Below are positions 1-64,000 of a stretch of 64,000 nt of DNA, one piece after another. Source of the DNA: Candidatus Omnitrophota bacterium (lineage in GTDB: Bacteria > Omnitrophota > Gorgyraeia > Zapsychrales > Fredricksoniimonadaceae); NCBI GenBank assembly GCA_015233675.1, contig JADFXH010000001.1, forward strand, positions 209,138 to 273,137, written 5' to 3'. Positions within the stretch are counted from its first letter, which is position 1. Each line of letters starts with the position of its first letter. The position numbers and the translations under genes were made by a program. The notes below the pieces were generated by a model that ran no database searches, had not been told where the DNA came from, and worked only from the letters and a program-made list of their open reading frames with translations.

Positions 1-611
1 ACAGCTTCACCTTCAGCCGGTGCAGCTGCTGTCTCTTCACGCATCGAACCTGCAACAGTAATAACCACAGATTCAGGGTCATGTTTGGTACTCACTCCCT
101 TAGGCAATACCAAATCCTTGACAAAAATAGAATCATGCACGCCTAAATTCGTTACGTCCGCTTCCAAATGGTGCGGAATATTAGTCGGCAAACAGACAAC
201 ATCCAGCTCCCACATCAAATGCTCCAAGGTCCCGCCGTCACGCTTGACGCCTACCGCCTCGCCTTTGAGAATTATTTTAACTTTAATTTCAATTTCTTTA
301 TCGAGCGAAATGCGGTTAAAATCAATATGAATAACCTCATCAGTAACCGGGTGAAGCTGGACATCTTTGATGATCGCAGGGAAATCCGATATTTTTTTGC
401 CATCGTCAACCAGATTAAGATGGTAGATCAAACTCTCACCCGCGTGTTGGCGATAGATACGATCATACGCCTTACGGTCTGCCTGAATAATCGTGGGTTT
501 GGAGTTTCCCCCGTAAACGATCCCGGGGATCAAATTTGAGCGGCGAATCTGACGAGACCTTGCAGATCCCGTATTTTTTCTGATTTGAACATCAAAATTA
601 ATTTGTTCCAT
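1..611 (-). CDS. rplY: 50S ribosomal protein L25 / general stress protein Ctc, C-terminus runs off the window edge
   Basis: Manual minus-strand translation from the ATG at 611: MEQINFDVQIRKNTGSARSRQIRRSNLIPGIVYGGNSKPTIIQADRKAY..., the typical L25/Ctc N-terminal domain followed by a Ctc-type extension. Absent from the ORF track because no stop codon falls inside the window. Usual synteny with prs and glmU. Confidence 0.85.
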   Translation of the reverse strand, partial: MEQINFDVQIRKNTGSARSRQIRRSNLIPGIVYGGNSKPTIIQADRKAYDRIYRQHAGESLIYHLNLVDDGKKISDFPAIIKDVQLHPVTDEVIHIDFNRISLDKEIEIKVKIILKGEAVGVKRDGGTLEHLMWELDVVCLPTNIPHHLEADVTNLGVHDSIFVKDLVLPKGVSTKHDPESVVITVAGSMREETAAAPAEGEA

Positions 612-622
612 AATATTACCTT

Positions 623-1573
623 TCAGTTCCTGATTTCTTCAAATAAACTGCTGATAGACTCCGCGTTATGGGTACGGGCAATGGCCTCGGCCAAAAGCGG
701 AGCAATCGACAATTGTTTTATTTTAGGATTTTGCGCCTCGTCTTTTAACGGGATACTGTTAGTGATAACCACCTCTATCAATCCCTCACAATTTGCAATC
801 CTTTCCTTAGCGGGGCCTGATAACACCCCATGGCTTGCAGCCGCATAGATGCCTTTGGCTCCAAAGTTCTTAAGAGCCAGAACCGCTTCAACCAAGGAAC
901 CTGCAGTGGCAATGATATCATCCACCATGACTACGTTTTTACCTTTGACATCTCCTAAAATATGCATGACCTCAGTTTTTTCCGGTGACATGCGTCTTTT
1001 ATCAACGATGGCCAAAGCTGCTTTTAAACGTTTGGCATAGGCCCGTGCCATTTTAATACCACCCACATCAGGTGAAACGATTACCAGGTCCCCGATCTGC
1101 CGGTCTTTAAAATACTCACACAAGATATTAATAGCATACAAATGGTCCACCGGGATATCAAAAAAACCTTGTAACTGGCTGGCATGCAAATCCATCGTCA
1201 AGACACGATTGGCCCCTGCCGCTACGATCAAATTAGCTACCAACTTGGCGGTGATCGGTACCCGCGGTTGGTCTTTACGGTCCTGACGCGCATAGCCGTA
1301 ATACGGAATAACCGCCGTTATCCTGTCCGCAGAGGCACGGCGCACAGCATCGATCATGATCAAAAGTTCCATCAAATTCTCATTGACAGGCGGGCAAGTC
1401 GGCTGAACGATAAAAACGTCCTGCCCTCGGATATTTTCTTTGATATGAACGCGGATTTCGCCCTCGCTAAAACGCCCGACAAAAACTTCGGTCTGCTTTA
1501 TCCCCAGCTTCTGACAAATTTCTGAAGTCAAAGAGGGATTAGAATTTCCGCCTAAAATCGATAATTTATGCAT
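623..1573 (-). CDS. prs: ribose-phosphate pyrophosphokinase (PRPP synthetase)
   Basis: MHKLSILGGNSNPSLTSEICQKLG...DRKD-type PRPP-binding motifs. Start moved to the internal ATG at 1573, which has an AGGAAA RBS. Confidence 0.92.
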   Translation of the reverse strand: MHKLSILGGNSNPSLTSEICQKLGIKQTEVFVGRFSEGEIRVHIKENIRGQDVFIVQPTCPPVNENLMELLIMIDAVRRASADRITAVIPYYGYARQDRKDQPRVPITAKLVANLIVAAGANRVLTMDLHASQLQGFFDIPVDHLYAINILCEYFKDRQIGDLVIVSPDVGGIKMARAYAKRLKAALAIVDKRRMSPEKTEVMHILGDVKGKNVVMVDDIIATAGSLVEAVLALKNFGAKGIYAAASHGVLSGPAKERIANCEGLIEVVITNSIPLKDEAQNPKIKQLSIAPLLAEAIARTHNAESISSLFEEIRN

Positions 1574-1626
1574 ATTTTTCCTTAGCATCACTGTCATTCT
1601 GAGGCGAAGGCCCTCAGGCCGGGGGC

Positions 1627-2895
1627 TCAGGATGACAAATTGCTGATTTTCTTTATAACCCTCGCCGGAATGCCGACAGCTACCATACCGGCGGGAATAT
1701 TTCTCCCCTTGGGCAAAACTGAACCCGCGCCAATCATTGCCCCGGCACCGACCTTGTTGGGCGCCACTAAAATCGCATCGGAACCTATGAATGCCTGGCG
1801 TCCGATAAAAGTTTTATTTTTATTCACCCCGTCAAAATTAGCTGTCACAACACCGGCGCCGATGTTAGCCCCCCTGCCCACCGTGGCATCCCCTAAAAAA
1901 GAAAAATGTTTTTGAAAAACCCCGCAGCCCAAAGACGAACGTGAAACTTCCGCAAAATTGCCTATTTCAACTCCGTCGCTGATACGAGTCCCCGGGCGTA
2001 TACGCGCCATGGGGCCGATACTGCAATTTTTACCGATACGCACATCCGTGTGAATGGTCGTCATCGGATGAATAATCGTATCCCTGCCAATCGATACGCC
2101 GGCTTCAATAAAAGTAGTCTGAGGATCAACAACAGTCACTCCTGACAACATATGTTTGCTTAAAAGCCTTTGCCGGATAATCGCTTGGGCACAAGCCAAA
2201 TCTTCACGGGTATTGATCCCGAAAGCAACAGTCTCATCCCGGGTTGTAAGAGTTGTAACTTTTTTACCATCAGCCAATAATAATTCAATAACATCCGTCA
2301 GATAAAATTCTTTTTTCCCGGGGTTAAGCTTGACCTTTTTTAAAATCCCGAATAAATCTTTTGAATTAAAACAATAAACACCGACGTTGATCTCTTTGAT
2401 CTTAGCTTCCTCAATAGAAGCATCTTTCTGTTCGCGTATGGCTGAAAAGCCCCCCTTTTCGTCGCGCACGATACGCCCATACCCTTGGGGGTTACCAATA
2501 TTCGCCGTCAACACACTGGCCGAAGCCTTTGAACGAAGATGCTGTTTTAATAACGCGGCCACGATATCTTTGGACAACAAGGGAGTGTCCCCGCAAAGGA
2601 CTAAAATCGTCCCCCGGTAATCTTTCAAATGCGAAAAACAACGATTAACCGCATCCGCAGTGCCAAGCAGCTTATCCTGTTGGACAAAAATAACCCCTTC
2701 ACCGACAGAATCCATTACTTTTTTATACCCGTGACCAACCACTACATACGTTGCCAAAGAGCGCAGAGCTTTTGTAACATCCAAAACGTATTCGAGAATG
2801 GCCTTGCCGCAAACTTTATGCAGCACTTTAGGAATTTCGGATTTCATCCGAGTCCCACGGCCAGCCGCCAAAATGATCGCTTTGAAATTATTCAT
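1627..2895 (-). CDS. glmU: bifunctional UDP-GlcNAc pyrophosphorylase / GlcN-1-P acetyltransferase
   Basis: N-terminal nucleotidyltransferase motif AILAAGRGTRM and C-terminal left-handed beta-helix hexapeptide repeats. Confidence 0.85.
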   Translation of the reverse strand: MNNFKAIILAAGRGTRMKSEIPKVLHKVCGKAILEYVLDVTKALRSLATYVVVGHGYKKVMDSVGEGVIFVQQDKLLGTADAVNRCFSHLKDYRGTILVLCGDTPLLSKDIVAALLKQHLRSKASASVLTANIGNPQGYGRIVRDEKGGFSAIREQKDASIEEAKIKEINVGVYCFNSKDLFGILKKVKLNPGKKEFYLTDVIELLLADGKKVTTLTTRDETVAFGINTREDLACAQAIIRQRLLSKHMLSGVTVVDPQTTFIEAGVSIGRDTIIHPMTTIHTDVRIGKNCSIGPMARIRPGTRISDGVEIGNFAEVSRSSLGCGVFQKHFSFLGDATVGRGANIGAGVVTANFDGVNKNKTFIGRQAFIGSDAILVAPNKVGAGAMIGAGSVLPKGRNIPAGMVAVGIPARVIKKISNLSS

Positions 2896-2902
2896 ATTTT
2901 AT

Positions 2903-2921
2903 ATTGCCCAGTCAGGACTCG
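2903..2921. repeat. 19-bp direct copy of the tRNA-Gln 3-prime end (attgcccagtcaggactcg), 8 nt upstream of the glmU start
   Basis: Identical to 3040-3058, which spans the 3-prime terminus of the intact tRNA-Gln. Confidence 0.7.
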
Positions 2922-2924
2922 GCG

Positions 2925-2957
2925 CCCCGACTTTTCTTAAGATGATTGAAGTCGGGG
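2925..2957. repeat. 9-bp stem hairpin (ccccgactt / aagtcgggg) between the partial tRNA copy and tRNA-Gln
   Basis: Inverted repeat read directly. No U-run follows on either strand. Confidence 0.5.
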
Positions 2958-3040
2958 TCGGCCCCCCGCCCTATAAAGTCCTCCTATTCGTCGGACTTTA
3001 TAAACAGGGCTCCATTCTCGTCCTTCCCTGCATCTTAAAA

Positions 3041-3111
3041 TTGCCCAGTCAGGACTCGAACCTGAACAACGAGATCCAAATTCTCGGGTGCTACCATTAC
3101 ACCACCGGGCA
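3041..3111 (-). tRNA. tRNA-Gln (anticodon UUG)
   Basis: Reverse complement folds as a cloverleaf: 7-bp acceptor stem TGCCCGG/CTGGGCA, D-loop AATGGTA, anticodon stem CGAGA/TCTCG with loop ATTTGGA (anticodon TTG), T-arm TCAGG-TTCGAGT-CCTGA, discriminator A. CCA is not encoded. Confidence 0.85.
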
Positions 3112-3117
3112 GAGAAA

Positions 3118-3975
3118 CTATAGTGTACTAACCACAAACGCTTGAGTATAACGCCTGTCGAATTTCGCCCGGAGGCTTAAAGCGTGTTTTTGTGACTCGG
3201 CCAAAGCAAAAATCGAAGGACCACTGCCGGAGAAACAGACCCCTGCAGCTCCAGCGTCGAGCAATTTTCTCTTTAAATAAACAAAATCAGGCCTTAACGA
3301 CAAAATAGCAGGCTCCAGGTCATTAGACAAAGATCCTGCCAGTCGCACCAAATCCCCTTTTCTTAAAAAGGGAAGCAGAATATTAACATTATCCTTTTTA
3401 TTTGTCAAATTTAATTTAAGACGGGTAAAAACATCTGCCGTGTACATTTTAACCCGAGGAGTCACAAGCAGATGCCATAATTTAGTCTTGATATCCAATT
3501 GTCTTATAAGCTCTCCCCTTCCCGTACCCAACGCATAAGAAGTGTCATATAAAAAAAAGGTCACATCACTCCCTATGCGGGAGGCATAGCCAGCTAATTC
3601 TTGAGTCCCCAAACCCAATTGCCACAAACGGTTTAAACCTGATAAAACAGCAGCCGCATTGCTGGAACCCCCGGCAAGCCCCGCTGCTACAGGTATATTT
3701 TTTATAATATTTATATCTAACCCTTCTGAAATAGAAAAATCTTGACGCAAGAGAGCTGCAGCCTTAAAAACTAAATTCTTTGAAGACAACGGCACATGCG
3801 GATGGGCACAACGGATGCTTATTTTGTCACTTTTATTGCGCGTCAAAGTAATCGTGTCAGCCAGGCTGATCCGCTCAAATACGGTCCTAAGTTCATGAAA
3901 ACCGTCAGGACGCTTGCCCAAAACATCGAGAACCAGGTTTAATTTAGCCGGTGATTGAAGTGTGAGGCGATCCAT
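3118..3975 (-). CDS. ispE: 4-diphosphocytidyl-2-C-methyl-D-erythritol kinase
   Basis: GHMP kinase motif PVAAGLAGGSSNAAA. N-terminus LNLVLDVLGKRPDGFHEL is typical of IspE. Confidence 0.88.
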   Translation of the reverse strand: MDRLTLQSPAKLNLVLDVLGKRPDGFHELRTVFERISLADTITLTRNKSDKISIRCAHPHVPLSSKNLVFKAAALLRQDFSISEGLDINIIKNIPVAAGLAGGSSNAAAVLSGLNRLWQLGLGTQELAGYASRIGSDVTFFLYDTSYALGTGRGELIRQLDIKTKLWHLLVTPRVKMYTADVFTRLKLNLTNKKDNVNILLPFLRKGDLVRLAGSLSNDLEPAILSLRPDFVYLKRKLLDAGAAGVCFSGSGPSIFALAESQKHALSLRAKFDRRYTQAFVVSTL

Positions 3976-4949
3976 TTTTTCAATTCTCTAATTTTCTGTT
4001 GTATTAAAGTTTGGCGAGGATTTAAATCCAAAGATTTTTGCCAATATTGACAAGCTCCTCTGTAATCCTTTAAAGCTTTATAATCATCCCCTATGTGGTC
4101 ATAAAGGATCTCGTCTTTAATATACGTCTCTGCTTTCTGCAAAGCCGCCAACGCTTGCGCGTACATCCCTTTCTTATAAAGCGCCCATCCCAGACTGTCA
4201 TAAAAAGCCCCATTAGCAGGGTCAATTTCTATGGCTTTACTAATCATCCTGATAGCTTCATCCAAATGAACACCATCCTCCGCGTACATATACCCCAGCG
4301 AATTAAGCGCCTCGGTATGCTCCGGTTCAATTCGCAATACTTTGCGAAACGCCTCGATGGCTTTTGCGTGGTCATTGCTATCTGCCCAAACAGATCCCAA
4401 TAAAAAAAGAGCGGATGCATTGCCAGGATTAAACTCGGTTACCTTCAAGAATTGCTCAATGGCCTGCGGATATTTTTGCTGGGCATAATATAATTGGCCC
4501 AAATACAGATAAACATCTGTGTTACCCTGATCATTCCTGGAGGCGAGTTTAAGAATAATTTCATATTCCGATGCTGCTAAATCGTATTTATGTTCTGAAG
4601 AATAAATAAGCGCCAATAAATAATGAGCTTGCGGCTCTTGAGGAGAAATGCGTGCCACCGTTTTAAACTGGACAGTGGCCTGACTTATTTTGGTCAGACG
4701 TAAATAATAAGCCCCCAGTTTTAATCTTGGAGCAGGTTCCCAACCGTTAAATTTTATGGATTTTTGATATTCACTGATCGCTTGGGAGTTTTCACCATTC
4801 AAATCATGACAAACAGCCAAGATATAATGCGCCAGGCCTTGTGCTTTTGAATCCAGCATTGAGCCCCAAGCATACGAAGGGCTTGTGACCGCCAACAGCG
4901 ACAAGAATAGCACCATCCTCAGCGCATAAAGGCGTTGCCCCAAAAGCAT
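3939..4949 (-). CDS. secreted tetratricopeptide-repeat protein
   Basis: Signal peptide followed by multiple 34-aa TPR-like units (AxxYxxLGxxYxxxxxYxxA pattern). Confidence 0.7.
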   Translation of the reverse strand: MLLGQRLYALRMVLFLSLLAVTSPSYAWGSMLDSKAQGLAHYILAVCHDLNGENSQAISEYQKSIKFNGWEPAPRLKLGAYYLRLTKISQATVQFKTVARISPQEPQAHYLLALIYSSEHKYDLAASEYEIILKLASRNDQGNTDVYLYLGQLYYAQQKYPQAIEQFLKVTEFNPGNASALFLLGSVWADSNDHAKAIEAFRKVLRIEPEHTEALNSLGYMYAEDGVHLDEAIRMISKAIEIDPANGAFYDSLGWALYKKGMYAQALAALQKAETYIKDEILYDHIGDDYKALKDYRGACQYWQKSLDLNPRQTLIQQKIRELKKWIASHFNHRLN

Positions 4950-4964
4950 ACCCCGCCTCCAAAA

Positions 4965-5066
4965 TTAACGAGTGGCTCTCTTTTTGAGATGGCGTAAGGC
5001 TTTGCGTAATTTTTTACGCTTGTGGGTCCGGATCTTAATTAATTTTCTTTTTCTACCGCAGGGCAT
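4965..5066 (-). CDS. 33-aa extremely basic small protein
   Basis: Manual translation MPCGRKRKLIKIRTHKRKKLRKALRHLKKRATR. GGAAGG RBS 8 nt upstream. Lies between hisG and the TPR gene on the same strand. Shorter than the ORF-track threshold. Confidence 0.3.
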   Translation of the reverse strand: MPCGRKRKLIKIRTHKRKKLRKALRHLKKRATR

Positions 5067-5119
5067 AATGTGTACCTTCCTTGAATTACTGCTGTCATTC
5101 CCTTGACAAACGGGAATCT

Positions 5120-6004
5120 TTAATAAATCAGCTTATTAAGTGAATATTCAATAATCCCTTCGGCTCCCGCTTCTTTGAGGGCCGGAATAATTTTTCGCAC
5201 AGTACCTTCATCAATAACTGTTTCCAAAGCCACCCACTGATCACTGACCAACGGTGAAATAGTTGGGTTACGCAACGCTGTGACCGTCTTTAGGATCTTA
5301 TCCAGATCCTTACGCTGCACATTCATTTTTAGCCCTACCATGTTTTTCGCCTGCAAGGCCCCTTGTAACAACATGACAATCTGGTCCATTTTCAACTTTT
5401 TCCATGGATCTTGAAGGGCTTTTTTATTGGCAATAAATTGTGTCGTCGATTCACACAAAGTATCGACGATACGCAATTTATTGGCACGAAGTGAAGAGCC
5501 TGTCTCAGTCAGTTCAACAATGGCATCAACAAGACCCGTGGCGACCTTGGCTTCGGTAGCTCCCCAGGAAAATTCCACATCAGCTTTAACATTGTGCTTG
5601 GCTAAATATTTTTTGGTAACATTAACAACTTCCGTGGCAATTTTCTTTCCCTGCAGATCTTCAACTGACTTAATAGAGGAAGCTTCAGGCACCGCTAAAA
5701 CCCAACGGACCTTATTGCTGGTTTGTTTGGCATACAAAAGCTCTGCCAAAGAGGCAACCTGGGAAGAATTTTCTTCGATCCAGTCAGCACCGGTGATGCC
5801 GCAATCCAAAGTCTCATCTTCGACATAACGGGACATCTCCTGGGCGCGCAAAAGCACCGGAGAAATTTCATCATCATCTATTTGAGGGAAATAGGAACGT
5901 GTCGAGACCATCACCTTAAAACCCGCCTTCTCAAACAAGGCGACTGTGGCGTCCTGCAAACTGCCTTTGGGCAATCCTAATTTTAATTTTTTCATAGGCG
6001 CCAA
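5120..6004 (-). CDS. hisG: ATP phosphoribosyltransferase, long form
   Basis: [11 protein letters not shown]-terminus and ~290-aa length with a C-terminal regulatory domain. Confidence 0.85.
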
Positions 6005-6102
6005 TTATAGCCTTCGATCTATGATATGTAAAGTTATTTTATTGTCAAAACTCTTTAGCTCCGCTATAATGGCACGATTTTTTCAACCATTAACCTTATG
6101 AG

Positions 6103-7530
6103 GTGATTATGCTTGAAGTGATGCGTAAAAAAGGTGTAAATAAAACCATTCTTTGGATCATCGCCGTTGTCGTTATTCTATCTTTCGGTGTTTTTGGTAC
6201 AGCTTACCGTATGGATAACAGCTTTAACAGCGCCGGCACCATGTATGGACATAATGTCAGTATCAAAGATTTCCAGCAGGCCTATGATGACGCCCGCGAC
6301 CAGGCCATCAGGGTTTATGGCGATGAATTTTTTAAGAATGGCAACAAGATTGACTTGGAACAAGAAACATGGGACCGCATGGTCCTTCTTAAAGAAGCTC
6401 AAAAACGAAACATCCATGCCAGCGATCAAGAAGTCGTGGCCTACATTGCCACGTTTCCTTTTTTTCAAAGAGACGGACAATTTGATCAAATGCGTTATGA
6501 AGAAATCGTACAAAATTCCCGCGTTTTTAACCGTTCAACTCATGACTTTGAAGAAGGCGTCCGCAAACAGTTAATCATAAAAAAACTAATAGACAACGTA
6601 GCTCCTGATACGATATTAAGCGATGCCGAATTAAAAAAAATATATCAAAAGCGCAATGAAAAGCTTACCCTGCAATACGTATTATTCAACGCCTCTGATT
6701 ATGCCAAGAACGCCACAGCCAGTGAAGACGAAATTAATAAATTCTATGAGCAGCGCAAGGAACAATTCCGCCTGCCGCCAACCATTGTCCTTAATTATGT
6801 TCAGGCCAAAGACAAAGCTCTCGCTGACACTCTTTCCAAAATGCTCAAGCCCGGCTCTGATTTCGCTTCCGTCGCCAATCAATTAAAACTCGAAGTCAAA
6901 ACCTCAGTACCGTTCACCCAGGACCAACCGATCTTGACTTTTGCGTCCAATCCCGACAACATTCAGAAATTCTTTGCAATGAAGCCAGGCGAATATTCCC
7001 CTGCTTTGGAAGCTCCGGACGGCTGGCAGATCGTGCAGCTTAAAGAAAAAAATAGTTCTGCCATTCCGACTTTGCAAGATAGTAAAGACAGGGTCAAGGA
7101 AGCTCTTCTTTTAGAAAAAGGATTTGCCTTGGCCAAGCCGCAAGCAGATAAATCACTCAAAGAATTGAGTAATGCTTTAAAAAGCAAAGATTTCAAGACA
7201 GCAGCAACGGAGATAGGGCTGAAGGTCGAAGAAACGCCGGCTTTTGGCCGGAAGGAATATATTGCCAACACCGGATTAATACAAGAGTTCCAACAAGAAA
7301 CTGATATGCTTAACACCGATAAAAGATTAAGCGAGGTCATATCCACTTCTCAAGGCCCGGCTATCATTTATCTGAAAAAAATGGAAAAACCTGAAGACGG
7401 CCAGTTTGAATCGGATAAAAGCAATTTCAGACAAATGCTAAGCGCGGAAAAACGCAACCAAATCCTCATTGCCTTCATGAGCCAGTTGCGCGCAAAAGCG
7501 GACGTCCAAAGCAAGATCAAGCATCAATAA
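6103..7530 (+). CDS. membrane-anchored periplasmic chaperone, PpiD/SurA family
   Basis: N-terminal TM anchor followed by a SurA-N-like chaperone domain. The exact start (GTG 6103, ATG 6109 or ATG 6121) is uncertain. Confidence 0.6.
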   Translation: MIMLEVMRKKGVNKTILWIIAVVVILSFGVFGTAYRMDNSFNSAGTMYGHNVSIKDFQQAYDDARDQAIRVYGDEFFKNGNKIDLEQETWDRMVLLKEAQKRNIHASDQEVVAYIATFPFFQRDGQFDQMRYEEIVQNSRVFNRSTHDFEEGVRKQLIIKKLIDNVAPDTILSDAELKKIYQKRNEKLTLQYVLFNASDYAKNATASEDEINKFYEQRKEQFRLPPTIVLNYVQAKDKALADTLSKMLKPGSDFASVANQLKLEVKTSVPFTQDQPILTFASNPDNIQKFFAMKPGEYSPALEAPDGWQIVQLKEKNSSAIPTLQDSKDRVKEALLLEKGFALAKPQADKSLKELSNALKSKDFKTAATEIGLKVEETPAFGRKEYIANTGLIQEFQQETDMLNTDKRLSEVISTSQGPAIIYLKKMEKPEDGQFESDKSNFRQMLSAEKRNQILIAFMSQLRAKADVQSKIKHQ

Positions 7531-7599
7531 CATGGCAAAAAATTCTAGCCATATTTTAATGCCTCTTAAAAGAAACAGGGCATTGCGAGGCTGATGGTT

Positions 7600-8106
7600 T
7601 TAACTAAAAAAGTCTTCATAATGTGAAGGAAAATCATGGGTAACGCTGCGAATAACGCCTTTTTTATCTATAAAAATTAAAGTCGGCACTCCTATGAGAT
7701 GATATGGTTCCTGCAGTGCGCTATCTTCGTCAACGAAACTAACCAATTTCATTTGGCGGCGCAAAAAATAATTCTTAACGTCTTCTTTCGTTTCTGCGAT
7801 GTCCACCAGGATAATCTTGATGCCCTTTTTCTCGATGGAGTCAAAGCTGTCATTAATGCCGCTTAAATCTTCGTAACAATGAGGGCACCAGGTCGCCCAG
7901 AAGACCAAAATTGCTTTTTGTCCCTGACGCGATCCAATGACACTTGCAGATGTCCCGTCCGTCTTAGTCAAAACAATATCCGGCGCGGCCTTACCTATTA
8001 AAAGACTTTTAGTCGCATGCTCAGACAAATTACCCATTGCTAAGGCTGATGGCGAAGACAATATAAATAAAGTTAAAAAAACTAACCAACTGAAGAATTT
8101 ATCCAT
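7600..8106 (-). CDS. TlpA/ResA-family thiol-disulfide oxidoreductase
   Basis: Signal peptide and a thioredoxin fold with the WATWCPHC active site. Confidence 0.8.
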   Translation of the reverse strand: MDKFFSWLVFLTLFILSSPSALAMGNLSEHATKSLLIGKAAPDIVLTKTDGTSASVIGSRQGQKAILVFWATWCPHCYEDLSGINDSFDSIEKKGIKIILVDIAETKEDVKNYFLRRQMKLVSFVDEDSALQEPYHLIGVPTLIFIDKKGVIRSVTHDFPSHYEDFFS

Positions 8107-8402
8107 TTTAGATAATCCTCGCTGCCATTGGCAATAGGCAGGGCGATGATTTCCGGAGTTTGATAACTGTGTAAGGATTTGACCTGGGCCATGATTCTTT
8201 TAAATAAACTCTTTTTGGTCTTTAAAACAAGCAAAACCTCTTTGGACGAATCAATTTTGCCCTGCCACCAAAATAACGACTGTACATCATCTATAATATT
8301 GGCACAGACGATCAATTTGGCTTCTAATAATCCACGGGCAATTCTGTTTGCCTCTTTCTTATCTTTTGCGGTGACCAGGATGATTATGTAATTGATGTTC
8401 AT
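8082..8402 (-). CDS. cutA: divalent-cation tolerance protein CutA
   Basis: 106-aa CutA1 fold signature (VTAKDKKEANRIARGLLEAKLIVCANI...). Confidence 0.8.
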   Translation of the reverse strand: MNINYIIILVTAKDKKEANRIARGLLEAKLIVCANIIDDVQSLFWWQGKIDSSKEVLLVLKTKKSLFKRIMAQVKSLHSYQTPEIIALPIANGSEDYLKWINSSVG

Positions 8403-8460
8403 AATTTTAAACTCCCCTATCCCCTCTTTGGTTCTGTCAAAAGTTAATAATCTTGTACTC

Positions 8461-8606
8461 TCCGCGGGGCCTGTCTTGGAATTGATGTTCAGCTGCTCCT
8501 GATTCGAGTTCGTTGGAGGAAGCCTTATAAACGGTGGTTTCCCTGATTTGTCATAACATCAGTCACCGTGCGCTGCTGAACATCAATTCCAAGCCACCCG
8601 CCGCAA
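8461..8606. ncRNA. candidate structured RNA or long imperfect hairpin element
   Basis: Arms 8475-8496 and 8571-8592 pair over 19 consecutive bp plus 2 more across one mismatch, enclosing a 74-nt interior that contains a further hairpin (ctgat...atcag). Sits in a 354-bp gap with no credible ORF. Confidence 0.3.
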
Positions 8607-8756
8607 GCCTGCTATCTCTAAATAGTTATAAAATTCCATACGAAGGCTGATACTGATATAAAGATTTTAGCCAAAACAATATGTCGGTGTCGGCCGTCCA
8701 TTGCATTCTTCATATAACTTTTGATATTGCCCCTCTTTATAAAAAAGAAAGGATAA

Positions 8757-9518
8757 TTAAAGCAGCATCATTAAGGATATCATGCGTCCGGTTTTTGCGC
8801 CGTCTCGTCGAAATGAAAAATAGTTTCTATTACAACAAGTGCATATTGCGCAATCAAGAATATTCTCCTTGAGCAGACCCAACTGCAGCAATTGATCACG
8901 GTTGGCAATTGGCATGTCTAGATATAAACAACTTCCTCGATTTCGAACGTATAAAGGAAAGTAATCACGAAATTCCTCACCCACCTGATAACAACACTCA
9001 CGGATGCAAGGACCCAAAACAACTTGTAATTCAGAAAATTTGCTGGCGTATTTCTCATGCATTCTTTGTGCGGTCTTAGCGGCAATTGCCTTGTAAGTCC
9101 CCTTCCATCCGGCATGGACCAGGCCTATGGCACGGTGACGCGGGTCAAAAATAAAAACCGGCACGCAATCTGCAGTGCGTATGGCAATCGGCAAATTCTT
9201 TTCATCCGTTACATAAGCATCCGCATCCCCACAACCCTTATAGACCCCAGCGTTGAAAATTCCCGCTGCAGCCTGCCCCCGAATGTTCTTATCGGAGATA
9301 GGAATGACAAAGGATTTATGCGCTTCAAGAATATCATCTCCGTGGATTTGTTTGCGCCAGAATACTTGAGGCATGTCAATTTTGCAATGCTCCCACAAAT
9401 ACGCACGCTGTACGGACGTCAAAGGACTGTCAAAATCAACCGGAGTAAAATCAATTGAGGCGTCACTTGTTAATGCGAGCACGCCTGTATCCTTAAAATA
9501 TATCTCAGGATGCATCAA
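8757..9518 (-). CDS. pgeF: peptidoglycan editing factor PgeF (YfiH / DUF152 laccase-domain protein)
   Basis: Motifs RTADCVPV and HAGWKGT. Confidence 0.85.
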   Translation of the reverse strand: MMHPEIYFKDTGVLALTSDASIDFTPVDFDSPLTSVQRAYLWEHCKIDMPQVFWRKQIHGDDILEAHKSFVIPISDKNIRGQAAAGIFNAGVYKGCGDADAYVTDEKNLPIAIRTADCVPVFIFDPRHRAIGLVHAGWKGTYKAIAAKTAQRMHEKYASKFSELQVVLGPCIRECCYQVGEEFRDYFPLYVRNRGSCLYLDMPIANRDQLLQLGLLKENILDCAICTCCNRNYFSFRRDGAKTGRMISLMMLL

Positions 9519-10617
9519 TCAAATCCTTGGTCACAACCGCTTCGGCATCCAGACCCGAGGGAATTTTGTGCCCTTTTTTGTGGTCCTCAATGCGCTGGAT
9601 CTTGCCGTCTAATTTTTTAAAACTTTTCTCAGAAATATCCGCGTACTGACCGCTGAGCTTGTCGACCAAACTTCCCAAATCTACAAAGCGGGTTTTAAAT
9701 AATTCATAATCCTTGGCAAAGCCCTCGATGAGCTCAATGATCTTCTTGATGTCCTTTTCAAAACGGAAATGCTCATGGGCCTGGCGGACAACGCTTAACA
9801 TGGCATACAAAGTAAAAGGCGAACAAAGTACAACTTTTTGTTTAAGGGCAAAATCCATGACGTCAGGCATTTTTTCCTGAATGAGACCAAAAACCTGTTC
9901 ATTAGGGATAAACAGTAAAACAAAATCAAGGGTATTCTCTGATGGATTAATATAATCACGGTTCTGGATCTCTTTAATACGGTCTTTGACGTTTTTAATG
10001 AATTCCTTTTCGTAACTGTCTCTTTCTACGCCTTGCGCCGCATTGACCATTTGAAGATAATTATCAAGAGGAAATTTAACGTCCATATTGATGCAATGAC
10101 CCTGTGGCAAAAGAAAAGTGTAGTCTGGTTTGGTCAATGCAGCATTAACATTTTGCTTAAGATAATTGACATTTTCAATAAGTCCTGCGTAACGGATAAT
10201 ATCTTCAGCCATGCGTTCGCCCCATTGCCCGCGCAATTTGACATTGCCTAGAATATTGTTCAATTTAACTGTTGTTTCCTGAAGTTTCTGGGTAGCAATG
10301 GAAGCATTTTTAAGTTCATTCTCGAGGCTGCCAAACTTTCGGGCGTGATCCCCCTGGGACTCCCGCAGCATCTGCTGATATTTACCCAACTCTTCTTTTA
10401 ACCCTGCAACAGTGTGTTCAATGGCCTGTTTGCGCATATCAAGCTGGGAAACCGCCTGGCTCGAAGAAAGTTCCATCTGCGCTCGCGCGGTCTGCAGGAT
10501 CTGTTCTTGTGCCAGACGCATATCCTGAGTGATTTGCTTGCGCATAAAAAAAACTAAAACCACCATGGTTGCAACCAAAACAATGATACAGATGACACCT
10601 AATAGAATGACTGACAT
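9505..10617 (-). CDS. rmuC: DNA recombination protein RmuC
   Basis: N-terminal TM, long coiled coil and a C-terminal RmuC domain. Start set to the ATG at 10617, which has a GGGAGA RBS. Confidence 0.75.
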   Translation of the reverse strand: MSVILLGVICIIVLVATMVVLVFFMRKQITQDMRLAQEQILQTARAQMELSSSQAVSQLDMRKQAIEHTVAGLKEELGKYQQMLRESQGDHARKFGSLENELKNASIATQKLQETTVKLNNILGNVKLRGQWGERMAEDIIRYAGLIENVNYLKQNVNAALTKPDYTFLLPQGHCINMDVKFPLDNYLQMVNAAQGVERDSYEKEFIKNVKDRIKEIQNRDYINPSENTLDFVLLFIPNEQVFGLIQEKMPDVMDFALKQKVVLCSPFTLYAMLSVVRQAHEHFRFEKDIKKIIELIEGFAKDYELFKTRFVDLGSLVDKLSGQYADISEKSFKKLDGKIQRIEDHKKGHKIPSGLDAEAVVTKDLIDAS

Positions 10618-10991
10618 GTCAATTTCTCCCATTTGACCTGTTTGCCGTCGTGGTCAAAATATATATTCACCTCATCCTTGGCAGTTCTATAAATAGCATA
10701 ACGGTAAAGCCATTGCTGAGTACCATCTCTCAAATCCTTTTTAATAATGGGATCACCGAAAGAATGGACGAATGAAGCTTCGTTTTTATACTCACTGATA
10801 CGCCCCTCTGCAATAATTTTTGTCAAAGCATCATAATGGTCATTAATAGATTTGACCAGGCGATGCTGGTTATCCTGTTCCCGTGAAAACTGCCCCAGCA
10901 GTGAAATCTGATCGATATTCTCAAAGGCACTGCAGCCGGATAGACATAAAAGTATCAACAAAAAATAGGGAATAATTTTCTTTAGTATCAT
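10599..10991 (-). CDS. hypothetical lipoprotein
   Basis: Lipobox LLCLSGC after a signal peptide. The ORF-track N-terminal extension is encoded inside the 27-bp palindrome and is probably spurious. Confidence 0.55.
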   Translation of the reverse strand: MILKKIIPYFLLILLCLSGCSAFENIDQISLLGQFSREQDNQHRLVKSINDHYDALTKIIAEGRISEYKNEASFVHSFGDPIIKKDLRDGTQQWLYRYAIYRTAKDEVNIYFDHDGKQVKWEKLTCQSFY

Positions 10992-11028
10992 ATTTGATAG
11001 TCTGTCATTTTCTTGCAAATAGCTGGTA

Positions 11029-11085
11029 GTGAGCATAGATATATTACTTTCCACAATGTGTGGAAAGTAATATATCTATGCTCAC
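11029..11085. repeat. perfect 27-bp inverted repeat with a 3-nt spacer
   Basis: gtgagcatagatatattactttccaca - atg - tgtggaaagtaatatatctatgctcac. No U-tract follows on either strand. Confidence 0.9.
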
Positions 11086-11129
11086 TGCCCTATGCTCAAT
11101 TCTAAAATGAATACCTAATTAAACGAATG

Positions 11130-13073
11130 TCACTTGCTAATACGAATTTTTTCTTCTCGTAATTGATCTAAAATCACAACAATATCACGCATCCGTTTTT
11201 GGATTTCCTTAAGACGCACGCCGTACTCTTTGATCATATTGGGATCACGGCCAAAGGCATCGCTTAAAAACCGGGACTTTACATAACTTTCTGTTTCTAA
11301 TTGCTTGCTTTCAGTTTCCAAAGCCCGGCTTTCTTTTTTAATTTGTTCCAAACGCTTAAGGGCTTCGTTATGACGCTCATGCGCCTGCCTTAACTGCTGA
11401 TTTTTAATGTCTTGCGAAGAAGAGGGTGCAAATTTTTTGTTGTCCGTAACACCTTTAGACCTGTCGGCTTTCTGGCCTGATTTTTGCATCTCAATGCCTG
11501 CTTTTTTCTCCAGGTAATAATCCAGATTCCCGTGATAATTTTTAATCTCACCGGGCATGACTTCCACAATATGATTAGCGATATTCTTGACGAAAAACAA
11601 GTCATGACTGATAAAACATAAAGTCCCCTCATATTTCTGAAAACAGCTGGTCAAAGCCTCTACCCCGTCGATGTCCAAATGGGTCGTGGGCTCATCCAGG
11701 CAGATGAAATTAGGAGGATTGATCAGAAGCTTGGCTAAAATCAAGCGGCTTTTCTCTCCACCAGACAAAACACGCACGGGTTTAAAAACATCATCACCTT
11801 TAAAATTAAATACGCCCAACAGCGTGCGCGCCTGGGCCTGCGGCACACTGCGCAGTGCCGCAGACATCAATTCTTCCAAAACAGTACGGGTCGGATTTAA
11901 GACATCGAGCCTGGTCTGGGAAAAATAACCCAGATTCACCTGATGCCCAAGCTTGCGTGCCCCCGAATCAGGAGATAAAACGCCCGCGATCATTTTTAAC
12001 AGGGTCGATTTTCCGGCACCATTGGGGCCGACTAAACACAACTTCTGCCCCTTGGTGATCTCAAAATCAAGGCCTTTATAAATCTGCTTATCACCGTAAG
12101 ATTTATCAATCCCGCTCATTGTTAATACAGTGTACCCGCTTTCTTGCGTCGAAGGGAACTCAAAATCACGAATAGAATGTTTTTCCTGCGGTATGCGGAT
12201 CTCTTCTAAGCGGTCGAGCATCTTGCGTTTATTGCGCACCGCAGAAGCGCGGTTTGGCTGGGCATGAAAACGTTCAGTAAAACGCTCTAACTGCTCGCGT
12301 TTCTGCTCAACGACCTTCTGCTGTTTCTCGAGCGTACGGTTGCGTATGGTCTTGGCTTCTTCATACGCTTCGTAATTACCCTTGACCTTGGTCATTTTAG
12401 CATCTTCCAGAATGATAGTGTAATTCGTCACATCATTAAGAAAAATTTTATCATGCGATATGATAATAAAAGTCCCGTCATAATTTGCCAGATAACCTTT
12501 AAGCCATATGGTCGCATCCAAATCCAGATAGTTGGTCGGCTCATCAAGCAGGATCAGATCATATTTGTAAGTCAAAAGTTTGGCCAATTGGGTGCGCATC
12601 TGCCATCCCCCGGAAAGATGGGCAATTGGCTTATGAAATTCTTGTTCTTTAAAGCCTAAGCCTGTAAGGATTTTTTCAGCCTTATGTTCCAGCTCATAAA
12701 TCCCCTTATGCTCCAATTGCTCCATAATATCCCCATAACGCGGGCTGTCTGCTTTATGCTCGTCTTCCAGATGGTGTTTTTCTTCTAGCAAACGGCGAAT
12801 CTCTTCATCTCCGCTTGTCATCTCTTCCATAACCGTGCGGTCAGAAGCATATTTAGCTTCCTGGGCCAGGTATCCGATATTAAGCCCCTTTTGGACCTGC
12901 ACACCACCCGACGATGGTTCCATCTGCCCTAAAATAATTTGAAACAGGGTAGATTTACCGGCGCCATTGGGGCCCGTCAAACCGATACGCTCATTGGGAA
13001 AAATACTTAAGGACACATTTTCCAAAAGCATACGTTCATCAAAATTCTTGGATAAATTGGTAATAGTGATCAT
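11130..13073 (-). CDS. ABC-F family ATPase (EttA/Uup/YheS-like translation factor)
   Basis: Two ABC cassettes (GPNGAGKST twice), an inter-domain linker, a C-terminal coiled coil, and no TM domain. Confidence 0.85.
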   Translation of the reverse strand: MITITNLSKNFDERMLLENVSLSIFPNERIGLTGPNGAGKSTLFQIILGQMEPSSGGVQVQKGLNIGYLAQEAKYASDRTVMEEMTSGDEEIRRLLEEKHHLEDEHKADSPRYGDIMEQLEHKGIYELEHKAEKILTGLGFKEQEFHKPIAHLSGGWQMRTQLAKLLTYKYDLILLDEPTNYLDLDATIWLKGYLANYDGTFIIISHDKIFLNDVTNYTIILEDAKMTKVKGNYEAYEEAKTIRNRTLEKQQKVVEQKREQLERFTERFHAQPNRASAVRNKRKMLDRLEEIRIPQEKHSIRDFEFPSTQESGYTVLTMSGIDKSYGDKQIYKGLDFEITKGQKLCLVGPNGAGKSTLLKMIAGVLSPDSGARKLGHQVNLGYFSQTRLDVLNPTRTVLEELMSAALRSVPQAQARTLLGVFNFKGDDVFKPVRVLSGGEKSRLILAKLLINPPNFICLDEPTTHLDIDGVEALTSCFQKYEGTLCFISHDLFFVKNIANHIVEVMPGEIKNYHGNLDYYLEKKAGIEMQKSGQKADRSKGVTDNKKFAPSSSQDIKNQQLRQAHERHNEALKRLEQIKKESRALETESKQLETESYVKSRFLSDAFGRDPNMIKEYGVRLKEIQKRMRDIVVILDQLREEKIRISK

Positions 13074-13765
13074 TTCAAAAGCCCTACTTCCTGTTTAGTT
13101 AAAATTTTCCACTGTCCTTTGGGCAAACTCCCAAGCTGCAGCTTACCTATCGACAAGCGGCATAAATACGTAACATAATGGCCGACGCTTTTGGCCATCA
13201 TGCGGATTTGACGTTTTCGACCTTCATTAAGTGTGATCTTAAATTCGGTATCCGTGCCATTATACTTAACTTCCATGATACGGCAAGGGGCAGTTTTCTT
13301 ACCTTCAACAATAACCCCTTCTTCTAGTTTGGATTGCTTAAGTTTAGTCAATTCCCCTTTGACCCGCACCAAATACGTTTTATCCGCATGAAATTTAGGA
13401 TGGGTCAAATGATACGCCAAGTCCCCGTCATTGGTCAAGAGTAAAAGCCCTTCGCTGTCGCGATCGAGCCTGCCCACCGGCGCTAAATGGCGCATGGTTG
13501 AAGGCAATAAATCCATCACTGTTTTGTCAGCGTGCAAATCATCCTTGGTAGTGGTAAAACCGGCCGGTTTATTAAGGCAGACATAGGTGTATTCCTTGGT
13601 GCCGATTTTTTGACCGTCAACCGTGATCTCTTCGCTGCCCTCCACCGGTGTGGAAGGCTCTTTGACAATAAGACCATTGACCATGACCCGCCCGGCTTGA
13701 ATAATACTCATCGCATCCCGACGGGAACAAACGCCGTTGTGTGATAAAAATACCTGTAAACGCAT
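13070..13765 (-). CDS. rRNA pseudouridine synthase, RsuA/RluB family
   Basis: S4 domain followed by the catalytic motif VGRLDRDSEGLLLLTNDG. Confidence 0.85.
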   Translation of the reverse strand: MRLQVFLSHNGVCSRRDAMSIIQAGRVMVNGLIVKEPSTPVEGSEEITVDGQKIGTKEYTYVCLNKPAGFTTTKDDLHADKTVMDLLPSTMRHLAPVGRLDRDSEGLLLLTNDGDLAYHLTHPKFHADKTYLVRVKGELTKLKQSKLEEGVIVEGKKTAPCRIMEVKYNGTDTEFKITLNEGRKRQIRMMAKSVGHYVTYLCRLSIGKLQLGSLPKGQWKILTKQEVGLLK

Positions 13766-13786
13766 AAATTTTTCTACTTTCCGTCT

Positions 13787-14569
13787 TTAATTCTGTCTTT
13801 GCCGGATGGCTTCGTAAAGGATGATTGCCGCAGAGATCGACACATTCAAAGAGTCTGCCAGACCTTTCATGGGAATTTTCACTGTCATGTCCGCGGCCAG
13901 AGGCCAAAAGTCAGATAACCCTTGATCCTCACTGCCAAAAACTAACGCCCAAGCGCCTTTAAAATCTGCCTGAGTATATAATTTTGAGGCTGCGGGACTG
14001 GCCGCGCAGATCTTGATTTTTCTTGACCTTAAAAATGAAAATATTTCCTCATTCTTTTCACATACAACTGGAATTCGGAAAATGACCCCCGTGCTTGAGC
14101 GAATGACGTTAGGATTATACACATCGGTTTTAGGGTCACAGACTAATACAGCCTCAACCCCCGACCCGTCACAGGTACGTAACACAGCTCCCAAATTGCC
14201 GGGTTTTTGGAGGGATTCTAGAACTACCACCAAAGGCTCTTTGGATAATTTTAGATCCTTTAAGGTCAAAACAGGCGTCTTGGCCAATGCAATAATACCC
14301 TCATGACGCTCACCGTAAGCTAATTTTTCTAAAATCCTGTCGCTCACTTCAATAATTTCAACCTTTTTGGCTGTCAATTGTTTAAGCAAATCGGACTGTT
14401 GGCCCTTAACGTAAAATACCTTATCCAAGACAACACCAGCTTCAAACGCCCTCTTGATCTCACGGACACCATCGATGATGGTCATCCCCCTCTCACGGCG
14501 CTCACGGGCTTCGCGCAAGCCTTGAGTATCTTTGATCATCCCATTTTGTAAGCTGGTAATTTTATCCAT
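13787..14569 (-). CDS. SpoU/TrmH-class rRNA 2-prime-O-methyltransferase (RlmB-like)
   Basis: SPOUT motifs GNLGAVLRTCDGSGV and FGSEDQGLS. Confidence 0.8.
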   Translation of the reverse strand: MDKITSLQNGMIKDTQGLREARERRERGMTIIDGVREIKRAFEAGVVLDKVFYVKGQQSDLLKQLTAKKVEIIEVSDRILEKLAYGERHEGIIALAKTPVLTLKDLKLSKEPLVVVLESLQKPGNLGAVLRTCDGSGVEAVLVCDPKTDVYNPNVIRSSTGVIFRIPVVCEKNEEIFSFLRSRKIKICAASPAASKLYTQADFKGAWALVFGSEDQGLSDFWPLAADMTVKIPMKGLADSLNVSISAAIILYEAIRQRQN

Positions 14570-14571
14570 AA

Positions 14572-15180
14572 TTAATATTTGACCGAACAGCCATAGGATT
14601 TGGTAATCGCCATACTAACGGGCTCGCCGTTCATGGCGGCATCTAGTGCTGCTTTAACATAATTTTTAGCTGTTTTTACATCTGCGATATCCGCACTAGG
14701 GACATCATCAATAGCGCCTTGATAGATCAATATCCCTTTAGGATCAACCACAAACATATGCGGAGTAGTTTGGGCATCATATAAATGTCCAACCTTACCG
14801 TCTGTATCTAACAAAATTGCTGTCGGAAAAGCTCCTTTATCTTTCACAAACTGATTAAAACCTTGCGGAGTATAACTTCCTTGCTTGCCTGGAGCTGAAG
14901 AATTAATCGATAACCATATAACCCCTTTTAAAGTGTACTCTTTTTGTAATTGGGGCATGTTGCCACTATTGTAGTGTTTTTTTACAAAGGGGCAATCAGG
15001 ATTAAACCATTCCAAGACCACAAATTTGCCCTTATAATCCGACAAAGAATGTTTTTGACCGTTGCTATCTGTTAATGTGAAATCAGGAGCAGCTTGACCG
15101 TTGACCACTTGAGCCCCTGCCGACCCGCAGATCAACAACACTGCAACAACACTTATCAATACCTGTTTGATTCTAAACAT
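14572..15180 (-). CDS. secreted thioredoxin-fold (redoxin-like) protein
   Basis: Signal peptide and a thioredoxin-like fold with WFNPDCPFV. Confidence 0.6.
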   Translation of the reverse strand: MFRIKQVLISVVAVLLICGSAGAQVVNGQAAPDFTLTDSNGQKHSLSDYKGKFVVLEWFNPDCPFVKKHYNSGNMPQLQKEYTLKGVIWLSINSSAPGKQGSYTPQGFNQFVKDKGAFPTAILLDTDGKVGHLYDAQTTPHMFVVDPKGILIYQGAIDDVPSADIADVKTAKNYVKAALDAAMNGEPVSMAITKSYGCSVKY

Positions 15181-15225
15181 AATCCCTCCCTGTGTTTAAT
15201 ATGGTTCTGTCAAAATTCTTGCAGG

Positions 15226-17121
15226 TTATGCATGATTATTTACCCTCTCCAAAATCATTCCAGGCGTTATAATTTGTGGCAAAATTATAGGGGCATCTGC
15301 ACCCGGCGGATAATAAATATATACAGGAATACTATCCCTGTCAAATGAAGCAAGAGCCTGAGTTATAGAAGGGTCATATTTAGTCCAGTCCGCTTTAAAT
15401 GCAATGATTCCTTTATCTTTAAAAGCACGAACAACATCGGAATTTTGTAAAACAAGCCGGTCATTAACTTGGCAGTTAATGCACCATCCTGCTGTAAAAT
15501 CTATAAACACGCCGTGACCGCTGTGACGAGCCTGATTTACCGCCGTCGAAGAAAACCTTTGCCAATGCAATTCATCAGAGGATTTATAAAATTTTGAAAA
15601 ATCCACCAAGCCGGTTTGTGTCCCAACCACTCCCAAAAACCAAATAACACATACTAATAAAACAAACCCCAAAGCCCTTTTTAGATAGATCATCCACGCT
15701 CCCGGCCTGGGGGCAAAGGACAAAAGAAAAGGAAAAGCGCTTAATAAAACAAAGGGTAACGCCAATCCCAATCCTAAAAATGTAAAAATACCGAATCCGA
15801 TGATATTCGGTTGACTTATAGCTACGGCCAGCGCCGTTCCCATAAAAGGCGCGGTGCAAGGGCTGGCGACGATCGTCGTTATCACCCCGCTTATAAAGCT
15901 GGCCTTATAACCCGCTTGTCGTGTCGGTAACCCGTTAATCGAAGGAGCAGAAAATTCGAAAACACCAAAAAGATTTAATGCTAAAAAAAATAAAATCAAA
16001 GCCACGATAACAACAAAGACCGATGATTGAAACTGGAATCCCCAACCGGCAAATTGGCCGGCAGATTTTAAAATAAAAAGCAGCAAAGCCAAGGCCCACA
16101 CTGAAGCCAGAACCCCCAACGCATAGACCAATGAATGACGAAATGCTATTTTGCTATCCGGATGACGGTCAATTAAATAAAGGACTTTGATCGATAATAC
16201 CGGCAGCACACAAGGCATTAAATTAAGGATCAAACCGCCGATCAAGGCAAACAAACATGCAATGAAAAAAGGGATCCTTACAGGCACCACCTTAAGGGGA
16301 GCTTGAATGACAATGGCTTTCGTCTTTCCTTTCCCATCCCAGCCCGAAGGATTAACTGCAATACCCTCAAGGGCCTTTAAATCCACGTGATATAGATGAG
16401 ATTTAGTCATGATCAGTTGATATCCGTAGGGGACGTTGCGCGTTTCTTGAGGCGCAGCATGCTCAACAACATCATCACGAAAAGGATAAAAAATAATATC
16501 CCCTTGCCTTTTTAGCGGAGTTTGAATGTCCAGGCGCCATTGATTGCCATCAAGAGCGGCATGACTGGTAATGCAAGGGATCAGTTGGGGCAAATCCTGA
16601 CGGGTTTGATCAAATAAAGTTTTAAAACTGTTAAACTTAATATCGGAAATACTCGTCACTATCGGCTGTAAAAAATTTAGTTCAGCCTTTCCAGGAACAC
16701 ACGTGTCTTGACAGGCTAACCATTTTACACTGGCGTAAATATTTACATCTTTGGATGGCTGAAAACTCTTGTCTAGGGTAATAGGAACTAATAATAAAAC
16801 CTCATGTTCATACCCGAAACTCGTTAAAGGCCCCACATTAAGACGTTGAGGATATGGCCAATGAATATCCCCCGCATTAATACCCGATGACAAATGCCAC
16901 TTTATTTTGGGAGATAGTCCTGAGTCTCCTGGATTTTGCCAATATACATGCCAGCCATCATCAAGGATCAAATCAAGCCCGACCCAAAATGTTCCCCCTC
17001 GTACAACCGAGTTTTGTTCGCTGACAAGCCGCACATGAGTATGCGCCTGATAGACCTCTTGGGCAACAGCCAAATTAATACTCCCAAGCAAAAAGACCAG
17101 TAACCAACAAACCCTTTTCAT
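15226..17121 (-). CDS. dsbD: thiol:disulfide interchange protein DsbD
   Basis: N-terminal periplasmic alpha domain, a central CcdA-like TM domain (LPVLSIK) and a C-terminal thioredoxin domain with WCINC. Confidence 0.85.
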   Translation of the reverse strand: MKRVCWLLVFLLGSINLAVAQEVYQAHTHVRLVSEQNSVVRGGTFWVGLDLILDDGWHVYWQNPGDSGLSPKIKWHLSSGINAGDIHWPYPQRLNVGPLTSFGYEHEVLLLVPITLDKSFQPSKDVNIYASVKWLACQDTCVPGKAELNFLQPIVTSISDIKFNSFKTLFDQTRQDLPQLIPCITSHAALDGNQWRLDIQTPLKRQGDIIFYPFRDDVVEHAAPQETRNVPYGYQLIMTKSHLYHVDLKALEGIAVNPSGWDGKGKTKAIVIQAPLKVVPVRIPFFIACLFALIGGLILNLMPCVLPVLSIKVLYLIDRHPDSKIAFRHSLVYALGVLASVWALALLLFILKSAGQFAGWGFQFQSSVFVVIVALILFFLALNLFGVFEFSAPSINGLPTRQAGYKASFISGVITTIVASPCTAPFMGTALAVAISQPNIIGFGIFTFLGLGLALPFVLLSAFPFLLSFAPRPGAWMIYLKRALGFVLLVCVIWFLGVVGTQTGLVDFSKFYKSSDELHWQRFSSTAVNQARHSGHGVFIDFTAGWCINCQVNDRLVLQNSDVVRAFKDKGIIAFKADWTKYDPSITQALASFDRDSIPVYIYYPPGADAPIILPQIITPGMILERVNNHA

Positions 17122-17135
17122 CTACGTTCTCTCCA

Positions 17136-17965
17136 AATAGTGTCAGTTCTCCCTAACTGTATATTTATTAAATATTTATGGATTAATTGCCTTCCTTGGA
17201 CGACCCAGCCTGCGTTTTTTTGGTAGAATTGCTTCACGCTGTTTGCGAAAACTCTCTGACATATACTCACCGTTTTTTTCAAGGGTTTTTCGCACGGATT
17301 TTAGATGATCTCCATCGAGACGGCGACTCATCATTCCCTGGTACGCCAAACACCTCGCTGGTTCATCTGATCCTAATAGCTGGAACGCCGGATTCTTATT
17401 GCGATCGATCAATCTTGAATTTGCAGGATGAGCATTCAACCTGTAGCTCGAAAAGAGATAATCCCCTATATTGTTAACCATCATCGCTCGAAGAGGGTTC
17501 TGCTCAATATATTGCATGGCTGTAAAAAGATATTCATCATCACTTACTAAGGAAGAACTAAATCTCCCTTGCCATACATGCCCACTGCTTTTATATTTAA
17601 AGTTATACCAGCGATTATACGCCACAGTCAAGCTCTGCATGATTTTGCTGACCGTCCCCCACTCGCTTACCCGCAATAGAAGATGGACATGGTTTGTCAT
17701 CAAACAAAACGCATATAATTGAAACTTATATTTTTTTTTATAATGATAAAGGCAACGAAGATAATGCCGCTGATCAGCTGACTCTAAAAATATTGCCTGT
17801 CGATTATTCCCCCGGTTGATGATGTGATAAATTGCCCCTGGATAATGCAACCTATGATCTCGTCCCATAAACGCTCCTGCATTTTGCTATTCGCAGGGGA
17901 CGAATATAGTGAATTTAACATTAACTTATTGTACTTCAATAGGTTGGGGAGAACTGACACCTATT
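17136..17965. mobile_element. small IS200/RAYT-like element: Y1 transposase gene bounded by ~20-bp inverted repeats
   Basis: Left IR aatagTGTCAGTTCTCCCtaac (17136-17157). The reverse complement of 17943-17965 is aatagGTGTCAGTTCTCCCcaac. The element sits 15 nt upstream of the dsbD start codon. Confidence 0.7.
17176..17868 (-). CDS. IS200/IS605-family Y1 (HUH) transposase, REP-associated tyrosine transposase-like
   Basis: Motif GAIYHIINRGNNRQAIF and HUH motif HVHLL, with a downstream Tyr region. Confidence 0.8.
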   Translation of the reverse strand: MGRDHRLHYPGAIYHIINRGNNRQAIFLESADQRHYLRCLYHYKKKYKFQLYAFCLMTNHVHLLLRVSEWGTVSKIMQSLTVAYNRWYNFKYKSSGHVWQGRFSSSLVSDDEYLFTAMQYIEQNPLRAMMVNNIGDYLFSSYRLNAHPANSRLIDRNKNPAFQLLGSDEPARCLAYQGMMSRRLDGDHLKSVRKTLEKNGEYMSESFRKQREAILPKKRRLGRPRKAINP

Positions 17966-17980
17966 AGACACCTATTAAAA

Positions 17981-19606
17981 TTATTTATCAAAAACAGTAA
18001 GGGTAAATTGCAGAGGAACGTAACCCATACTGCTTTGAGTTGATTGAGGCTGGCCGATGCTCAATCGTTGCGCGTCAAATCCATGATTAACCAAGAACTC
18101 ATGGACCAATCGAGCTCTGTCCTGGGCCAGAGCACTTAAGGCCTCTTGGTCCGGCGGAGCATTTTCAATTAATTGGCGCTTAATTTCCTCGTCGAATTTT
18201 GTGTCTTTATACCTGCCAACCCCTTGCTTATACTTCTTAGCCAAAGCCCATAAGCCGCGGATACCATAACGGCGTTGATACAACAATTGATAAACCTTGC
18301 TATCTGAACGTCTGGATTCTTTCCTTAATTTTTCATAATCCTTTGTAAATACATCTGCCTGTATCGCCTTCCAGTCCACCTGCGGGTCATAACTCCCGTT
18401 AATTTCAAGACGAAGCTTGGGATGTTCAGCAATGCCCTTAATCAATGTGACTAATTTTTGCTGCTGGTTGACAGTTATAACAGACTTGCCAGGGGCAAAA
18501 CGGACATACCCTAATTCATCAGTACTACTATCCGAACCACCTAAGGCGGAGGCTAGAAATGAAAACGGTTTAGTAACAAGATTAAGAAAGAAATTACGAA
18601 TAACCTGGAAAATTAAATGAGTATATTCAAATTTTGGATCACTCATATCACCGGATGCAGGCAATGCAATTTTGATCTTTCCCTGTGGATCTTCCAGAAG
18701 AGCAACAGCAAGGCCAAACGGCAAATGCAAAGCATCCTTGCTTTCTACGCTATTGCCAAATTCAAATCGCTGGATCAAAACCCTATGGCTGGCAACAAGC
18801 TTATTAGCTCCTATGCGATACTCCATTGTCAAATCTAACTTGCCGCTCCTTAATTCACGCCCCGTATACTTGCCAACATAAGGCGTCAGAATTCCTAATG
18901 CGTAACCATTGAGACTAAATGTTGTTTCCATTTCCAATGGGTGGGATAAGAGTTTAATAATCGTTTCCATCGTAATCTTTCCCTTATCATCTAAATTAGC
19001 CTGAAATTTGATCTTAGCCTGGTCCTCTGGATTTGTTGTAACATTAGTAACATGTAATTCCATGGCCCCCAATATCGTTGAAAAATCAGGTTTAATGGTT
19101 TTATCGGTAAAATGGACCTGCCCTTGGCGCAAAACAATACTATCAATGATAACCTCCGGCAACAAAACAGGTTTGTTGATGCCGGCTGTTGATTGTTTGG
19201 GGCCTTTTGCTGGTTGAGCAGCTGCCTGGGGAACAAGTTCTAAAAGATTGATCTTATTACCGGGCAGTAACTCAACGTTGACCCGAAGCCCATCCAGCTC
19301 AAAAGTTTCCACGTGATAAATTTTCTTAAACAAATCAACAGGGCTCATTTTCACAAATAATTTGTCAAAGCCGGCCATAACCTGATTTGTATTGTCCAAA
19401 ATTTCAAAATTATTAAGCGTCAGTTGCAGTAAAAAAGGGTTAAGGCCTACTGAATGTATATGGACAGGGTGCTTAAGAAGCTTTGTCCCCTGGTTTGAAA
19501 TTGCCCAGGTAAGGACAAGCGGGATTACAATAAAACCTGTAATGGTATAAAACAGGAATATCCCTAAAATTGTTTTTAAAAAAATCCGTAAAATTTTTTG
19601 TAACAT
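17981..19606 (-). CDS. hypothetical membrane-anchored protein (AsmA/DUF748-like?)
   Basis: N-terminal TM helix and a large periplasmic region. Family assignment is uncertain. Confidence 0.4.
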   Translation of the reverse strand: MLQKILRIFLKTILGIFLFYTITGFIVIPLVLTWAISNQGTKLLKHPVHIHSVGLNPFLLQLTLNNFEILDNTNQVMAGFDKLFVKMSPVDLFKKIYHVETFELDGLRVNVELLPGNKINLLELVPQAAAQPAKGPKQSTAGINKPVLLPEVIIDSIVLRQGQVHFTDKTIKPDFSTILGAMELHVTNVTTNPEDQAKIKFQANLDDKGKITMETIIKLLSHPLEMETTFSLNGYALGILTPYVGKYTGRELRSGKLDLTMEYRIGANKLVASHRVLIQRFEFGNSVESKDALHLPFGLAVALLEDPQGKIKIALPASGDMSDPKFEYTHLIFQVIRNFFLNLVTKPFSFLASALGGSDSSTDELGYVRFAPGKSVITVNQQQKLVTLIKGIAEHPKLRLEINGSYDPQVDWKAIQADVFTKDYEKLRKESRRSDSKVYQLLYQRRYGIRGLWALAKKYKQGVGRYKDTKFDEEIKRQLIENAPPDQEALSALAQDRARLVHEFLVNHGFDAQRLSIGQPQSTQSSMGYVPLQFTLTVFDK

Positions 19607-19682
19607 CTTAAGTCCCCGTATATTCTGCCCTTCAATTAGACCTAAAATATTTTATATCTATTACATTTAAATGCATAGGATT

Positions 19683-20252
19683 TTATTTATTATGCCCTAA
19701 AATCCATAAAGGTTTTAACAAAAACTGAATACTCACCCCTCCCCAGTACCGGGAATCCCAGCTGTTTTTCACAAAATCACTCAATAAGATATATTTTCCT
19801 TTATTTAATAGCCCTGCTTTCTGGTCATAAAAGAGCTTCAATGCCCTTCCGGATGAATCTTTGCCCATTATAGGGTATGAGTGCCCATTTATTTTTAAAG
19901 ACCCGTTTTCCACAATAAAGTGGTCGCCGGGTATTCCTTGGACCACTTTAAGGACCAACACTGTACCGGTCTCGCAACTACCCTGTGCCAAATAAGCCCG
20001 GTCGATGCCATACTGAGAGATTTCCCTGGTCAAACAAGTGGCTGCGTAATCTCCACGTTTAGGAGCTCCTTCGATTTTCATATAGATGCCGTATGGTAAA
20101 GAGTGAGTAAAGATATTAAAATAAAAAATATGAGTAAAATCTAAAATAATTAATGCGGATAAAATCAAAAGCAGCCATTGCATCGTTCTAGTCATAGCGG
20201 GAAAAATAATTAAAGAAGCCTGCACTGTAAATCCAAGCTTAGGTATTCGCAC
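19683..20252 (-). CDS. S26-family signal peptidase, TraF-like
   Basis: Box D LKVVQGIPGDHF (Lys general base), box E SDFVKNSWDSRYWG, and a candidate Ser nucleophile in HSLPYG. Only 189 aa. Confidence 0.7.
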   Translation of the reverse strand: MRIPKLGFTVQASLIIFPAMTRTMQWLLLILSALIILDFTHIFYFNIFTHSLPYGIYMKIEGAPKRGDYAATCLTREISQYGIDRAYLAQGSCETGTVLVLKVVQGIPGDHFIVENGSLKINGHSYPIMGKDSSGRALKLFYDQKAGLLNKGKYILLSDFVKNSWDSRYWGGVSIQFLLKPLWILGHNK

Positions 20253-20955
20253 AAATTCCGATATAATTTACTGAATTGGAAATATAGGCCCTTCGGCAGT
20301 CACCATGGGTATACGCGGACACCACCCGGTTAGTAATATGAGCCTCAATATACTGGTCATTTTCGCAACCGCCCTTGCCGGAACTGTCATAAGTTTCGGC
20401 TTGGGAAGAAGATATGAGCCACTGGCATTGAGCATCTGTGTATCCGGAGGGCAAAGGAATAGTCCCCCTGTCCTCTATGGTGCCGGTGACAACAAATACC
20501 GGCGGCGTTGTCGGCCCACCGGGAACGCTTATGGTACTCGTCACTGTAGTTCCAAAGACATTGGTTAAAGGCAATTTGGACACGACAATATTCTGGGCCC
20601 CGTCATTCACAGTCGTGGAAACTGTCAAGAAGGCCGATGTCGAGCTCATGGTGTAGTTGTGATTAAATGGATTTAAAGCATTCCAACTTGACGGGAGATA
20701 ACCTGATGATTCAAGGTCATTAGGCGGAGTATTTATTGAGCTTGGCCAGCCAGCTCCTTTTTGCAAATAATAACTGCGGGCCGCATCCTGAATGTTTTGA
20801 ATTTCCAGTGCTGTCTTTGTTCCTGCCTTTTCCAGGTAAGCACGGTACATCGAAGGAACGGCAAAAGTTAACAACACTGTCATAATAATTACAACTATGG
20901 TTAACTCCAATAAACTGAAGGCCTTTTTATTATTTATACAAATATAGAAGGTCAT
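20239..20955 (-). CDS. type IV pilin-like / pseudopilin (minor pilin candidate)
   Basis: Class III signal peptide KKA|FSLLELTIVVIIM with Glu at +5. 246 aa. Confidence 0.7.
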   Translation of the reverse strand: MTFYICINNKKAFSLLELTIVVIIMTVLLTFAVPSMYRAYLEKAGTKTALEIQNIQDAARSYYLQKGAGWPSSINTPPNDLESSGYLPSSWNALNPFNHNYTMSSTSAFLTVSTTVNDGAQNIVVSKLPLTNVFGTTVTSTISVPGGPTTPPVFVVTGTIEDRGTIPLPSGYTDAQCQWLISSSQAETYDSSGKGGCENDQYIEAHITNRVVSAYTHGDCRRAYISNSVNYIGICANT

Positions 20956-21352
20956 AAATAAGTCTTCCGGAAAATTCATTCGGCATGCTTCTTGTGATGC
21001 TGATCTGGTCCCCTGTTGCTCCGGGTGTAACTATTAAAAAGCTCCCCTCATTGGGGTCTATTAAAATCCCTTTGGGAATTGTCGTTGAGACAGTGAACAT
21101 ATTATTCTTAAACGCAAGCTGATAGCTATATCCAAACGGATTGCTTTTATCCGCCTGTGTCATATACGTATCCCCTAATGATGAATTATAGTAATCCATC
21201 GCCGCTTCTGCGATTGAGCCCATTTCCCTGACTGTTGCCTGAAACCTGGCACGATCAATGAATTTTGCGCCATTACTGATAATCGTAGTTAATAAAACTC
21301 CGATGATAACCATGACAAGCGTCAACTCCAGCAACGTAAAGGCATTTTTCAT
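20930..21352 (-). CDS. type IV pilin-like / pseudopilin
   Basis: Prepilin N-terminus MKNA|FTLLELTLVMVIIGVL. Confidence 0.75.
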   Translation of the reverse strand: MKNAFTLLELTLVMVIIGVLLTTIISNGAKFIDRARFQATVREMGSIAEAAMDYYNSSLGDTYMTQADKSNPFGYSYQLAFKNNMFTVSTTIPKGILIDPNEGSFLIVTPGATGDQISITRSMPNEFSGRLIYDLLYLYK

Positions 21353-21807
21353 TGCAAGGTTGTTGTCCATGTCTGGCTTGATGCCGTATAACTTGGCGGA
21401 AGTGCCGATATTTTAGTTAATGCTGTTGTTAATTTTGCAGCGGGTATAGCCGGCACTGCCGTTAACCCGATATCAAGCATTTGTGAATTGTTGGCATCAA
21501 CGTTAACGGTATAATCCCCGTTCCATGGGTTGGTTGTTATCGCAGTAAATTGCGCGGGCAAATACCCGGCGGCCAACTTGGCAAAAGTTATACCCGTATA
21601 AACACCCCCGTTATCGCTGGCCCACTCAACACTTGCAGTCTGGATGGCCTTGATACTAGCAATAGCATTTGCGATACGGCTGCTATCGGTTGCGGTTTGC
21701 CCTAACGGTACGACAGCCAGTAAAATAACACTGATGATCACCAGCACGACCACCATTTCGATAACAGTAAAACCTTTCCTGATTTTTAATTTTCTAATCA
21801 TGTCCAT
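21349..21807 (-). CDS. type IV pilin-like / pseudopilin (GspG/PilA-like)
   Basis: Prepilin N-terminus MIRKLKIRKG|FTVIEMVVVLVII. Confidence 0.8.
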   Translation of the reverse strand: MDMIRKLKIRKGFTVIEMVVVLVIISVILLAVVPLGQTATDSSRIANAIASIKAIQTASVEWASDNGGVYTGITFAKLAAGYLPAQFTAITTNPWNGDYTVNVDANNSQMLDIGLTAVPAIPAAKLTTALTKISALPPSYTASSQTWTTTLQ

Positions 21808-21833
21808 TTCTTTTATCCCCTTTTTTAATTGGT

Positions 21834-23033
21834 TTATTTGAATACCCCTTCACCCATCCGGTTTATATTTGTATAGATCGGCAAAATAAAAGAACACAGG
21901 ATCGTAAGCAAAAATAACGCAGCCACAACTAGCAATGAAGGCTCGATGATCGCGATAAGCGCCGCAATTGATTCCTTGCTCTTAATATCGTAATACTTAT
22001 AAATACGTTCCAGATATTGCGGTAAAAAACCACTTACCTGGCCTTTACTCAAATTCTGGCAAACAAACGGCGGGAAGAATGGATCTTGTTTAAAGGCATC
22101 ACCTAAAGAGATCCCTTTAAATATCCTCTCCCGGATTAAAATCAGTCTTCCTGTAATGCAGGTATTGCTGGCTTGATGGATATTAGTGATTGTTTGAACA
22201 ATGTTCACGCCGCTTTTTTGATACACATATAAATTCAAGAACACATGGGACAACTCGATATTTTTAATCAGGTCTCCCACCAACGGTATACTCAATATAA
22301 CTTCCATCAACCTTTCACTATAATTATGCCAAAGGTGTTTTATCAGGAAGACTGCCGTCACTAAACATGAAATAACCACCCACCAGTATTCTTTTATAAA
22401 ACCGGCGTATCCGACCAGAATCATAGCGGATAAACTGTTTCCGGAACCCGACGGCAAAAAAGCTTTCAGCAAGGGGACCAGTTTGATGGAGATAAATATC
22501 GATAATCCTGTCAATAAACAAAAAATCACTCCCGGATAGATCAACGCCCTGGTAATTTTCTTTTGATTTTCATCCTTGAAATTATAATATTGAGCTAAAA
22601 GGTCTGATAATTCCGGGATGTTACCGGTCTTCTCTGCCGCGCTTAGCGATACACAGACAATCTTGGAAAAAATCTTTGTATTTTCAAATGACTCTTCCAG
22701 AGACCGCCCGTCATTAATAAAATTACATATTTTTTTAAGGGCTTCTTTTAAAACAGGATTTGAGCTTGTTTCATTTAATGTGTTAATGGCTTCATTGACT
22801 GATAAACCGCATTTTTGCATATCGGCGAAATCCTTGAAAAATACGGACAGCACCGATGATGATAATCTGCGGTTTTGAAATATACTCTTTATAAACGCCG
22901 GATAATCAGGAGTAATATTCAGAATTTCAAGGCCGTAAACCAAGGCCTGATTCTTAGCATCTTCCAGACTCCCGTCGAAGGTTTGAGTAATTTCAGATCT
23001 CTTGGCCGTCAAAGCTTCAATTTTCCAATACAT
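21834..23033 (-). CDS. type II secretion / type IV pilus platform protein (GspF/PilC family)
   Basis: Two T2SS-F repeats, three TM segments and ~400-aa length. Confidence 0.85.
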   Translation of the reverse strand: MYWKIEALTAKRSEITQTFDGSLEDAKNQALVYGLEILNITPDYPAFIKSIFQNRRLSSSVLSVFFKDFADMQKCGLSVNEAINTLNETSSNPVLKEALKKICNFINDGRSLEESFENTKIFSKIVCVSLSAAEKTGNIPELSDLLAQYYNFKDENQKKITRALIYPGVIFCLLTGLSIFISIKLVPLLKAFLPSGSGNSLSAMILVGYAGFIKEYWWVVISCLVTAVFLIKHLWHNYSERLMEVILSIPLVGDLIKNIELSHVFLNLYVYQKSGVNIVQTITNIHQASNTCITGRLILIRERIFKGISLGDAFKQDPFFPPFVCQNLSKGQVSGFLPQYLERIYKYYDIKSKESIAALIAIIEPSLLVVAALFLLTILCSFILPIYTNINRMGEGVFK

Positions 23034-23037
23034 AAAT

Positions 23038-24669
23038 TCATCCTAAAACCCTGACGGCCTCTTCAATTGAGGTATCGCCCCTTAATATAAGCGACTTCAT
23101 GTCATCCATCATCGTTTTATACGTCCCTCGTCTTCGTAACAGGGAATAGATTTCCCCTAAAGCATTTTTAGCAATAAGTTCTTTAATTTCAGGATCAATA
23201 AACAATACTTCAGCTACTACTGTTCTTCCCAAATAACCATTTCGGCATCGTTCGCAGCCATTGGCCCGATATAGCATTTGAATTCCTTGGCTTAAATACT
23301 TTGCTTTATAGGGCTCAAAGGTGTCTTGCGCCCCTGCAAACGAACTCTTGCAAAAGTGACAAAGTTTTCTAACCAGCCTTTGAGAAACTACGGCCACCAA
23401 ACAACTGGAGATGTTTACTGCATCCACGCCCAAATCTTTTAACCTTAAAATTGCTGAAATCGGGTCGTTGGTATGTAAGGTTGAGAAAATTTGAAGCCCG
23501 GTATTGGCTGCGCGTAAAGATTCATCCGCTGTCTCTTTGTCCCGGATCTCTCCGATCAAAATCACGTCAGGGTCTTGCCGCAGGAATGCTCGGATAGCCA
23601 TGCCGAATGTCAGATTTTGTGACTGATCAACCTGAACTTGAGACATTAACGAATGGGTGATCTCAACGGGATCCTCAATGGTAAGAATTTTCTTAGAAAT
23701 TGATTTAATCTGGTTTAATACCGCTGACAGGGTCGTTGATTTTCCGCTGCCGGTGGGGCCGGTGACTAAAATCAAACCGTGAGGGACAATGATGGCCTGA
23801 TTGATTAATTTATGGTTATGCCCTGAATAACCCAGACTTTCCAAGGGGATGGATGCGCGGGCCTTGTCCAGAAGACGTAAAACAATGCCCGGTCCATGAA
23901 TAGTCGGGATTTGTGAAAACCTGACATCAACCGTCCTTGCCATTTCTTTAAATTCATGATCAAATCTACCATCCTGAATAGTGTAATCACAGGGATTGCC
24001 CTTACATTTAGTCAAAATTATATTAGCCAGCTTAGAGATATATTCCGGCTTAAGACAGTTGATAGGGGTTAATAATCCATCAATTCTAAACCGGATGTCA
24101 GTGGTATTACCGGTAGGCTCTATATGAATATCCGTGCTGCGCGTGATAATCGCCAGATTGATAATGGCATTAAACCACAAAGCTAATGAATCAATTCCTT
24201 TTAATTTTAATATCTCAATTTCAGAAAGTAATTTTTGCCTATCCTTCTCCAAAATTATCAAATCCAAAGCATTCCTGATATCATTCTCTGTGCCTATGTA
24301 AAAATTCACTCCCTTATTACCAAAATTATTCTTAAGAAAGTCTGTAACTTCAACGTTATCTATAAACGAAACAACAAATGACGGGATAGGCCCGTTTTTT
24401 AACGGAAAAATCTGGTGCTCACAGAAATAACCCAACCCCACCCGTTCAATTGCCTCATAGTCAGGCATATAATCATTTTTAAAAAACTTCCAGCCGATCT
24501 GTTTTGAAAGACACACCGCTAATTCTTCATCATTGATAAATCCATGATGCTTTAAAATAGACCCTAAGCGATTTTTAGGATTTGTTCTCTTATACTCAAG
24601 GCAGTGGTCAAGCTCTTCTTGAGTTAAAAGTTTACCTTCAATTAATAATTCACCGATCTTTGCTAACAT
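23038..24669 (-). CDS. type II/IV secretion ATPase (GspE/PilB family)
   Basis: N-terminal GSPII_E_N-like domain, Walker A GPTGSGKST, and a C-terminal CxxC...CxxC zinc motif. Confidence 0.9.
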   Translation of the reverse strand: MLAKIGELLIEGKLLTQEELDHCLEYKRTNPKNRLGSILKHHGFINDEELAVCLSKQIGWKFFKNDYMPDYEAIERVGLGYFCEHQIFPLKNGPIPSFVVSFIDNVEVTDFLKNNFGNKGVNFYIGTENDIRNALDLIILEKDRQKLLSEIEILKLKGIDSLALWFNAIINLAIITRSTDIHIEPTGNTTDIRFRIDGLLTPINCLKPEYISKLANIILTKCKGNPCDYTIQDGRFDHEFKEMARTVDVRFSQIPTIHGPGIVLRLLDKARASIPLESLGYSGHNHKLINQAIIVPHGLILVTGPTGSGKSTTLSAVLNQIKSISKKILTIEDPVEITHSLMSQVQVDQSQNLTFGMAIRAFLRQDPDVILIGEIRDKETADESLRAANTGLQIFSTLHTNDPISAILRLKDLGVDAVNISSCLVAVVSQRLVRKLCHFCKSSFAGAQDTFEPYKAKYLSQGIQMLYRANGCERCRNGYLGRTVVAEVLFIDPEIKELIAKNALGEIYSLLRRRGTYKTMMDDMKSLILRGDTSIEEAVRVLG

Positions 24670-24672
24670 GCT

Positions 24673-25323
24673 TTATTCCGGTTTATAGTCGATGGTCTTA
24701 GTCAATTCCTGCGGTGCGCTAAAATGCAGGGTCACACCGGTGTCGGAAATAGACAAAACTTGAATGCTATCAGTTGGACTGGATTTCTCTTTGACCTGAA
24801 AACTAACGCCTGCGATGGAGAGGATCGCCTCTTTCTTGACATTATCCCCTCCAATATACTCTACTTTAATTTCAGGCATATTTTTTTGGCCATCGACGGA
24901 TGGATCTTTAAAGTTTCCCCTATTCTCACTTTTTAATTTATTGATCTGGGCAAGAGCTTTTTCCTGTTCAAGCTCTAGATTGGTTTGTTCAAGTTTATTC
25001 TTTAAATATTTCGTCTGTTTTTGCTCTTGGCGATCACGATCAAGCTGTTGTTGGATCGCGGCATCATCTTCTTTGGGAGTGCCTGACTCAACTCCTCCTT
25101 TAAGCCCTGTTTCTGCGCTTGGATTTACAGCAACAGGCCTTGCTGAAATAACTTTCATTGACTCCATTTCAGATGCGGCCCCAAGACTTTCCGGTGCCGG
25201 TAAATTTGTCCTCGGGCTGAGTCTCCAAAGGGTCACAATAATTGCAAAAATGCCAAACAAAAAAGGCACTAATACTTTCTTTGAAAATAACTTTTTAAAG
25301 TCCATAGATTTCCCCTTTAACAA
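24673..25323 (-). CDS. hypothetical bitopic protein, PilP/GspC-like candidate
   Basis: N-terminal TM, a coiled coil and a C-terminal beta-rich domain. Assigned only from its position inside the pilus operon. Confidence 0.4.
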   Translation of the reverse strand: MLKGKSMDFKKLFSKKVLVPFLFGIFAIIVTLWRLSPRTNLPAPESLGAASEMESMKVISARPVAVNPSAETGLKGGVESGTPKEDDAAIQQQLDRDRQEQKQTKYLKNKLEQTNLELEQEKALAQINKLKSENRGNFKDPSVDGQKNMPEIKVEYIGGDNVKKEAILSIAGVSFQVKEKSSPTDSIQVLSISDTGVTLHFSAPQELTKTIDYKPE

Positions 25324-25789
25324 TTAAATTATTTTTATCTTTGCTTATTTCTGAGACCATAAAATCAGTGTTCTTCTCTAATAAATGAATATCGTCTAAC
25401 ACGGCCCCCATATCCGTCTCTTTTGAAAACTTATCTACCACGATCTTAATTTTTAATCCCCTGACTCCCTCATACTCCGTATCCACATAATGATCTGAAA
25501 TGTCATCCGCATCCTTAAACCCCTCTAACTGGACATTCATGTCGGTCCCGCTGCAGCTTTCAAGCATCCTGATCTGGCTCATGACCAAACCATATTCAAT
25601 CGACAGAAGCACAGGCCCGCGTTTAACTAAAGATTCCCGATCATTGATTTTTTGTTTCATATCCAGATTGTTTGCCTGCATCTGTACGGCTTCATATCTC
25701 AGTTTATCTACCCGTGCTTTAGCAGACATCCCAAAATTAATCAAAACCATCGATGCAATGAATGAAGTAAAAATGATGGTTTTATTCAT
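25295..25789 (-). CDS. PilO-like pilus assembly protein
   Basis: N-terminal TM, a coiled coil and a periplasmic domain, positioned between pilM/N and the ATPase. Confidence 0.5.
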   Translation of the reverse strand: MNKTIIFTSFIASMVLINFGMSAKARVDKLRYEAVQMQANNLDMKQKINDRESLVKRGPVLLSIEYGLVMSQIRMLESCSGTDMNVQLEGFKDADDISDHYVDTEYEGVRGLKIKIVVDKFSKETDMGAVLDDIHLLEKNTDFMVSEISKDKNNLIVKGEIYGL

Positions 25790-26973
25790 AGGGTTACTCT
25801 CAAATGTTTTCCCGGCAGGTTATTCACAAAGACATCTTTAATATCCGCTGTTTTTAAAATTCTTACCTTAGGAATGGGATCGAATGCTTTCCCATTTTCA
25901 GAAGACAATGAGACTTCTAAGTCCCATTTATCCGATCTAATAAATTTGAATGAATCCACTTCGTAGCTCGAAGGGACCAAATCAAGGACAGCAAGATAGG
26001 ATACCCCATAATTAAGGGATTTATGCTTTCTCAAGTCTTCCCTGTACGTCTCTCTATCTAATGATTTTAGCTTTTCATCCAATCGTTCATTGTCCTGTCT
26101 GGCTAAAGCACGTTGATTGCTCACTAGCCCTAACTCGAGCTTATTAAACAAAAAATAAAATAACCCTACTGCCGCCACACATAAGGAAATCCCTGTCGTC
26201 ATGGCATTCTTTTTTAATTCAATTTCCCTGCGTTTTTTAATAATTTCTTCAGGCAATCTGAACTTGACTGGGGTATTTGTTTCTTTTAAACCTTCTAATG
26301 CAGGGCAGGCAACATCTAAGCATTCCACCGGCAGGTTTTCTTTATTTTTAGAGATCTCAGAGGCTAATACATGATTATTGACCAATATTATAAAATCTGT
26401 ACTCTTCCTGCTTAAATACTCTTCGTTTTTCTTAAAAAAATCGATCTGGGAGCGCTTGATTTCAGGTAAAATATCTTCACCATTGTTTACTATAACTCTT
26501 GTCCGGCTGAATTTTAAACCATCAAAGACAGTTAATAATCTCTCCCTCCCCCAGTCATCCACAAAGACTACAGTTTTATTCAGATAGATTTTTTTATTAA
26601 CCAGAGTATTACGCAAAGCAATGCCATAGGGAATAAAAGACCTGACTTTTGAGGGTGGTATAAACGAGTAAACTTCTCTCACCTTTTGTTCTTTGATCCC
26701 CATGACCTGAAAAAGATTATTATCTATCCTTTCATCCTGGATAATATAGGCTTCATGCTGGTAAAGTTCCTTGAACTTACGCACCAGGATACTGTCTTTC
26801 TTCTCTACCGGACTTTCCACAGCGGCCGCGATGAGGACATCAACATCAACCACACAGAGATTCGCTTCTTCGACAGACCCTAAAATATCTTTATAGTCAT
26901 TGCCTTTATCTATACGATGCACACTGGTCCCGTCGCTTACCATGATCTCGTTGTTAAATAATAAATAGTTCAT
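25786..26973 (-). CDS. PilM-PilN fusion-like assembly protein
   Basis: ~240-aa cytoplasmic actin-like region, then a TM segment (ISLCVAAVGLFYFLF) and a coiled coil as in PilN. Confidence 0.55.
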   Translation of the reverse strand: MNYLLFNNEIMVSDGTSVHRIDKGNDYKDILGSVEEANLCVVDVDVLIAAAVESPVEKKDSILVRKFKELYQHEAYIIQDERIDNNLFQVMGIKEQKVREVYSFIPPSKVRSFIPYGIALRNTLVNKKIYLNKTVVFVDDWGRERLLTVFDGLKFSRTRVIVNNGEDILPEIKRSQIDFFKKNEEYLSRKSTDFIILVNNHVLASEISKNKENLPVECLDVACPALEGLKETNTPVKFRLPEEIIKKRREIELKKNAMTTGISLCVAAVGLFYFLFNKLELGLVSNQRALARQDNERLDEKLKSLDRETYREDLRKHKSLNYGVSYLAVLDLVPSSYEVDSFKFIRSDKWDLEVSLSSENGKAFDPIPKVRILKTADIKDVFVNNLPGKHLRVTL

Positions 26974-26987
26974 TCTTTAGTCTTTGT

Positions 26988-28835
26988 TTAAATATTCCTG
27001 ATGACGCTTTTAGGAGTAATAATGATGACCAATTCTGTCTTTTTGCTTGATTTAACTTTATACTCAAAGGCATTTCCTAAAAATGGTATTTTATCCAGGT
27101 AAGGAATCCCTTCGGTTGAATTATTCCTGATGGAGCTTATAAGTCCTCCCAAGATCAAGGTTTTTTCGGGCTCGACTCCAACATTCGTCGTAATGCTTTT
27201 CGTTGACACCTGCGGCTCCTGGATGGTCAACCCGTTACCCACCGCTACATTAGTCATAGAATCAAGGGTGTTTAGCGCCGCAGAAATATTCAACACGGTT
27301 TTATTTTCTTCGATCTTTGCTTCCAATCTCATTGTTAAACCATCCGACACTTGAGATGTCGTAACATTGGATTGCGTAATGTTATTCCCTATCGTCTGAC
27401 CTGTCCCGGAAATATAAGGGACACTGGTCACCTCCTGTATAACGCATGGGAACATGTTAGATACCGTAATCGATGGCCTGCTGACGACATTTACATCCCC
27501 CATTGAATCAAGCGCTTTAAGAACCATTGACACCCCGCCGTTGGTCGCCCCACTGGCAGAATCCGGACCGGCGGCTGATAAAGTCAGTAATTGTCCGCTT
27601 AAGAATCCGGCCGAAGAAAAGTTTGTTGCCGCCGTGATATTGTTGAGACCCTTGAGGCTTTTGGCTATGGTATTCCAATCAATTCCTGTTTCGTGGTTCC
27701 TTGATAAGGTCACTTCTATGATCTGGATCTCGAAGCTTTGCTGTCTGCCTAAATTCTCATTAATGGTTGAGACCAACTCCCCTACCTTATCCAGGACCGC
27801 GGGCTTATCAGTCACAACGATTGAGCCGCTGACCTTATTAAGAGAATAGCTGCCGGTATTGGGCGTTATTATTGATTTAACGTTGTTTTCTAAATCAGCC
27901 CATAAGGAAAGTTTGGGCGAGGTATTTTCGTAATAGATCTTTGTCCCTACCTTAATATCCTGGTTTTGCTGGTTATTTGTTGAAATGCTATTGTTATTAT
28001 TACTATCCACGAAGGATGCATTGGAGGTCTCATCAGTAAATGATTGGTCCACCGCCGGCATGTTTATATTAAAAATCCTGGTTTCTGTTTCTGTAATGAT
28101 TAAATCCTCCCGGGAGACTTTAAATCCATATCCAAACTTATATAAAAGACTTTTTAATGCCCTCCACACCTCAATATTTTCAAGGTTGATGGATGTTTTT
28201 TGAGAATCAATGTCCGGGGTTGTGATAATGTTGTATCGCGTAACCTGAGAAATTGTTGAAAGGTAAATTTTAAGCGGCAGGTCATTGCCTTTGAGGGTAA
28301 TCTTAAGGTTTAACTCCGGCGGCAAATCCGGGGACGATTTTCTACTAACCTGATCCTCCACATTTATTGCTTTCATTAACGCTGGTTTTGCTGTTTGTCT
28401 TATTGCCCCTTTCTTTTCAATGACGCTTTCGGACAGAATATCCATTTTGGCGGCTATTGTTTTATCTTCATTTTTGTCATCAGAAGCCGCTATCCTGTGT
28501 ATAATAAATTTGGTATAAAAATCATCATTAGCTACAAATCGCAGCACGTAACTTTCTCCGGAAATACCAGTTACTGTCATTTCAGCGGCTTCTAAATCCG
28601 TAGGCATTAATTCCAGCATATTCGGTTTATTGTTATTTCTTTGGACAACATAGGTGTCTGCTCCGAAACCTCTGATAACACCATTTATGGACTCGGGGAA
28701 AATGACGGTTGTGACATGATCTTTTTTAACATGCACGTATATTTCTTTACCGTCGTATACAAAATCTTTAATTTCGGCGCGCGCGATTGGTAAAATGCTT
28801 GAGCAAAAAATAATGCTTAATAATAGCTTTTTCAT
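26988..28835 (-). CDS. secretin (PilQ/GspD family)
   Basis: Signal peptide and the conserved C-terminal secretin domain GIPYLDKIPFLGNAF...TELVIIITPKSV. Confidence 0.88.
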   Translation of the reverse strand: MKKLLLSIIFCSSILPIARAEIKDFVYDGKEIYVHVKKDHVTTVIFPESINGVIRGFGADTYVVQRNNNKPNMLELMPTDLEAAEMTVTGISGESYVLRFVANDDFYTKFIIHRIAASDDKNEDKTIAAKMDILSESVIEKKGAIRQTAKPALMKAINVEDQVSRKSSPDLPPELNLKITLKGNDLPLKIYLSTISQVTRYNIITTPDIDSQKTSINLENIEVWRALKSLLYKFGYGFKVSREDLIITETETRIFNINMPAVDQSFTDETSNASFVDSNNNNSISTNNQQNQDIKVGTKIYYENTSPKLSLWADLENNVKSIITPNTGSYSLNKVSGSIVVTDKPAVLDKVGELVSTINENLGRQQSFEIQIIEVTLSRNHETGIDWNTIAKSLKGLNNITAATNFSSAGFLSGQLLTLSAAGPDSASGATNGGVSMVLKALDSMGDVNVVSRPSITVSNMFPCVIQEVTSVPYISGTGQTIGNNITQSNVTTSQVSDGLTMRLEAKIEENKTVLNISAALNTLDSMTNVAVGNGLTIQEPQVSTKSITTNVGVEPEKTLILGGLISSIRNNSTEGIPYLDKIPFLGNAFEYKVKSSKKTELVIIITPKSVIRNI

Positions 28836-29068
28836 AATTTACCTCGTAAAATTAATTTGAGATTTGAAACATTAATAGTATCGCATAATTTTGATTATTT
28901 GTCAATATTTCTAGCAAATTAAACAATAATCATAACTTATTAATTACCAATATATTGCATGATTATTACAAATAAAAATAAAAAATAAATTTAATTGTTT
29001 GACGAAATAACAATATTTCTCACAACAACACGCTACCTCTATTTATCTCAAAGCATGCTTGACTGGTC

Positions 29069-29097
29069 AAAAAAAGCCAAATATACTATCGAATAGG
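29069..29097 (+). promoter_or_regulatory. sigma70-like promoter for the major pilin
   Basis: TTGACT, a 17-nt spacer, then TATACT, ~45 nt upstream of the pilin ATG. Confidence 0.4.
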
Positions 29098-29141
29098 ATG
29101 GATGAAACTAAAATCCGGAAGGGTTTTTGACAAATCGACAA

Positions 29142-29468
29142 ATGAATATAAAATTACGGAAAGCTCGCCAACATAACAATGGCTTCACGCTTTTAGAAAT
29201 TATCGTCGTTTTGATCATTATTGGCATATTAGTCGCCATTGCCGTGCCTAATATCTATGGCTGGATTGACCGTTCGGCCGCATCAGAGGGAAACTCTTCT
29301 TTGAGGCTCCTTTCTGATCAGATGGATGCATGCATGCTTACAACAAAGACTGTTGATCAATGCGCACAAAATCTTACTGCGGGAGGGACTGGTTTAGGGC
29401 CAAATGTTACTGTAGAAACTCAAGTTAGAGGAGGGAACTATACTATAGCCCAGTATGGGGGGCACTGA
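29142..29468 (+). CDS. type IV major pilin, N-terminal two-thirds (frame 1)
   Basis: Leader MNIKLRKARQHNNG|FTLLEIIVVLIIIGILVAIAVP. Terminates at TGA 29466 immediately after a G6 tract. Confidence 0.8.
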   Translation: MNIKLRKARQHNNGFTLLEIIVVLIIIGILVAIAVPNIYGWIDRSAASEGNSSLRLLSDQMDACMLTTKTVDQCAQNLTAGGTGLGPNVTVETQVRGGNYTIAQYGGH

Positions 29469-29718
29469 TCTTTCAAATAAATTTAAATATATTATCTATT
29501 CTTATACTAATAATAATACTCATGTAAGTCAATATGCTACACTTGCATTCTGGGACCTTGATGCTAACCCTCGACAAAATCTTTCAGACACGACGATCAA
29601 TTGTATAAATAGCGTAACAATAACAATGACCAACCAGTATGGGATGTTAGGAACGTGCAGCACATCGGTCGGAAAACGCATTCAAGCTGGCGATGGCATT
29701 TTCGCAGGGCTGTCTTAA
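29142..29718 (+). pseudogene. major pilin gene split by a +1 frameshift at a G6 homopolymer (29457-29462)
   Basis: ORF 29455..29718 encodes a pilin-like C-terminus (C-x18-C, then GKRIQAGDGIFAGLS). Deleting one G fuses both ORFs into a ~192-aa pilin. Confidence 0.65.
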
Positions 29719-29741
29719 AATGTTGGATATTACCGCTGTTT

Positions 29742-31031
29742 TTATAATTTAACAACCCTTTTGTCCGTCTTGTCCTTATACACATTACGCGTATCAAAAA
29801 TCAACCGTGCGTTTTTATATATTAATTCATAATTGACCGCCGTGTGGTCCACCGCCACTATCACCACATCATACCCTTTAAGGTTTGCCGGCGTTAAATC
29901 AATAGATTTCAGGTCCAATCCGTCTAATTTAAGGAATGGGATGATAGGATCATAATAATCCGCTTTGATCTGTTTTCTTAAAAGATCCAGGAGCCGTATT
30001 GCCGGCGATTTTCTAAGGTCTTTGACGTCTTTCTTATAAGTCACACCCAAGACCAGCGCCTTGGCATTCTTAAAAGATTTCCCTAACATTTCCTGCAGAC
30101 GAATGACCGCATAAGCAGGCATGTTATGGTTCGTATCCGCCGCTAATTTAATGAATTTGCAGCTAAAATCGTAATGTTTGGCTTTCCAGTATAAATACAG
30201 AGGATCTTCGGGAATACAATGCCCGCCGACTCCCAGCCCCGGATAAAACGGCATGAAACCAAATGGTTTTGTCTTGGCCGCGCCAATGACTTCCCAAACA
30301 TCGATATTTAACGCATGGCACATTTGCGCGATTTCATTGATCCATCCAATATTAACGATACGAAAAGAATTCTCCAAAAGCTTGGTCATTTCCGCGGATT
30401 TGCAGGAAGACACCTGATGCACATGCTTGATGATCTGACTGTAAAGCAGCCCGGTCAAAGAGGTGCACGCCGCAGTCAATCCCCCGACAACTTTGGGGAT
30501 TTTGGTAACCTCAAAATCTTTATTGCCCGGATCAATGCGCTCAGGGGAAAACGCGACGTAAAAATCTTTGCCTGCTTTTAAACCGCTTTTTTCGAGCTCC
30601 GGCTTGATAAGCTCTTCTGTCGTGCCGGGATAGGTGGTGCTCTCTAAAACAACCAGCATGTCCTTATGTAAATGTTTGGCCACACTTCTAACGGCACTGA
30701 CAATATATGAAATATCCGGAGTATATTTACGTTTAAGCGGCGTCGGAACGCAAATAATAACAACATCAACTTGATTTAATAAATCAAAATCTGTAGAAAC
30801 ATCAAAAACTTTCCTGCGGATTACTTTAGCAATAAGAGAAGACGGCACATCGGTAATATAACTTTTCATGCTCCTAATACGCTCTATCCTGTGGGCATCG
30901 GTATCAATCCCTGATACTTTAAATCCTTTTTCGGCAAATGCCAGCGCCAACGGCAAGCCGACATATCCCAAACCGATCACCGCAATGCGGGCCTGTTTCT
31001 TATTGATCTTATTCTTCAATTTAATAGACAT
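29742..31031 (-). CDS. UDP-sugar (UDP-GlcNAc/ManNAc/glucose) 6-dehydrogenase family protein
   Basis: N-terminal Rossmann motif IAVIGLGYVGLPLA, the catalytic Cys region and a C-terminal UDP-binding domain. Confidence 0.85.
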   Translation of the reverse strand: MSIKLKNKINKKQARIAVIGLGYVGLPLALAFAEKGFKVSGIDTDAHRIERIRSMKSYITDVPSSLIAKVIRRKVFDVSTDFDLLNQVDVVIICVPTPLKRKYTPDISYIVSAVRSVAKHLHKDMLVVLESTTYPGTTEELIKPELEKSGLKAGKDFYVAFSPERIDPGNKDFEVTKIPKVVGGLTAACTSLTGLLYSQIIKHVHQVSSCKSAEMTKLLENSFRIVNIGWINEIAQMCHALNIDVWEVIGAAKTKPFGFMPFYPGLGVGGHCIPEDPLYLYWKAKHYDFSCKFIKLAADTNHNMPAYAVIRLQEMLGKSFKNAKALVLGVTYKKDVKDLRKSPAIRLLDLLRKQIKADYYDPIIPFLKLDGLDLKSIDLTPANLKGYDVVIVAVDHTAVNYELIYKNARLIFDTRNVYKDKTDKRVVKL

Positions 31032-31121
31032 ACCGTTTTCTCCTCAGACTTTTTACTTTAAACATTGTTTATGAACACAGCACAAATTTGCATATCATAA
31101 CAGTTAAACTTCAAATTTACA

Positions 31122-31823
31122 TCACGCATAATGCTTAAGCACTAAATTCCCTATGACCCTGACAGCTTCTTGAGGGCCCACGCTATCAACATTAATGATA
31201 AGATCGTAAAGTAAGGGGTCTGAAATATTTCTCTCAAAATATTTTTTAACATAACTACTTCTGTTGTGATCTTTCTTAATGACATACTCTTCGGCTTCTT
31301 TCTTGCTAACCTTTAAGTACTCCTGCATATGACTGATGCGCTTATCCAGCGAACTGATCAGACGGACATGCACTCCTCTGGGAACTTTAGCAGTGATTAT
31401 ACCGGCCCCCCAGTCAACTATGATGGAATAACCTAATTGGGCCAGGTGGAGAATCGTTTTGCTTGTTTCATGAACCAGTAAATGCCGCGAAGGATGCAAG
31501 CCGCAAATCTCTTCCATCATATCTTCAATTTCTGAAATTGTCGACTCTGATAAATAGGGAAGAACTGTCTCCGGCAAATCGTGCTCTTCAACAACCTTTT
31601 TTAAAAGCTCATTATCAAACACCGTCCATGGACACTCTTTCCGCCTTTCATGTTTTTGTAAATATTCACCTAAGCCCTTGGCAATGGTCAGGCCGTATGC
31701 CCCTGTCTCACGAGAAATAGTCACAAACGGCCTGCTTGTCTTGCGAGATTTCTCCGAGTCAGCTTTTAAAGATTTAAATTGGGAATTAATATAAGCAGAA
31801 TAAACGCCATTATGTTCTGTCAT
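31122..31823 (-). CDS. cytidylate kinase-like family protein
   Basis: Motif VTISRETGAYGLTIAKGLG is a P-loop variant typical of the CMK-like family. ~230 aa. Confidence 0.6.
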   Translation of the reverse strand: MTEHNGVYSAYINSQFKSLKADSEKSRKTSRPFVTISRETGAYGLTIAKGLGEYLQKHERRKECPWTVFDNELLKKVVEEHDLPETVLPYLSESTISEIEDMMEEICGLHPSRHLLVHETSKTILHLAQLGYSIIVDWGAGIITAKVPRGVHVRLISSLDKRISHMQEYLKVSKKEAEEYVIKKDHNRSSYVKKYFERNISDPLLYDLIINVDSVGPQEAVRVIGNLVLKHYA

Positions 31824-31898
31824 AGTTTTTTTAGTTTAACATACAAAAAAAAACTCTGCAACTTATTCAAGCCTGATTCAAAAACCTTACGGGTGCGT

Positions 31899-33482
31899 TT
31901 AAACCTCGGTTACGACAACCGCTTCCTTCGGAGATTTGATGACAGGAAAAAGCATGACCAGCGGCAGAAGTACTATAAACATAATCATAAGTACGATAGA
32001 AGTATCGTTATAGGCCATCATATCTGCCTGCCTGTTGACCATATGCTGGACCAAGGCCAGCATTTTTGGTTTTACGTCAACGCCGGCAACTCCTTGACGG
32101 ACAAAAAGCGCCTGAGCCTGATGATAAAATACCGTAAAATTCTTATTTAACAGGCTTATATGTTCTACTAAACATGCATGATGAACTTGTGACTGCCTCT
32201 CAATAACGGTCACGATCAGGGCATAACCAACATTCCCCCCTACCTGCTGGAACAAATTATAAATTCCTGAGGCTGAAGTCATCTCCTCCTTGGAGATCGA
32301 TGAAACAGCCACCGTTGTCAGGGTCACAAACATGAACGGCATGCCTAATCCCATCAAAATCAGGATTGGAATGATGCTCATGTCCGACGCACTTAAAGAC
32401 AAATGCGCCAGCTGCCAATAGGACAGGCTCACGACCACGATCCCCGTCACCATCATGGCCCTTGAATCTATAAAATTAAAAATCCTTCCTACCAGCGGAA
32501 GGACAAAAAACAGGGTCACGGCACGCGGCATCAGGATCAAGCCTGCTTGGAATGCCGGATAACCTAATAACTGCTGGGTAAATTGCGGTAAAATAAACGT
32601 CGTTCCGTACAGAGCAATCCCAAAGACCAATACAATAATAACACCCATCCTCAGCTGGATATTCTTTAACAGACGGAAATTCACCACAGGTTCGCTTTGT
32701 AAAAGTTCCCAAACCACCAAGGTCACCAATGACACAACCGTAACAATACTGAAAATTATGATCATCGGGGAGTCAAACCAGCTTTCCTGCTGGCCGCGCT
32801 CAAGGACCGTCTGTAAACCGGTCAGCCCCAAAGTTAAAAGAACGATACCCCCCCAGTCAATTTTCTTTATCCCCCGGCGAAGATACGCAGGGTCATGCAC
32901 ATAAAGCCATACCAAGAACATCCCCAATAAACTCACCGGTATATTGATATAAAAAATCCAAGGCCAGCCGTAATTGTCCGTCAGCCATCCACCTAACACC
33001 GGACCAAAAGCAGGGGCCAGCACAACCCCCATGGAAAAAATAGCCATCGCCATTCCCTGCTCTTTCTTGGGAAAACTCTCCCGCAAAATCGCTTGCGAAA
33101 TAGGTATTAAACTCCCTCCCCCGATACCTTGGATAATCCGATAAATAAGCATCGAGGTGAAATTGTGCGCTGTCGCGGCAAGGATGGAGCCAAATGTAAA
33201 AATAGCAAAGGAGGCTAGATAAAAATTCTTGCGGCCCACCAGAGTCACCCACCAGCCGGACATTGTCAACATGATGACGGCCGCGATACTGTAGGCTGTG
33301 GCCACCCATGTGATGGCCGAAAGGGTCTGGCCAAAATTGCCCATCATATACGGCAATGCAACATTAACCACGCTAATGTCCATGACCGCCATAAACGCGC
33401 CAAACATGACAGCCGTGGCAACCAGCCATTTACTGACACCATTAGCTGTTTCTTCTTGTATGGGGGATGAGGATTGGGCCAT
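31899..33482 (-). CDS. emrB: MFS drug efflux transporter, DHA2 (EmrB/QacA) family, 14 TMS
   Basis: 527 aa, 14 predicted TM segments, MFS motif GRKNFYL. Confidence 0.85.
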   Translation of the reverse strand: MAQSSSPIQEETANGVSKWLVATAVMFGAFMAVMDISVVNVALPYMMGNFGQTLSAITWVATAYSIAAVIMLTMSGWWVTLVGRKNFYLASFAIFTFGSILAATAHNFTSMLIYRIIQGIGGGSLIPISQAILRESFPKKEQGMAMAIFSMGVVLAPAFGPVLGGWLTDNYGWPWIFYINIPVSLLGMFLVWLYVHDPAYLRRGIKKIDWGGIVLLTLGLTGLQTVLERGQQESWFDSPMIIIFSIVTVVSLVTLVVWELLQSEPVVNFRLLKNIQLRMGVIIVLVFGIALYGTTFILPQFTQQLLGYPAFQAGLILMPRAVTLFFVLPLVGRIFNFIDSRAMMVTGIVVVSLSYWQLAHLSLSASDMSIIPILILMGLGMPFMFVTLTTVAVSSISKEEMTSASGIYNLFQQVGGNVGYALIVTVIERQSQVHHACLVEHISLLNKNFTVFYHQAQALFVRQGVAGVDVKPKMLALVQHMVNRQADMMAYNDTSIVLMIMFIVLLPLVMLFPVIKSPKEAVVVTEV

Positions 33483-33493
33483 CGGACATTCCC

Positions 33494-34366
33494 TTATTTC
33501 AATTTAACGTCCGGCACAACGGACATGCCTAAAGACAAGGAATCATCATTCTGTGAAGAATCGATAAGAATTTTAACCGGCACTCTCTGGACCACTTTAA
33601 CATAATTGCCTGTGGCATTCTCTGCCGGGAGCAAACTAAACCTGGCCCCGGTCCCCCGCTGAATACTATCCACGTGTCCGTAAAATTCCTTCTGCGGATA
33701 AGCATCAACATGAATGGAAACCTTCTGTCCGGGCTGCATATGGGTAAGCTGTGTTTCCTTAAAGTTTGCGATCACCCAACGTTCCGGAGGGACGATGGCA
33801 AGCAAGGCTTGACTTGCCTGTACAAAATCTCCCTCTTCGACGGATTTACGCGTCACACGCCCCCGGGTAATGGCCATGATCTTAGTATAGGAAAGATTTA
33901 ACTGGGCCTGTTTGACCTTGGCTTTAGTGATATCCAAATTGGCCATGGCTGTGTCTGCCCGGAGAAGGGCCCGGTCTAATTGCTGTTTTGAAATATCCCC
34001 TGAAGAAAAAAGCTTGCTATAACGCTCTAAATCCTCCTTCGACTGTTTCAATTCCGCCTGGGCTTCGGCCATTTCCGCCGTTGCCAAATCGAGGGACACA
34101 GCATAATCCCTTTCATCAATTTGCACAAGAAGGTCCCCTTGATGGACAATCTGATTGTCTTGTATATAAACTTTGACGATATGCCCGGATACTTGAGGGC
34201 TTACCATGATCACGTGCCCTTCAATAAAAGCATCGTCGGTAGATTCATGAGGAAAAAAATAATTGTACCCAACAAACAACAAGACTAAAACTGCTGCCCC
34301 TGCAATGATAACAGTAATGGTCTTTTGCCGATTCTGCCCATTGAACCTTTTTAATATCCTCTCCAT
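33494..34366 (-). CDS. emrA: HlyD/EmrA-family membrane fusion protein
   Basis: N-terminal TM, a coiled-coil hairpin and a lipoyl/beta-barrel domain. Directly upstream of emrB. Confidence 0.8.
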   Translation of the reverse strand: MERILKRFNGQNRQKTITVIIAGAAVLVLLFVGYNYFFPHESTDDAFIEGHVIMVSPQVSGHIVKVYIQDNQIVHQGDLLVQIDERDYAVSLDLATAEMAEAQAELKQSKEDLERYSKLFSSGDISKQQLDRALLRADTAMANLDITKAKVKQAQLNLSYTKIMAITRGRVTRKSVEEGDFVQASQALLAIVPPERWVIANFKETQLTHMQPGQKVSIHVDAYPQKEFYGHVDSIQRGTGARFSLLPAENATGNYVKVVQRVPVKILIDSSQNDDSLSLGMSVVPDVKLK

Positions 34367-34389
34367 AACCTATCCCCCGCTTTTAACAA

Positions 34390-35766
34390 TCATAAATGAA
34401 AACTTTCAATACTACCTATGGCCGAATAATAATTCATTCGCGCAATATGATATTGTGTCAAGGCTGCCGTATAAGATTCACGGGCCTCGGCTAATTTCGT
34501 TTGAGCTGTTATGACCTCTAAATTATTGCTTAAACCGGAAGCAAACTGATTGCGGGCCAGCGACACTTCCTCGGCTGCTAAAATCACTGTCTGCTCTGCC
34601 GCCAGCACCTGTTGTTTGCTGCTAGTCAGCGTCTTTAAAGCCAAGCGCACATCTTCCTCAACCTGAATTTGAGTGTCATCCCGGATCATTTCATTTTCCT
34701 GTTTCTTGCCGGCAGCCTCTTTGACTTCTCCGATAATGCGGCCGCCATCGAATACAGGCCATTTAACCTGCAGCCCTATCTCGCTGACCTCGCTTGTCTT
34801 CTTTGAAATATCTGTCCCCGCGCGGCCGATATCTCCCATTAATGCTACTTGCGGGAAATTTTGGTTTCTTGCCTCCTGAAGTTTGTACTTGGCATATTGC
34901 ACTTCCTGCCCGGTGATTTTAATTTCTATACGCTGGGCCTCAGCCGTGTCAATGGCATCTTCCAATGATAAAGCCGTTTCTTCAAAAAATTTCAGCGTAT
35001 CCGTAAGCTCCAGAGGATTTCCTAACGGAAAACTTGTAATACGTTTTAGCTGAAGATCCGCCCTGTCTAAATCTAACAGACCTTCCTGATACAGGAATTC
35101 TTCCTGGGCCAAACGGGTTTTAGCGCGTGTCACATCAATCCTGGCAGCAATCCCATCATCAAATTGGTGCTGGGCCAATGTCAAAATCTGTTGAGCCAAA
35201 GCTTTATCTTTTTCTATAGCTTTAAGACGTTCCTGCGCATTTAATACTGCCAAATAAGTCATAGCGGCCGTGAGGGTCACTTGCTGACGGGCTAAATCCT
35301 GCTCAAAATCAGCTATTCTTAGCTCGACACTGCCTGCCTGATGACGCGAAAGCGCGCTTAAATCAAAAACCCGCTGTACCAGCTGGGCCCTGGCATCAAA
35401 AGTTTTCAATGGCCCAAGGTTCCCCCCTCCGGGGAATCCCAATGAATCCAGATTTTCCCTAAAAACTTTCATTTGAGCGCCACCCAAGGATAGATTGGGT
35501 AAAAGCTGTGCGTCTGCTTGCTGTTTGCGGCCAGCGGCTTGACGTACTTGCTGACAAGCAACTCTTATGAGTAAGCTATTTTCCTGGGCCCTGGCCAAAA
35601 CTTGCGATAAATTTAGCTTAAAAGAGGATACAGCGTTCGAAATAATTTCAGAGCTAAAAGCTGATGGCCCATAACAGCTGGCCAGCAGGAATATAAAAAC
35701 AAAAAGAGAACTCCCTGCTTTGTTGTTATTTATTGTGTTTCGTTTTTTTGGATCCAAGTTTTTCAT
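34390..35766 (-). CDS. TolC-family outer membrane efflux protein
   Basis: Signal peptide and duplicated OEP repeats. First gene after marR in the operon. Confidence 0.8.
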   Translation of the reverse strand: MKNLDPKKRNTINNNKAGSSLFVFIFLLASCYGPSAFSSEIISNAVSSFKLNLSQVLARAQENSLLIRVACQQVRQAAGRKQQADAQLLPNLSLGGAQMKVFRENLDSLGFPGGGNLGPLKTFDARAQLVQRVFDLSALSRHQAGSVELRIADFEQDLARQQVTLTAAMTYLAVLNAQERLKAIEKDKALAQQILTLAQHQFDDGIAARIDVTRAKTRLAQEEFLYQEGLLDLDRADLQLKRITSFPLGNPLELTDTLKFFEETALSLEDAIDTAEAQRIEIKITGQEVQYAKYKLQEARNQNFPQVALMGDIGRAGTDISKKTSEVSEIGLQVKWPVFDGGRIIGEVKEAAGKKQENEMIRDDTQIQVEEDVRLALKTLTSSKQQVLAAEQTVILAAEEVSLARNQFASGLSNNLEVITAQTKLAEARESYTAALTQYHIARMNYYSAIGSIESFHL

Positions 35767-36301
35767 TTTCTGACTTCTTTAATTTATCGTTAATACTGGA
35801 ACGCATCTTCACTAATAACCCATTCAATTGCTGTTTTTCTTGATCTGACAAATTCAGAAACAACCCTGCGGCATATTCATAATACTTAGGCAAAAAAGAC
35901 CCGACTAATTCCTCTCCCTTTTTGGAAATCCTGGCTATGCAAATACGCCTGTCATTCTCGTCGTAAACCCTTTCGACTAACCCTTGACGGATAAGCCCAT
36001 CGATCAAACCGGTAATATTGGCCCTGCTGACCAATAATAATTTGCTGATCTCATGGTGCTTACATCCCTTTTTCCCTTCACTGTGATTTAAAATAGACAA
36101 TACATTCAAAGCCGCCCGGGACAGGCCGTATTCACGCGTTTTTTGGGAAAGCACAGAATCCAATAGGTTATGCGTAAAAGTTAAATTCAGCAAAACTTCC
36201 ATTGCATTCCAGTCAAAATGCTTATGGCTTTCCCCGAAAGCACGGATCCTTTGCCAATAGTAGCCAATCTTCTTATCAAGTTCTTCTTGAGCATCCTTCA
36301 T
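35726..36301 (-). CDS. MarR-family transcriptional regulator
   Basis: Winged HTH SRAALNVLSILNH...ISKLLLVSRANITGLIDGLIRQGLVER. Confidence 0.8.
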   Translation of the reverse strand: MKDAQEELDKKIGYYWQRIRAFGESHKHFDWNAMEVLLNLTFTHNLLDSVLSQKTREYGLSRAALNVLSILNHSEGKKGCKHHEISKLLLVSRANITGLIDGLIRQGLVERVYDENDRRICIARISKKGEELVGSFLPKYYEYAAGLFLNLSDQEKQQLNGLLVKMRSSINDKLKKSENEKLGSKKTKHNK

Positions 36302-36396
36302 TTTCGCCTCCTACCATAAAATATAAAACAAACGGCCCCACTTTGTCAATATATTAATCATTAATTCATTAACATTATTTATTCGGAAAAATCATC

Positions 36397-36425
36397 TGTT
36401 GACAGATAATCCAATAGCAGTATAA
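36397..36425 (+). promoter_or_regulatory. near-consensus sigma70 promoter inside the marR divergent region
   Basis: TTGACA, a 16-nt spacer, then TATAAT. Preceded by AT-rich palindromes (ttaatcattaattcattaa) that could be the MarR operator. Confidence 0.45.
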
Positions 36426-36464
36426 TAAAAAAATTATCGACGAGGAAAATGAGAGTATTTAACT

Positions 36465-36911
36465 ATGGTCATGACTAACGCCCAACTAACGCAGATTATG
36501 CAGTCTTCCGTAGCTCCGTGTGTGCTTATTTCAGGAGCTGGCCTGCTGTTGCTGGTATTAGCCGGCCGTTTGGCCAGACCAATTGACAGGGTCAGGCATT
36601 TATGTGATTTGGTTAAAAAACATCCGGGGCCGGAGGGAGAAAGTTACCGCCAACAAATCGATATATTTTACAAGCGCTGCCATCTGCTGCGCAATTCCGT
36701 GGCCACAAATGTCATATGCTTAAGCGCCATTGCTACCGTAATATTATTATTATTTTTAAGTAATTTATTTAATGTGTCTTTAATTACGCCGATCACCGTT
36801 TGCTTTATCGTCGGAGTATTGGCCCTGATTTTATCCCTGCTGTTTTTCCTAAACGACCTTTTTATGACCCTTAAATCCCTGGAAATTGAAATCAGAGATT
36901 CATGCAATTAA
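36465..36911 (+). CDS. small integral membrane protein (DUF2721-like)
   Basis: 148 aa with four TM segments. Confidence 0.5.
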   Translation: MVMTNAQLTQIMQSSVAPCVLISGAGLLLLVLAGRLARPIDRVRHLCDLVKKHPGPEGESYRQQIDIFYKRCHLLRNSVATNVICLSAIATVILLLFLSNLFNVSLITPITVCFIVGVLALILSLLFFLNDLFMTLKSLEIEIRDSCN

Positions 36912-36913
36912 AT

Positions 36914-38686
36914 TTAAAACGTGTTATACGGCTGCTGAATGATGCGTAATAATTCCTTTGCCGCTTCTTTTGGCCCGTTGCGCTCCCAGCCCGAAAGCCC
37001 CAGACGGGTACGAATCTGGCCGACAAAAATCCCCGCCTTAAAAAAAGCATGAAAATATTTCTCCGCTAATACTTCATGAACATCTCTATATTGAACGGGA
37101 CCAAAAATGTTGGCGAAATACGAATGGACAATCCCGTTAGAGGTAGTTGTTCCCTTGCTCATAACTGTGCCATCTCTAAAAATCTTGATTGCCATCTCAG
37201 GGGTTGTTAACCTATCGATAATAGGATGGTCCTCATCAATATCTTCATAATTATTGGCATATAAAATGAAATCAATTTTATGGCCTTTGATCAAATTATT
37301 GAATGTGGTCACAGGCAGAATAATACGCGCATTGACCTGATTAGCGTTCATGATAATGGCACGGTCAATCTGCCCCAAGGCATACCCAGGCTGCAGGTCA
37401 TCCAAGCGCAAAAAAGCCCCTGTTTCCGTACCACAGCCGATGATCTTCCCATCCGATGATATGCTCAAGGACCCCATGTCGTCTGCAATAATCACTATAT
37501 CCTGTATGTATTCATCACCCAAAGCACGAAACGCTTCCAATGTTTCTGATTTGCCCGCCCCTGTATCCCCCATAAATAAAAAAGTGAAGTCTTTATTGCC
37601 CTTAAGGACCACCCTCACCAGGGCCCCATGAAAAGGCAGATACCCCATCTTCATCATCTTGATATTGTGCAGTGTCAGGATCATTTTTTTCAAATAACCG
37701 AAATACCCGAAATCGTCATGTCCCGGGACCGCTCCTACTAAAATGTCATTCCCTTCATCATCATAAAAAACCGTAGGCATTTTAGCCAAATGGTCCAATA
37801 CCGCACCCGGAACTCCAAAGATATAAACGGCATCAGGCTTACGTTCCAGGTCCTCGTCATCCGCCATTTCAAACAAATTGCATAAAGAAAGCCCAAGCTC
37901 GAAAAATTTCTTATGAAAATAAACCAACATCACAAGCGGCCCCACCTTGGCAGGGTAACAAAGCCATTCATTCTTCTGTAAATCAGCCAACTCAATAGGA
38001 TTTTGACCGATGCGCTCGAACTTCCCGGAGCGCTTGTTCATAGGAGTATTCAATATCAACGGCGGATAAAGAAGCACTTGACGGATAATAGGAATCCCCT
38101 GCAATTTTTCATAAATACCGCAAGGGAGATTCATGATTCGATTGGAAACGATCACCCCAACCTCCGCACCGGCAATGACCTGACGATAAATACGCGGATG
38201 CTGCTTGGTCAAATTCTCCGCAATATCACGATAGGTACTGCGGATCAAATGGCTAAGCGGTTCGACCACATCGTTAAAAGTACGGTACGGCCTTTGGTCC
38301 AGATCACGTCCTGCCGAGTCACAAACGATGAAACGCTCAAGGGACCGCCAATAGTTATAAAAATATTCAATAAAATCGTTCAACAAGTGTTTATCACGTA
38401 AAAGCACTTCAGAACCGGGAACAAGCGCAGGCAAAAGATCTGCGGAATTCTTAGACAAAAACTTAAATGCTTTAATCAGAAGCTCTATGTCATTCTTGTC
38501 TCTTGGACTAGACGGTAAAAAAATATTCAAAAGTATCGAATTCTTGTGATTAAGTTCCGCCACACAGTCGGTCAATATCCTTTTGAATAGTTCGCTGTTA
38601 AGAACGTCTTCAGTGGAAAAACACACCTTATCATTAAAATGAATGACCACCTTATTACCATAAATATCAAAATAAGAATTGTTCAT
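36914..38686 (-). CDS. large uncharacterised protein with a C-terminal HprK/P-like P-loop kinase domain
   Basis: HGALVRV...FLFMGDTGAGKSETLEAFRALGDEYIQDIVIIADD parallels the HprK/P motif HGVLV...[25 protein letters not shown]. The ~360-aa N-terminal region matches no family I recognise. Confidence 0.55.
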   Translation of the reverse strand: MNNSYFDIYGNKVVIHFNDKVCFSTEDVLNSELFKRILTDCVAELNHKNSILLNIFLPSSPRDKNDIELLIKAFKFLSKNSADLLPALVPGSEVLLRDKHLLNDFIEYFYNYWRSLERFIVCDSAGRDLDQRPYRTFNDVVEPLSHLIRSTYRDIAENLTKQHPRIYRQVIAGAEVGVIVSNRIMNLPCGIYEKLQGIPIIRQVLLYPPLILNTPMNKRSGKFERIGQNPIELADLQKNEWLCYPAKVGPLVMLVYFHKKFFELGLSLCNLFEMADDEDLERKPDAVYIFGVPGAVLDHLAKMPTVFYDDEGNDILVGAVPGHDDFGYFGYLKKMILTLHNIKMMKMGYLPFHGALVRVVLKGNKDFTFLFMGDTGAGKSETLEAFRALGDEYIQDIVIIADDMGSLSISSDGKIIGCGTETGAFLRLDDLQPGYALGQIDRAIIMNANQVNARIILPVTTFNNLIKGHKIDFILYANNYEDIDEDHPIIDRLTTPEMAIKIFRDGTVMSKGTTTSNGIVHSYFANIFGPVQYRDVHEVLAEKYFHAFFKAGIFVGQIRTRLGLSGWERNGPKEAAKELLRIIQQPYNTF

Positions 38687-38697
38687 ACAACGATCCC

Positions 38698-40068
38698 TTA
38701 CCTTATTTGGGGAAGACTATCAAGAGCTTCCATAGATTTCACTAACTCGTCTTGTCCTAAGGCGTACCGCTCCAGTTTACCAGAAAGGTATTTCTCGTAC
38801 CCAAGTAAATCCATGAGGCCATGTCCGCTGTAATTAAAAAGAATGACCTTTTCTTTGCCTTCTTCTTTCGCCTTGATGGCTTCATCGATCGTACAGGCAA
38901 TCGCATGGCTCGTTTCCGGGGCACAAATCGTCCCTTCAGTCTTGGCCCAAGTGATGGCCGCTTCATAACACTTCACCTGGTCATACGCCTTAGGCGTCAT
39001 AAGTCCGTCAACAATGGCCTGACTGACTAATGGGGCCATGCCATGATAACGCAGCCCCCCTGCATGGATTGGCACAGGCATAAAATCATGCCCCAAGGTG
39101 AACATTGCCATCAAAGGCGTCATTCCCGCCATATCACCGAAATCATAGGTAAATTTACCGCGCGTCATTTTAGGACAGGACGAAGACTCGACAGGAATGA
39201 TCGTCATTTTAGCGCCATGTATCTTGTCCGAAACAAAAGGAAACGAAATGCCAGCAAAGTTACTGCCTCCTCCGGCACAGCCAATGATCACATCCGGCAA
39301 ATGTTCCCCAGCCAATTTCAATTGTTTCTTGGCTTCCAAACCGATGATGGTCTGATGCAAAAGAACATGGTTGAGAACACTTCCCAGAGAATAACGTGTC
39401 TGCCCCGTTTGGTCCGCCACCGCTTCCTCTATAGCCTCACTGATAGCAACGCCCAAGCTCCCGGGTGTGTCAGGCATTTGGGCCAATACTTTACGTCCAA
39501 AATTTGTTTGCGGGCTCGGGGAAGCCACACACGTTGCCCCCCAGGCATTCATTAAAGTCTTACGCATTGGCTTTTGATCAAACGAAACGCGAACCATATA
39601 AACTTTGCATTCCAGATCCAAAAGATTACATGCAAAAGCCAGGGCACTGCCCCATTGCCCCGCTCCTGTTTCAGTCGTTAATTTCTTAATACCAAACTGC
39701 TTGTTATACCATGCCTGGACTACTGCCGTATTGGACTTATGACTGCCTGCCGGAGAGACACTTTCATCTTTATAATAAATACGGGCAGGAGTTTTTAAAT
39801 AAGTTTCCAGATACTTGGCGCGATGTAACGGTGTCGGCCTCCAACGGGCTAAAATTTCCAAAAGAGGATCGGGAATATCGATCCAACGTTTGTCAGAAAT
39901 CTCCTGTTCGATCAAATTCATGGGAAAAACTTTACTCAGCATCTCAGGAGACATTGGTTTGCCATCAGGGGTCAAAGGAGGCTTTAGGCCATGCGGCAAA
40001 TCCGCGGCTAAATTATACCACTGCCTGGGCATATCTTTTTCTTCCAACAAAATCTTCGTCTTAACCAT
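38698..40068 (-). CDS. tryptophan synthase beta-like PLP enzyme, TrpB2 clade
   Basis: 456 aa, PLP-lysine motif SHKSNTA, a glycine-rich loop GCAGGGSN, and the TrpB2-type N-terminal extension. Confidence 0.8.
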   Translation of the reverse strand: MVKTKILLEEKDMPRQWYNLAADLPHGLKPPLTPDGKPMSPEMLSKVFPMNLIEQEISDKRWIDIPDPLLEILARWRPTPLHRAKYLETYLKTPARIYYKDESVSPAGSHKSNTAVVQAWYNKQFGIKKLTTETGAGQWGSALAFACNLLDLECKVYMVRVSFDQKPMRKTLMNAWGATCVASPSPQTNFGRKVLAQMPDTPGSLGVAISEAIEEAVADQTGQTRYSLGSVLNHVLLHQTIIGLEAKKQLKLAGEHLPDVIIGCAGGGSNFAGISFPFVSDKIHGAKMTIIPVESSSCPKMTRGKFTYDFGDMAGMTPLMAMFTLGHDFMPVPIHAGGLRYHGMAPLVSQAIVDGLMTPKAYDQVKCYEAAITWAKTEGTICAPETSHAIACTIDEAIKAKEEGKEKVILFNYSGHGLMDLLGYEKYLSGKLERYALGQDELVKSMEALDSLPQIR

Positions 40069-40214
40069 TTCTTTCTCTCCCTTTAAGCTTTCTAGATTAT
40101 ATATACTACAATACTTTTATTTGTCTTCAATATCATTTTATTCAAGTTGAATGTGTAATTAAAATTATCCTCTGGCCCCTTCAGCGTCACGTAGCGAGTT
40201 TTAATCAGCGGCGT

Positions 40215-41672
40215 TTATCGTTTTAGAAGCACGATACTACCATACCTTTTAATCACCTTCCAATTATCTCTCTTGAAAAACATTTGTATCCTTTTGGAGC
40301 TTGCCTGAGGCCAAAGCTTAAGGGACCGATTTAACCAAGGGTCTTTAAAATCAATCAACGCATAGCGCACCTGATCCGGCAAAACAAAAGACTTGCCCGT
40401 ATTTAATTCATTTGATTTTATCTCTTGTGGATTCTGATAGGATTCATCATAAACTTTATGGAAAGCATATAAATATTCCCGTGAAGACAAGGGAGTCAGA
40501 TAATCAAAGGTAGCTATCACCCCTGTTTGAAAGGGGACAGCTTTAACGAAATCCCAACGCACAGCCTCCAGATGGTCAGGATGATAATTAAGTTTGTAGA
40601 CAAAAGCATCTAAAAAGCAAAATAAAAAAGCTGTTACGGAAAAAATCAATAAAAACAAAATAGCATTAAAGAGCCTTCGACTGAATCTTTTAAAACATAA
40701 ATTTAATGCGCACATCACCGCCATAAATATAAACGGTGTTATAGTTGAACCGTAATGATAATAAATACTATGCTCCGATGGGTTATCAGAAAGCATATGC
40801 TGCAACAAAATGGGAGACGCTAAAAACAAAAACTGCCAGCTGATTAAAACAGGCAAGAGTAACGGGCCAAACAGCGATTTAAAATACTTGACATTCATAC
40901 CCGAAAAAATGGCATGCAGGGCTTTATGCGGTTGGGCAAATAGGTTAAATATTATTTCTCCGATATTTTGGCCTAAGTATTCATAGCGGACAACAAAAGG
41001 ATGATAGGCAAGATGACGGAAATACGGTACCACATAAATAACCAGGGAATAGAACACTCCTGCCCCTAAAAACAAATTAAACCATGCTATTTTAGGAGGA
41101 CATTTTTTACTGAAAATACCATACAAACCATACGCACATACGATCAAGGCCATATTTTCCTTGATCAGCATCAATAAAATCGAAGCTATTAAATAAGCCC
41201 TCCACTGCCGCCTTTGAAAAGCCATAAACATCCAGAATAAAATCGGCGGCGCCAGGCTTTCAGGATTAAACTCATAAAGAACAGAGAAAATATTGGCCGG
41301 AAATGCAAGATATAAAACCATCAAAATAACTGCGGTTTTCTGGCCTAACGATTCATAAGCAATCTTATAAAATAAATAAGCAGAAACAAGATAGGCCATT
41401 AACTTTAATAAAACTAAAGTCAAAGGATGGGGAGCTAAAGCGAAAAAAGGCAGGATTAACAGCGTAATAAAATAGGAATGATCCCCAAAGTAATTTATCC
41501 CTGTGACAGATGTGTATTGGGAACAATGAAGCAATTGCCAACAGGCTTGAGTAAAAAAAGCCAAATCCCAGTCATTGTATCCAAAATGGACATATTTATA
41601 GCATAGTAAAAAACACCAAATAAAAAAAGCAACTGCACATAACCCTATAGGCAAATAACGATCGTTAAGCAT
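40215..41672 (-). CDS. polytopic membrane protein (DUF2079-like, possible GT-C glycosyltransferase)
   Basis: More than 10 TM segments, with an acidic motif GYNDWD in the first loop. Confidence 0.45.
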   Translation of the reverse strand: MLNDRYLPIGLCAVAFFIWCFLLCYKYVHFGYNDWDLAFFTQACWQLLHCSQYTSVTGINYFGDHSYFITLLILPFFALAPHPLTLVLLKLMAYLVSAYLFYKIAYESLGQKTAVILMVLYLAFPANIFSVLYEFNPESLAPPILFWMFMAFQRRQWRAYLIASILLMLIKENMALIVCAYGLYGIFSKKCPPKIAWFNLFLGAGVFYSLVIYVVPYFRHLAYHPFVVRYEYLGQNIGEIIFNLFAQPHKALHAIFSGMNVKYFKSLFGPLLLPVLISWQFLFLASPILLQHMLSDNPSEHSIYYHYGSTITPFIFMAVMCALNLCFKRFSRRLFNAILFLLIFSVTAFLFCFLDAFVYKLNYHPDHLEAVRWDFVKAVPFQTGVIATFDYLTPLSSREYLYAFHKVYDESYQNPQEIKSNELNTGKSFVLPDQVRYALIDFKDPWLNRSLKLWPQASSKRIQMFFKRDNWKVIKRYGSIVLLKR

Positions 41673-41674
41673 TT

Positions 41675-42079
41675 TTATGGCACCTGCTTTCTTGCCAAAA
41701 ACATTCCTGTCAACATAGCTATCACAAAAATAATTGCCTTAAAAAAACCCAAACCTACTCCAACAATAGCAGGTCCCGGACAAAATCCCGCTAACCCCCA
41801 ACCCACTCCAAATATAACTGCTCCCAAAATCAATTGCCTGTCTATCTTATTTCTCTTAGGCAGATCAAAAGTCTCACAAAGTAACGGTTTGGAACTTCCG
41901 ACTAAACGATACCCAACGGCTGAGACGCTTAAGGCGCCCGCCATAACAAAGGCCAAGGTCGGATCAAAATGACCGAATAAATCCAAAAATCCAATGACTT
42001 TTTGAGGGTTTATCATGCCTGAGACGATTAAACCTATTGACATGATAAATCCGCTAATAAATGCTATGATAATCACCAT
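41675..42079 (-). CDS. YeeE/YedE-family sulfur transporter, half-size subunit
   Basis: Four TM segments and the GxCPG motif GFCPGPAIVG. Confidence 0.7.
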   Translation of the reverse strand: MVIIIAFISGFIMSIGLIVSGMINPQKVIGFLDLFGHFDPTLAFVMAGALSVSAVGYRLVGSSKPLLCETFDLPKRNKIDRQLILGAVIFGVGWGLAGFCPGPAIVGVGLGFFKAIIFVIAMLTGMFLARKQVP

Positions 42080-42080
42080 A

Positions 42081-42494
42081 TCAAACCTTCAAAACTTTCT
42101 TAATGAATACAGTCAAAATACCCGCCGCCATAAAGACGATAGTTGCGGCAATGGAGCGTTTTGATAGCCTTGCTATACCGCAAATCCCATGACCGCTGGT
42201 ACAGCCATTGCCTAAGACCGTTCCAAACCCAACTAAAAACCCCGCAATTATCAGGCTCCATGCCGAAGCATTGATAACTACCACAACAGAAAATCTCATC
42301 TGATAAATTAACCCCCCAAATATAAGCCCCAGAACAAATGCAAGGCACCACCAATAATCTTTATCCGCTTTGAACAGCAGCTTTGAGGTTATCCCGCTGA
42401 CTCCCATAATGCGGCCATTAAACCAATACAAAATTACCGCTGCAAGGCCGATCAACATCCCCCCTATCAAACCATGGATATAAGATATATTCAT
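42081..42494 (-). CDS. YeeE/YedE-family sulfur transporter, half-size subunit
   Basis: Motif LGNGCTSGHGICGIARLS. Start set to ATG 42494, directly after the stop codon of the upstream gene. Confidence 0.7.
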   Translation of the reverse strand: MNISYIHGLIGGMLIGLAAVILYWFNGRIMGVSGITSKLLFKADKDYWWCLAFVLGLIFGGLIYQMRFSVVVVINASAWSLIIAGFLVGFGTVLGNGCTSGHGICGIARLSKRSIAATIVFMAAGILTVFIKKVLKV

Positions 42495-42495
42495 A

Positions 42496-44139
42496 TCAAA
42501 TCCCCCGGCTTGCTTTATAAGTTTGGTAACCGCCGGATAAGTTACGGCATTTAAAACCATGCTGTGTCAAAATCCGGCAAGCTAAGTAACCCCGTAAACC
42601 GCCCTGACAATACACAATGTACTCTTTATCTTTTGAAAGCTGATTTACCCTGTCCCTTAAATCATCAATGGGGATATTTACCGCGCCGGGGACCATCCCC
42701 GCTTGAGTTTCTTTCGGCGATCTTACATCCAAAATGATTTTTTCAGGACCTGTATTTGTTGTGTCATCGCTATGGCATATCATTACATCGCCCCTAAGCA
42801 TATTGGATGCTGCAAACCCTAAAAAATTCACCGGATCTTTGGCAGAGCCATAAGGAGGGGCATAACATAATTCCAGATGCTCCAGATCATATACTGTCAT
42901 CCCGGCCCGCAGAGCAACAGCCAGCACATCAATCCGCTTATCCACCCCTTCCCTACCCACCGCCTGCGCGCCTAATATCTTTCCACTCTTGGGGTCAAAA
43001 AGCAATTTCATGCTCATTGGGGCTGCGCCAGGATAATAACCGGCATGATTGTTAGCATGAATATAAATTTTTTCATAAACCAAATTCATTCTTTTTAAAA
43101 TTTTTTCATTCACGCCCGTCAAACCGATTGTCAAATCAAATAGCTTGCAAATAGCTGTGCCCTGTGTCTTTTTATAAACGGAATTACGCCCGAAAATATT
43201 ATCCGCAGCAATCCTGCCCTGCCTGTTGGCCGGGCCGGCCAAAGGTATCAATACTTTTGTCCTTGTTACAAATTCATCGACTTCAATAGCATCCCCTACG
43301 GCAAATATAGCGGGATCATTGGTACTCATTTGTTCATTAACGGCAATACCCCCCCGTTGGCCGATTTCAAGCCCTGCTTCCTTCGCCAAACTAATTTCAG
43401 GTTTAACCCCAATAGCCAGAATGACCAAATCACAATCCATATTCTGCCCATCGCTAAGCTCTGCCACCACACCTTGGCCTGCCTGATAAAAACCCTTAAC
43501 AGAAACGCCAAATTTCACTTCAACACCCTGTTTTTTCAGCTCTTGATGCAAATAATAAGCCATTTCCGGGTCGGCAGGGCCCATGACCTGATCGGAAAGC
43601 TCAATGATTACAACCTCTAGCCCTCGTTCACGCAATGCTTCAGCCATTTCCAAACCAATATATCCGCCTCCCACAACAATTACTTTTTTTGTCTTGTTTA
43701 GATCCACTGTAGACTTAATCCGGTCCATATCGGATAAATTACGGAGCGTCATCACTTGCGGCAAATCCAACCCCGGCATAATAGGTTTAATGGGCTCAGC
43801 TCCGGGACTTAAAACCAAATAGTCATAGGGCTCTGTGGATTCTTTCCCATTTATTAAATCTTTTACAATTAAATTTTTTTGAGCCCGGTCGATCTTAATA
43901 GCTTCGGTCTTAACATAAACTTTGATGCGCAAACGCCTGTTCAAAGCCTCGGGGGTCTGGACTATAAGTTTTTCTCTCTCCTTAATAACGCCGCCAATAT
44001 GATACGGCAAGCCGCAATTGGCAAAGGATACATGCTCGCCCCTTTCAAAAATGACAATCTCCGCATCTTCAGACAACCTCCTTGCCCGTGCCGCTGCCGA
44101 AGCTCCCCCTGCAACGCCTCCGATAATCAATATGCGCAT
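42496..44139 (-). CDS. CoA-disulfide reductase with a C-terminal rhodanese domain (NADH:persulfide/polysulfide reductase-like)
   Basis: FAD motif ILIIGGVAGGASAA, CoADR active site SFANCGLPY, and a C-terminal rhodanese with the active Cys in VYCQGGLRG. Start set to MRILIIGG, which has an AAAGGA RBS. Confidence 0.8.
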   Translation of the reverse strand: MRILIIGGVAGGASAAARARRLSEDAEIVIFERGEHVSFANCGLPYHIGGVIKEREKLIVQTPEALNRRLRIKVYVKTEAIKIDRAQKNLIVKDLINGKESTEPYDYLVLSPGAEPIKPIMPGLDLPQVMTLRNLSDMDRIKSTVDLNKTKKVIVVGGGYIGLEMAEALRERGLEVVIIELSDQVMGPADPEMAYYLHQELKKQGVEVKFGVSVKGFYQAGQGVVAELSDGQNMDCDLVILAIGVKPEISLAKEAGLEIGQRGGIAVNEQMSTNDPAIFAVGDAIEVDEFVTRTKVLIPLAGPANRQGRIAADNIFGRNSVYKKTQGTAICKLFDLTIGLTGVNEKILKRMNLVYEKIYIHANNHAGYYPGAAPMSMKLLFDPKSGKILGAQAVGREGVDKRIDVLAVALRAGMTVYDLEHLELCYAPPYGSAKDPVNFLGFAASNMLRGDVMICHSDDTTNTGPEKIILDVRSPKETQAGMVPGAVNIPIDDLRDRVNQLSKDKEYIVYCQGGLRGYLACRILTQHGFKCRNLSGGYQTYKASRGI

Positions 44140-44143
44140 ATAA

Positions 44144-44223
44144 ATTCCTTTGATTAGGTCGGGCCAACGCCCTTCCATAACATTCCATTAAGCTGTTCCA
44201 TTGATTAGGTCGGGCCAACGCCC
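44144..44223. repeat. tandem direct repeat, 2 copies, 51-bp period
   Basis: ttcctttgattaggtcgggccaacgccct (44144-44172) against ttccattgattaggtcgggccaacgccct (44195-44223), 28/29 identical. Immediately upstream of the CoADR-RHD start and overlapping its RBS. Confidence 0.85.
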
Positions 44224-44301
44224 TCTAAAGCCCCCGATAAGGTTCTGTTGTGCCAAAAGGCCCAATTGCTTCGACCTCGTAAACGAGCGACATTGCGGGC
44301 C

Positions 44302-44523
44302 CTAAATTAATCCATGATATCGCTCTGATCCGCCATTGACCGCTTTCAAAAAAGCTGGGAACTTCCGGGAAGGAACAGTCATTTCCGTGACCTTTTCGTT
44401 GGTCACATCCTCAAAAATCATCGTCATTCCCCGCTTACCGTCATCATCCGTAAAATGCTTAACGTACACGCTATAATGCGATCCCAAATAATCCCATTCG
44501 ACCAAATCTTGCAATTTAGCCAT
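44302..44523 (-). CDS. hypothetical 73-aa protein
   Basis: ORF with a plausible start. No motif recognised. Confidence 0.35.
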   Translation of the reverse strand: MAKLQDLVEWDYLGSHYSVYVKHFTDDDGKRGMTMIFEDVTNEKVTEMTVPSRKFPAFLKAVNGGSERYHGLI

Positions 44524-44535
44524 AAAATCCTTCCT

Positions 44536-44892
44536 TTAATTGTTGTTCTTTCTAAAGTATTGTGCCACAACTTCTTTATGATCTCCCTGAAGCTCAACAA
44601 CGCCCCCATCCTCCGCCAAATAAAATGTCCCTCCAGTCCCTGTTTTAACTTTCAATTCTTTTGCCAAATTCTTTAAATACTCCTCACTATGCGGCAATGC
44701 CCCAATGAGCGTCACCACCTTGCCCCTGCGTCCTGATTTGTCCAGACGAATACTTGGTTTTATCAACTGCGATTTTGGTTTGGCGCCTTCAAAGAACGGG
44801 CAATCACATTGGGCCACTAATTTCTTGCACCGAGGACAAAGGGCCTTGCCTTTTGAATCTTTGGGATAAACGAAATCGGGGATGTCAATCAT
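44536..44892 (-). CDS. yciH: translation initiation factor SUI1/YciH family
   Basis: C-terminal SUI1 fold RRGKVVTLIGAL...KTGTGGTF...VELQGDHKE. N-terminal CxxC pair. Confidence 0.8.
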   Translation of the reverse strand: MIDIPDFVYPKDSKGKALCPRCKKLVAQCDCPFFEGAKPKSQLIKPSIRLDKSGRRGKVVTLIGALPHSEEYLKNLAKELKVKTGTGGTFYLAEDGGVVELQGDHKEVVAQYFRKNNN

Positions 44893-45069
44893 GACAAGGT
44901 CATTTCCAATCTATTGAGCTTGATCTCATACACACCAGGAGTTTGTGTTTCGTATTCAGTGATAGAGTTACTCATGGATCAATCTTTCCATATCCGCAGT
45001 ATTATAGCTTCAGGATTCTGTAGGGGGAACAAAAAGCGAATAAAAGTGGTGCCGGTTGGACAATAAAAA

Positions 45070-45807
45070 TTATTTAAAGACTTCCTTCAATAAACTTGTA
45101 ATTCTTGCAGCCGGTTGAGTCCTTATTTTTGTCTCTTCCTGCCCCAAAATCAAAAAAAGCCCATTTAAAGCCTTATCAAGCACATACTGCTCAACATCAG
45201 GAATCGGCACATTATGGGAAAATGGTAATGAACGATACTTACCAATGACATCATTATATTTAGCTGTTACATCATATTGAGCTAATGATTTCCTAATAAA
45301 GGGCAAAAATGCATCACGAAGCTGGTGCGAGGTTTTCTCTTTAAGAAATTCCGTAGCCGCGGTATTGCCCCCATTGTATATTCTCATAGCGTCATCAAAA
45401 GACAAGCCTACTATTGAATTGATGAAAATATCCCTGGCTTGAGGGGCAGAGGCTTCAGCTGCACGATTCATGCTTAAAATAAAATCATCGACAGTCTTGC
45501 CTAAACCAACCATCCTTAGGCCTTTATCTAACATCTGAAGCTTTTCAGGCAAAGGGATCTTAATCTCTTCATTCTTAAAAAAACCATCTGTTTTAGCTGT
45601 TAATTTAATCGCATTATCAATGCCAACCTTTAGCGCCTCCTTGAGGCCATCACCAATTTTAGTTTGACTTAGAGGAGTTTGCTTTAAACTCTCAATGTTC
45701 GAACTTTGTAATTTATTAAATTGGTCCTGCATCCAACCTGCAAAAGCCACATGAGTATAAGAAATAAAACTTAATATAATCATCCCAATGATTATTAGAC
45801 TATTCAT
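45070..45807 (-). CDS. secreted hypothetical protein (DUF4197-like)
   Basis: Signal peptide. GLKEAL...AI..L...DGFF resembles DUF4197. Confidence 0.45.
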   Translation of the reverse strand: MNSLIIIGMIILSFISYTHVAFAGWMQDQFNKLQSSNIESLKQTPLSQTKIGDGLKEALKVGIDNAIKLTAKTDGFFKNEEIKIPLPEKLQMLDKGLRMVGLGKTVDDFILSMNRAAEASAPQARDIFINSIVGLSFDDAMRIYNGGNTAATEFLKEKTSHQLRDAFLPFIRKSLAQYDVTAKYNDVIGKYRSLPFSHNVPIPDVEQYVLDKALNGLFLILGQEETKIRTQPAARITSLLKEVFK

Positions 45808-45833
45808 ATATTCATCTCCCAAAACTGAACTAA

Positions 45834-46367
45834 TTATTCTTTAGGATAAACTGTAATTTTATCCCCGGTGATCTTGGCATTAGGAACAATCACACGTTTA
45901 TTGTCCTTAGTTATAAGAATGGTGTTAAATATCTGGATCTCGGTGACCGTTCCTTCGGCGCCACCGGCTTCAATATAATCTTCCAAACGAAACGGCCGGA
46001 ATAAGATCATCATCACTCCCGAGGCAAAGTTGGAGAGCGACCCTTGAAGAGCCAAACCGACAGCCAAACCGGCGGCTCCAACGATGGCTAAAAAAGAACT
46101 GGTCTCAACGCCAAGCTTGTTAAGGGCAGCTATTGACACAAAGGTCAGGATCGTAAAAAATACGATGTGCTTTCCGAAAATAGCCAGAGTCTTTTCAACT
46201 TTTGATTTCAGAAAGAAATTTTCTAATAAATTAGAAACGATCTTTGCAACCCACCTGCCGATCACAAAAATAAGGATGGCCGCAAAGAAATTAAAACCGT
46301 ACTGGATCACATATCCATAAATTTTGTCTATGTGCTCTTGCATATTGCCCTCCCATTTAATTCCCAA
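45834..46367 (-). CDS. mechanosensitive channel MscS-family protein (short form)
   Basis: Pore helix LAIVGAAGLAVGLALQGSLSNFASGVMMIL and a beta domain GTVTEIQIFNTILITKDNKRVIVPN. Confidence 0.75.
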   Translation of the reverse strand: MGIKWEGNMQEHIDKIYGYVIQYGFNFFAAILIFVIGRWVAKIVSNLLENFFLKSKVEKTLAIFGKHIVFFTILTFVSIAALNKLGVETSSFLAIVGAAGLAVGLALQGSLSNFASGVMMILFRPFRLEDYIEAGGAEGTVTEIQIFNTILITKDNKRVIVPNAKITGDKITVYPKE

Positions 46368-46466
46368 ACGGTTTTTAAAGCAGCTTTAGCATTTTTTAAT
46401 GCTCCTGTTGCAGCCCGCAAAATATCCTCATGCCAGGTAAAATGCAAATTCCCGCTCTTCATTAAG

Positions 46467-47300
46467 TCATCTTGATGATGCTGCCAAATTAGTAATAAAG
46501 ATATCTTTAAAAAACTTTTGCATCTCTATCCATGAAGCTTTATCTGCGGCTTCATTATAAAGAGCACCCGGCGGATCGCCTTTATTGTCCGGATTTGTAA
46601 AGCCGTGCATAGCTCCCGGATATTTGATGAGCCTGTAATTGACTTTTGCATCTGCCATTTCTTTTTCAAAAGCTGACACCTCTTCCGCTTTGACAAAGGG
46701 ATCCGCAGCGCCGTGCAATACCAAAACTTTAGCCTTGATATTCCTGGCGTCTGTCGGTGAAGGAGAGCTTAGCCCCCCATGAAAACTGACAATTCCTTTA
46801 ATTTCTGCCCCGCTTCTAGCTAATTCCAAAACAGCAGTCCCTCCGAAACAATAACCGATTGCGGCTAATTGAGACACATCAACGTCAGGCAGTGATTTTA
46901 AAACATCTAAACCCACATTAACACGTGCCCTTAACAAAGCACGGTCTGCTTTAAATTTACCTGCCATGGCCCCCGCATCTGCAAACGTTTGCGGGCGTAT
47001 GCCCTTACCATAAATATCGGCAGCAAAAGCAACATACCCCAATTGGGCAAGCATGTCCGCACGTCTTTTGGCGTAATCATTGAGACCTTTCCATTCATGC
47101 ACAACCATAATCCCCGGACGTTTGCCATTCAAAGCATCATCATAAACCAAATACCCTTCAAGAGCAGCGTCCCCCTGCTTATACTCAACTGTTTCTTTTA
47201 TAAGAGCCGCTGACGCGGATGGCGTTAGGCCTTTCAAAACCAGGCACGCCAAGAAAATCGACCATGGCCTTGCTATAATTTTCCCCCATGTAAAAACCAT
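46467..47300 (-). CDS. dienelactone hydrolase-family protein (secreted)
   Basis: Nucleophile elbow GYCFGG. Alpha/beta hydrolase with His in GAMHGF. Confidence 0.75.
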   Translation of the reverse strand: MVFTWGKIIARPWSIFLACLVLKGLTPSASAALIKETVEYKQGDAALEGYLVYDDALNGKRPGIMVVHEWKGLNDYAKRRADMLAQLGYVAFAADIYGKGIRPQTFADAGAMAGKFKADRALLRARVNVGLDVLKSLPDVDVSQLAAIGYCFGGTAVLELARSGAEIKGIVSFHGGLSSPSPTDARNIKAKVLVLHGAADPFVKAEEVSAFEKEMADAKVNYRLIKYPGAMHGFTNPDNKGDPPGALYNEAADKASWIEMQKFFKDIFITNLAASSR

Positions 47301-47311
47301 TTCAGCTCCTT

Positions 47312-47611
47312 CTACTTCAAGTGACCATATTTTAGATAATCAATATCCAACTCATTCATATCACTTTTCATAGGGCCATGAAATCCAAAGGGCGTTTCAG
47401 AAAAAAAAGCCTCTACCAAATCTTTTTCAGAAACAACCGTACGCCCATCTTTTTGAATCAAATCTTCCGCTTTCTGAGACACTTTCTTTTCAGCTATATC
47501 CCTTAAAAAAATTGGCACCCTCGCAATCATCTGCTCAAACTTATTATGAGTAGCTAAATCCCAGGTGATATTATACCGTTTTTCGTTTGTGCCCATTATA
47601 ACCGTCCTCAT
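47312..47611 (-). CDS. PCP-reductase-domain small protein
   Basis: ITWDLATHNKFEQMIARVPIFLRDIAEKKV...VSEKDLVEAFF matches the PCP_red motif pattern W..EA...L.RIP.F.R. Confidence 0.45.
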   Translation of the reverse strand: MRTVIMGTNEKRYNITWDLATHNKFEQMIARVPIFLRDIAEKKVSQKAEDLIQKDGRTVVSEKDLVEAFFSETPFGFHGPMKSDMNELDIDYLKYGHLK

Positions 47612-47627
47612 GTTGGTTTAATTTTTA

Positions 47628-48440
47628 TCAGTCAAGGGAAAATAAAGACTCAAGAAAGATTAACCCTAAAACAATAAAAATAAAAACAGCCACGACTAAA
47701 ATTCCGTGAAAATAATTGTCAGCGTATGCCGCGCCATAATTCAATGCTAATCCGAAAGCTAAGACCACTCGAAAAATATTGGCAGTAATAACTAATGAAA
47801 TCAGAAAAATAAAAACCGCCCCCCTTTTTAACCAGGTTGTTTTATGGAAAAAAACAAAAAGCGCCGCAAAGACAATCACCAAACCTAATGAATAAAGCGC
47901 CACCAAATCGCCTTGTAAAGAAAGCTTATAAAAATAATCACTTAAAATACCCCCTTTTACAGTACACCCTCCCTGAACAGCGCTTAAAACAAAAAAACTC
48001 CCATGAACAATCAAAGCATTAATTTTAACTGTTACAGTATTCACCCAAGACTCTGAAAATTTGGAAGCAACTATGAAAAAAAATGAAATTAACGATAAAA
48101 TTAATACTACAAAACCCGCACTGGCATTGGCTGGAATGGGGTTCTTGCTTATAATCCCATCGACATTTTCCTCTTTAATATCCGAGTCAGCCAGCTCTGA
48201 GGAGGATGTTTCTATCTTTTCAATGATTGGAGGCGCATCACTGGCAGGCATTGAAAACGGAGGGTTTAAATCTTCCCCGACAGGGGCCGGCTTATTTTCC
48301 GGGGTCTTAGCCTTAAGCTCAGCCTCCCTCACAGCAGCTTCCATTTTCAGCCTGCGCTGTTCAGTAATTTCTATAATCTGCTTGGTTGTATAGACGTGTC
48401 GAGACTCAAAAGAAACCGTCTTTTTTCTTTTAGATAACAT
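47628..48440 (-). CDS. hypothetical membrane protein with a Pro-rich cytoplasmic N-terminus
   Basis: ~120-aa soluble N-terminus followed by 4-5 TM helices. Confidence 0.45.
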   Translation of the reverse strand: MLSKRKKTVSFESRHVYTTKQIIEITEQRRLKMEAAVREAELKAKTPENKPAPVGEDLNPPFSMPASDAPPIIEKIETSSSELADSDIKEENVDGIISKNPIPANASAGFVVLILSLISFFFIVASKFSESWVNTVTVKINALIVHGSFFVLSAVQGGCTVKGGILSDYFYKLSLQGDLVALYSLGLVIVFAALFVFFHKTTWLKRGAVFIFLISLVITANIFRVVLAFGLALNYGAAYADNYFHGILVVAVFIFIVLGLIFLESLFSLD

Positions 48441-48612
48441 ACGTTATTCTCTGATTTAACACTAGAATTATTTTACCACAACAAAAGAAACATCATAATA
48501 AACTATTTTTTGAAGGTTCAGCCCATAGCCCACCGGTATGAGAAAATCAAGTTCTTCTGAGAAAGATCACGCGTACGAAGGCGCAAATACCTCGCGACCC
48601 TTAATGAAATTC

Positions 48613-48699
48613 GTTAATTATTAAATAAAGAACTGCTGTTTCTGCTACCAAAATATATGCCAGCAAACTTGTTAAGATTTTAAAATACATTATCACTGC
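48613..48699 (-). CDS. 28-aa hydrophobic small protein
   Basis: MYFKILTSLLAYILVAETAVLYLIINEFH with a strong RBS AAAGGGGGG 7 nt upstream. Below the ORF-track length cutoff. Confidence 0.3.
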
Positions 48700-48737
48700 C
48701 CCCCTTTGAAATTCTTCTCTAAGAAATGGGCGCTTTA

Positions 48738-49145
48738 CTATAGTGACCGGGCATAATCAACCATTCCCTGAAAATCTACTACTATAGCATCCTCATTGCC
48801 TTCCACCCATGCATCATGGCCTGAAGGAAGCAGGGAAACATCCCCTGGGTTGCACCTCACGATTGTGCCGTCTTCCATTTTTACAATAATTGTTCCGGAA
48901 ATGTGATACTGAAAATGTGATGCCTCACAATTTTTCGTTTTAGCTATAGGCTGGACCGATGTAGACCACTTCCAACCCGGTTTAAAAATAGCTCGGCCAA
49001 CGGTTGCCCCGCCGATTTTAACAAGCTCAAGCCTGCCTTGAGGAAACAAGCGCACTTCATCAGGCTTATTAAAACTTTTCAATTCGGCCCTCTCCATAGT
49101 CCCTGCAGAATGATGTGTTTTTTTAAACATATTCACCCCCAACAA
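48738..49145 (-). CDS. cupin-domain protein
   Basis: 135 aa. Beta-barrel cupin motifs G(x)5HxH-like around HFQYHISG and PGDVSLLPSGHDAWVEG. Confidence 0.65.
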   Translation of the reverse strand: MLGVNMFKKTHHSAGTMERAELKSFNKPDEVRLFPQGRLELVKIGGATVGRAIFKPGWKWSTSVQPIAKTKNCEASHFQYHISGTIIVKMEDGTIVRCNPGDVSLLPSGHDAWVEGNEDAIVVDFQGMVDYARSL

Positions 49146-49151
49146 TTTAAA

Positions 49152-49628
49152 TCAACTTTTCTCTTCTGCCAATTTTGAATCAAACGAACAGCAGCCAGCC
49201 CCTGTGATCAACAAAAAAATCAAACCCAACAGCATACAAAAATCTACACGAGACTCATGGATTGTGCTCCAAAAACCCTTACTTGCAAACATCGGTATCT
49301 TTGTCGTGATAATTGCCACGGTAATATTGATAATCAGCGGAACCGTCGCCAATCTAGTCAATAATCCGACAACAATAAGCAAGCCAAAAACAATTTCAAC
49401 GACACCGACAAACGGGGCCATGACCTCCGGTGCAGGGATCCCTATCCGTATAAAACGCCCAACGCCAAGCGTGTCAGGATAAAGAAACTTTTGGATCCCC
49501 TCGGTAAAAAATACCAATCCCACAATAAGACGGATAAGGATTGTTGCCTCTGGCGCCGATGACTTTAATTTAAAAAACTCAGAAATTTTTGTCATTTTAT
49601 CCATTGTCACCTCTCTTATTAATGACAC
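49152..49628 (-). CDS. DoxX-family membrane protein
   Basis: Four TM segments and the DoxX signature LIRLIVGLVFFTEGIQKF. Confidence 0.7.
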   Translation of the reverse strand: MSLIREVTMDKMTKISEFFKLKSSAPEATILIRLIVGLVFFTEGIQKFLYPDTLGVGRFIRIGIPAPEVMAPFVGVVEIVFGLLIVVGLLTRLATVPLIINITVAIITTKIPMFASKGFWSTIHESRVDFCMLLGLIFLLITGAGCCSFDSKLAEEKS

Positions 49629-49814
49629 CTATCTATGCCTTTAATATTTTATCCTGTAAATACTTTAGGCATATAGCCAAAATCTCCTTTCTATTAACAT
49701 TTTTCCACTAAATTTAAATAATGCTGTTTCAAATGCAACATTAATCATACCAATGGGATATGATCAAAAGGCCGGACCTAAAACGGGTGGGGTTTTTGAA
49801 AAATGGAGGTGCCG

Positions 49815-50990
49815 TTATTTAAATTTTTCTTGAACGCAATAAGAAATAATTTTTTTTGAAAAATTTGTAATGATCTTCGTTTCAAACTTTAATTTCGTAT
49901 AATTTAAAATTATATCCCATGACCATCCTATCAACAAAGCGAAGAAGGGCATGACCCAAACGAATTGCCGCTGCAGAAACCAATACCCTTTTAGCACATC
50001 CGCTGTCAGCATGGCCTCAATGGGTATAACAATCAGGATTAGAAAAAACAGAAGATGGTCCTTTTTATTTTGATACGGGACTATGTAGGCGGCCAAGACA
50101 CCCCAAATTAAAAGGTTCACCTTAAATTTCTTGAATCCCATCAAGCAGCTCGCTACTGTTGATAGGAACCTGGCCGGATTGACTAAAGGATTGATGATAT
50201 AATCAAATGTCCCAATCCCCCTGGCCAAACATTGGGCACGCGTGAATTCCTGCCCACCACTCAAAAACCAAAAAAAACTCGTCGAAAGTAAAACAGCAAA
50301 GATGATAAAAAACGCCCCCTGTCCCTTCATGATCTCGTTAAGCCGTCTGCGGGGCCATTGCCTCAAAATAACAAAAAAAAGACAGCTTACGACCATCAAA
50401 AGCCCGTAAGCATGATAGATCGTCACAAAAAAGAAGAAAATGCCAATCCCTATCCTCTTGCTTTGTGACAAAAGCTGCGCATTGTCTTGCCCTGTCACCG
50501 GAAATAACATGTCCGCAAAATAAAAACAGGCCAGCGCGAGTGTTGGCAAGACCGCATAAGAACGAAACTCGAAAGCATGATAGACTAGCCACTGGTTAAA
50601 CGTCATAAAAATAAACGCTATCGCAAATGCGATCCAGGAAACTATGTATTTCTTACCAATCTTATAAAAAAGCCAGAAAGCCAACAATGTCGCAACATAA
50701 TGAGGAGAATTGATAAGCCACTTGTTTTGTGTGCCCAAAAAATGCACAAAAGGCCATTTCAACAGATAATCTCCCGGAAAAGGAACAGGCTCACCATTGC
50801 CCAGCCGTAGCCATACTGGCTTAAAGGCTCCCGTCGTCATACTCAACTGATAAATTTCATCACCCCAGAGGCTCCGCCCTGCCAAACGCTGAAGACGAAC
50901 ATAAAAACCGACCACAAAACAAATAACAGCTATCGCTTCAAAGCGGACCCTGTAAATCCACGAACAAAAATTTTTCATACTTCTCCTCAT
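49815..50990 (-). CDS. GT-C-fold membrane glycosyltransferase-like protein (ArnT/PMT-like)
   Basis: Multi-TM. Acidic motif SLWGDE in the first extracytoplasmic loop, as in GT39/GT83 enzymes. Confidence 0.5.
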   Translation of the reverse strand: MRRSMKNFCSWIYRVRFEAIAVICFVVGFYVRLQRLAGRSLWGDEIYQLSMTTGAFKPVWLRLGNGEPVPFPGDYLLKWPFVHFLGTQNKWLINSPHYVATLLAFWLFYKIGKKYIVSWIAFAIAFIFMTFNQWLVYHAFEFRSYAVLPTLALACFYFADMLFPVTGQDNAQLLSQSKRIGIGIFFFFVTIYHAYGLLMVVSCLFFVILRQWPRRRLNEIMKGQGAFFIIFAVLLSTSFFWFLSGGQEFTRAQCLARGIGTFDYIINPLVNPARFLSTVASCLMGFKKFKVNLLIWGVLAAYIVPYQNKKDHLLFFLILIVIPIEAMLTADVLKGYWFLQRQFVWVMPFFALLIGWSWDIILNYTKLKFETKIITNFSKKIISYCVQEKFK

Positions 50991-51044
50991 CCGGCATCAA
51001 GTCACCAAGAATTTACCCTTGGCATGCGCAACAATAGGGCTTCA

Positions 51045-52538
51045 TTATTTCTTTATTTTCTGCGCATCAAAAAATTTCAAAATTGTAAATGGTAATATAT
51101 AAATTAAAATAGTTCGAATAAAAGTCGTGCTCTCAAGCAATAAACCATTAAATAACACGTTAACATGGGAAAGAAGAAACAAGGCATAATCATAAAGATA
51201 GTGAAAATACGCAATCCCACCTATTGATATACCCTGAAAAAAATGATTTGAATTTAATATTGTTTGCCATAGCAATACCTGATAGTGGACAATACCCCAA
51301 TCCTCTCTACCAAAAAAAACAGGAATTACGCTCATGTGCCATCTTTCATTATAAATAAAACACAGCATGGACATGGCCGGCATGATGGACAACAGGACCG
51401 CCCCCCATTTCCAAAATGGCCCTATTTTCCCATTCGTCCATTTTAAAAAGAACGCTAAGGGAATAACCAATAAAGGAAATGCTGCTGCAATCAAATAACG
51501 ATAACCATACCATCCTCCCTGCGAACCAAAAGATACAATTGTATAAAAATTAACCAAAAGCGGTAAAGTTGCCAAAACATAACGTTTTGCCCAGGGAATT
51601 CTAATGAAAAAAAATCCCACAACTCCCAATAATAAAAACGGCGCTGTAAAAATTAACCCCCAATCAAGTCCTGTAAACACATATCCAATACGCATGAGAA
51701 TATTCTGCCAAGCTGTCTGCATCGTGATATTATTTAACCAATCAGGGTAGGGATTATAGTGATTATAGGTTTCCGGCCAAATTTTAAACACAAGAATCAT
51801 GCTAATAAACGCAGCAGCAATATAAAAAAACTGAAGGGAAACATTATTTAATGATTTATTTACGGGATTTCTCCCAATAAAAAATAAAGGCCAAACAATA
51901 GCAAGAAGCACATCGTTGTTTCTCGTTAAGAAGACTAAACTAGCAGCGATGCCTAGTAAAACGTATGCCCACCACTGCTTGATAATTCTTCCGCCAGACA
52001 GCTCATTGATCACAAAAAGATAGACAAACAGGCTTTGCATGAAAAACTCTGCTGTATGGCTGAATATTGGCCTATTAAAAGCAAAAAGCGGCATGCCTTG
52101 ACAAAGCACCATCAAAGCAACTGCCCAAGCAGCAAAAGAGCCGCCTACCATCGCCTCCGCCGCTAAATACAATAAATAGCAACCCAAGCATAAATAAAAA
52201 ACACTGGAAAATATAAACCCATACACAGCCCAGCTACTTGGGACATTGCCTCTAGTACGTTTCTCAAGAATTTTTGAGCCTTCCATACGGTCGATTAAGG
52301 AAAATGCGAACACAAACACAGCCGCGAGAATTCCCGAGCCTATAGAACCTTTAGGCCCTTCCTTCAAGGTCGTTAAATATTCGTTCTTATATGAAGGGAA
52401 TTGTCCAAATGCCAAGGATGATGATTGGGCAAAATAGTCGACGTCATCGTTAGGATACATTAAGCCGTATTTTCCCATACTTAGCGGCTGTAATAAAAAG
52501 AAAGCCGCCAAGAAAATAACAAATGCGATTTTGCTCAT
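51045..52538 (-). CDS. GT-C-fold membrane glycosyltransferase-like protein
   Basis: More than 11 TM helices. YPNDDVDYF acidic motif in the first loop. Confidence 0.45.
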   Translation of the reverse strand: MSKIAFVIFLAAFFLLQPLSMGKYGLMYPNDDVDYFAQSSSLAFGQFPSYKNEYLTTLKEGPKGSIGSGILAAVFVFAFSLIDRMEGSKILEKRTRGNVPSSWAVYGFIFSSVFYLCLGCYLLYLAAEAMVGGSFAAWAVALMVLCQGMPLFAFNRPIFSHTAEFFMQSLFVYLFVINELSGGRIIKQWWAYVLLGIAASLVFLTRNNDVLLAIVWPLFFIGRNPVNKSLNNVSLQFFYIAAAFISMILVFKIWPETYNHYNPYPDWLNNITMQTAWQNILMRIGYVFTGLDWGLIFTAPFLLLGVVGFFFIRIPWAKRYVLATLPLLVNFYTIVSFGSQGGWYGYRYLIAAAFPLLVIPLAFFLKWTNGKIGPFWKWGAVLLSIMPAMSMLCFIYNERWHMSVIPVFFGREDWGIVHYQVLLWQTILNSNHFFQGISIGGIAYFHYLYDYALFLLSHVNVLFNGLLLESTTFIRTILIYILPFTILKFFDAQKIKK

Positions 52539-52777
52539 AGCCCAAATTTTCTATCTAACTTAATCCATACTTTTATAAAAATAATTATACACCACACCTT
52601 TTTGCGTGGTGAAACTTTGATAAAAAAGACCGGTGACCCGCAACCAGTTGATAAAACCATTCTGCTGCACTTGCAAAAACCGGCAGATGTTCATAATACC
52701 GTAAAAGCCACCGGCGTCTTCCGGTATAATCAAAGGCCTTAAAAACGGCCTTTGCCCCGGAAAAAATTACAATATAA

Positions 52778-54235
52778 TTAAAAACCAACCTGTATACGGC
52801 TCGTGATAACGTTCTCCGGCTTGCGATTGCCATTATTTATTGCCGGCAAAGAACCTCGGTGGAATTTGGTTTGTTCGAAATCAAAAACTAATTTAACGTT
52901 AGGATTCAAATACCAGTTAAGCCCCGCGCCCCAAGCGTGTTCTCTTGATATATACGTATTTGGATCTGCGAAACTGTCAGTAAAAATTTTAGGGTCAAGA
53001 TTCAGCTCTCCATAACGCGCGGCCAATTCAAACGCGCCAAGCCCCCCCTTTGAAAAATCAAAGTTGTGATTAGGCGTTACGCCATTATAAGTGGCGTCTT
53101 CACCTGTTAATACATAGGTCGTTGACAATTGCCAGGCTTTGTTATCAAATCTTTGTTTAACCAGAGTACTGCCGCTACCCTTGGCATAATCCTGATAAGA
53201 GTCCACATACTCACCTAAAATTCCAAAAGATTTATAATAGTAGGTAAATTGCGGCGACCTGCGCAGGCGAGGGCCGTTGGGGGATATCCCCGAATAATAA
53301 GAAAAGACCGTGACCTGCCCCGGAGAACTATAAAGAGGGTTATTACTATTATAAGGAGCTGTTGTGCTGACAGTGCCTTCATCCTCATGCCCATAAGCCG
53401 CAGCGAACCCTAAACTAAGGCCCTTAGCGACCTTCAAATCCGTATTCTTAAACGGACTGATCCAGACACGGCCTACTACGTCTTTATCATTATTAGTATC
53501 CGCATTCTCAGTATTGTAAGTTTCATGGTCTACTTCCCCGTTAAAAATACCCACCGCATATTTGAAAGCATCATTAAGGACTCCCCCGGAAACCTGCACG
53601 CCGATATCGCGCTGAGGATAAAGATTTGCAGGCAGTCCTAATTCGGCAAAGTTGTAGTACATAGAACTCTGAAGATTTTCAACACTAAACGGCTCAACGA
53701 ACTTACCTCCCCTGATCTGGAACCAAGGATACTTTGTATAATCCCCATAAGCATAAGTAAGGACTGTGCCGGAAGTTGCTGAAAAATCAGGAACAAGGGT
53801 AAAATTAAAATCATTGGCTACAGTTCCTGTAACATACAGACGGGCGCGGCGGATCAAAAATGTAGATGTGCCAAAAGCGCTGTCTTTTTTATTATCTGTA
53901 AAGACCCTGCCATCTGATTGTAAAAATCCGCTCAGTTTTAATTTATAAGCGTTGTCAGGAGATTTTATGCTGAAGCCATCTTTAAAGTTAGCCGTAATAA
54001 CAGGAGCCGGTGTTGCGGCTTTTACTGGCTCAGCAGCCACCGCTGGAACAGCGGCTTGTGATGCCTTCATCGCCTCAATCTCCGTCTTAAGAGACGCGTT
54101 CTGCTTCTCTACGGCCTCGACACGCTTGAGCAGATCATCGAGCGTGACCGATTGCGCCAACACCGGGAAAGAATAACCTGCAAAAAACACACATCCTAAA
54201 AGCAATACCCCTACCCTTTTTAACTGTTTACTCAT
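52778..54235 (-). CDS. phosphate-selective porin O/P (OprO/OprP) family outer membrane protein
   Basis: Signal peptide, an N-terminal coiled coil (LDDLLKRVEAVEKQNASLKTEIEAMKA) and a beta-barrel body. Start set to MSKQLKRV, which has a GGAGA RBS. Confidence 0.7.
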   Translation of the reverse strand: MSKQLKRVGVLLLGCVFFAGYSFPVLAQSVTLDDLLKRVEAVEKQNASLKTEIEAMKASQAAVPAVAAEPVKAATPAPVITANFKDGFSIKSPDNAYKLKLSGFLQSDGRVFTDNKKDSAFGTSTFLIRRARLYVTGTVANDFNFTLVPDFSATSGTVLTYAYGDYTKYPWFQIRGGKFVEPFSVENLQSSMYYNFAELGLPANLYPQRDIGVQVSGGVLNDAFKYAVGIFNGEVDHETYNTENADTNNDKDVVGRVWISPFKNTDLKVAKGLSLGFAAAYGHEDEGTVSTTAPYNSNNPLYSSPGQVTVFSYYSGISPNGPRLRRSPQFTYYYKSFGILGEYVDSYQDYAKGSGSTLVKQRFDNKAWQLSTTYVLTGEDATYNGVTPNHNFDFSKGGLGAFELAARYGELNLDPKIFTDSFADPNTYISREHAWGAGLNWYLNPNVKLVFDFEQTKFHRGSLPAINNGNRKPENVITSRIQVGF

Positions 54236-54553
54236 CTCATCTCCTGTCTTTTGGATTGTCCTAACGCTATATAATAAACCTCCGTTAATCGTTTTACACA
54301 TAAAAAAACAAAAATTAATAGTGAGACTAAGCCCGTTTCGGCCCAAAACTGTAAAGCGCATAACAGGCGCCTCGCAGGTTATGATGGGGGTATTTTTAAT
54401 TTTCCTCGAAAAATGGCATAGGTAATTGCAAAGCGATAAACGACTTAATGTCTTATAATTCTGGCAGGCGTGATCTATTGGAGTGCTTTTCTAATAAGGA
54501 TACAGAGGAACTTGCCCCTCCAAAGGTTGGGCATGGGAGGGGCTTCTTTTGCA

Positions 54554-55048
54554 TCAATTCCCGGAAAATTCTATAGGCTGGGCACAGGCACTGCCGCCTG
54601 CGTTGTAATTATAAACCATCCGACCGCCGTCATCCGCACCTTTGGCCATTATTGCTATCAAAACAAGACATAATCCCACGAACACTACGCGTCCTTTCCG
54701 GGGAAACCCTCCGTCAATTGCCGCCCATGCCGCCAACAAAATACTCATCACCAAGGCGGCAAGCATCCAGTGCTTATGAGGAATCAGTAAACTCGACCTG
54801 ACGGATTGGGCAACCATGACCCCCTCTGCCGCATAAAGGCCGCTCCATACTGCTACAGCAGCTGTCAAGGCTCCCCCAAGCAATAGGCAAAAAGCCGCCT
54901 TGGCCCATGTGTCCCTGCGCAATTGATAGGCCAAGGCATAAAGAAATGCAGAACTGATCAAAAAAACAATCGGAAAGTGCACAACCAACGGATGCAGGTT
55001 TTGCAAATGCTGCACACCGGGAAATAGTAACTGCAAGAAATGAATCAT
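54554..55048 (-). CDS. DUF2231-family membrane protein
   Basis: Signature HPLVVHFPI followed by four TM segments. Confidence 0.6.
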   Translation of the reverse strand: MIHFLQLLFPGVQHLQNLHPLVVHFPIVFLISSAFLYALAYQLRRDTWAKAAFCLLLGGALTAAVAVWSGLYAAEGVMVAQSVRSSLLIPHKHWMLAALVMSILLAAWAAIDGGFPRKGRVVFVGLCLVLIAIMAKGADDGGRMVYNYNAGGSACAQPIEFSGN

Positions 55049-55410
55049 CCGACTGATTCCACCGTCAAGAACTGGCTGCCGCCCTTGGCATAGGCATGCC
55101 CTGTGACGGTTGCAGTCCTGCCCATTTTGTCAACGACGGCATCCGGTAAAGCTGTATTTTCCTTAACAGGCAAAAGTACATATATCTTGCCGGTCCCATT
55201 TTCCATAATGCCCACCGGAATGCCCTTCTTGGCGCAATCGAGCCCGCATTGACGATGCCCTTCTCCATGAGCGCCCATTGACAAGTAACAAAACGTATCG
55301 ATCACCTCACCCGTGACCTTAATGCTGGCATCATCAGCGAATACAACAACATTCATCCCCATTAAAAATAAAGCAATCATTGCCATCTCCATTAAAAAAT
55401 ATTTTTTCAT
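55045..55410 (-). CDS. small secreted protein with a Cys/His-rich motif
   Basis: Signal peptide. Motif CYLSMGAHGEGHRQCGLDC. Confidence 0.5.
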   Translation of the reverse strand: MKKYFLMEMAMIALFLMGMNVVVFADDASIKVTGEVIDTFCYLSMGAHGEGHRQCGLDCAKKGIPVGIMENGTGKIYVLLPVKENTALPDAVVDKMGRTATVTGHAYAKGGSQFLTVESVG

Positions 55411-55484
55411 AATTTTCCCTTTCTTTATGTGTTTTTGATAGAACTTTTAACAGACAAAACTATAACTGATCCCTAATCCGTAAT

Positions 55485-55631
55485 TTACCAATTGCTGCCA
55501 GGACTTGAAGCTGAATTAACAGAATTGGTCTCTGTATTAGTAGATACGGATGGGGCATCCTGACTAAAACTAAGGTTAGCAACTAAAATAAGCGCCCCGA
55601 ATAATCCTAAACTGATCATTGATTTTTTCAT
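55485..55631 (-). CDS. 48-aa secreted peptide
   Basis: MKKSMISLGLFGALILVANLSFSQDAPSVSTNTETNSVNSASSPGSNW. RBS AAAAGGAG 7 nt upstream. Below the ORF-track cutoff. Confidence 0.4.
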   Translation of the reverse strand: MKKSMISLGLFGALILVANLSFSQDAPSVSTNTETNSVNSASSPGSNW

Positions 55632-55999
55632 GGCAAAACTCCTTTTCTGGTTGTCTTTCACACATTACATCTTAAGTAAATGTCATTCCGGGCCGGCCAC
55701 TTGCAAATATAAGTTCCTTATCCAAATGAACGAGCATGGACTCTTTAAATATTTTAAATCGCATTGACATTGCGCTATTGGCTCGATCTTTGCGCTATCA
55801 GTTTTTAATTTCAAACTCATTTGTTAAGGCATTTTCAAAGATAAGCCCCTCTAAAAAAATATCATTTTATTTTTTTATATTTTATAGGACTTCAAAGAAT
55901 TTTAAATGCCCTCTTTCTACATTTATCTGACTTTTATCCACTAAGTGGAATAAATTTTACTGGAGGTTATGATGGGTTTATCCCTGATTTAATTGGGGG

Positions 56000-56605
56000 A
56001 ATTTATAGCTTACAGGGGCATCTTGCACAATTGGTGGCCTCCAGTATCATATTCGGAATTGGACAGCTGATCATTATTTTTTCCTTTATTGCGTGGGTGG
56101 TTTCAAAATCATTGCGTATCGCATTTGCCATTACGTTGAGCATTTGCGTCATTCCTGTGATTGTGTTGGGGACGATCGGAGGCTGCGAGTTCCTCTCGAC
56201 ATTATTTCCGCTCCGGCATGCAATATAGCCCTTGGATTAGGCATTGACTCCATGATTCACATGGTCAGGGCATTCAGACGGCAGGAATACAAAAACATTA
56301 AAGATACTGAAGCTTGGTCTAAAATCAGGCACCGTTTTTGGCAACCTGTGCTGACTTTCACTTTGGTGATGGTTTTGGGTTTTGGCATTTTTACATTTTC
56401 TGAATTTCCTTCGACCCAGCGGTTTGGAGCAGCTGTAGTATTCGGATCACTAATTGCCGCGATGACCGCTTTATTCGTCATGCCCACAGCATCCCAGCTG
56501 GGCGTTATTCCCCTTAAATTAAACCTTTTACAAAGAATTTCAGCGTATTTTAAGAAGCCTTCACCGTTTAGGAAGCAAAATTCTAAATATGCTTTTCGCC
56601 CTTAA
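56000..56605 (+). pseudogene. frameshifted C-terminal remnant of an RND/MMPL-superfamily transporter
   Basis: Two frames carry RND-like TM segments: IAFAITLSICVIPVIVLGTIGG and NIALGLGIDSMIHMVRAFRR...TFTLVMVLGFGIFTFSE...VFGSLIAAMTALFVMP. There is no upstream N-terminal 800 aa. Confidence 0.55.
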
Positions 56606-58049
56606 CCGCCCCAGCCTCCCACTTTCCTATGCCCGCCATGACGTCTTTAAAGCACAATTTGCCCAACTCATCAAAATTACTCCCTAAAATGCGCTGGATT
56701 CTTCCCGGTTTAGAATAAAATTCACGCATTCCCCAAGCCCCCAACCTGCCTAAATCCTCAATAGTTAAATGGTCGGTTGGCACAACCGGATGAAGGAAAT
56801 CCCACTGGAGCATATCGAGCTTGTCGGGATTGATCCATCCGCGTTTTATCCCATCTGTCCAAATTGGCGATCCGGGAGGCGGCGTAAGATAACCCACCCA
56901 CATAACATCCGGGTCAACTTGATCAGCGAACTCAAAACGCTTTTTTATTATGGCTTCATTGTCATAATCAAAACCGATCATAATATCCCCCACAATGGCA
57001 ATATCACTGGTCCTTAGTATCTCAATGGTCTTGTAAATCTGATCGACCGTGATCCCTTTTTCCAATTTACGCAACTCGTCATCGCTGGCCACTTCAATTC
57101 CAAAGACAGCCATGAACAACCCTGCTTTTTTCATTAAAGGAATATCCTTCTCTAATTTTATCCAATCGCTGGCACACCCCAAGCATACCCACTTCATTTT
57201 AAGGTTGCGCTTTATCTTTTCTTCACAAAATTCTCTGACCCGTTTGGGATTCAAAAGGAAATTGTCCTCCTGGATAACAACCACTTTCACACCAAACTTC
57301 TTTTCTAATAATTCCACTTCGTCGATAACCTTTGCGGCTGATTTTGCCCGCCAACGATTAAAATGGTTAAGTGACCTGGGATCATGCTCGCTCCACTCAT
57401 AACAAAATGTGCAGCCGTGGGTGCAGCCACGAGAAGTAACGATCTCCGCAAACGGCTTCCAATAGGTATGTCCCACATACTTATCCATAGGGAAAAGATC
57501 ATATGCGGGGATGGGAAGAATATCCAAGTCCCTGATTAGCAAACGCACAGGCCCAAAAAGAACTTTACCGTTCTTACGGGATGAAAGCCCCGGAATTTCG
57601 CTAAAATCTGTTTCTCCTTTGTTTAACGCATCCATCAGATCATTGAACGTAAGCTCCCCTTCTCCCATAACAACGAAATCAATATCTGAATTTTTTTCAA
57701 GCGTTTCCTTGCCGAAAAAGGAATACCACAACCCACCGACAACAATTTTAGTTTCTGGAAGAATCTTTCTTATCGCACAAGCCGTGTCATTAAAATACTT
57801 CTGTACCGCAAATCCGCCATAGGAATGTAAAATGTCTCCTAAAACAAGCACCTCAGGGTTCTTCGCCTTGACTTGATCGAGCATAGCATCAAATGAAATC
57901 TCAAGGGCCTTACAATCTAAAACTTCCGGCTGTATTGTCCCCATTTGACGGGCATACGCCGCCCATTGTGCGTGCATTTGATTTGGCGCAACGTGATGGC
58001 CATGTGTTGCCCATGAACCCAACTTCGGTGTTAAAAAAAGAACTCTCAT
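56583..58049 (-). CDS. B12-binding-domain radical SAM protein (class B)
   Basis: N-terminal cobalamin-binding domain and the radical SAM cluster motif SRGCTHGCTFC. Start set to MRVLFLTP, abutting the tetR stop codon. Confidence 0.8.
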   Translation of the reverse strand: MRVLFLTPKLGSWATHGHHVAPNQMHAQWAAYARQMGTIQPEVLDCKALEISFDAMLDQVKAKNPEVLVLGDILHSYGGFAVQKYFNDTACAIRKILPETKIVVGGLWYSFFGKETLEKNSDIDFVVMGEGELTFNDLMDALNKGETDFSEIPGLSSRKNGKVLFGPVRLLIRDLDILPIPAYDLFPMDKYVGHTYWKPFAEIVTSRGCTHGCTFCYEWSEHDPRSLNHFNRWRAKSAAKVIDEVELLEKKFGVKVVVIQEDNFLLNPKRVREFCEEKIKRNLKMKWVCLGCASDWIKLEKDIPLMKKAGLFMAVFGIEVASDDELRKLEKGITVDQIYKTIEILRTSDIAIVGDIMIGFDYDNEAIIKKRFEFADQVDPDVMWVGYLTPPPGSPIWTDGIKRGWINPDKLDMLQWDFLHPVVPTDHLTIEDLGRLGAWGMREFYSKPGRIQRILGSNFDELGKLCFKDVMAGIGKWEAGAVKGEKHI

Positions 58050-58627
58050 TTTTTTCCCTCTTTCACAATACCTTTTGACCAAATATCCATAACTGTTTCC
58101 AACGCCTGCTGAAACGTTATCCCTTCCTGTTGTAAAATTTCCGGATTGATAATGTTATTCACCGCACCTAAATATGCACGGACAGCTAAAGTCGGATTAA
58201 CCTGACGAAATTTTCCTTTTTTAATACCTACGTCAACGAGTTTTTCAAGCTCCATGACCTTTTCAGTACGAAAATCAACAAACTCCTGCCATAATTCCGG
58301 CAACTCAAGCTGAATATCTTTTAAGAAAAACTCAAACCACGGGGCTAATTCCTGCTGTAAAAATAGAATATTTAATGAAATGATTTTTAAGGGGTCTTTC
58401 TCTTTATTTTCGATCTCACCCTGATGATCGTTGATCCTATTTTTTATCCTTGCAACTAACGCTTTAGCAATAGCTATTTTACCGGGAAAATGCAGATAGA
58501 TTGTATTTTTGCTCATCCGGAGATCAGCTGCAATCTCATCCATTGTGACCTTATGGTATCCAAACCGGACCATACGGGCCTTTGCGGCTGTTAAAATCTT
58601 ATCAACTATAGGATTAGACGATTTCAT
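58046..58627 (-). CDS. TetR/AcrR-family transcriptional regulator
   Basis: N-terminal HTH VTMDEIAADLRMSKNTIYLHFPGK. Confidence 0.8.
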   Translation of the reverse strand: MKSSNPIVDKILTAAKARMVRFGYHKVTMDEIAADLRMSKNTIYLHFPGKIAIAKALVARIKNRINDHQGEIENKEKDPLKIISLNILFLQQELAPWFEFFLKDIQLELPELWQEFVDFRTEKVMELEKLVDVGIKKGKFRQVNPTLAVRAYLGAVNNIINPEILQQEGITFQQALETVMDIWSKGIVKEGKK

Positions 58628-58744
58628 TGGAATTCCTTATAATACTAATATAGTATTTTTGGTATTATAACTAAAAAATATACCATGTCAATACCTCCCG
58701 CCCGTCAGGGCCTTTTTAAACCAAGAACCACACAGCAAAAACTC

Positions 58745-59569
58745 TCAGCCTTTGAGCTTATCGTGGCTATCGAAGATGGTCACCTTAGTCCCGACAGGGA
58801 CAATATCATACAATTCTTCCACATCTTCATTTTTCATTCGTATGCATCCACCAGAAACCGATTGGCCAATAAGTTGAGGATAAATAGTCCCATGAATTCC
58901 ATATTTAGGTTTATCAAAGCCCAACCAACGAGTTCCTAACCAATTATCTTCTCTTCCCCCTGGCACAACCTCACCCCGATGATACCAAGTTGGAAAAGGG
59001 TATCGATACTTAATGGTGAATTCACCCAGAGGAGTGATTGTTTCCATTTTTCCGGTCGAAACATGATATTCTTTCACAATGTTTTTATTTTCCCTAAGCC
59101 AAAGTTTATTGGTCCCTTTATCGACAATGATTGTGAAAGGATGATCCCAAATAGATAACTCTTGGCCTTCTTTTAAATTATTTTCTTTTAAACCGTTTCT
59201 TTGCTTGATAAGTTCAATTGTAGTTCGATACTTTTTGGCAATCTTCTCCAAACTATCACCCCACAGCACTTTATAAAGCACTGATTCTGGAGACAAAACA
59301 CCTGAATGAATAAGTATAAAAGTAATCCTCCCCCACTCTTTTTTAACTTCTTCAATTTTGGAATATTTAGGAAAATGGTCAATAATCTTTACGAGATACT
59401 CACGCGACCTTAGAAAATCATTATTTTTTTTGGCCGCCATTGCTGACGTGTAAAGAACTTGCGCTTCGTCAATTAAAGAGACAGCTTTTTTCGATTCTTG
59501 GGCACAGCAAAATGATTGAAGAGTTAATAAAATCCCGATAGCACAGATGTGGCGCTTCACAAAAATCAT
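58745..59569 (-). CDS. L,D-transpeptidase with a LysM domain
   Basis: LysM (YKVLWGDSLEKIAKKYRTTIELIKQRNGL) and a YkuD catalytic motif HGT...SGGCIRM. Confidence 0.85.
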   Translation of the reverse strand: MIFVKRHICAIGILLTLQSFCCAQESKKAVSLIDEAQVLYTSAMAAKKNNDFLRSREYLVKIIDHFPKYSKIEEVKKEWGRITFILIHSGVLSPESVLYKVLWGDSLEKIAKKYRTTIELIKQRNGLKENNLKEGQELSIWDHPFTIIVDKGTNKLWLRENKNIVKEYHVSTGKMETITPLGEFTIKYRYPFPTWYHRGEVVPGGREDNWLGTRWLGFDKPKYGIHGTIYPQLIGQSVSGGCIRMKNEDVEELYDIVPVGTKVTIFDSHDKLKG

Positions 59570-59774
59570 AACAGTCTAGAGATTGCCCCCCAATACTGCA
59601 ATTAAAGCCTTTATGTTTAACCTTTAACTTAACGCTTTTTAAGCTCTGACCTTTTCTAAATTAGTTTAATGGGCGCTCTGCTTTACTTTGGCCGCGTTGA
59701 CAACCTCTTTGTATGAACGGTGTAAATTTGATCTCCATTGGGGCCAAATTCATGTCGTGTTCTTTGTTTTTTCT

Positions 59775-60659
59775 TCATAGCATCTGTGCCCCAAGGGCGT
59801 CTTTCACCGGATGGAGCCTGTACCAATACACCAGCTTTCTCTTTCTTATCCCGGTATGCTTCCTTTTATAGTTATCCAATTGCTTAATATAGTACCAAAA
59901 TTCATCTTCGGAAAGGTCTGATTTCATCTCGTTTAACAACGCTGAGGCAAGCACGACCTTTGTCGAATCACCTGGCGCAACATGTTCAAAAGTAAAGTGC
60001 CAGGCGCTTCTATAATCGTCAAAATCCAGCGGCATCCCGGTATAATAACAGACATGGCCATGCTTGCGCACATAATCCCAAAGGCTTTTAGCCGCCTCTA
60101 AAGGCAATTGACTCTCATCGATCCGGCGTGAGATTAAATGGCATTTGCGGCAAAATTGGGCATTATAAAAATAGACGGGTTGGCCGCAGATACAACATTT
60201 TCTTTCGCAACTCACCTGAACTTCGATGTCTTCACAGCCCTTGATATACTCCCGGTTCCAAAGGCTAAGCCTTATCTTTCTGACCGGTGTCCCCAAGCGC
60301 TTGAAGTCAGCCAACTGCCGGATCATGTACCAGAATTCTCTTTCCGTGAGGTCTGATTTCATGCCGTTGATTAATGCGGAGGTGAGCACCACCTTCCTGT
60401 TATCACCGGGCTTCCAGTGGTCAAGAACGAAATACCATGGGCTATGGGAATCAGTCACATCAAGCCGCATTCCCGTATAATAGCAGACATAGCCATGCTT
60501 GCGCACATACCTGTAAATTCTCCTGGCGGCTTTTCGAGGGAGCTTGGCCCTGTTCACATGGATAACCAGTAACGCGCAATCGCAGCAATATTTCGCAAAC
60601 TGTGAGGTAATCGTTCTACCGCAGACGGCGCATTTTTTGATTAATGTCTTTCGCGGCAT
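59775..60659 (-). CDS. internally duplicated Zn-ribbon + degenerate HNH-like nuclease-domain protein
   Basis: Two ~145-aa repeats. Each has CxxC...CxxC followed by YVRKHGxVCYYTGMxLD...W(Y/H)Fx(L/F)(D/E)Hx(K/A)PGDxxKVVLxSALxNxMKSDLxExEFWY. Confidence 0.6.
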   Translation of the reverse strand: MPRKTLIKKCAVCGRTITSQFAKYCCDCALLVIHVNRAKLPRKAARRIYRYVRKHGYVCYYTGMRLDVTDSHSPWYFVLDHWKPGDNRKVVLTSALINGMKSDLTEREFWYMIRQLADFKRLGTPVRKIRLSLWNREYIKGCEDIEVQVSCERKCCICGQPVYFYNAQFCRKCHLISRRIDESQLPLEAAKSLWDYVRKHGHVCYYTGMPLDFDDYRSAWHFTFEHVAPGDSTKVVLASALLNEMKSDLSEDEFWYYIKQLDNYKRKHTGIRKRKLVYWYRLHPVKDALGAQML

Positions 60660-60892
60660 ATCTATACTGCTTTCCAGAAAGGCTAAATGAGACGCTCAAT
60701 AAGAATACCGTCGCTTCATCACTGGCCCTAAAAGAACTTATTGGGGCCCCTAACACTTGTACCTGCACTAAACATTGCGGAGGAGCCGGGAGTCTACATC
60801 TAGCACTTATAACCACATTATTTCAAACAAGTTACACAATAATATGTCTTTCGCCCCACAGAAAACCCACGAATTTTAACACTTAACCCTTT

Positions 60893-61213
60893 TCACATGC
60901 CGCGATACACTGATGATCGATGAAGAATTAAAATCACGCCCACCTTCTTGGCTTCTCTATCAATCTCATAAACAACCCGATCCTTTCCTACCCGATAGCG
61001 ATACCACCGCACAGACTTTGGTGTTTTTAAAAGCTTAATATTAGGCCCTTGAAAAGGACTGATTTCTAAATCCTCAAAACACAAATTAAGACGATCAACT
61101 AGATCATCCGAAGCCTTATTATAAAATTTCTCGGCTTGACCTAAGAGGACAACTTCAAATCTATCCACGTTTGATCTTTCTCCAAGCAACACCCTTACCA
61201 GCTTTAAAGTCAT
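60893..61213 (-). CDS. type II toxin, RelE/ParE family
   Basis: C-terminal RVVYEIDREAKKVGVILILHR is the typical RelE/ParE end. Overlaps the upstream antitoxin gene. Confidence 0.7.
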   Translation of the reverse strand: MTLKLVRVLLGERSNVDRFEVVLLGQAEKFYNKASDDLVDRLNLCFEDLEISPFQGPNIKLLKTPKSVRWYRYRVGKDRVVYEIDREAKKVGVILILHRSSVYRGM

Positions 61214-61394
61214 GACTGGCTTTCATGCCTTCGGCTACTTCATGCGATGTTAAGCGGTCGCCAACCTTTTCCAAAATCAGTTCACGGATGAACCCCGTAA
61301 AGGTCTTGTACTCACCATCGCTGATCTTCTTTGCCTGCTGATATAGCGGCATAGGAAGCCGAACAACTACGTCTTTTCTTAATGCCACACTCAT
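61161..61394 (-). CDS. type II antitoxin (cognate of the RelE/ParE toxin)
   Basis: 77-aa ORF immediately upstream of, and overlapping, the toxin. Its upstream region holds GATATCA operator-like repeats. Confidence 0.55.
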   Translation of the reverse strand: MSVALRKDVVVRLPMPLYQQAKKISDGEYKTFTGFIRELILEKVGDRLTSHEVAEGMKASHDFKAGKGVAWRKIKRG

Positions 61395-61403
61395 GCCTAC
61401 CTC

Positions 61404-61470
61404 CTTATTTAGATATCATAAAGATATCATATTGATATCAATTTGTCAAAGCCCATTAATAAAAGCCCAT
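61404..61470. promoter_or_regulatory. candidate operator: three GATATC(A) half-palindromes plus a 14-bp tandem (gcccattaataaaa x2)
   Basis: tagatatcataaagatatcatattgatatcaa sits directly upstream of the antitoxin start. Type II TA operons are normally autoregulated. Confidence 0.4.
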
Positions 61471-61474
61471 TAAT

Positions 61475-61509
61475 AAAAAAACCGCACGTCAACTGATGTT
61501 AACTTGCGG
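61475..61509 (-). terminator. rho-independent terminator after the vapBC-like operon
   Basis: Minus strand reads CCGCA-(18-nt loop)-TGCGG followed by TTTTTTT. Confidence 0.6.
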
Positions 61510-61583
61510 TCCTTTGTAATAGCTGGTGGATCCGACTGCGACCAATCCGAACCTCTGGGGAGGTTCAGCTTAAGATTATCATA

Positions 61584-61725
61584 GAACCAAATACGCAAAT
61601 CGCAATATACCAAAAGCTTGCGATAAAGGTCAAACAATTACGTCAACTGGGCATGAGCAACCAAGAAGTAGCCAAAAGTTTAAAAATTGATCCCAAAACC
61701 GCGCTGCGGGCTTACCGGCATTGAA
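61584..61725 (+). pseudogene. remnant of an IS transposase N-terminal HTH
   Basis: IAIYQKLAIKVKQLRQLGMSNQEVAKSLKIDPKTALRAYRH* is an HTH typical of IS3/IS481/IS630-type OrfA. There is no upstream start and the remainder of the transposase is missing. Confidence 0.4.
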
Positions 61726-61733
61726 ACAATCCC

Positions 61734-62135
61734 TTAACTGGCATGGCAAAGAATCCAATACTCTCGAGGCGAGATAATAATAGTCCTTTTTATCTTCTTT
61801 AAGACCAGCATGTCCTTATCCCCTGTGATCAAATAATCTGCCTCACCGGACAAAGCCGTGGCGATAATCATGTGATCATTGGGATCTCTGAGATTTTCTA
61901 CAACGACGCGTTCAGGGGAAATCCATTGAGCCTGACTTTTTAAATAACGAATTATCTCTGAAGATTTCCTGGCAGGAATCTTAATCTTATCAATAAGAAT
62001 CCTCTCAACTTCCCCTGCTATAAAATCACCGCAAAGTATCGTGGTGTATTTTAAACAGTGCTCAAAAAGCTCATGACAAACCCCATGAGTTGCAAATGCA
62101 GCAACGAGGACATTAGAATCAAGAACAACTCTCAC
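61734..62135 (-). CDS. PIN-domain toxin (VapC-like)
   Basis: VVLDSNVLVAA N-terminal acidic motif, plus conserved Asp residues (ITGDKD). Confidence 0.75.
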   Translation of the reverse strand: MRVVLDSNVLVAAFATHGVCHELFEHCLKYTTILCGDFIAGEVERILIDKIKIPARKSSEIIRYLKSQAQWISPERVVVENLRDPNDHMIIATALSGEADYLITGDKDMLVLKKIKRTIIISPREYWILCHAS

Positions 62136-62356
62136 GTTTTTAGCCCCAAAATATCTTCATCCGTGACGAAGCCGACTTTTCTGGCATAACCCCTTACGTC
62201 TTTACTCAACTTGCGGAATTTGCGCACAGCTAAAAATTCCCTTAAAGAATCACGGACAAGATCACTAATGGGAACATGCTCACTACGACTAAGATCTTGC
62301 AACTCCTTTTGAAGCCCAACAGGCACTCGAACATTAATTAATTTAGAAATTGACAT
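62132..62356 (-). CDS. antitoxin (VapB-like, RHH/CopG-type)
   Basis: 74 aa. The 4-nt ATGA start/stop overlap with the PIN gene is typical of VapBC pairs. Confidence 0.6.
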   Translation of the reverse strand: MSISKLINVRVPVGLQKELQDLSRSEHVPISDLVRDSLREFLAVRKFRKLSKDVRGYARKVGFVTDEDILGLKT

Positions 62357-62665
62357 TTTGCAATCCTCCTGTAATACAATGTACTACATGCGTGCCTGTT
62401 TGTCAAGTTAATGTCTAACTTAAGGACCCTGCAAGGAAAAATAAAAAAAGTTGCCATACAAAAAGGCTATTAGGCGCCAATGTATGGTATCATTTTTATT
62501 AAAAAGGATGCGGTTCAGATATGAAAATGTAAAAATCATAAACCATTTAACTGCAATGGTTTACAAATTGGTGGAGGTGCAGGGAATGTCCGCCACCCTC
62601 GTCGCTGTTGCCCTGTTTTACCACCTTTTTTACCACCATTTTCCCCTCACTTGACATTGGTGCTT

Positions 62666-63289
62666 TCATATGTCTACAACAACAGGCTTGTTCACTAACT
62701 GGTAATCTTCATCTAGAACAGAACAATTGATATACGCGCTGTCACCTGTTTTCTTGATACCATAGCTACCATGAATATGACCAAATACCACATAAGGAAT
62801 TTTTAACTTTCGCATCCTCTTAGCCAAGCTTTTACTGCCTAAAGAGGCCCCTCCAGGAACAGCAGTATCTAAATGTCCATATGCAGGACCATGAACTAAA
62901 AGCAAATCAGTGCTTTTTGGTATTTTACTCCAATAATTTCGATCCAAATTCTCTTCCGTATCCATAAAAGCCCAGTCCATAAAAGTTCTGGTCATCGGGG
63001 AACCCCACAAAGCCATCCCATTAGGCAATTCATATCGCTCATTACGTAAATAAACAGCTTCGGTAAAATACAGTTTTATTTCATCAGGATGTTTTTCACA
63101 GAAAAAATCATGATTGCCGGCTATGACTATAATATGTTTATGCTTTAAGCCGGATAGCCAGCGATTGAAATTAACTAAATCTAAAATAGAGCGAAATTCA
63201 CCGTCCCCAGCAAAAAGCAGAACATCTCCTTCTGGAACTTTAATATTATTATGTTGGGTATGGGTATCGCCAATCGCTACTATTCTCAT
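62666..63289 (-). CDS. metallophosphoesterase (calcineurin-like)
   Basis: Motifs GDTH, GDGEF and GNHDFF. Confidence 0.8.
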   Translation of the reverse strand: MRIVAIGDTHTQHNNIKVPEGDVLLFAGDGEFRSILDLVNFNRWLSGLKHKHIIVIAGNHDFFCEKHPDEIKLYFTEAVYLRNERYELPNGMALWGSPMTRTFMDWAFMDTEENLDRNYWSKIPKSTDLLLVHGPAYGHLDTAVPGGASLGSKSLAKRMRKLKIPYVVFGHIHGSYGIKKTGDSAYINCSVLDEDYQLVNKPVVVDI

Positions 63290-63307
63290 AAGACTTTTAC
63301 ACTACAA

Positions 63308-64000
63308 TTACTTATTAACGTCGATTTGTAGGAAAAGATTGATACGTTCAACTTCTTTGACATATAGAGGCAAATCCTTTTGGGCACGTGCCAAAACCTT
63401 AAGAATATCTGCCCGCCAACCCTTGGGAAATTTTTTGAAACGATTAGCCATATCAGCAGTATCCACTATAACTGATGTGCAGATCGCCTGCTCAAGATCT
63501 TTGCCCCTCTTGTCCATGTTCTTTCGCCTAGCAGAAATAATTAATTTATGAAAGAAGTAGTTAGCTGGGCTTGGAACCCTAACCTTGACGCCCTCAACCG
63601 AAACGATTATAGAATCTTCCAAAAGAAGCCCCAAATAACGCAAAGGAACCGCTTTAAGACCAAGCTTCTTAAAATTAATAGGACCTGCCGATCCTCTTCC
63701 TTTTTCAGGGGTCAAAAATTCAATCACAAAATCTGCTTTCCAAAAGAATACAGAACCATCCCTTCTAAAATCACATCTAAACCCAAGCCCTTCGAGTTGC
63801 TGGGCAAACTCAAGGTGCTCCTTGCCATGAAATGGATTGGGAATTAAAAAATCTACGTCGTGAGTTACAAAAGGCAAAGATTTCGCCCCCAGATATTTCT
63901 GATAAATAAGAAATGACCAGCTACCGATGAGCTCAATACCCTCTTCGAATAGCCCGTTCTTTGCAAAAATCTTTAAAATCTCTTCTATAATCTTAAGCAC
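63308..64000 (-). CDS. nucleotidyltransferase-fold protein (Pol-beta superfamily-like), N-terminus at or beyond the window edge
   Basis: GSWSF...x20...HDVDFLI resembles the GS...DxD minimal nucleotidyltransferase motif. Confidence 0.45.
   Translation of the reverse strand: MLKIIEEILKIFAKNGLFEEGIELIGSWSFLIYQKYLGAKSLPFVTHDVDFLIPNPFHGKEHLEFAQQLEGLGFRCDFRRDGSVFFWKADFVIEFLTPEKGRGSAGPINFKKLGLKAVPLRYLGLLLEDSIIVSVEGVKVRVPSPANYFFHKLIISARRKNMDKRGKDLEQAICTSVIVDTADMANRFKKFPKGWRADILKVLARAQKDLPLYVKEVERINLFLQIDVNK

Follow-up and report, generated by a model that had tools for sequence, protein, structure and literature searches.

Gene content and conservation of the locus

ORF calling in the window (the whole 64-kb stretch of DNA that was analysed, from an uncultured Omnitrophota bacterium) identified ten intact ORFs on the minus strand between positions 19683 and 28835. 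These encode, in order, a secretin, a 395-aa protein, a 164-aa protein, a 216-aa protein, an ATPase, a platform protein and three prepilins, with an S26 peptidase last; the first nine genes overlap or are spaced by at most 26 nt. The original prediction had described this region as a complete type IV filament locus of unusual composition, encoded by a ten-gene minus-strand operon. The ten ORFs are real, and the families found by profile search (Secretin, T2SSE, T2SSF, three N_methyl and Peptidase_S26) show its part list to be essentially right. The locus is not complete, because its own prepilin peptidase gene is missing, and each of the features held to be unusual (a fused assembly protein, Ala at the -1 position and an absent A24 peptidase) is ordinary for such machines.

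The survey took in about 100 related loci together with as much as 10 kb of flanking sequence. The nine-gene order was strictly syntenic in more than 40 Omnitrophota contigs. Chromosomal copies of the operon occupy one common site, with a UDP-glucose dehydrogenase gene on one side and DsbD on the other. Between species carrying the block at this site, the 395-aa proteins are just 45–77% identical, and sharing a position despite such divergence indicates long vertical inheritance of the block. A promoter-like site (TTGACA-17-GATACT with an extended -10 TG; 28877..28905, minus strand) lies 42 nt 5' of the secretin start and matches the consensus at 10 of 12 positions in a consensus scan; we treat it as a candidate promoter because the regional total of such sites was not above the shuffled expectation.

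The assembly machinery

The families or folds of five envelope and motor components were established by profile search or structure prediction. The secretin, an outer-membrane channel of 615 aa (26988..28835, minus strand; Pfam Secretin 1e-29 plus Secretin_N_2), begins with a Sec-type signal peptide ending ARA/E (slashes mark cleavage sites), and its orthologues are 62–81% identical. MshL (175 bits) and T4b PilN (142 bits) were its top NCBIfam models, neither reaching cutoff; BfpB ranked first among PDB entries, above PilQ and GspD, and IncI PilN scored 97.6 bits against 40.8 for GspD. The extension ATPase (543 aa; 23038..24669, minus strand; T2SSE 4.6e-101) is of the PilB/MshE/GspE type, aligning with the NCBIfam PilB model over its full length (344 bits) and with GspE through its core (359 bits), which is 42% identical to plasmid GspE. 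Among PDB proteins it scored 290 bits with PilF, 281 with GspE, 254–264 with PilB and 112 with BfpD. Its N-terminus passes the cutoff for the MshE-related c-di-GMP motif (41 versus 38 bits), and its motifs comprise RLGSILKHHGFINDEELAVCLSKQ at residues 34–57, a Walker A at 304 and two CxxC. The inner-membrane platform (399 aa; 21834..23033, minus strand) is GspF/PilC-type, with two T2SSF repeats (8.6e-40) and an NCBIfam GspF score of 167 bits; it scored 85 bits with GspF and 22 with IncI PilR. As had been predicted, no retraction ATPase is encoded here: searches of the 64 kb found no T2SSE/PilT ATPase beyond the one described, and those of the roughly 100 related loci found no PilT.

The 395-aa protein (25786..26973, minus strand) had been described as an unusual fusion of PilM-like and PilN-like halves. 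It is a single ORF conserved in 116 homologues, nearly all of 390–400 aa and, where named, all from Omnitrophota; no split pilM/pilN was found, and the gene is not a pilM followed by a frameshifted pilN. The AlphaFold2 model (pLDDT 87) comprises an actin-like cytoplasmic domain (residues ~1–235), a transmembrane and coiled-coil helix (241–317) and a periplasmic alpha/beta domain (322–394). Its best PDB matches in Foldseek were the GspL cytoplasmic domain (4pht/1yf5; target-normalised TM-score 0.61–0.65) and PilM (5eou). The fusion therefore stands as a GspL-like assembly protein, and it is not unusual, since joining PilM and PilN is the GspL/PulL architecture standard in T2SSs (PMC10191384). 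At the sequence level, a Pfam search returned no domain, comparison with E. coli GspL and IncI PilO showed no similarity, and only 141 clusters were found in 1.84 billion representative proteins.

The 164-aa gene (25295..25789, minus strand) is invariably found 3' of the 395-aa gene, with which it shares 4 nt. Its bitopic product has an N-terminal hydrophobic segment and matched no family or solved structure by sequence in family and PDB searches; the PilO-like label thus fits in position and topology, from which we presume a GspM/PilO analogue partnering the GspL-like protein, and has no sequence match behind it. The PilP-like assignment of the 216-aa protein (210–216 aa; 24673..25323, minus strand) was confirmed by structure prediction. 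This protein consists of a transmembrane anchor, a disordered linker, a long coiled coil and a C-terminal HR-type beta domain, modelled by AlphaFold2 in the 210-aa form as a transmembrane helix (12–29), a helix (77–130) and a six-strand domain (146–206; pLDDT >90). PilP and GspC-HR filled the top seven Foldseek places for the beta domain (3oss_C: target-normalised TM-score 0.78, rmsd 1.9 A), and hhalign aligned the protein with the IncI PilP C-terminus (E=0.0034), making it a GspC/PilP-like connector.

Prepilins and their processing

All three in-operon prepilins carry genuine class III signals on comparison with orthologues, in which these signals and E+5 are kept; their cleavage contexts are G/FTVIE, A/FTLLE and A/FSLLE. 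The first (152 aa; 21349..21807, minus strand; N_methyl 3.7e-06; leader MDMIRKLKIRKG/FTVIE) has no cysteines and a weak Bundlin match, and its orthologues match PF08805 PilS and PF05307 Bundlin. Its gene is the first pilin gene 3' of the platform gene in all loci, and it is likely to be the major subunit. The second is a minor prepilin (146 aa; 20930..21370, minus strand; TIGR02532 above cutoff; leader MDNNLAMKNA/FTLLE) whose orthologues have G at -1, F, V, M or T at +1 and a constant E+5. The third, also minor (246 aa; 20239..20979, minus strand; N_methyl above cutoff; leader ...NNKKA/FSLLE), ends in a variable, Cys-rich domain. Its orthologues range from 166 to 355 aa with conservation limited to the first 135–160 residues, and in several of them a phage-tail Collar domain is present; a tip or adhesin subunit is likely. 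Ala at -1 in two of the leaders, though correctly read, is not odd, since class III leaders terminate in Gly or Ala (PMC10191384); it is sporadic, the majority of orthologues having Gly.

The role of major pilin had been given to a divergent gene upstream (29142..29718, plus strand; N_methyl 2.5e-08; GspG phmmer E=4.8e-11). The ORFs at 29127–29468 and 29455–29718 are one GspG/T4a-like prepilin gene with a frameshift in a G6 run (29457–29462), removal of one G restoring a single ORF of 191 aa. It has no counterpart 5' of the secretin in orthologous loci and is outside the conserved locus, leaving the 152-aa pilin as the likelier major subunit.

Profile searches agreed with the original prediction that the 64 kb lack an A24 prepilin peptidase, and neither an A24 enzyme nor a canonical pilD was found in the ~100 related loci. 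Such absence is common: MSH loci all lack a prepilin peptidase, and these enzymes serve several systems (PMC6668835). T4aP and Tad systems are widespread in every Omnitrophota class (PMC10066038). Because peptidases are shared between systems and T4aP/Tad are common in this phylum, we expect an A24 enzyme to be encoded elsewhere in the genome.

Relation to known filament systems

A T4a pilus, a T2SS and a competence-like pseudopilus had all been proposed, and all three fit poorly; the filament is a mosaic, nearest the MSH / T4b / T2SS group. We compared it with the IncI1/R64 thin pilus (type IVb; pilN-pilO-pilP-pilQ-pilR-pilS-...-pilV) and related ICE-borne T4b pili. Both are single operons ordered secretin, bitopic assembly protein, PilP-type HR protein, ATPase, platform, pilin and large variable minor pilin. 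The secretin is nearest the PilN family among plasmid proteins, the 216-aa C-terminus aligns with that of PilP, major-pilin orthologues match PilS, and mobile copies of the operon are embedded in conjugative T4SS modules. In contrast, the ATPase and platform resemble PilQ and PilR only distantly (97 and 22 bits) and are near GspE/PilB/GspF, the 395-aa protein has no sequence similarity to PilO, and the leaders are short with a frequent Phe at +1. The Omnitrophota locus has the additional 164-aa protein and lacks a prepilin peptidase (PilU), a PilT-type transglycosylase and a shufflon; its host also differs, T4bP having been reported from Proteobacteria only (PMC10191384).

Likeness to the mannose-sensitive haemagglutinin (MSH) pilus was judged from family models and published descriptions. 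MshL is the top secretin model, albeit under the family cutoff (175 versus 250 bits), the ATPase bears the MshE-type c-di-GMP motif, and the locus, like every MSH locus, is devoid of a prepilin peptidase and a retraction ATPase (PMC6668835). The Omnitrophota locus differs in starting with the secretin, in having three pilins versus seven and in lacking MshM- or MshN-like genes.

The T2SS (GspC-M) offers the strongest competing reading, in which the three pilins would form a periplasmic pseudopilus driving folded proteins through the secretin. It draws on the GspL-type fusion (PMC10191384 and the fold match), the membrane-anchored GspC-like HR protein, an ATPase nearest GspE/PilB with its GspE-like core, a platform nearest GspF, the missing PilT and a major pilin that is cysteine-free, as is GspG. 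We nevertheless consider it unlikely. The pilins number only three, all with E+5, and neither a GspH/I/J/K set nor a GspK-like cap could be recognised. They are T4b-like, orthologues of the major one matching PilS/Bundlin, and the third has a large, variable, adhesin-like head that sometimes includes a phage-tail Collar domain. The secretin resembles MshL/PilN/BfpB, not GspD, the ATPase N-terminus is MshEN of the PilB/MshE type, and mobile operon copies are coupled to T4SS genes. By sequence, no protein of the locus matched the T2SSL, T2SSM or T2SSC families.

Proposed working and origin

The explanation we favour, and regard as probable when taken as a whole, is that the region encodes an intact machine for a type IV filament (T4F), restricted to one clade of Omnitrophota. 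The three prepilins, whose class III signals are ordinary, would enter the inner membrane and be trimmed at its cytoplasmic face by an A24 peptidase from elsewhere in the genome. Polymerisation on the GspF-type platform would be powered by a hexameric PilB/MshE-type ATPase, whose MshEN N-terminus probably lets c-di-GMP activate it. The actin-like domain of the GspL-like protein may hold the ATPase, its periplasmic domain may pair with the 164-aa protein, and the membrane-anchored 216-aa protein would link the inner-membrane complex to the MshL/PilN-type secretin. The fibre would consist of the 152-aa pilin, with the Cys-rich, variable head of the 246-aa pilin as a likely adhesive tip, and its present use is probably attachment.

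Two independent distant copies of the operon, with 395-aa proteins 36–38% identical to ours, have a VirD4-type coupling protein gene directly 3', and one of them has VirB8/9/10/11 5' of the operon. Since these copies lie inside conjugative modules, the most fitting interpretation is that the block descends from an accessory "thin pilus" of a conjugative element, comparable to the IncI/R64 T4b pilus, and has become fixed in the chromosome. On the evidence of the two mobile-type copies and of the genes around TraF homologues, the ancestry of the block points to a conjugative element.

The same placement of mobile-type copies between VirB8-11 and VirD4 might suggest that the element is still an active integrative conjugative element, its pilus serving to stabilise mating pairs for a T4SS whose genes lie at another genomic site. 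The TraF homologue is kept, and the minor-pilin head recurs in the T4SS-linked locus L006 (51% identity over 228 aa for the 246-aa prepilin). We find this quite improbable: the 64-kb window holds no T4SS genes (VirB, relaxase or coupling protein) and no integrase, its remaining genes are housekeeping, and the chromosomal position is fixed across species with 395-aa proteins as little as 45% and at most 77% identical. A fixed derivative remains our preferred reading.

The S26 peptidase gene

The S26 gene at the 3' end (19683..20252, minus strand; 169–189 aa; Peptidase_S26 5.5e-12) had been predicted as the final gene of the operon; its family and position stand, and the gene is probably a neighbour of the operon and not a core part. 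It encodes a periplasmic peptidase of the TraF family, the type of enzyme that matures conjugative T4SS pilins. The best model was TIGR02771 TraF (RP4/Ti type; 76.5 bits, under the trusted cutoff of 100.25), with ~33% identity to plasmid TraF proteins. Like TraF, the protein is ~170 aa long (about 140 homologues have 165–175 aa), with an N-terminal transmembrane segment and a conserved catalytic Ser/Lys dyad; THS51LPYG, K102 and NSWDSRYWGP are invariant. Homologues 61–68% identical adjoin TrbC/VirB2, VirB3 and VirB4 genes (L072, L054, L034), ten loci have a homologue beside a MobA/VirD2 relaxase gene, and close homologues also adjoin VirD4 genes, contexts that, together with the homology to TraF, point to a mobile-element origin. 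The S26 gene in the window differs in having a type IV pilus operon on one side and housekeeping genes on the other, with no T4SS or TrbC-type pilin gene in the 64 kb.

Every chromosomal operon copy has an intact S26 gene at its 3' end (59–75% identity), at a conservation level that parallels the backbone genes, unlike the pilus genes. In L058, S26-DUF748-DsbD is kept with no pilus genes in the 9 kb upstream, and the same genes persist without the pilus operon in L050 and L065; in L007, L011 and L016, toxin-antitoxin genes or a reverse-strand response regulator gene intervene between S26 and the pilin genes; and the distant operon copies, ending in VirD4, lack S26. That S26 is a dedicated filament component, substituting for A24 or maturing other pilus proteins, could be argued from its constant position, its intact dyad, the want of an A24 enzyme in the window or any related locus and of a T4SS pilin substrate in the window, but is very unlikely given its T4SS- and relaxase-linked relatives, its persistence without the pilus, the intervening genes, its backbone-like conservation and the distant operons without it, and given that S26 enzymes are active at the external membrane face but class III leaders, here fully canonical and with no AxA site past the hydrophobic segment, are cut cytoplasmically (PMC10191384). 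A neighbour-joining tree of the S26 proteins was poorly resolved. Judged from the lengths of the ~140 homologues, translation probably starts at Met21 (ATG at 20192), which leaves no overlap between S26 and the last pilin gene.

An intact type IV filament operon specific to Omnitrophota

The minus strand between 19683 and 28835 carries ten intact open reading frames (ORFs), the first nine of which overlap or lie no more than 26 nt apart, and a scan of the window placed a promoter-like candidate site 42 nt 5' of the secretin gene. Family searches against Pfam and NCBIfam recovered Secretin and Secretin_N_2, a T2SSE ATPase, a T2SSF platform, three N_methyl prepilins and a Peptidase_S26, confirming the ten-gene locus of the original prediction. 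The 395-, 164- and 216-aa proteins gave no match in Pfam, NCBIfam or PDB sequence searches, either as single sequences or as profiles. The window belongs to a metagenome-assembled genome of Candidatus Omnitrophica, and NCBI lists records on a 321-kb contig that are identical to the 395-aa, S26 and 216-aa proteins, with HQL12_ locus tags on those of the 395-aa and 216-aa proteins. The generic type IV filament model of Denise et al. 2019 comprises a clustered ATPase, inner-membrane platform and major pilin, with secretin and prepilin peptidase as accessory components (PMC6668835), and the window has T2SSE, T2SSF, N_methyl pilins and a secretin within one operon. The type IV filament operon is real and intact, and represents a variant specific to Omnitrophota. 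Its supposedly unusual composition did not hold up, as the flagged anomalies proved either ordinary (a protein fusion standard in T2SS-type machines and an absence of A24 peptidase from the locus that is known from other systems) or not conserved (Ala at position -1 of the prepilins). These three features should no longer count as anomalies when genomes are scanned.

The remaining genes of the window are those of an ordinary chromosome, including PRPP synthetase, GlmU-like, IspE-like, HisG, DsbD, AhpC, SpoU methylase, efflux pump and porin genes, with one tRNA and no marked compositional island. Family searches of the remaining ORFs found no further pilus genes belonging to the machine. At 26.3 bits against a cutoff of 25.7, a 270-aa ORF at 47628-48440 (-) weakly matches the EpsH exosortase family, a hint that this genome may encode PEP-CTERM/exosortase sorting.

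Three alignment proteins from unrecognised sequence families

The 395-aa ORF, predicted to be a PilM-PilN fusion, has 116 homologues, nearly all 390-400 aa long and without Pfam domains, so it is not a frameshift artefact. All homologues with a name, distant members included, are from Omnitrophota, and among 1.84 billion representative proteins a profile search found 141 clusters only. An exact look-up of the protein gave no entry. Neither the T2SSL and GspL_C families at sequence level, nor hhalign of the family against E. coli GspL and IncI PilO, nor tblastn against plasmids revealed any similarity; judged by sequence, the family is new.

Its fold is familiar. An AlphaFold2 model built from a 39-sequence alignment (pLDDT 87) comprises alpha/beta domains at the N-terminus (residues 1-235) and the C-terminus, joined by a single long helix (241-317) in which the membrane span lies. 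When this model was compared with the PDB using Foldseek, the GspL/EpsL cytoplasmic domain came top (4pht and 1yf5, TM-score 0.61-0.65 normalised to the target), with PilM also among the best folds. GspL of the T2SS joins a cytoplasmic actin-like domain, a transmembrane segment and a periplasmic domain within one protein, and the model and its fold matches place the same three-part architecture in the 395-aa protein. The fusion is thus real, as a single conserved ORF with a GspL/PilM fold, but it is the standard layout of T2SS-type machines and not an unusual one.

For the 216-aa protein, whose start in NCBI is Met7, a structure predicted from database homologues has a transmembrane helix and a disordered linker, then a coiled coil of 50 residues and a six-strand domain modelled with confidence. 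The seven top PDB matches of this model are PilP and the GspC HR domain (3oss_C, TM-score 0.78 normalised to the target, rmsd 1.9 A), and hhalign gave a weak alignment to the C-terminus of IncI PilP. The predicted fold therefore supports the PilP-like label originally proposed; given its membrane anchor, the protein most resembles GspC. The bitopic 164-aa protein directly follows the 395-aa gene in all loci, and we infer its role from gene position only, since sequence methods, including hhalign to E. coli GspM, found no link to GspM or PilO. The 395-, 164- and 216-aa proteins each represent a sequence family that went unrecognised, and two have known folds; their inclusion would improve models for detecting type IV filaments.

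One chromosomal orthologue of the operon (L102, 1740-2738) has the 164-aa and 216-aa counterparts called as one 332-aa product, next to a GspL-like protein of 428 aa. This product may be a natural fusion or an artefact of gene calling or assembly.

Canonical class III signals and a variable last pilin

All three prepilins of the operon (152, 146 and 246 aa) carry genuine, canonical class III signals on alignment, with Gly or Ala at -1 and the Glu at +5 kept in orthologues. Two of them do have Ala at -1, as predicted. This is no anomaly, because class III signals consist of a short polar leader that always ends in Gly or Ala, followed by a hydrophobic helix that usually has Glu5 (PMC10191384). 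The orthologues mostly have Gly, and Ala occurs sporadically at other positions and in other genomes.

Orthologues of the 152-aa pilin match the PilS and Bundlin families. The last pilin keeps its N-terminal 135-160 residues, followed by a variable head that brings the total to 166-355 aa and in some genomes contains a phage-tail Collar domain, a layout that, from sequence, is typical for adhesive pilins at a filament tip. Should the chromosomal copy prove to be an organelle of attachment, this head would be a candidate for what sets the specificity of Omnitrophota for a host or partner.

The divergent gene at 29127-29468 (+), GspG/T4a-like and previously taken for the major pilin, does not encode the machine's major pilin. 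Orthologous loci have Nramp, cupredoxin or other genes at its position. This ORF and the overlapping one at 29455-29718 are two parts of a single gene (29142-29718 (+)), broken in a G6 run at 29457-29462. Taking one G out of this run gives a continuous ORF for a prepilin of 191 aa with two pairs of Cys. The break could reflect an assembly error, decay to a pseudogene or phase variation by strand slippage.

A mosaic of known filament systems

The whole ATPase aligned with the PilB model and with structures of PilB and PilF, and its core with GspE. It scored 254-290 bits against PilF, GspE and PilB, compared with 112 bits against BfpD and 97 bits against IncI PilQ. At its N-terminus the MshE-related c-di-GMP-binding motif NF053729 scored above cutoff, with the textbook 24-residue motif at residues 34-57. 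The platform protein is GspF-like by model and reference-protein scores. The best scores of the secretin were to the MshL (its best model, below cutoff) and T4b PilN models, to BfpB among solved structures and to PilN-family genes among plasmids. With a motor like PilB, MshE and GspE, connectors like GspL and GspC, and a secretin, pilins and gene order of T4b/MSH type, these mixed affinities make the system a mosaic.

The T2SS has five pseudopilins, GspG and the GspH-I-J-K tip complex, of which GspK lacks Glu5; the window operon has three pilins only, all with Glu5, and GspH/I/J/K references gave no significant match to its genes. Of the T2SS pair of a GspD-type secretin and a GspC with an HR domain, the operon has an HR-type domain, while GspD scores lower against its secretin than MshL, PilN and BfpB do. 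With T4b pili the operon shares its organisation as one locus, the PilS/Bundlin-matching major pilin orthologues, the variable last pilin and the BfpB/PilN-type secretin, and its gene order is T4b-like when compared with that of IncI/R64. However, T4b loci encode a prepilin peptidase, whereas no A24 peptidase occurs in this locus or its flanks, and by score rankings the ATPase and platform fall outside the BfpD/TcpT/PilQ clade. The MSH pilus resembles it in the c-di-GMP motif of the ATPase, the MshL-best secretin and a locus without peptidase, but its MshM/MshN accessory proteins and its MshB/A/C/D/O/P/Q pilins are not present in this ten-gene operon. The T4a pilus differs in having separate PilM, PilN, PilO and PilP, the first two of which correspond here to parts of one conserved ORF, and in having the retraction ATPase PilT, which is absent from the 64 kb.

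In one distant copy of the operon (L003), a second T4aP/T2SS-like cluster lies directly 5' at 818-6167, with a secretin, an MshEN-type ATPase, a platform and two pilins; no A24 peptidase was found near it.

Prepilin processing and the TraF-like S26 peptidase

A GxGD-type motif scan for A24 peptidases proved too strict, as IncI PilU carries GTGDLW, so maximum-sensitivity phmmer with two A24 references was used instead. Neither approach found an A24 peptidase, whether in the window or among the related loci covered, and the window encodes a single T2SSE-family ATPase, in agreement with the original prediction that the 64 kb lack both an A24 peptidase and a retraction ATPase. Absence from the locus matches known practice, as systems share prepilin peptidases and no MSH locus carries one (PMC6668835). 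Every class of Omnitrophota commonly has T4aP and Tad systems (PMC10066038), and a prepilin peptidase would, by analogy, act in trans; a literature search on pilD or prepilin peptidase in Omnitrophota returned nothing useful.

The S26 gene at 19683-20252 (-) best matches the TraF model TIGR02771, with 76.5 bits against a trusted cutoff of 100.25, and its product is approximately 33% identical to plasmid TraF proteins. It shares with TraF the Ser/Lys dyad in a small, N-terminally anchored protein, although its score lies under the trusted cutoff of the model. S51 (THSLPYG), K102 (VLKxIKGxPGD) and NSWDSRYWGP, comprising the dyad and box E, are invariant in 20 homologues. There are approximately 140 close homologues of 165-175 aa, and the true start is probably Met21, so that the gene does not overlap the last pilin gene. 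The TraF peptidase of conjugation goes with a P-type T4SS and a TrbC/VirB2 pilin, a context seen for close homologues of S26 but not in the window. Homologues 61-68% identical adjoin TrbC/VirB2, VirB3 and VirB4 in three related loci (L072, L054 and L034), ten loci have a homologue beside a MobA/VirD2 relaxase, and other loci carry VirD4. In a poorly resolved neighbour-joining tree, copies linked to mobile elements branched basally to the chromosomal copies and also among them.

Every chromosomal copy of the pilus operon is followed by S26, yet at this phylogenetic depth such adjacency is weak evidence, since synteny extends over the entire stretch between UDP-glucose dehydrogenase and DsbD/SpoU. 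The gene also occurs apart from the operon. Three loci (L058, L050 and L065) keep S26, DUF748 and DsbD with no pilus genes 5' (over 9.2 kb in L058), the distant operon copies (L003, L006 and the P0108 contig) lack S26, and L007, L011 and L016 have the last pilin gene set apart from S26 by toxin-antitoxin genes or a response regulator on the reverse strand. On these grounds we reject the reading of S26, from adjacency alone, as a dedicated pilus gene. That S26 stands in for the missing prepilin peptidase is very unlikely: S26 enzymes cut on the outer side of the membrane, whereas class III leaders are cut at the cytoplasmic face (PMC10191384); the between-genome identity of S26 (59-75%) is like that of DsbD (64-74%) and unlike that of the pilus genes; and the genomic separation from the operon, with homologues beside T4SS and relaxase genes, argues the same. 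A literature search found no earlier description of a type IV pilus operon with an S26 peptidase.

C73 and C93 of S26 are invariant across the family, which suggests that the two residues form a periplasmic disulfide. In most genomes the gene lies next to DsbD and thioredoxin-like genes. In several genomes the gene immediately after S26, whether or not the pilus operon is there, encodes a 541-aa DUF748/AsmA-like protein with an OmpA-like C-terminus (17981-19606 (-) in the window), and S26-DUF748-DsbD looks like a conserved backbone unit. In the window, an IS200-like Y1 (RAYT-type) transposase gene (17176-17868 (-)) lies between the DUF748 gene and DsbD, and none was found at this position in the related loci examined. 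The junctions flanking S26 are an insertion hot spot that holds, by genome, PIN/VapC-type toxin-antitoxin pairs or a reverse-strand response regulator (L007 16808-17170, L011 16876-17540, L016 7776-8408 and L018 10621-11201).

Mobile-element relatives of the operon

Two independent distant copies of the operon, whose 395-aa proteins are 36-38% identical to that of the window, lie beside T4SS genes. Both begin with a response regulator and the secretin, continue with a 138-145-aa gene, the genes for the 395-, 164- and ~200-aa proteins, ATPase, platform and three pilins, and lead directly into a VirD4-type coupling protein; in L006 VirB8, VirB9, VirB10 and VirB11 lie 5' of the block. Over 228 aa, the head of the 246-aa pilin in the window shares 51% identity with the L006 copy, more than with most chromosomal orthologues. 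These T4SS-linked copies, the shared pilin head and the conjugative contexts of the TraF-like gene point to an origin of the operon in a conjugative element, by analogy with the IncI/R64 thin pilus. Such an origin would have been followed by long vertical inheritance at a single chromosomal site, where the 395-aa proteins have diverged down to 45% identity.

Omnitrophota are a candidate phylum of ultra-small, probably host-dependent bacteria. To our knowledge, T4b-like, conjugation-associated pili have so far been described in Proteobacteria only, and neither T4b-like pili nor their conjugative coupling has been described before in Omnitrophota. The same logic would thereby extend to this phylum, with a single-operon pilus, a variable tip pilin and mobile copies physically coupled to T4SS genes. 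What goes beyond the ordinary here is the set of unrecognised alignment-protein families and the ties of both the pilus system and the neighbouring TraF gene to conjugative elements. A further proposal, to which we give little credence, is that a conjugation-derived module of T4b-like thin pilus and TraF became fixed in the chromosome of a clade of ultra-small Omnitrophota, and that TraF, under strong purifying selection, took on a filament role such as periplasmic processing of a pilin or machine component. If TraF did serve the filament, this would be the first type IV filament system dependent on an S26 peptidase.

The extra 138-145-aa gene between the secretin and GspL-like genes of the mobile-type copies (L006 9575-9991, P0108 contig 3471-3908) is absent from the chromosomal copies and may encode a pilotin-like accessory protein. 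A single-domain response regulator recurs both with the TraF-like S26 gene (L072 10599-11003, L034 8261-8644, L054 3964-4329 and 4893-5303) and with mobile-type pilus operons (L006 6213-6599, P0108 contig 70-369). Phmmer with the L072 regulator gave 16 matches over 12 related loci, and the recurrence suggests a regulatory link to the TraF-like gene and the mobile-type operons.

Follow-up and report, generated by a model that had tools for sequence, protein, structure and literature searches.

A TraF-like S26 peptidase gene beside a type IVb-like pilus operon in Omnitrophota, with relatives in conjugative and integrative elements

The TraF proteins of IncP (RP4) and Ti plasmids are small peptidases of family S26 (about 170-180 aa), with a single N-terminal helix, a Ser/Lys dyad and a box E; their gene follows traG, and TraF trims the pilin TrbC. 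Genes for S26-fold proteins also lie beside the structural genes of surface filaments in Gram-positive bacteria, where SipA/LepA (S. pyogenes) and SipW (Bacillus) serve sortase pili or TasA fibres, respectively. The catalytic residues have been lost from SipA-type factors. Type IVa pili require a peptidase of another family, A24, which cuts prepilin leaders at the cytoplasmic face of the membrane, whereas the active site of S26 enzymes is periplasmic, i.e., on the wrong side for that reaction.

The thin-pilus operons of R64 (pilI-V), TP114 and PAPI-1 (pilL2-M2) belong to conjugative elements, which transfer DNA by a type IV secretion system (T4SS). They combine genes for an ATPase and a platform protein with those for a secretin, a bitopic actin-fold protein and small accessory proteins, and also encode a major pilin of PilS/Bundlin type and a large variable minor pilin. 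In TP114 and R64, the variable minor pilin PilV serves as a mating adhesin (PMC9045228). The R64-type operons of PAPI-1 and Burkholderia rely on PilD supplied in trans, having no pilU of their own (PMC3984277), and MSH loci are likewise without a peptidase gene (PMC6668835). Type IVb-like pili have otherwise been described almost only from Proteobacteria (PMC6668835), and our literature search returned no report of an S26/TraF peptidase within a type IV pilus operon. Here, we describe such a combination in a 64-kb stretch of DNA (hereafter, the window) from the Omnitrophota, uncultivated and mostly ultra-small bacteria that are thought to be host-dependent (PMC10066038).

A nine-gene type IVb-like pilus operon

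Three prepilins, a platform protein, an ATPase, three accessory proteins and a secretin are encoded upstream of the S26 gene, all on the same strand. The features of the locus are as follows (positions in the window, strand, description; the arrow marks the leader cleavage site).

17176..19606, minus: insertion specific to the window between the S26 gene and the DsbD gene, outside the pilus system, at a variable junction; it comprises the next two genes
17176-17868, minus: IS200/Y1 transposase (PF01797, 68 bits)
17981-19606, minus: DUF748/AsmA-like protein (PF05359, 396 bits)
19683..20195, minus: predicted S26 Ser/Lys peptidase of the TraF lineage, 170 aa, start ATG 20195
20239..20979, minus: prepilin 3, 246 aa, large minor pilin with a variable C-terminal domain (N_methyl PF07963, 21.9 bits; leader ...NNKKA↓FSLLE)
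20930..21370, minus: prepilin 2, 146 aa, minor pilin (TIGR02532, 21.8 bits, cut-off 16.3; leader ...MKNA↓FTLLE)
21349..21807, minus: prepilin 1, 152 aa, probably the major pilin (N_methyl, 26.7 bits; leader ...KIRKG↓FTVIE)
21834..23033, minus: inner-membrane platform protein, GspF/PilC family (PF00482, 136 bits)
23038..24669, minus: assembly ATPase, GspE/PilB family (PF00437, 338.6 bits)
24673..25323, minus: bitopic accessory protein, 216 aa (no Pfam match; position kept in all related operons)
25295..25789, minus: bitopic accessory protein, 164 aa (no Pfam or NCBIfam match; position conserved)
25786..26973, minus: GspL/PilM-PilN-like assembly protein, 395 aa (by fold match only)
26988..28835, minus: secretin (PF00263, 103.7 bits; Secretin_N_2, 28.2 bits)
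29127..29468, plus: orphan prepilin, 113 aa, divergent, upstream of the operon (N_methyl, 33.6 bits; leader ...HNNG↓FTLLE)

The core set of a pilus system is thus complete: the secretin is joined by a PilB/GspE ATPase, a PilC/GspF platform and prepilins whose leaders are of class III. All four prepilins, including the orphan, whose membership in the pilus system is uncertain, have the canonical class III leader G/A↓F(T/S)xxE, with G or A at -1, F at +1 and E at +5. Prepilin 1 is probably a major pilin of the type IVb kind: the copy in the window scores 15.5 bits with the Bundlin model, below its cut-off of 22.3, and its orthologues in the related loci L001 and L003, which stem from JGI peat and wetland data sets, pass both the PilS model (33.2 and 38.6 bits, cut-off 22) and the Bundlin model (31.6 and 23.7 bits). 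A C-terminal propeptide or extension of the TrbC kind on the pilins was considered and rejected, as the major pilins stop flush at a conserved C-terminus; no gene of the TrbC/VirB2 kind is apparent in the operon.

The ATPase has an N-terminal c-di-GMP-binding motif of the MshE type (NF053729, 41 bits, cut-off 38). The best NCBIfam models for the secretin, MshL (175 bits, cut-off 250.2) and the type IVB PilN (TIGR02520, 142.2 bits, cut-off 287.65), both remain below their cut-offs. The 395-aa protein does not match any Pfam family (PilO2/BfpC PF06864 included), NCBIfam or PDB profile. In its predicted model (pLDDT 86), a membrane helix separates an actin-like domain in the cytoplasm from a domain in the periplasm. 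A fold search of the PDB ranked GspL/EpsL and PilM highest (E about 1e-8), with PilO2Bp not among the matches listed.

In gene content, the operon resembles the R64, TP114 and PAPI-1 thin-pilus operons in the components listed above (the PilS/Bundlin-type major pilin and the actin-fold protein having probable counterparts), in having relatives inside T4SS-bearing elements and, as in PAPI-1, in having no prepilin peptidase gene (PMC3984277); we describe it as type IVb-like. Neither the 395-aa protein nor the major pilin retrieved useful sequence relatives among plasmid pilO and pilS. The secretin, whose Sec signal peptide (PIARA↓EIKD) is an ordinary one, is not a lipoprotein as in the R64-type operons, and there is neither a PilT-like transglycosylase nor a shufflon. 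The host belongs to the Omnitrophota instead of the Proteobacteria, and an S26 peptidase is attached to the operon, which our literature search did not find reported for any of those operons.

The peptidase gene and its place in family S26

The S26 open reading frame extends over 19683..20252 on the minus strand when read from a GTG start (189 aa), as in the NCBI record and in the original prediction made from the DNA alone, and both strings which that prediction had assigned to boxes D and E, LKVVQGIPGDHF and SDFVKNSWDSRYWG, are present in it verbatim. The length of 189 aa and the predicted 14-nt overlap with the last pilin gene, which is arithmetically right for a pilin stop codon at 20239-20241, both hinge on choosing the first in-frame GTG. 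The homologues that we compared (about 120) are mostly 166-171 aa long and start a few residues ahead of the membrane helix, so that the ATG at 20195 (MTRTMQWLLL..., 170 aa) is the likelier start. This start leaves a gap of 43 nt, in place of the overlap from which translational coupling with the last pilin had been proposed. The view of the S26 gene as the terminal gene of the operon holds as a functional judgement only, since the genes after it (encoding DUF748, an IS200-type transposase and DsbD) share its orientation and it is not followed by any terminator-like site, the counts of the promoter/terminator scan not exceeding the shuffled expectation.

The protein matches Pfam Peptidase_S26 (PF10502) with 46.4 bits (E 5.5e-12, gathering threshold 22.9). 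Among curated NCBIfam models, TraF_Ti (TIGR02771) ranks first with 76.5 bits, under its equivalog cut-off of 100.25; the related TraF models PRK13884 (59.5 vs 156) and PRK13838 (48.6 vs 186) and the LepB models sigpep_I_bact (TIGR02227, 34.9 vs 47) and PRK10861 (15.9 vs 277) are also below their cut-offs. The serine that had been put forward as a candidate nucleophile can be identified as S32. This residue is invariant in 19 orthologues, together with K83, G87-P89-G90, the box E residues N144, S145, W146, D147, R149, Y150, W151 and G152, and the cysteines C54 and C74; D91 and S148 are conserved in at least 90% of them. S32 (in HSLPxGxY), K83 and box E (NSWDSRYWG) are invariant even when the conjugative relatives are included. 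The K83 motif K-x3-G-x-PGD has the same spacing as K146-RAVGLPGD in LepB, boxes B and D having been equated with those of LepB by motif only, as MAFFT misaligned them, and box E aligns with S279, D281 and R283 of LepB.

The predicted model of the protein consists of a helix (residues 2-20) followed by the signal peptidase I fold, with a pLDDT of 84.6, although only one of the five models was confident. In a Foldseek comparison with the PDB, ranks 1-26 were all members of the S26 signal peptidase I family (E 2e-3 and above, probability 1.0), including LepB, SpsB, SipA, EF3073 of E. faecalis and the signal peptidase I of B. anthracis. The model suggests a membrane-anchored Ser/Lys endopeptidase whose N-terminal helix is followed by a catalytic domain that would face the periplasm. 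Judged from sequence comparison, the gene is under purifying selection (dN 0.16-0.41 with saturated dS, i.e., dN/dS 0.08-0.25), and its product is apparently still active. In divergent loci, its conservation equals that of the ATPase and exceeds that of the platform protein.

Several observations place the peptidase in the TraF branch of family S26, the one associated with conjugation, in agreement with the original prediction of a TraF-like rather than a LepB-like protein. Besides the preference for TraF_Ti over sigpep_I_bact, the nearest plasmid matches are annotated as TraF (about 33% identity), and the closest relatives are linked to genes for conjugative coupling proteins (T4CP), relaxases and NikA. 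The arrangement is TraD-relaxase-T4CP-S26 for P0124 (47% identical), T4CP-S26-NikA for P0125 (44%), S26-NikA for P0123 (49%) and TrbI-VirB11-relaxase-T4CP-S26-NikA in an Omnitrophota chromosome (L020, 39%); on the contigs of the two nearest sisters (P0121 and P0132), which are shorter than 1 kb, only a NikA-like start is readable downstream. In our trees, all of which are neighbour-joining trees, the peptidase is nested within genes of such T4CP-S26-NikA conjugation modules. Like the TraF proteins of IncP and Ti plasmids (an Eikenella plasmid TraF with PGAP annotation standing in for RP4 TraF in the comparison), it combines a small size, a single N-terminal helix, a Ser/Lys dyad and box E, and its nearest relatives follow a T4CP gene as traF follows traG. 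It differs from them in scoring below the equivalog cut-off, in the lack of T4SS, T4CP and relaxase genes in the window and in being fixed beside type IV pilins in a chromosomal locus that appears to be vertically inherited. With E. coli LepB it has the fold and catalytic motifs in common, but it is about half the size, is without the large beta-insertion and has the lineage and distribution of a conjugative rather than a housekeeping enzyme. Among 185,579 species genomes, no more than about a dozen were found to contain its clade.

Relatives of the locus on chromosomes and mobile elements

In every chromosomal-type locus that was recovered through the S26 gene and includes upstream sequence (L001-L006, L010 and L012-L019), this gene is located behind the last pilin, and the same is true of L095, for which the operon served as the entry point. 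The tight coupling initially proposed for the two genes does not hold across these loci: toxin-antitoxin pairs separate them in L013 and L016, and an antisense gene for a CheY-like receiver in L010 and L012. The DsbD block downstream shows a synteny equal to that of the S26 gene. Given these intervening genes and the equally syntenic DsbD, the adjacency of pilins and peptidase could reflect inheritance and not function. The junction between the S26 and DsbD genes, occupied in the window by the DUF748 gene and the transposase, elsewhere contains toxin-antitoxin pairs or HlyIII, or leads to DsbD directly.

The S26 gene is missing from some relatives. In L101, which is nested within the clade, the operon is apparently intact and a PAS-GGDEF-EAL gene occupies the slot of the peptidase; the pilus is therefore not strictly dependent on S26 in cis. 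L026 has lost both the operon and the S26 gene, of which a 39-codon remnant is left beside an IS110 element, and in L099 the S26 gene has disappeared along with the pilin genes. In L091, L090 and contig P0378, the operon is present with no S26 gene nearby.

Two types of relatives are located on mobile elements. In L091, the same nine-gene operon is preceded by VirB8-VirB9-VirB10-VirB11 and followed by a T4CP gene, and contig P0378 has a similar layout. In L096, an integrase and an HTH gene precede the operon, which is followed by a T4CP gene (318 bits), an S26 gene whose product is 49% identical to that of the window, and a toxin-antitoxin pair. L096 was recovered by a metagenome scan with a tighter alignment, the A2 alignment being too divergent for pattern design; a metagenome scan with the T4CP of L091 gave no match. 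The tree of the ATPase and platform proteins places L091 and L096 basal to the chromosomal clade, with moderate support for the basal nodes (101/200). The S26 tree unites the chromosomal sequences in a monophyletic group (88/100), to which L096 is sister (73/100). The two trees are congruent, and L096 represents a T4CP-containing intermediate. Given these positions of L096 in the two trees, the layout in the window corresponds to a module of the L096 type minus the T4CP gene.

T4SS, T4CP and relaxase genes are absent from the window as well as from the chromosomal-type loci examined, and no T4CP remnants were found between the last pilin and the S26 gene in the chromosomal loci searched. The earlier suggestion that the locus is a hybrid of conjugative with type IV filaments is supported in an evolutionary sense, the same operon being found inside conjugative and integrative elements (L091 and L096). 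The ancestor was probably such an element, in which a thin-pilus operon of the R64/PAPI-1 style was followed by T4CP and TraF genes. We infer that transfer took place from the element to the chromosome; the loss of the T4CP gene would then have brought the peptidase directly behind the last pilin gene, and this arrangement would since have been inherited vertically in one clade of Omnitrophota.

Possible roles of the peptidase

The reading that we prefer, with a probability of about 0.6, is that the peptidase reached the chromosome with the pilus operon of a conjugative element, stays active and trims an exported protein linked to the pilus. At best guess, it would cleave a periplasm-exposed segment of such a protein, in the way that TraF trims TrbC, with the secretin or a domain of a pilin or adhesin as candidate substrates. 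It is also conceivable, though distinctly less probable, that the peptidase is a functionally independent relic of a mobile element whose place beside the pilins is purely historical; it could then be an auxiliary signal or processing peptidase, or mature VirB2/TrbC-type pilins of conjugative elements elsewhere in the genome. The insertions between pilins and peptidase in four loci, the retention of the operon without S26 in L101, the sister and outgroup operons with no S26 gene nearby (L091 and L090), the equally stable position of DsbD and the existence of TraF-containing conjugative modules in Omnitrophota chromosomes (L020) all fit such a relic. It accounts less well for the S26 gene having kept its position despite saturated synonymous sites, though the junctions on both of its flanks take insertions, for its loss jointly with the operon (L026) or with the pilin genes (L099), and for the fact that, among the 185,579 species genomes, no second context of its clade was found.

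Other roles appear much less plausible. SipA is a precedent for an S26 homologue encoded in a pilus locus, and its structures 4n31 and 4k8w are among the fold matches (TM about 0.45); a non-catalytic assembly factor, acting as a chaperone of pilus subunits as SipA/LepA does for the sortase pili of S. pyogenes, is nevertheless very unlikely, because the serine, the lysine and box E (S-x-D-S-R) are invariant in the clade and in its conjugative relatives, whereas SipA is without its catalytic residues. We regard as still more improbable that the peptidase substitutes for an A24 enzyme and removes the pilin leaders in a non-canonical manner, as had been suggested from the missing A24 gene. The absence itself was confirmed, as neither motif nor gene is present anywhere in the 64 kb of the window or at the related operon loci that we examined, and the slot of the S26 gene is roughly that of pilU in R64 (PMC3984277). 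However, all four prepilins have a canonical A24 site and operons without an A24 gene have precedents, A24 activity in trans being documented (PMC3984277, PMC6668835), which argues against a substitute prepilin peptidase. Furthermore, the catalytic domain is periplasmic in the predicted model, whereas A24 cleavage takes place at the cytoplasmic face, the mobile and outgroup versions of the operon have neither A24 nor S26, and A24-dependent type IVa pili are common in Omnitrophota (PMC10066038). The leaders would rather be cut by an A24 peptidase from another genomic locus. Least probable of all is a housekeeping signal peptidase I (LepB). Searches for A24 (by regular expression) and for canonical LepB (by phmmer) found neither in the window and about 358 kb of Omnitrophota loci, which is uninformative given that these loci are a small fraction of each genome; by contrast, the score with the LepB model (34.9 bits) is below the cut-off of 47 and below those of the TraF models, the sequence nests inside conjugative TraF sequences, the clade has a very narrow distribution, and L026, L099 and L101 lack the gene.

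If the peptidase did arrive with the operon and acts on a pilus-linked protein, a clade of Omnitrophota would have domesticated a conjugative thin-pilus module, retaining its pilin protease and discarding the other transfer machinery. This would be a dated and traceable case of a type IV filament locus acquiring parts of a type IV secretion system, would extend type IVb-like pili to a further phylum and would point to a conserved protease that, from its sequence, is apparently active. Should the peptidase be merely an unrelated hitch-hiker, the outcome would be a correction of the annotation only (TraF-like, 170 aa, uncoupled from the pilin gene).

A narrower version, which we put forward tentatively and consider rather unlikely, is that, once the conjugation genes had been lost, the type IVb pilus co-opted the TraF-derived peptidase as a protease dedicated to its maturation, which might for instance trim or release the variable adhesin pilin or some other exported component. 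This would be the first type IV filament to need an S26 enzyme besides the A24 prepilin peptidase. A bolder variant of this version is that elements of the L096 type, which have the pilus operon, T4CP and TraF but no VirB genes in view, might transfer DNA by means of the type IV pilus machine and a coupling protein. Prepilin 3 is probably a tip adhesin, and its orthologues differ in their C-terminal domain, which in L001, for instance, matches the Collar domain of phage tails (75 bits).

The peptidase gene and the predicted enzyme

ORF calling in the window gives a 189-aa ORF with a GTG start (19683..20252, minus strand), which contains both S26 strings quoted in the original prediction and is identical to the NCBI entry 'S26 family signal peptidase [Candidatus Omnitrophica bacterium]' of a 321,724-bp MAG contig. 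The protein (hereafter S26) passes the Pfam Peptidase_S26 threshold (46.4 bits; gathering threshold 22.9). Its top NCBIfam models are those of conjugative TraF peptidases (TIGR02771, 76.5 bits; PRK13884, 59.5; PRK13838, 48.6), ahead of the bacterial signal peptidase I model TIGR02227 (34.9 bits), all four scores being below the curated cut-offs. This ranking, together with the conjugative types that neighbour the protein in the S26 tree, bears out the proposed assignment to TraF-like peptidases rather than to LepB, the housekeeping signal peptidase I. About 120 close homologues (58–77% identical) are mostly 166–171 aa long, with an N-terminus just a few residues ahead of the membrane helix, so that the start codon is likely ATG 20195 (MTRTMQWLLL...; 170 aa). 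The 14-nt overlap with the last pilin gene described originally is an artefact of choosing the first in-frame GTG: with ATG 20195, a gap of 43 nt separates the pilin stop codon from S26.

In an alignment of 19 orthologues (170-aa numbering), S32 within HSLPxGxY, K83 within VLK-x3-G-x-PG, the cysteines C54 and C74, and N144, S145, W146, D147, R149, Y150, W151 and G152 of box E are invariant, while D91, which completes the PGD motif, and S148 of box E are at least 90% conserved. Conjugative relatives also retain Ser and Lys in these columns. Box E could be aligned to S279/D281/R283 of LepB; boxes B and D of LepB, misplaced by MAFFT because LepB has a large insertion, were matched to S26 by motif spacing only. 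The AlphaFold model obtained from the 19-orthologue alignment (only one of five models was confident) comprises an N-terminal helix (residues 2–20) and a beta-rich domain, with LepB, SpsB and SipA as closest PDB matches. Pairwise dN values range from 0.16 to 0.41 with saturated dS (dN/dS 0.08–0.25 where computable), and S26 proteins of the most divergent loci share 58–72% identity, a conservation similar to that of the pilus ATPase and higher than that of the platform protein. Judged from its sequence, the gene is not a decaying pseudogene.

The pilus operon and its association with S26

The nine genes upstream of S26 form an operon that appears type IVb-like, with several scores below the curated cut-offs. 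They encode, in this order and on the same strand as S26, a secretin, proteins of 395, 164 and 216 aa, an ATPase, a platform protein and three prepilins:

23038-24669, same strand as S26: GspE/PilB ATPase with an MshE-type c-di-GMP motif
Between the ATPase and first prepilin genes, same strand as S26: GspF/PilC platform protein
Same strand as S26: three prepilins with canonical leaders (G|FTVIE, A|FTLLE, A|FSLLE)
Third-pilin orthologues compared: L001 9057-9998, L010 724-1623, L013 8538-9308, L101 7867-8916 (related loci)

The ATPase N-terminus passes the cut-off of the MshE-related c-di-GMP-binding motif model (41 bits; curated cut-off 38), which suggests that pilus assembly may be under c-di-GMP control. 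No sequence-family match was found for the 395-aa protein; its confident model (pLDDT 86) combines an actin-fold domain resembling GspL/PilM with a membrane helix and a small domain in the periplasm. The Pfam PilS and Bundlin thresholds are reached by orthologues of the first pilin but not by the window copy. The third pilin (20239-20979) combines a conserved pilin N-domain with, across genomes, at least four unrelated types of C-terminal domain, one of them a phage tail Collar plus Gp10_C-like domain. C-terminal domains that are interchangeable between genomes fit a tip adhesin, and this apparent modular swapping recalls PilV variation in R64. Only the secretin carries a Sec signal peptide of the ordinary kind. 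Just upstream of its gene, on the other strand, an orphan prepilin of 113 aa is encoded (29127-29468), which has a strong N-methylation motif. Elsewhere, the window contains ordinary chromosomal genes (PrsA, GlmU-like, IspE-like, HisG, DsbD, an RND/MFS efflux cluster and others), and no T4SS, integrase, A24 (prepilin peptidase) or LepB gene was found within its 64 kb. A 270-aa membrane protein (47628-48440) weakly matches exosortase EpsH (26.3 bits; cut-off 25.7).

S26 comes after the operon, in the same orientation, in all S26-recovered chromosomal-type loci (those devoid of conjugation genes) with upstream sequence (L001-L006, L010, L012-L019), and DsbD lies further downstream in most of them. 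In L095, found through the 395-aa protein (40% identity), the S26 N-terminus begins 42 nt past the last pilin, at the contig end. Insertions are tolerated at both S26-flanking junctions. Between the last pilin and S26, toxin–antitoxin pairs are present in L013 and L016, and an antisense CheY-like receiver gene (~125-147 aa) in L010 (1623-2090) and L012 (9449-9950), the two loci most closely related to the window (75% nucleotide identity between the two). The ICE-type operons of L091 and the P0378 contig are likewise flanked by receiver-domain genes. The S26/DsbD junction contains toxin–antitoxin pairs, HlyIII or nothing in relatives and, in this genome only, two other genes:

Within 17176-19606: DUF748/AsmA-like protein, 541 aa, with an OmpA-like C-terminus
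Within 17176-19606: IS200/Y1-type transposase, 230 aa

S26 has been lost three times. In L026 (Omnitrophota MAG, 8779-10803), the operon is gone and only the last 39 S26 codons are left, flanked on one side by an IS110-family transposase and on the other by the HlyIII gene, which is conserved; 4 kb downstream is a separate cluster that resembles a T2SS and has apparent frameshifts. L099 keeps the machinery genes without pilins and S26, in place of which an MscS-like channel and two PilT-like ATPases are encoded on the opposite strand (15094-18934). L101 has an apparently complete operon, with a PAS-GGDEF-EAL gene where S26 would be. The L016 contig (8891-18882; record titled Acidimicrobiaceae) changes abruptly from low-GC Omnitrophota-like to very high-GC ORFs just inside the S26 3' end and is probably a chimeric assembly; several other loci titled 'Planctomycetales' are probably mislabelled bins.

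Conjugative relatives and a possible origin

When 1.84 billion cluster representatives were searched exhaustively with HMMER, 1,537 S26 relatives were obtained. The nearest sequences outside the family belong to conjugative modules organized as S26-NikA (P0123, 49% identical), TraD-relaxase-T4CP-S26 (P0124, 47%; T4CP, coupling protein), T4CP-S26-NikA (P0125, 44%) and, in a complete Omnitrophota chromosome, TrbI-VirB11-relaxase-T4CP-S26-NikA (L020, 39%). Plasmid TraF proteins, whose genes sit after traG, are ~33% identical.

L091, the P0378 contig and L090 were reached through distant homologues of the 395-aa protein. In the first two, VirB8-VirB9-VirB10-VirB11 genes lie on one side of the operon and a T4CP gene on the other, immediately after the last pilin; L090 has the operon without S26. 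A metagenome scan recovered L096, with the order integrase, HTH gene, nine-gene operon, T4CP (748 aa; PF02534, 318 bits), S26 and a toxin–antitoxin pair (MazE/PIN). Its S26 is 49% identical to that of the window; the catalytic motifs are intact, and both cysteines that are invariant elsewhere have been replaced (C54 to F, C74 to S). The contig is mobile-element-like (17026-19837), with no VirB genes within 7.4 kb upstream; next to the integrase is a protein of 1459 aa containing an endosialidase-chaperone (Peptidase_S74) domain.

With L090 as the root, a neighbour-joining tree of ATPase plus platform places L091 and L096 basal to the chromosomal clade, whereas L101 and L099 are nested within it, so that their lack of S26 corresponds to secondary losses. 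Chromosomal monophyly was recovered in 184/200 replicates before the new loci were added and in 101/200 after. The S26 tree recovers the chromosomal clade as monophyletic (88/100) and L096 as its sister (73/100), and the S26-NikA and T4CP-S26-NikA types branch next. The two trees agree, which makes the following history the simplest: an ancestral element would have carried a pilus operon-T4CP-TraF module, this module would then have been fixed in the chromosome, and later loss of the T4CP would have left S26 behind the pilus operon. No T4CP remnant survives in the chromosomal loci to prove the deletion. TraF peptidases and type IVb pili of conjugative elements are both already well known; the literature searched contains no report of a TraF-lineage S26 gene fixed beside a chromosomal type IV pilus operon without T4SS, nor of intermediates explaining this arrangement. 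The finding would gain interest if a pilus substrate of S26 emerged.

Present role of S26

The absence of A24 from the operon had been taken originally to suggest non-canonical processing of a filament component, as one of two possibilities. The absence does not imply this. S26 is not the prepilin peptidase, because the leaders are canonical A24 substrates and because cleavage by A24 enzymes takes place on the cytoplasmic side of the membrane, whereas the S26 catalytic domain is predicted to be periplasmic. Precedents point the same way, since neither the R64-type operons of PAPI-1 and Burkholderia nor any of the MSH loci has a peptidase gene of its own, and a borrowed one is used instead (PMC3984277, PMC6668835), as does the common occurrence of type IVa pili in Omnitrophota (PMC10066038). 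S26 is not LepB either, as judged from its model scores, its lineage, its narrow distribution and the fact that it is dispensable. In IncP and Ti systems, TraF trims and cyclises the TrbC pilin; this locus shows neither a TrbC-like gene nor an extension at the C-terminus of a pilin.

The main rival explanation is that S26 is a hitch-hiker functionally unrelated to the pilus, and the operon without S26 in L101 and the insertions at the pilin/S26 junction are the strongest points in its favour. With modest confidence, we prefer to consider S26 as a predicted active periplasmic endopeptidase, retained for action on an exported pilus-related protein.

Follow-up and report, generated by a model that had tools for sequence, protein, structure and literature searches.

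A type IV pilin gene interrupted by a frameshift near a short G run in an Omnitrophota genome

The 64-kb stretch of Candidatus Omnitrophota DNA analysed here (the window) contains, on its plus strand, a type IV pilin gene that is interrupted by a change of reading frame. In frame 0, the gene runs from an ATG at 29142 to ...TAT GGG GGG CAC TGA, with the TGA at 29466-29468, so that its 5′ part (ORF1, 29142..29468, plus strand) consists of 108 codons and a stop. The +1 frame is closed by a TAG at 29446-29448 and then open from 29449 to a TAA at 29716-29718, with an ATG at 29455; the mechanical ORF call begins at this ATG (ORF2, 29455..29718), whereas the 3′ part of the gene proper (29464..29718, plus strand) consists of residues T108-S191 of the fused product and the TAA. 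The most likely site of the frameshift is a homopolymer of six G residues (29457..29462, plus strand) that encodes Gly-Gly in both frames. Direct reading of the sequence with one G removed (G6 to G5) gives TAT GGG GGC ACT GAT and a continuous ORF of 191 codons. A preliminary description of the locus had placed the TGA directly after the G run and had put the fused pilin at about 192 aa; the run, the stop and the fusion are as it described them, except that one codon (CAC, 3 nt) stands between the run and the stop, and the product is 191 aa long. As the tract varies in length, G5 and G8 yield one continuous ORF (a 191-aa or a 192-aa pilin, respectively), and both G6 and G7 yield a truncated product.

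The pilin-like character ascribed to ORF1 in the preliminary description was confirmed by matches of its N-terminus to PF07963 (N_methyl; E 4.9e-8, 32.7 bits against a cut-off of 21.2) and TIGR02532 (31.1 bits against a cut-off of 16.3). A class III signal peptide consists of a short basic leader ending in Gly, followed by Phe or Met, a Glu at mature position 5 and approximately 20 hydrophobic residues, and ORF1 encodes one in the form of the 14-aa leader MNIKLRKARQHNNG (29142-29183) followed by FTLLEIIVVLIIIGILVAIAVP, the mature N-terminus beginning with FTLLE and continuing as a hydrophobic alpha-1 helix. ORF1 also encodes a pair of cysteines (C64 at 29331-33 and C74 at 29361-63) and the first two predicted beta-strands. 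The start codon at 29142 agrees with the aligned N-termini of two homologues, P0012 and P0013, that are introduced below; the NCBI annotation of ORF1 is a 113-aa protein (MBF0570456.1; P0001) that starts from a TTG at 29127.

ORF2 was not found as an annotated protein in the public collections that were searched. A word-indexed search with the fused protein matched relatives of the N-terminal helix and the 113-aa product of ORF1, but nothing over ORF2. An exhaustive phmmer search of 1.84 billion representatives, for which the query was fused residues 45-191, detected two further proteins: P0012 (181 aa, E 2.4e-13), from a 1255-bp contig of IMG sample 3300050821, and P0013 (MBF0572034.1; 192 aa, E 4.9e-7). 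Both are intact single ORFs, and both align with query positions 4-146, across the junction of the two frames at query position 63/64. The three-way alignment of the pilin with P0012 and P0013 has 55 invariant columns, 23 of which are in the part encoded by ORF2; the invariant residues in and around this part include G107, S111, F114, Y116, W137, N142-R144-N146-L147-S148, C154, G167, G170, C172 and G185-F187-G189. Aligned by itself, ORF2 matches from end to end the last 81 residues of P0012 (62.8 bits, 43% identity) and the C-terminus of P0013 (40.8 bits), and according to our own Karlin-Altschul estimate (K approximately 1), a score of 62.8 bits corresponds to an E value of about 1e-6 against the whole library, which is still significant. 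When P0013 was compared with the window by tblastn, its residues 1-78 matched frame 0 (29142-29375) and its residues 102-182 matched the +1 frame (29461-29712), placing the frame switch between 29375 and 29461. A profile search with the three-sequence alignment detected no further members, and as judged by these searches the family is very small, with three members among about 15 billion public proteins.

The 3′ part of the gene carries most of the predicted beta-sheet, the conserved W137, an NPRxNLS motif, the sequence C154-x17-C172 and a GIFxG motif at the C-terminus. C154 (29602-04) and C172 (29656-58) are invariant in all three family members and constitute a candidate disulfide-bonded pair of the D-region; they had been described as Cys-x18-Cys, one residue too many. 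The proposal that ORF2 is the missing C-terminus of the pilin, which was to be abandoned if ORF2 failed to align with pilin C-termini in a homology search, fared better: ORF2 does align with them from end to end, and both intact homologues span the junction. These alignments show ORF1 and ORF2 to be parts of one gene for a predicted 191-aa type IV pilin. The possibility that they are two separate genes instead, such that ORF1 would encode a short but complete pilin (about 108 aa) and ORF2 would be either a chance ORF or the gene for a small protein of its own, might be entertained on the grounds that pilins of 112-113 aa occur among the weak matches (P0005, P0007), that NCBI annotates ORF1 as an ordinary protein and that the codon usage of ORF2 is ambiguous. 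However, ORF2 has neither a signal sequence nor a ribosome-binding site at a usable distance, ORF1 alone is without most of the predicted beta-sheet, and the alignment of ORF1 and ORF2 with the N- and C-terminal halves of two single-chain pilins effectively refutes two separate genes, leaving them a probability close to negligible.

The long open +1 frame after the stop of ORF1 is not evidence by itself, because in a densely packed window the next genes start there: alternative frames remain open for at least 80 codons past the gene stop in 27 of 126 cases in the 64-kb window. It is the homology and not the geometry that raises the observation of a split gene above chance. Two measures were set aside along the way. 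A null model of alternative frames open past the stop was dropped as a significance test, being confounded by operon packing, and a codon-usage/coding-potential score of ORF2 was not used as evidence; this score beats those of all other frames, yet 24% of stop-free spurious ORFs equal it.

The two frames can be joined by a 1-nt deletion solely within 29449-29463, and the G run accounts for 6 of these 15 positions. The 5′ limit of the frameshift is the TAG of the +1 frame (29446-48), and its 3′ limit is set at the ACT codon (29464-66) because T108 and D109 (29464-69) already align with the residues GTD of P0013. The frame change is located, then, within 29449-29463. Insertion of a single G into a G5 run would be the simplest event, and a loss of two bases from G8 would also account for the G6 run. 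Beyond the junction, ORF2 has no stop in 87 codons and no further indel, and it keeps 68% of the positions that are conserved between P0012 and P0013, compared with 52% for the in-frame globular part of ORF1. ORF2 is undecayed, and therefore the frameshift is recent, reversible or artefactual. An old pseudogene is unlikely, given that ORF2 is free of stops and extra indels and retains 68% of the conserved positions.

The AlphaFold model of the fused protein, computed with the three-sequence alignment as input (pLDDT 69, pTM 0.61), has a long alpha-1 helix (17-66), a second, short helix and a total of eight strands, of which ORF2 encodes six, and shows a type IV pilin fold for the predicted 191-aa product. 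Genes of the corresponding machinery, for a secretin, a PilB/GspE-type ATPase and a PilC/GspF-type platform protein, are divergently adjacent to the pilin gene. By its signal peptide, its fold and the machinery in its vicinity, the protein of this locus belongs to the type IV pilin superfamily. It differs from the type IV pilins PilA/PilE, FimA of Dichelobacter nodosus and PilV of Neisseria meningitidis (PF07963, TIGR02532) in that its globular domain has no sequence relatives beyond two proteins, in its extra N-proximal cysteine pair C64-C74 and in the interruption of its gene by a frameshift. The leader peptides of type IVa pilins are typically 5-7 aa long, in contrast to the leader of 14 aa found here.

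The type IV filament operon from which the pilin gene diverges is on the minus strand. Its first gene encodes a secretin of 615 aa (26988..28835) that matches PF00263 (E 1e-29) and PF07655 (Secretin_N_2), and for which the best NCBIfam match is of the MshL type, below the curated cut-off. Three genes for proteins of 395, 164 and 216 aa follow (24673..26973) that have no Pfam or NCBIfam match, yet are 48-72% identical in three related loci (L003, L004 and L005), with the exception of the 216-aa protein in L003, which is 31% identical in a partial match at a contig end. They presumably encode components of the assembly platform; lying between the secretin and ATPase genes, they are possibly very divergent PilM/N/O-like components. 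The assembly ATPase is of the PilB/GspE type (23038..24669; PF00437 E 4.6e-101, PF05157, NF053729). An MshE-type c-di-GMP-binding motif at its N-terminus (residues 4-57; NF053729, 41 bits against a cut-off of 38) suggests that filament assembly may be under c-di-GMP control. The operon continues with a PilC/GspF-type platform protein (21834..23033; PF00482) and three pilin-like genes for proteins of 152, 146 and 246 aa, each with a prepilin N-terminus (20239..21807; PF07963). In L004, counterparts of the 152-aa and 246-aa pilins are 44% and 40% identical, and the 146-aa pilin matches weakly (33%, E 1e-6). The last gene encodes an S26-family signal peptidase (19683..20252; PF10502 E 5.5e-12) with 67% identity in L004. 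For a type I (S26) peptidase to close a pilus operon, and to be kept in that position in L004, is unusual, the subunits needing a prepilin (A24) peptidase; no prepilin peptidase was found among the annotated ORFs of the window.

With MSHA-type or type II secretion-like operons, this operon shares the Secretin_N_2 domain and MshL best match of its secretin, the MshEN/c-di-GMP motif of its ATPase and the presence of several pilin-like genes after the platform gene. It differs from them in that the equivalog scores are all far below the NCBIfam cut-offs, in the three proteins without known family, in the terminal S26 peptidase and in the lack of a prepilin peptidase among the annotated ORFs of the window. 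Type IV pilus genes are widespread in Omnitrophota, so the system itself is expected (PMC10066038). Between the S26 peptidase gene and dsbD of this genome are an IS200-like Y1 transposase gene (17176-17868) and a gene with DUF748, AsmA and OmpA domains (17981-19606); the region 17176-19606 looks like an insertion in this genome because in L004 the DsbD gene (19303-21174) comes directly after the S26 gene (18815-19258).

Between the start of the secretin gene and the stop of a UDP-sugar dehydrogenase gene is a slot (28836..29741) that consists of the pilin gene and an AT-rich spacer of 306 bp (GC about 0.30). A consensus scan located the best promoter-like site upstream of the pilin gene, a sigma-70-like candidate on the plus strand, TTGACT-17 nt-TATACT (29059..29087; 10 of 12 consensus positions), about 55 nt upstream of the pilin ATG. 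The scan gave nine sites in the region, compared with 6.0 +/- 2.4 expected from shuffled sequences, so that the candidate is weak evidence of a promoter. An A7 run (29069-29075) lies in the spacer of this candidate, between TTGACT (29059-64) and TATACT (29082-87), and is probably meaningless, the window having 61 A/T runs of at least 7. A search for sigma-54 sites returned matches at chance level, none of them upstream of the pilin gene.

Relatives of the locus were collected by a secretin scan of one genome per GTDB species, which identified five relatives of the Omnitrophota clade with 70-78% identity, four of them (L001-L004) with loci that span the slot. The filament operon itself is conserved in the relatives, but the contents of the slot vary, and a synteny search for an orthologous intact pilin gene beside the secretin gene came back empty. 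In L001 (6057-10000) and L004 (6841-10000) the slot is occupied by an NRAMP-type transporter cassette that includes cupredoxin-like genes and porin-like genes, in L003 (1225-3979) by a gene for an 839-aa protein, and in L002 (9341-9979) by a gene that shares the strand of the pilin gene here and encodes a Cys-rich secreted protein of 146 aa; in none of the four is there a pilin. This comparison marks the interval between the dehydrogenase and secretin genes as a hot spot in which gene content varies within this Omnitrophota clade. With no pilin in the slot of four relatives, the pilin is a strain-specific occupant, and the label of major pilin given to it previously is not supported; nor is that label favoured by the three pilin-like genes within the operon itself, of which at least two are detectably conserved in L004. 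The broken pilin is probably an accessory subunit. In L002 (8051-9340), the UDP-sugar dehydrogenase gene is split into ORFs of 157 and 249 aa, a frameshift or an assembly break in a housekeeping gene.

Elsewhere in the window, a tRNA-Gln(TTG) gene (3041-3111, minus strand) is the sole RNA gene detected, and a 66-aa ORF (2937-3137, minus strand) is spurious because it overlaps this tRNA gene. Two probable toxin-antitoxin pairs are encoded on the minus strand, one consisting of a ParE-family toxin (60893-61213) and a small upstream ORF (61161-61394), the other of a PIN-domain toxin (61734-62135) and a small upstream ORF (62132-62356). No magnetosome genes were seen in the window.

A frameshifted pilin gene could in principle still give rise to a full-length product if the G6 template were recoded, either through transcriptional slippage or through a +1 shift of the ribosome, on GGG_GGG or else at CAC_UGA. 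A tRNA-Gly in the P site on GGG could re-pair perfectly one base downstream, and the in-frame stop is two codons further on, which makes recoding mechanistically plausible. A +1 frameshift of the prfB type has a conserved shift site, at which a slippery codon in the P site is combined with a slow codon in the A site, and a stimulator resembling a Shine-Dalgarno sequence about 3 nt upstream of it. The possibility of re-pairing on GGG_G is the only one of these elements present at the pilin locus; the prfB-type Shine-Dalgarno spacing is absent, the sequence AGGAGG (29429-29434) being more than 20 nt upstream of the shift site, and no stable local RNA structure was found (z-scores +0.24 and +1.40). 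A run of six G residues is too short for efficient transcriptional slippage. Moreover, P0012 and P0013 are uninterrupted ORFs, so a frameshift is not a feature of the family. Recoding is highly improbable, and even when it is combined with the reading of two separate genes, the pair is very unlikely.

The preliminary description considered the locus to have the classic architecture of a contingency locus. Neisseria pilC is an example of a homopolymer contingency locus. The poly-G/C tracts of surface-structure genes in Campylobacter are another (PMC6321876), and the pilin gene resembles such loci in that a G run is situated within the coding sequence of a surface filament component, at a point where gaining or losing 1 nt decides whether the product is full-length or truncated. 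In other respects the resemblance fails. The tract here is G6 as assembled (OFF) and would be G5 in the ON state, whereas known cases have tracts of 7 or more (usually 8-13); the PhasomeIt cut-off for phase-variable G/C tracts is also 7 or more, and even tracts at this cut-off may mutate at rates below 1e-5 (PMC6321876). Nor does the tract stand out from its background, since dozens of G runs in nearby housekeeping genes equal or exceed it in length: the 64 kb contain 19 G/C runs of at least 6, the coding strands of the 62 intact genes of the window include 48 G5 runs and 14 G6-G7 runs, and GGG is the commonest glycine codon, constituting 31% of glycine codons. The pilin locus thus shares with contingency loci the position of the tract, and lacks their tract length and their distinctness from the background. 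The reading as a classic contingency locus is not supported, and the tract is ordinary in comparison with the G5-G7 runs of the window.

Slipped-strand phase variation, in which the tract would toggle between G5 (ON) and G6 (OFF) at a useful rate and so switch an accessory pilus subunit, is unlikely for these reasons. The tract is neither longer nor rarer than the Gly-Gly runs of G that are the background of this genome, and two scans of metagenome contigs, one for the exact pattern and one for the protein pattern, found no other copies of the locus and no G5 or G7 variants. What speaks for it, besides the placement of the tract exactly where 1 nt decides between a full-length and a truncated pilin, is that a surface-filament subunit is typical of the gene classes that are phase-variable, that the undecayed state of ORF2 is consistent with frequent reversion and that the gene occupies a strain-variable slot.

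Alternatively, the extra G may be an artefact of sequencing or assembly, such that the organism has G5 (or G8) and an intact pilin of 191 or 192 aa, and one or more G residues were gained or lost in consensus calling. The source is a metagenome-assembled genome (MAG), homopolymers are the commonest sites of indel errors, and the preservation of ORF2 is perfect, no family-invariant residue being lost, exactly as expected of an intact gene; the divided dehydrogenase gene of L002, a related MAG, illustrates that breaks occur in such data. On the other hand, the 64-kb window is otherwise unbroken. No other split gene was found among its approximately 62 genes, the neighbouring ORF pairs that were checked having distinct complete domains or belonging to a known type of pair, even though the window also has many long A/T runs and, within intact genes, 14 other G/C runs of at least 6, including three of length 7. 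Examples of G/C runs in the window are those of 7 at 32848-32854, 43349-43355 and 53042-53048 and those of 6 at 31406-31411 and 35422-35427. The assembly is not generally error-ridden, and the length of the contig, 321,724 bp, implies good coverage. Related MAGs with neighbouring accession prefixes are from an Illumina HiSeq/metaSPAdes study (PMC7602337), which is linked to the window by accession proximity alone; if this is the source, its short reads would make consensus indels in homopolymers of 5-6 rare. An artefact is possible, with a chance well short of even.

The reading to which we assign about an even chance is a real and very recent spontaneous insertion of 1 bp at an ordinary short homopolymer, without any special switching. 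A G5 run (GGG GGC, encoding Gly-Gly) would have gained one G to become G6, bringing a stop into frame two codons later, and the consensus of the MAG would have captured a null allele, or a young pseudogene, for a pilin that is accessory and strain-specific, with no evolved switch. As assembled, the gene would specify a prepilin cut short at 108 aa, which retains the alpha-1 helix, two strands and the first disulfide pair in addition to its leader. The C-terminal disulfide loop and most of the beta-sheet are missing from this fragment, which is therefore expected neither to fold like a pilin nor to assemble like one, and the truncated product is probably non-functional. The extra G is probably real and not an error, although the lack of decay in ORF2 is predicted equally well by an artefact or a reversible switch. 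Most of the probability falls on the caveat of the preliminary description, in which a sequencing error or a fixed pseudogene was allowed for, with the amendment that a fixed old pseudogene is unlikely when ORF2 is undecayed.

The loss of this pilin subunit would be tolerable because the operon is intact and has pilin genes of its own, and because P0013 is probably a paralogue in the same genome. The accession numbers of P0013 (MBF0572034) and the ORF1 product (MBF0570456) are 1,578 apart, a closeness that, taken alone, makes it probable that P0013 is an intact paralogue encoded by the same MAG on a 13.7-kb contig. The locus resembles the ordinary frameshifted genes and young pseudogenes of bacterial genomes and MAGs, with a single-base indel at a short run, an intact frame downstream and a gene that is dispensable or redundant. 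It has no feature that distinguishes it from this class, to which it most plausibly belongs.

Biologically, it is commonplace for a MAG to show one frameshift at a short run of G. The significance would be greater if the G5/G6 tract served an uncultured (possibly magnetotactic) member of the Omnitrophota as a functioning phase switch of low rate, acting on a pilin that is accessory and horizontally variable, an interpretation that we regard as decidedly improbable. It would then be the first contingency-type locus described in this phylum, and cells would be able to alter the subunit composition of a type IV filament to which a role in attaching Omnitrophota to surfaces or host cells is attributed (PMC10066038); ORF2 would owe its preservation to frequent reversion rather than recency. 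As for annotation, the public record contains a 113-aa 'prepilin-type' protein (MBF0570456.1) from which the 3′ half of the gene is missing, and the locus is better described as one frameshifted gene for a 191-aa pilin. Together with its two homologues, the product defines a tiny pilin family that had gone unrecognised, with two cysteine pairs conserved among its three sequences.

Follow-up and report, generated by a model that had tools for sequence, protein, structure and literature searches.

A tandem zinc-ribbon and HNH-like protein family of Omnitrophota: candidate single-chain, two-site endonucleases

Introduction

A gene of a Candidatus Omnitrophota bacterium encodes a protein in which two copies of a zinc-ribbon and HNH-like unit are joined in a single chain. 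Across the family to which this protein belongs, one or the other of the two active sites is often degenerate and the two are never lost together, a pattern that suggests, as far as sequences can tell, a fused dimeric enzyme for which one catalytic centre suffices.

HNH domains are among the most used DNA-cutting modules and are found in Cas9, restriction enzymes, colicins, homing enzymes and CBASS effectors. The superfamily itself is already known. What is new is the family, whose members are all 'hypothetical' and which has no Pfam, NCBIfam or PADLOC coverage, as well as its architecture, made of a zinc ribbon and an HNH_4-like core. New above all are the natural single-chain tandem form, the complementary decay of the active sites and the expansion of the paralogs in Omnitrophota. 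As far as we could find, the HNH nucleases described so far are either nickases that act as monomers or oligomers built from separate chains, and no natural tandem single-chain form was found among them. The literature on tandem or double HNH proteins and on HNH proteins in Omnitrophota gave no description of the present family, and in full-text literature the expression 'two HNH domains' was found only for oligomers (Cap5, SPARHA, TasH).

In this article, we describe the protein and the fold of its halves, the family and the state of its active sites, and the genomic surroundings of its genes. We weigh the alternative explanations where the evidence bears on them.

Two paralogous halves in one chain

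The gene lies near the end of the window, by which we mean the whole stretch of 64,000 nucleotides that was analysed. The gene and its two parts are the following:

59775..60659, minus strand: gene of the tandem zinc-ribbon and HNH-like protein, complete, 294 aa, ATG start
60210..60659, minus strand: half 1, residues 1-150
59775..60209, minus strand: half 2, residues 151-294

The encoded protein is identical to the 'hypothetical protein' HQL12_01330 of a Candidatus Omnitrophica MAG, where it is found on a 322-kb contig. When the two halves are compared by BLASTP, residues 8-136 align with residues 153-281 over 129 aa, ungapped, with 50% identity, 70% positives and E = 4e-48. This similarity is far beyond chance, and the internal duplication is thus real.

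Each half opens with a zinc ribbon of the form CxxC-x11-CxxC, made of C10, C13, C25 and C28 in half 1 and of C155, C158, C170 and C173 in half 2, and these cysteines are invariant or nearly so across the homologs. In half 1, the ribbon is followed by two helices, by the invariant C59 embedded in VCYYTG, by strand beta1, which ends in D80-H81 and precedes P84, by strand beta2 (KVVLT), and by a helix that carries N98 and the invariant M100-K101, while W134 lies in the tail. In half 2, the corresponding elements are the invariant C204, a beta1 that ends in E225-H226 and precedes P229, and a helix that carries N243 and M245-K246, after which come W279 and a disordered tail (287-294). The consensus of the motifs that follow each ribbon is VCYYTGM-LD, then [D/E]H-xx-PGD, then N-x-MKSDL-x-E-x-EFWY. 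The first core motif reads YYTGMRLD in half 1 (60-67) and YYTGMPLD in half 2 (205-212), the second DHWKPGD (80-86) and EHVAPGD (225-231), and the third NGMKSDLTEREFWY (98-111) and NEMKSDLSEDEFWY (243-256).

No CxxC pair is found after the core in either half, and a single invariant cysteine (C59 or C204) stands before it. The classical Cys4-zinc HNH arrangement, in which CxxC pairs flank the core, is thus not that of this protein, whose CxxC pairs belong to a ribbon of their own at the N-terminus. That a second pair is lacking is not odd, since members of the Cas9/HNH_4 class, to which the family is most similar, normally lack it too.

Most of these features had been read from the letters alone in a first-pass annotation, which described two paralogous repeats, a CxxC...CxxC ribbon in each of them, the core motifs and the lack of a second zinc-ligand pair. 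All of this holds, the core motifs being present in both halves, and the one correction concerns the spacer between DH/EH and PGD, which had been given as one residue and consists of two. The same annotation had asked whether the catalytic His and Asn are retained in one half or in both, and we find that both halves keep them (D80-H81 with N98, E225-H226 with N243).

A probable HNH fold of the Cas9 type

We consider it very probable that each half adopts the HNH (beta-beta-alpha-Me) fold, of the Cas9/HNH_4 type, and this reading is supported by several weak lines of evidence that agree with one another. Neither the whole protein nor either of its halves scored above threshold in Pfam, NCBIfam or PADLOC, and the Pfam scan gave no Endonuclease_7 match. 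Below the cut-off, the Pfam family HNH_4 (PF13395) matches residues 204-229 with 15.6 bits, for a cut-off of 22 (E = 0.016), and only 5 of 62 half-domains match it, even sub-threshold.

The best significant sequence matches are to phage 'endonuclease VII' or HNH families of the PHROG collection (phrog_1035, 3322, 3118, 1271), which cover the helix and the HNH core and whose names are annotations, not tested functions. The E-values are 3.7e-6 for phrog_1035 ('endonuclease VII'), 1.5e-5 for phrog_3322 and 5e-5 for phrog_3118 ('HNH endonuclease'). When the half-domains are scanned singly, 33 of the 62 match phrog_1035 at E <= 1e-3, the best of them at 5.9e-8. In T4 endonuclease VII proper, the core is framed by two CxxC pairs and an H-x-D-H motif is present, whereas the window protein has neither the flanking CxxC pairs nor the H-x-D-H arrangement.

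A comparison of profiles brings the family close to Cas9. With hhalign, a 106-sequence profile of the family aligns with a small alignment of Cas9-type HNH_4 domains at 86% probability (E = 4.9e-6, 56 columns). The seed of that small alignment was an NmeCas9 HNH sequence, which is 99% identical to database proteins that carry PF13395. The alignment pairs C204 with the Cys of the Nme Cas9 CLYSG and H226 with the catalytic His, and it pairs N243 and K246 with the Asn and the Lys of the Cas9 NQNKGN motif. No support came from hhalign when the family was compared to a single SpCas9 HNH sequence, and profile searches of PDB sequences with half-domain and single-domain alignments reached Cas9 HNH at E = 0.27 at best. 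In these PDB searches, whose weak matches ranged from E = 0.06 to 1, the zinc ribbon weakly resembled the ribosomal protein eL37 (E = 0.06).

Structural models point in the same direction. The AF2 model of the whole protein has a pLDDT of 91 and a pTM of 0.87, and the half-domain model has a pLDDT of 89.6. In each half, the predicted topology is ribbon, two helices, strand, strand, helix, helix. DSSP on the AF2 model delimits the beta-beta-alpha unit as E76-81, E90-94 and H95-101 in half 1 and as E221-226, E235-239 and H240-246 in half 2, with pLDDT >90, and in both halves of the model strand 1 ends with the His, while the helix that comes after the strands carries the Asn. The protein had been proposed to be a single-chain pseudo-dimer of HNH-like domains. 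This is supported by the duplication together with the model, whose whole-chain pTM agrees with two halves that are packed in a fixed relative position.

A Foldseek search of the PDB with the whole model places first the Cas9 HNH domains (5vgb, 9j1y, 7mpz), the type II restriction endonuclease 4l0k, Cap5 and McrA. With the half model, the Gme HNH nickase 4h9d comes first (TM 0.53), followed by Cas9 HNH and McrA. These top matches are all HNH domains and none of them is significant (best E = 0.08 and 0.22). Against BFVD, there are 4 matches at E <= 1e-3, all of them uncharacterised phage or giant-virus proteins, and the named matches lower in the list are mostly 'HNH endonuclease'. The HNH-like core that the first-pass annotation had assigned to each half, and for which it had advised fold searches, is thus favoured by the PHROG families, by hhalign, by the AF2 topology and by top PDB matches that are exclusively, if non-significantly, HNH domains.

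Among known systems, the HNH domain of Cas9 is the closest in layout. It shares with each half the order of motifs, namely a helix, C-x-Y-S/T-G, D-H-x2-P at the end of strand 1, a strand KVVL and a helix with N-x2-K, and its core is likewise devoid of a Cys4 zinc site. It is also the top PDB match of the whole model, a non-significant one, and its chains recur among the weak HMM matches. The window protein nevertheless differs from it in several respects. It is a stand-alone protein with its own N-terminal zinc ribbon and is not inserted in a RuvC domain, its unit is duplicated in one chain, its Pfam match is below threshold, and neither guide RNA nor CRISPR context was seen at its gene, where Rfam found nothing.

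Distribution and history of the family

A word-indexed search returned 123 relatives, nearly all of them of 260-315 aa and carrying both halves. An exhaustive HMMER search with a half-domain profile returned 403 clusters at E <= 1e-3, among which are numerous complete proteins of 135-160 aa with a single domain. The members that bear a name are called 'hypothetical protein', apart from one JGI entry labelled 'DUF983 family'. No precomputed Pfam domain was found among the homologs, save PF27587.1 on one of them (P0002), which our local copy of Pfam did not report. The first-pass annotation had held that single-copy homologs with a known and unrelated function would speak against its reading; single-domain homologs do exist, but as they are equally uncharacterised they do not count against it. 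In the best-sampled single-domain subgroup, the motifs F-D-H, P-R and N-D-M-K-S-D are invariant. At least one other tandem form, of 269 aa (L096), was found among the single-domain loci.

In the tandem proteins, the nearest neighbour of a half-domain is of the same half type in 59 of 62 cases. Halves of the same type thus cluster together, which indicates one ancient duplication followed by diversification. All 23 tandem loci from species-representative genomes come from MAGs whose label is Omnitrophota or, in the case of the binchicken assemblies, 'uncultured Planctomycetales'. Each MAG has at least 2-3 tandem copies, a figure that is a lower bound as one search pattern was used, and the MAG of the window carries at least three, namely the window gene, P0010 and P0074. 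The paralogs within one genome are about 40-50% identical.

The state of the active sites

The conservation of the catalytic positions was counted in 101 full-length tandem homologs. The His of strand 1 is distributed as follows:

His in both halves: 55 of 101 proteins
His in half 2 only: 28 of 101 proteins
His in half 1 only: 18 of 101 proteins
His in neither half: 0 of 101 proteins

The mutual exclusivity of His loss has a Fisher p of 0.0015 when phylogeny is ignored, and it is a weak statistic, suggestive only, because the loss in half 1 looks like essentially one clade and the independent events may be few. At least one half with a catalytic His is thus found in all 101 proteins, in 99 as [D/E]H with Asn and in 2 as SH with Asp/Asn. 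The Asn is present at the N98 position in 87 and at the N243 position in 86 of the 101 homologs, and the Lys of MKSD, near-invariant, is kept by 99 of the 101 in half 1 and by as many in half 2. Many half-domains have their catalytic positions replaced (SR, SY, DY, NC, NR and others), and half 2 of the window protein itself has a Glu, E225, where an Asp is usual.

The paralogs of a single MAG carry complementary active-site states. In the MAG JABDGZ, for instance, they read DH/DY, DH/NH and CR/DH (half 1/half 2), and in the MAG of the window they read DH/EH for the window gene, then DH/DH and SR/DH.

This pattern suggests, at the level of sequence, that the family is under a constraint expected of a fused dimeric enzyme, and it speaks against a purely non-catalytic role. 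Indeed, one could imagine that these proteins are non-catalytic binders of DNA or RNA, regulatory or structural, in which the residues that resemble an active site are relics. The replacements seen in so many half-domains and the E225 of the window protein would fit such a binder, as would the resemblance of the ribbon to eL37, the housekeeping synteny of some loci (see below) and the lack of the immunity partner that is needed to tame a toxic nuclease. We nevertheless hold this explanation to be unlikely. A catalytic His persists in one half or the other of every tandem protein, the DH and NDMKSD motifs are invariant in the single-domain subgroup, and the near-invariant Lys aligns with a conserved Lys of the Cas9 HNH motif.

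Genomic surroundings

Upstream of the gene, the window contains an intergenic region and two small modules, all given here for the same strand:

60660..60892, minus strand: intergenic region upstream of the gene, 233 bp
60893-61213, minus strand: ParE-family toxin, toxin-antitoxin neighbour
61161-61394, minus strand: small ORF upstream of ParE and overlapping it, presumed antitoxin, no family match
61734-62135, minus strand: PIN toxin, toxin-antitoxin neighbour
62132-62356, minus strand: RHH antitoxin of PIN, toxin-antitoxin neighbour

The 233-bp region has no ORF, no Rfam match and no match to a consensus sigma-70-type promoter, and it probably carries the gene's own promoter. The two toxin-antitoxin modules reported earlier do adjoin the gene, one made of ParE and the presumed antitoxin ORF and the other of PIN and RHH. 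They serve as context only, and suggest at most a conflict-related setting. Also upstream are a metallophosphoesterase and an NTP_transf_8 nucleotidyltransferase, while downstream are a YkuD/LysM transpeptidase and two ORFs that look, by eye only, TetR-like and radical-SAM-like. The IS remnant that had also been placed near the gene was not found: no inverted or direct repeats of note flank the gene, there are no relevant tandem repeats, and no transposase-like ORF is seen by eye in 59.4-62.7 kb. The Rfam scan of the locus gave no structured RNA and no intron match, and the search for promoter or terminator signals and for conserved flanking non-coding DNA gave nothing convincing. No methylase lies near the gene in the readable part of the window.

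The surroundings of the homologs have an accessory or conflict-related theme, which is suggestive and heterogeneous. An all-against-all clustering of the ORFs at 24 tandem and 67 single-domain loci gave no conserved partner gene, and the 24 tandem genes have no immunity gene, methyltransferase or antitoxin as a constant neighbour. At least 8 of these 24 have a toxin-antitoxin or similar small accessory gene directly adjacent, and the genes that adjoin tandem homologs include ParE/RHH, RelE/HTH-MqsA, RelE, PBECR2, MazG-like and Bro-N genes. One tandem gene lies amid Bro-N, YhcG, MazG-like and SLFN-type helicase genes, and another amid glycosyltransferase and GGDEF genes. Each of the adjoining toxin-antitoxin pairs already has both its members (ParE with RHH, RelE with HTH, PIN with RHH). 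No small gene is a conserved neighbour across the 24 tandem loci, as the antitoxin of a type II toxin would be.

A particular case is the subfamily in which half 1 has Ser-Arg and half 2 is intact. It occupies the same position in several MAGs, next to genes that appear by eye to be ppdK, a sigma factor and glycyl-tRNA synthetase, and this housekeeping synteny across MAGs implies vertical inheritance.

The single-domain relatives often directly follow genes of nucleic-acid enzymes. They lie directly downstream of an RNase_T/ExoX exonuclease in 6 loci and of a REase-ARP PD-(D/E)XK nuclease in 4, and one lies downstream of a WYL regulator that itself follows a PDDEXK_1 gene. HNH_repeat genes are further neighbours, and in one case the relative forms the N-terminal part of a fusion with a STAND-like NTPase. 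Some are next to modification genes: one is 23 bp downstream of an HsdM_N/N6_Mtase gene (L024), one is downstream of an Eco57I/MmeI-type methylase (L078), and one adjoins type I restriction-modification genes (L029).

These last neighbours would fit a restriction enzyme, either as the R subunit of a restriction-modification system or as a methylase-free type IV enzyme of the McrA kind, to which the stand-alone tandem genes could correspond, and the fold matches include McrA as well as the type II restriction endonuclease 4l0k. A methylase is adjacent, however, in only about 2 of about 60 single-domain loci and in 0 of the 24 tandem loci, no recognisable reader domain for modified bases (SRA, etc.) is present, and there is neither a PADLOC match nor, as seen above, a methylase near the window gene. 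We thus regard a restriction enzyme in this strict sense as quite unlikely.

Another explanation, which we find very unlikely, is that of a selfish element, whether as a homing endonuclease that stands alone or as the nuclease carried by a small mobile cassette, with copies that result from its spread: the several copies per MAG, the variable neighbourhoods (the same ParE/RHH pair is upstream of the gene in L011 and downstream in L009), a copy that has 25-bp repeat arrays on both sides and adjoins an IS200-like Y1 transposase (L001), a single-domain relative inside a serine-recombinase island and a fold common to many phage proteins would all agree with it, whereas the divergence of the copies within a genome is that of old paralogs and not of recent spread, the window gene has no terminal repeats or target duplications around it, conservation between loci stops at the coding ends and does not reach into the flanks, neither an intron nor an intein was seen as host of the gene, and the Ser-Arg subfamily keeps a housekeeping synteny that implies vertical inheritance.

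The more general suggestion of a 'defence or selfish nuclease', which the first-pass annotation had drawn from the neighbourhood, is not established. PADLOC-DB 2.0 gave 0 families at E <= 10, there is no conserved partner, no ends of an element were seen, and one subfamily has housekeeping synteny.

A possible fused two-site enzyme

The reading that we favour is that of an active nuclease that works as a fused two-site HNH enzyme, and we consider it fairly probable, its catalysis, its DNA substrate and its dimer-like action being inferred. The gene product would be a stand-alone metal-dependent DNA endonuclease that belongs to an undescribed family of the HNH superfamily. The ancestral unit may have been of about 140 aa, with a zinc ribbon of four Cys at its N-terminus, followed by a helical hairpin and by a Cas9/HNH_4-like core of the form C-Y-Y/S-G ... 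D-H-x2-P ... N-x-M-K-S-D, and it would have worked as a homodimer. A single old tandem duplication then fused two such units, in the Omnitrophota, into a single-chain pseudo-dimer, in which the DNA would be gripped by the two ribbon-plus-helix modules and cut by the active sites, one strand each. Paralogs with one degenerate site may nick, or may use the dead half only for binding. In the window protein, both sites look competent (D80-H81-N98-K101 and E225-H226-N243-K246), so that a double-strand cut is expected.

Several known systems can help to picture such an enzyme. The Gme HNH nickase, the 4l0k enzyme, McrA and TagI have the Cys4 zinc site of classical HNH domains. They differ from the window protein in being homodimers of separate chains, and as fold matches they are non-significant (E >= 0.2), even though the first of them is the best PDB match of one half. 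Solved HNH restriction enzymes such as TagI are dimers in which the DNA site is formed by both nuclease domains together (PMC6212794). A joint site of the same kind is what we propose here within one chain.

The single-chain LAGLIDADG homing endonucleases offer a parallel, by analogy only, in which a small homodimer became a tandem-fused pseudo-dimer whose halves diverge and which allows asymmetric sites. Their fold and chemistry are unrelated to those of the window protein, whose gene shows neither intron or intein context nor evidence of homing.

As for the biological role, a restriction-like or otherwise conflict-related function, as opposed to one in core DNA metabolism, is a tentative assignment that we deduce from the surroundings and that we see as possible without favouring it.

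Concluding remarks

The family brings a compact new HNH scaffold of about 135 aa that has its own putative zinc-ribbon DNA-binding module. It also amounts to a natural experiment, in which a fusion was followed by the loss of one active site or of the other, and its paralog expansion in the Omnitrophota, a poorly known phylum, is unexplained. Should the proteins prove sequence-specific, a small nickase or nuclease could be engineered from the single-chain form; otherwise, this is one more uncharacterised accessory nuclease family.

A more far-reaching view, which we find doubtful as a whole, is that the family consists of natural single-chain HNH endonucleases with two active sites for long asymmetric DNA sites, and that the paralogs form a set with differing specificities, a partner-less toolkit for restriction-like defence or genome maintenance. 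As part of that same view, the paralogs with Asp-His in both halves would be double-strand cutters, while those with Ser-Arg in half 1 or Asp-Tyr in half 2 would be top- or bottom-strand nickases. If this were true, the family would be the HNH counterpart of the single-chain LAGLIDADG meganucleases, in ultra-small bacteria.

Neighbourhood of the gene in the window

The window displays a strong strand bias over all 64 kb, as nearly all the ORFs that we considered (at least 120 aa, not overlapping any longer ORF, positions 1-64000) lie on the minus strand. Beyond both toxin-antitoxin modules that neighbour the tandem Zn-ribbon and HNH-like gene, two further genes are found:

62666-63289, minus strand, calcineurin-like metallophosphoesterase
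63308-64000, minus strand, NTP_transf_8 nucleotidyltransferase, reaching the window edge

These two genes and the ParE and PIN modules form a small accessory-gene cluster that is located entirely on the minus strand. One ORF runs opposite to almost all the other genes of the window, and the end of a radical-SAM-like gene abuts it:

56093-56605, plus strand, 170-aa ORF
56583-58082, 499-aa radical-SAM-like gene

Judged by eye, this 170-aa ORF, possibly a gene fragment, resembles the C-terminal membrane portion of an RND/MMPL-type transporter.

A domain label, and genes next to the single-domain relatives

Among the homologs, only P0002 (307 aa) carries a Pfam label, PF27587.1, in its precomputed annotation, and this accession was not reported by the local Pfam copy. 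Part of the homologs' family may thus already be covered by a very recent Pfam entry. Relatives that contain a single Zn-ribbon and HNH-like unit are found directly downstream of various genes:

L024, 4497-6408: HsdM-type N6 methylase, then the single-domain relative after a 23-bp gap
L065, 337-1637, one of 6 such loci: RNase_T/ExoX exonuclease
L069, 3940-5408, one of 4 such loci: REase-ARP PD-(D/E)XK nuclease
L078, 2-3254: Eco57I/MmeI methylase

These pairs may represent several distinct two-gene nuclease modules. At another locus, L079, the unit is fused to a larger protein, in that the ORF at 690-2525 (611 aa) consists of an N-terminal single Zn-ribbon and HNH-like domain followed by an AAA/STAND-like NTPase, which gives a match to AAA_22 and a sub-threshold one to nSTAND1. 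This architecture resembles that of the antiviral STAND (Avs) proteins, in which a nuclease effector is N-terminal. Such a nuclease-STAND-like fusion was encountered once, and it is possibly an assembly chimera.

Repeats and small cassettes around the tandem homologs

At L001 (CAZKUL010000101.1), a tandem homolog is bracketed by repeats within the region 499-1739 and preceded by a transposase gene:

13-477, IS200-like Y1 transposase ORF
499-627, 25-bp tandem repeat array, 5.2 copies
610-1551, tandem homolog ORF
1575-1739, 25-bp tandem repeat array, 6.6 copies

The same 25-bp unit makes up both arrays, one on each side of the homolog, and with the Y1 transposase this layout resembles REP/RAYT. 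Two other tandem loci, each from a metagenome-assembled genome, share an RHH and ParE pair (L009, 11007-11512; L011, 5778-6283) with about 80% DNA identity across 477 nt. In L009 the pair is found downstream of the tandem gene, in L011 upstream of it, which implies that small cassettes are shuffled locally around the tandem genes.
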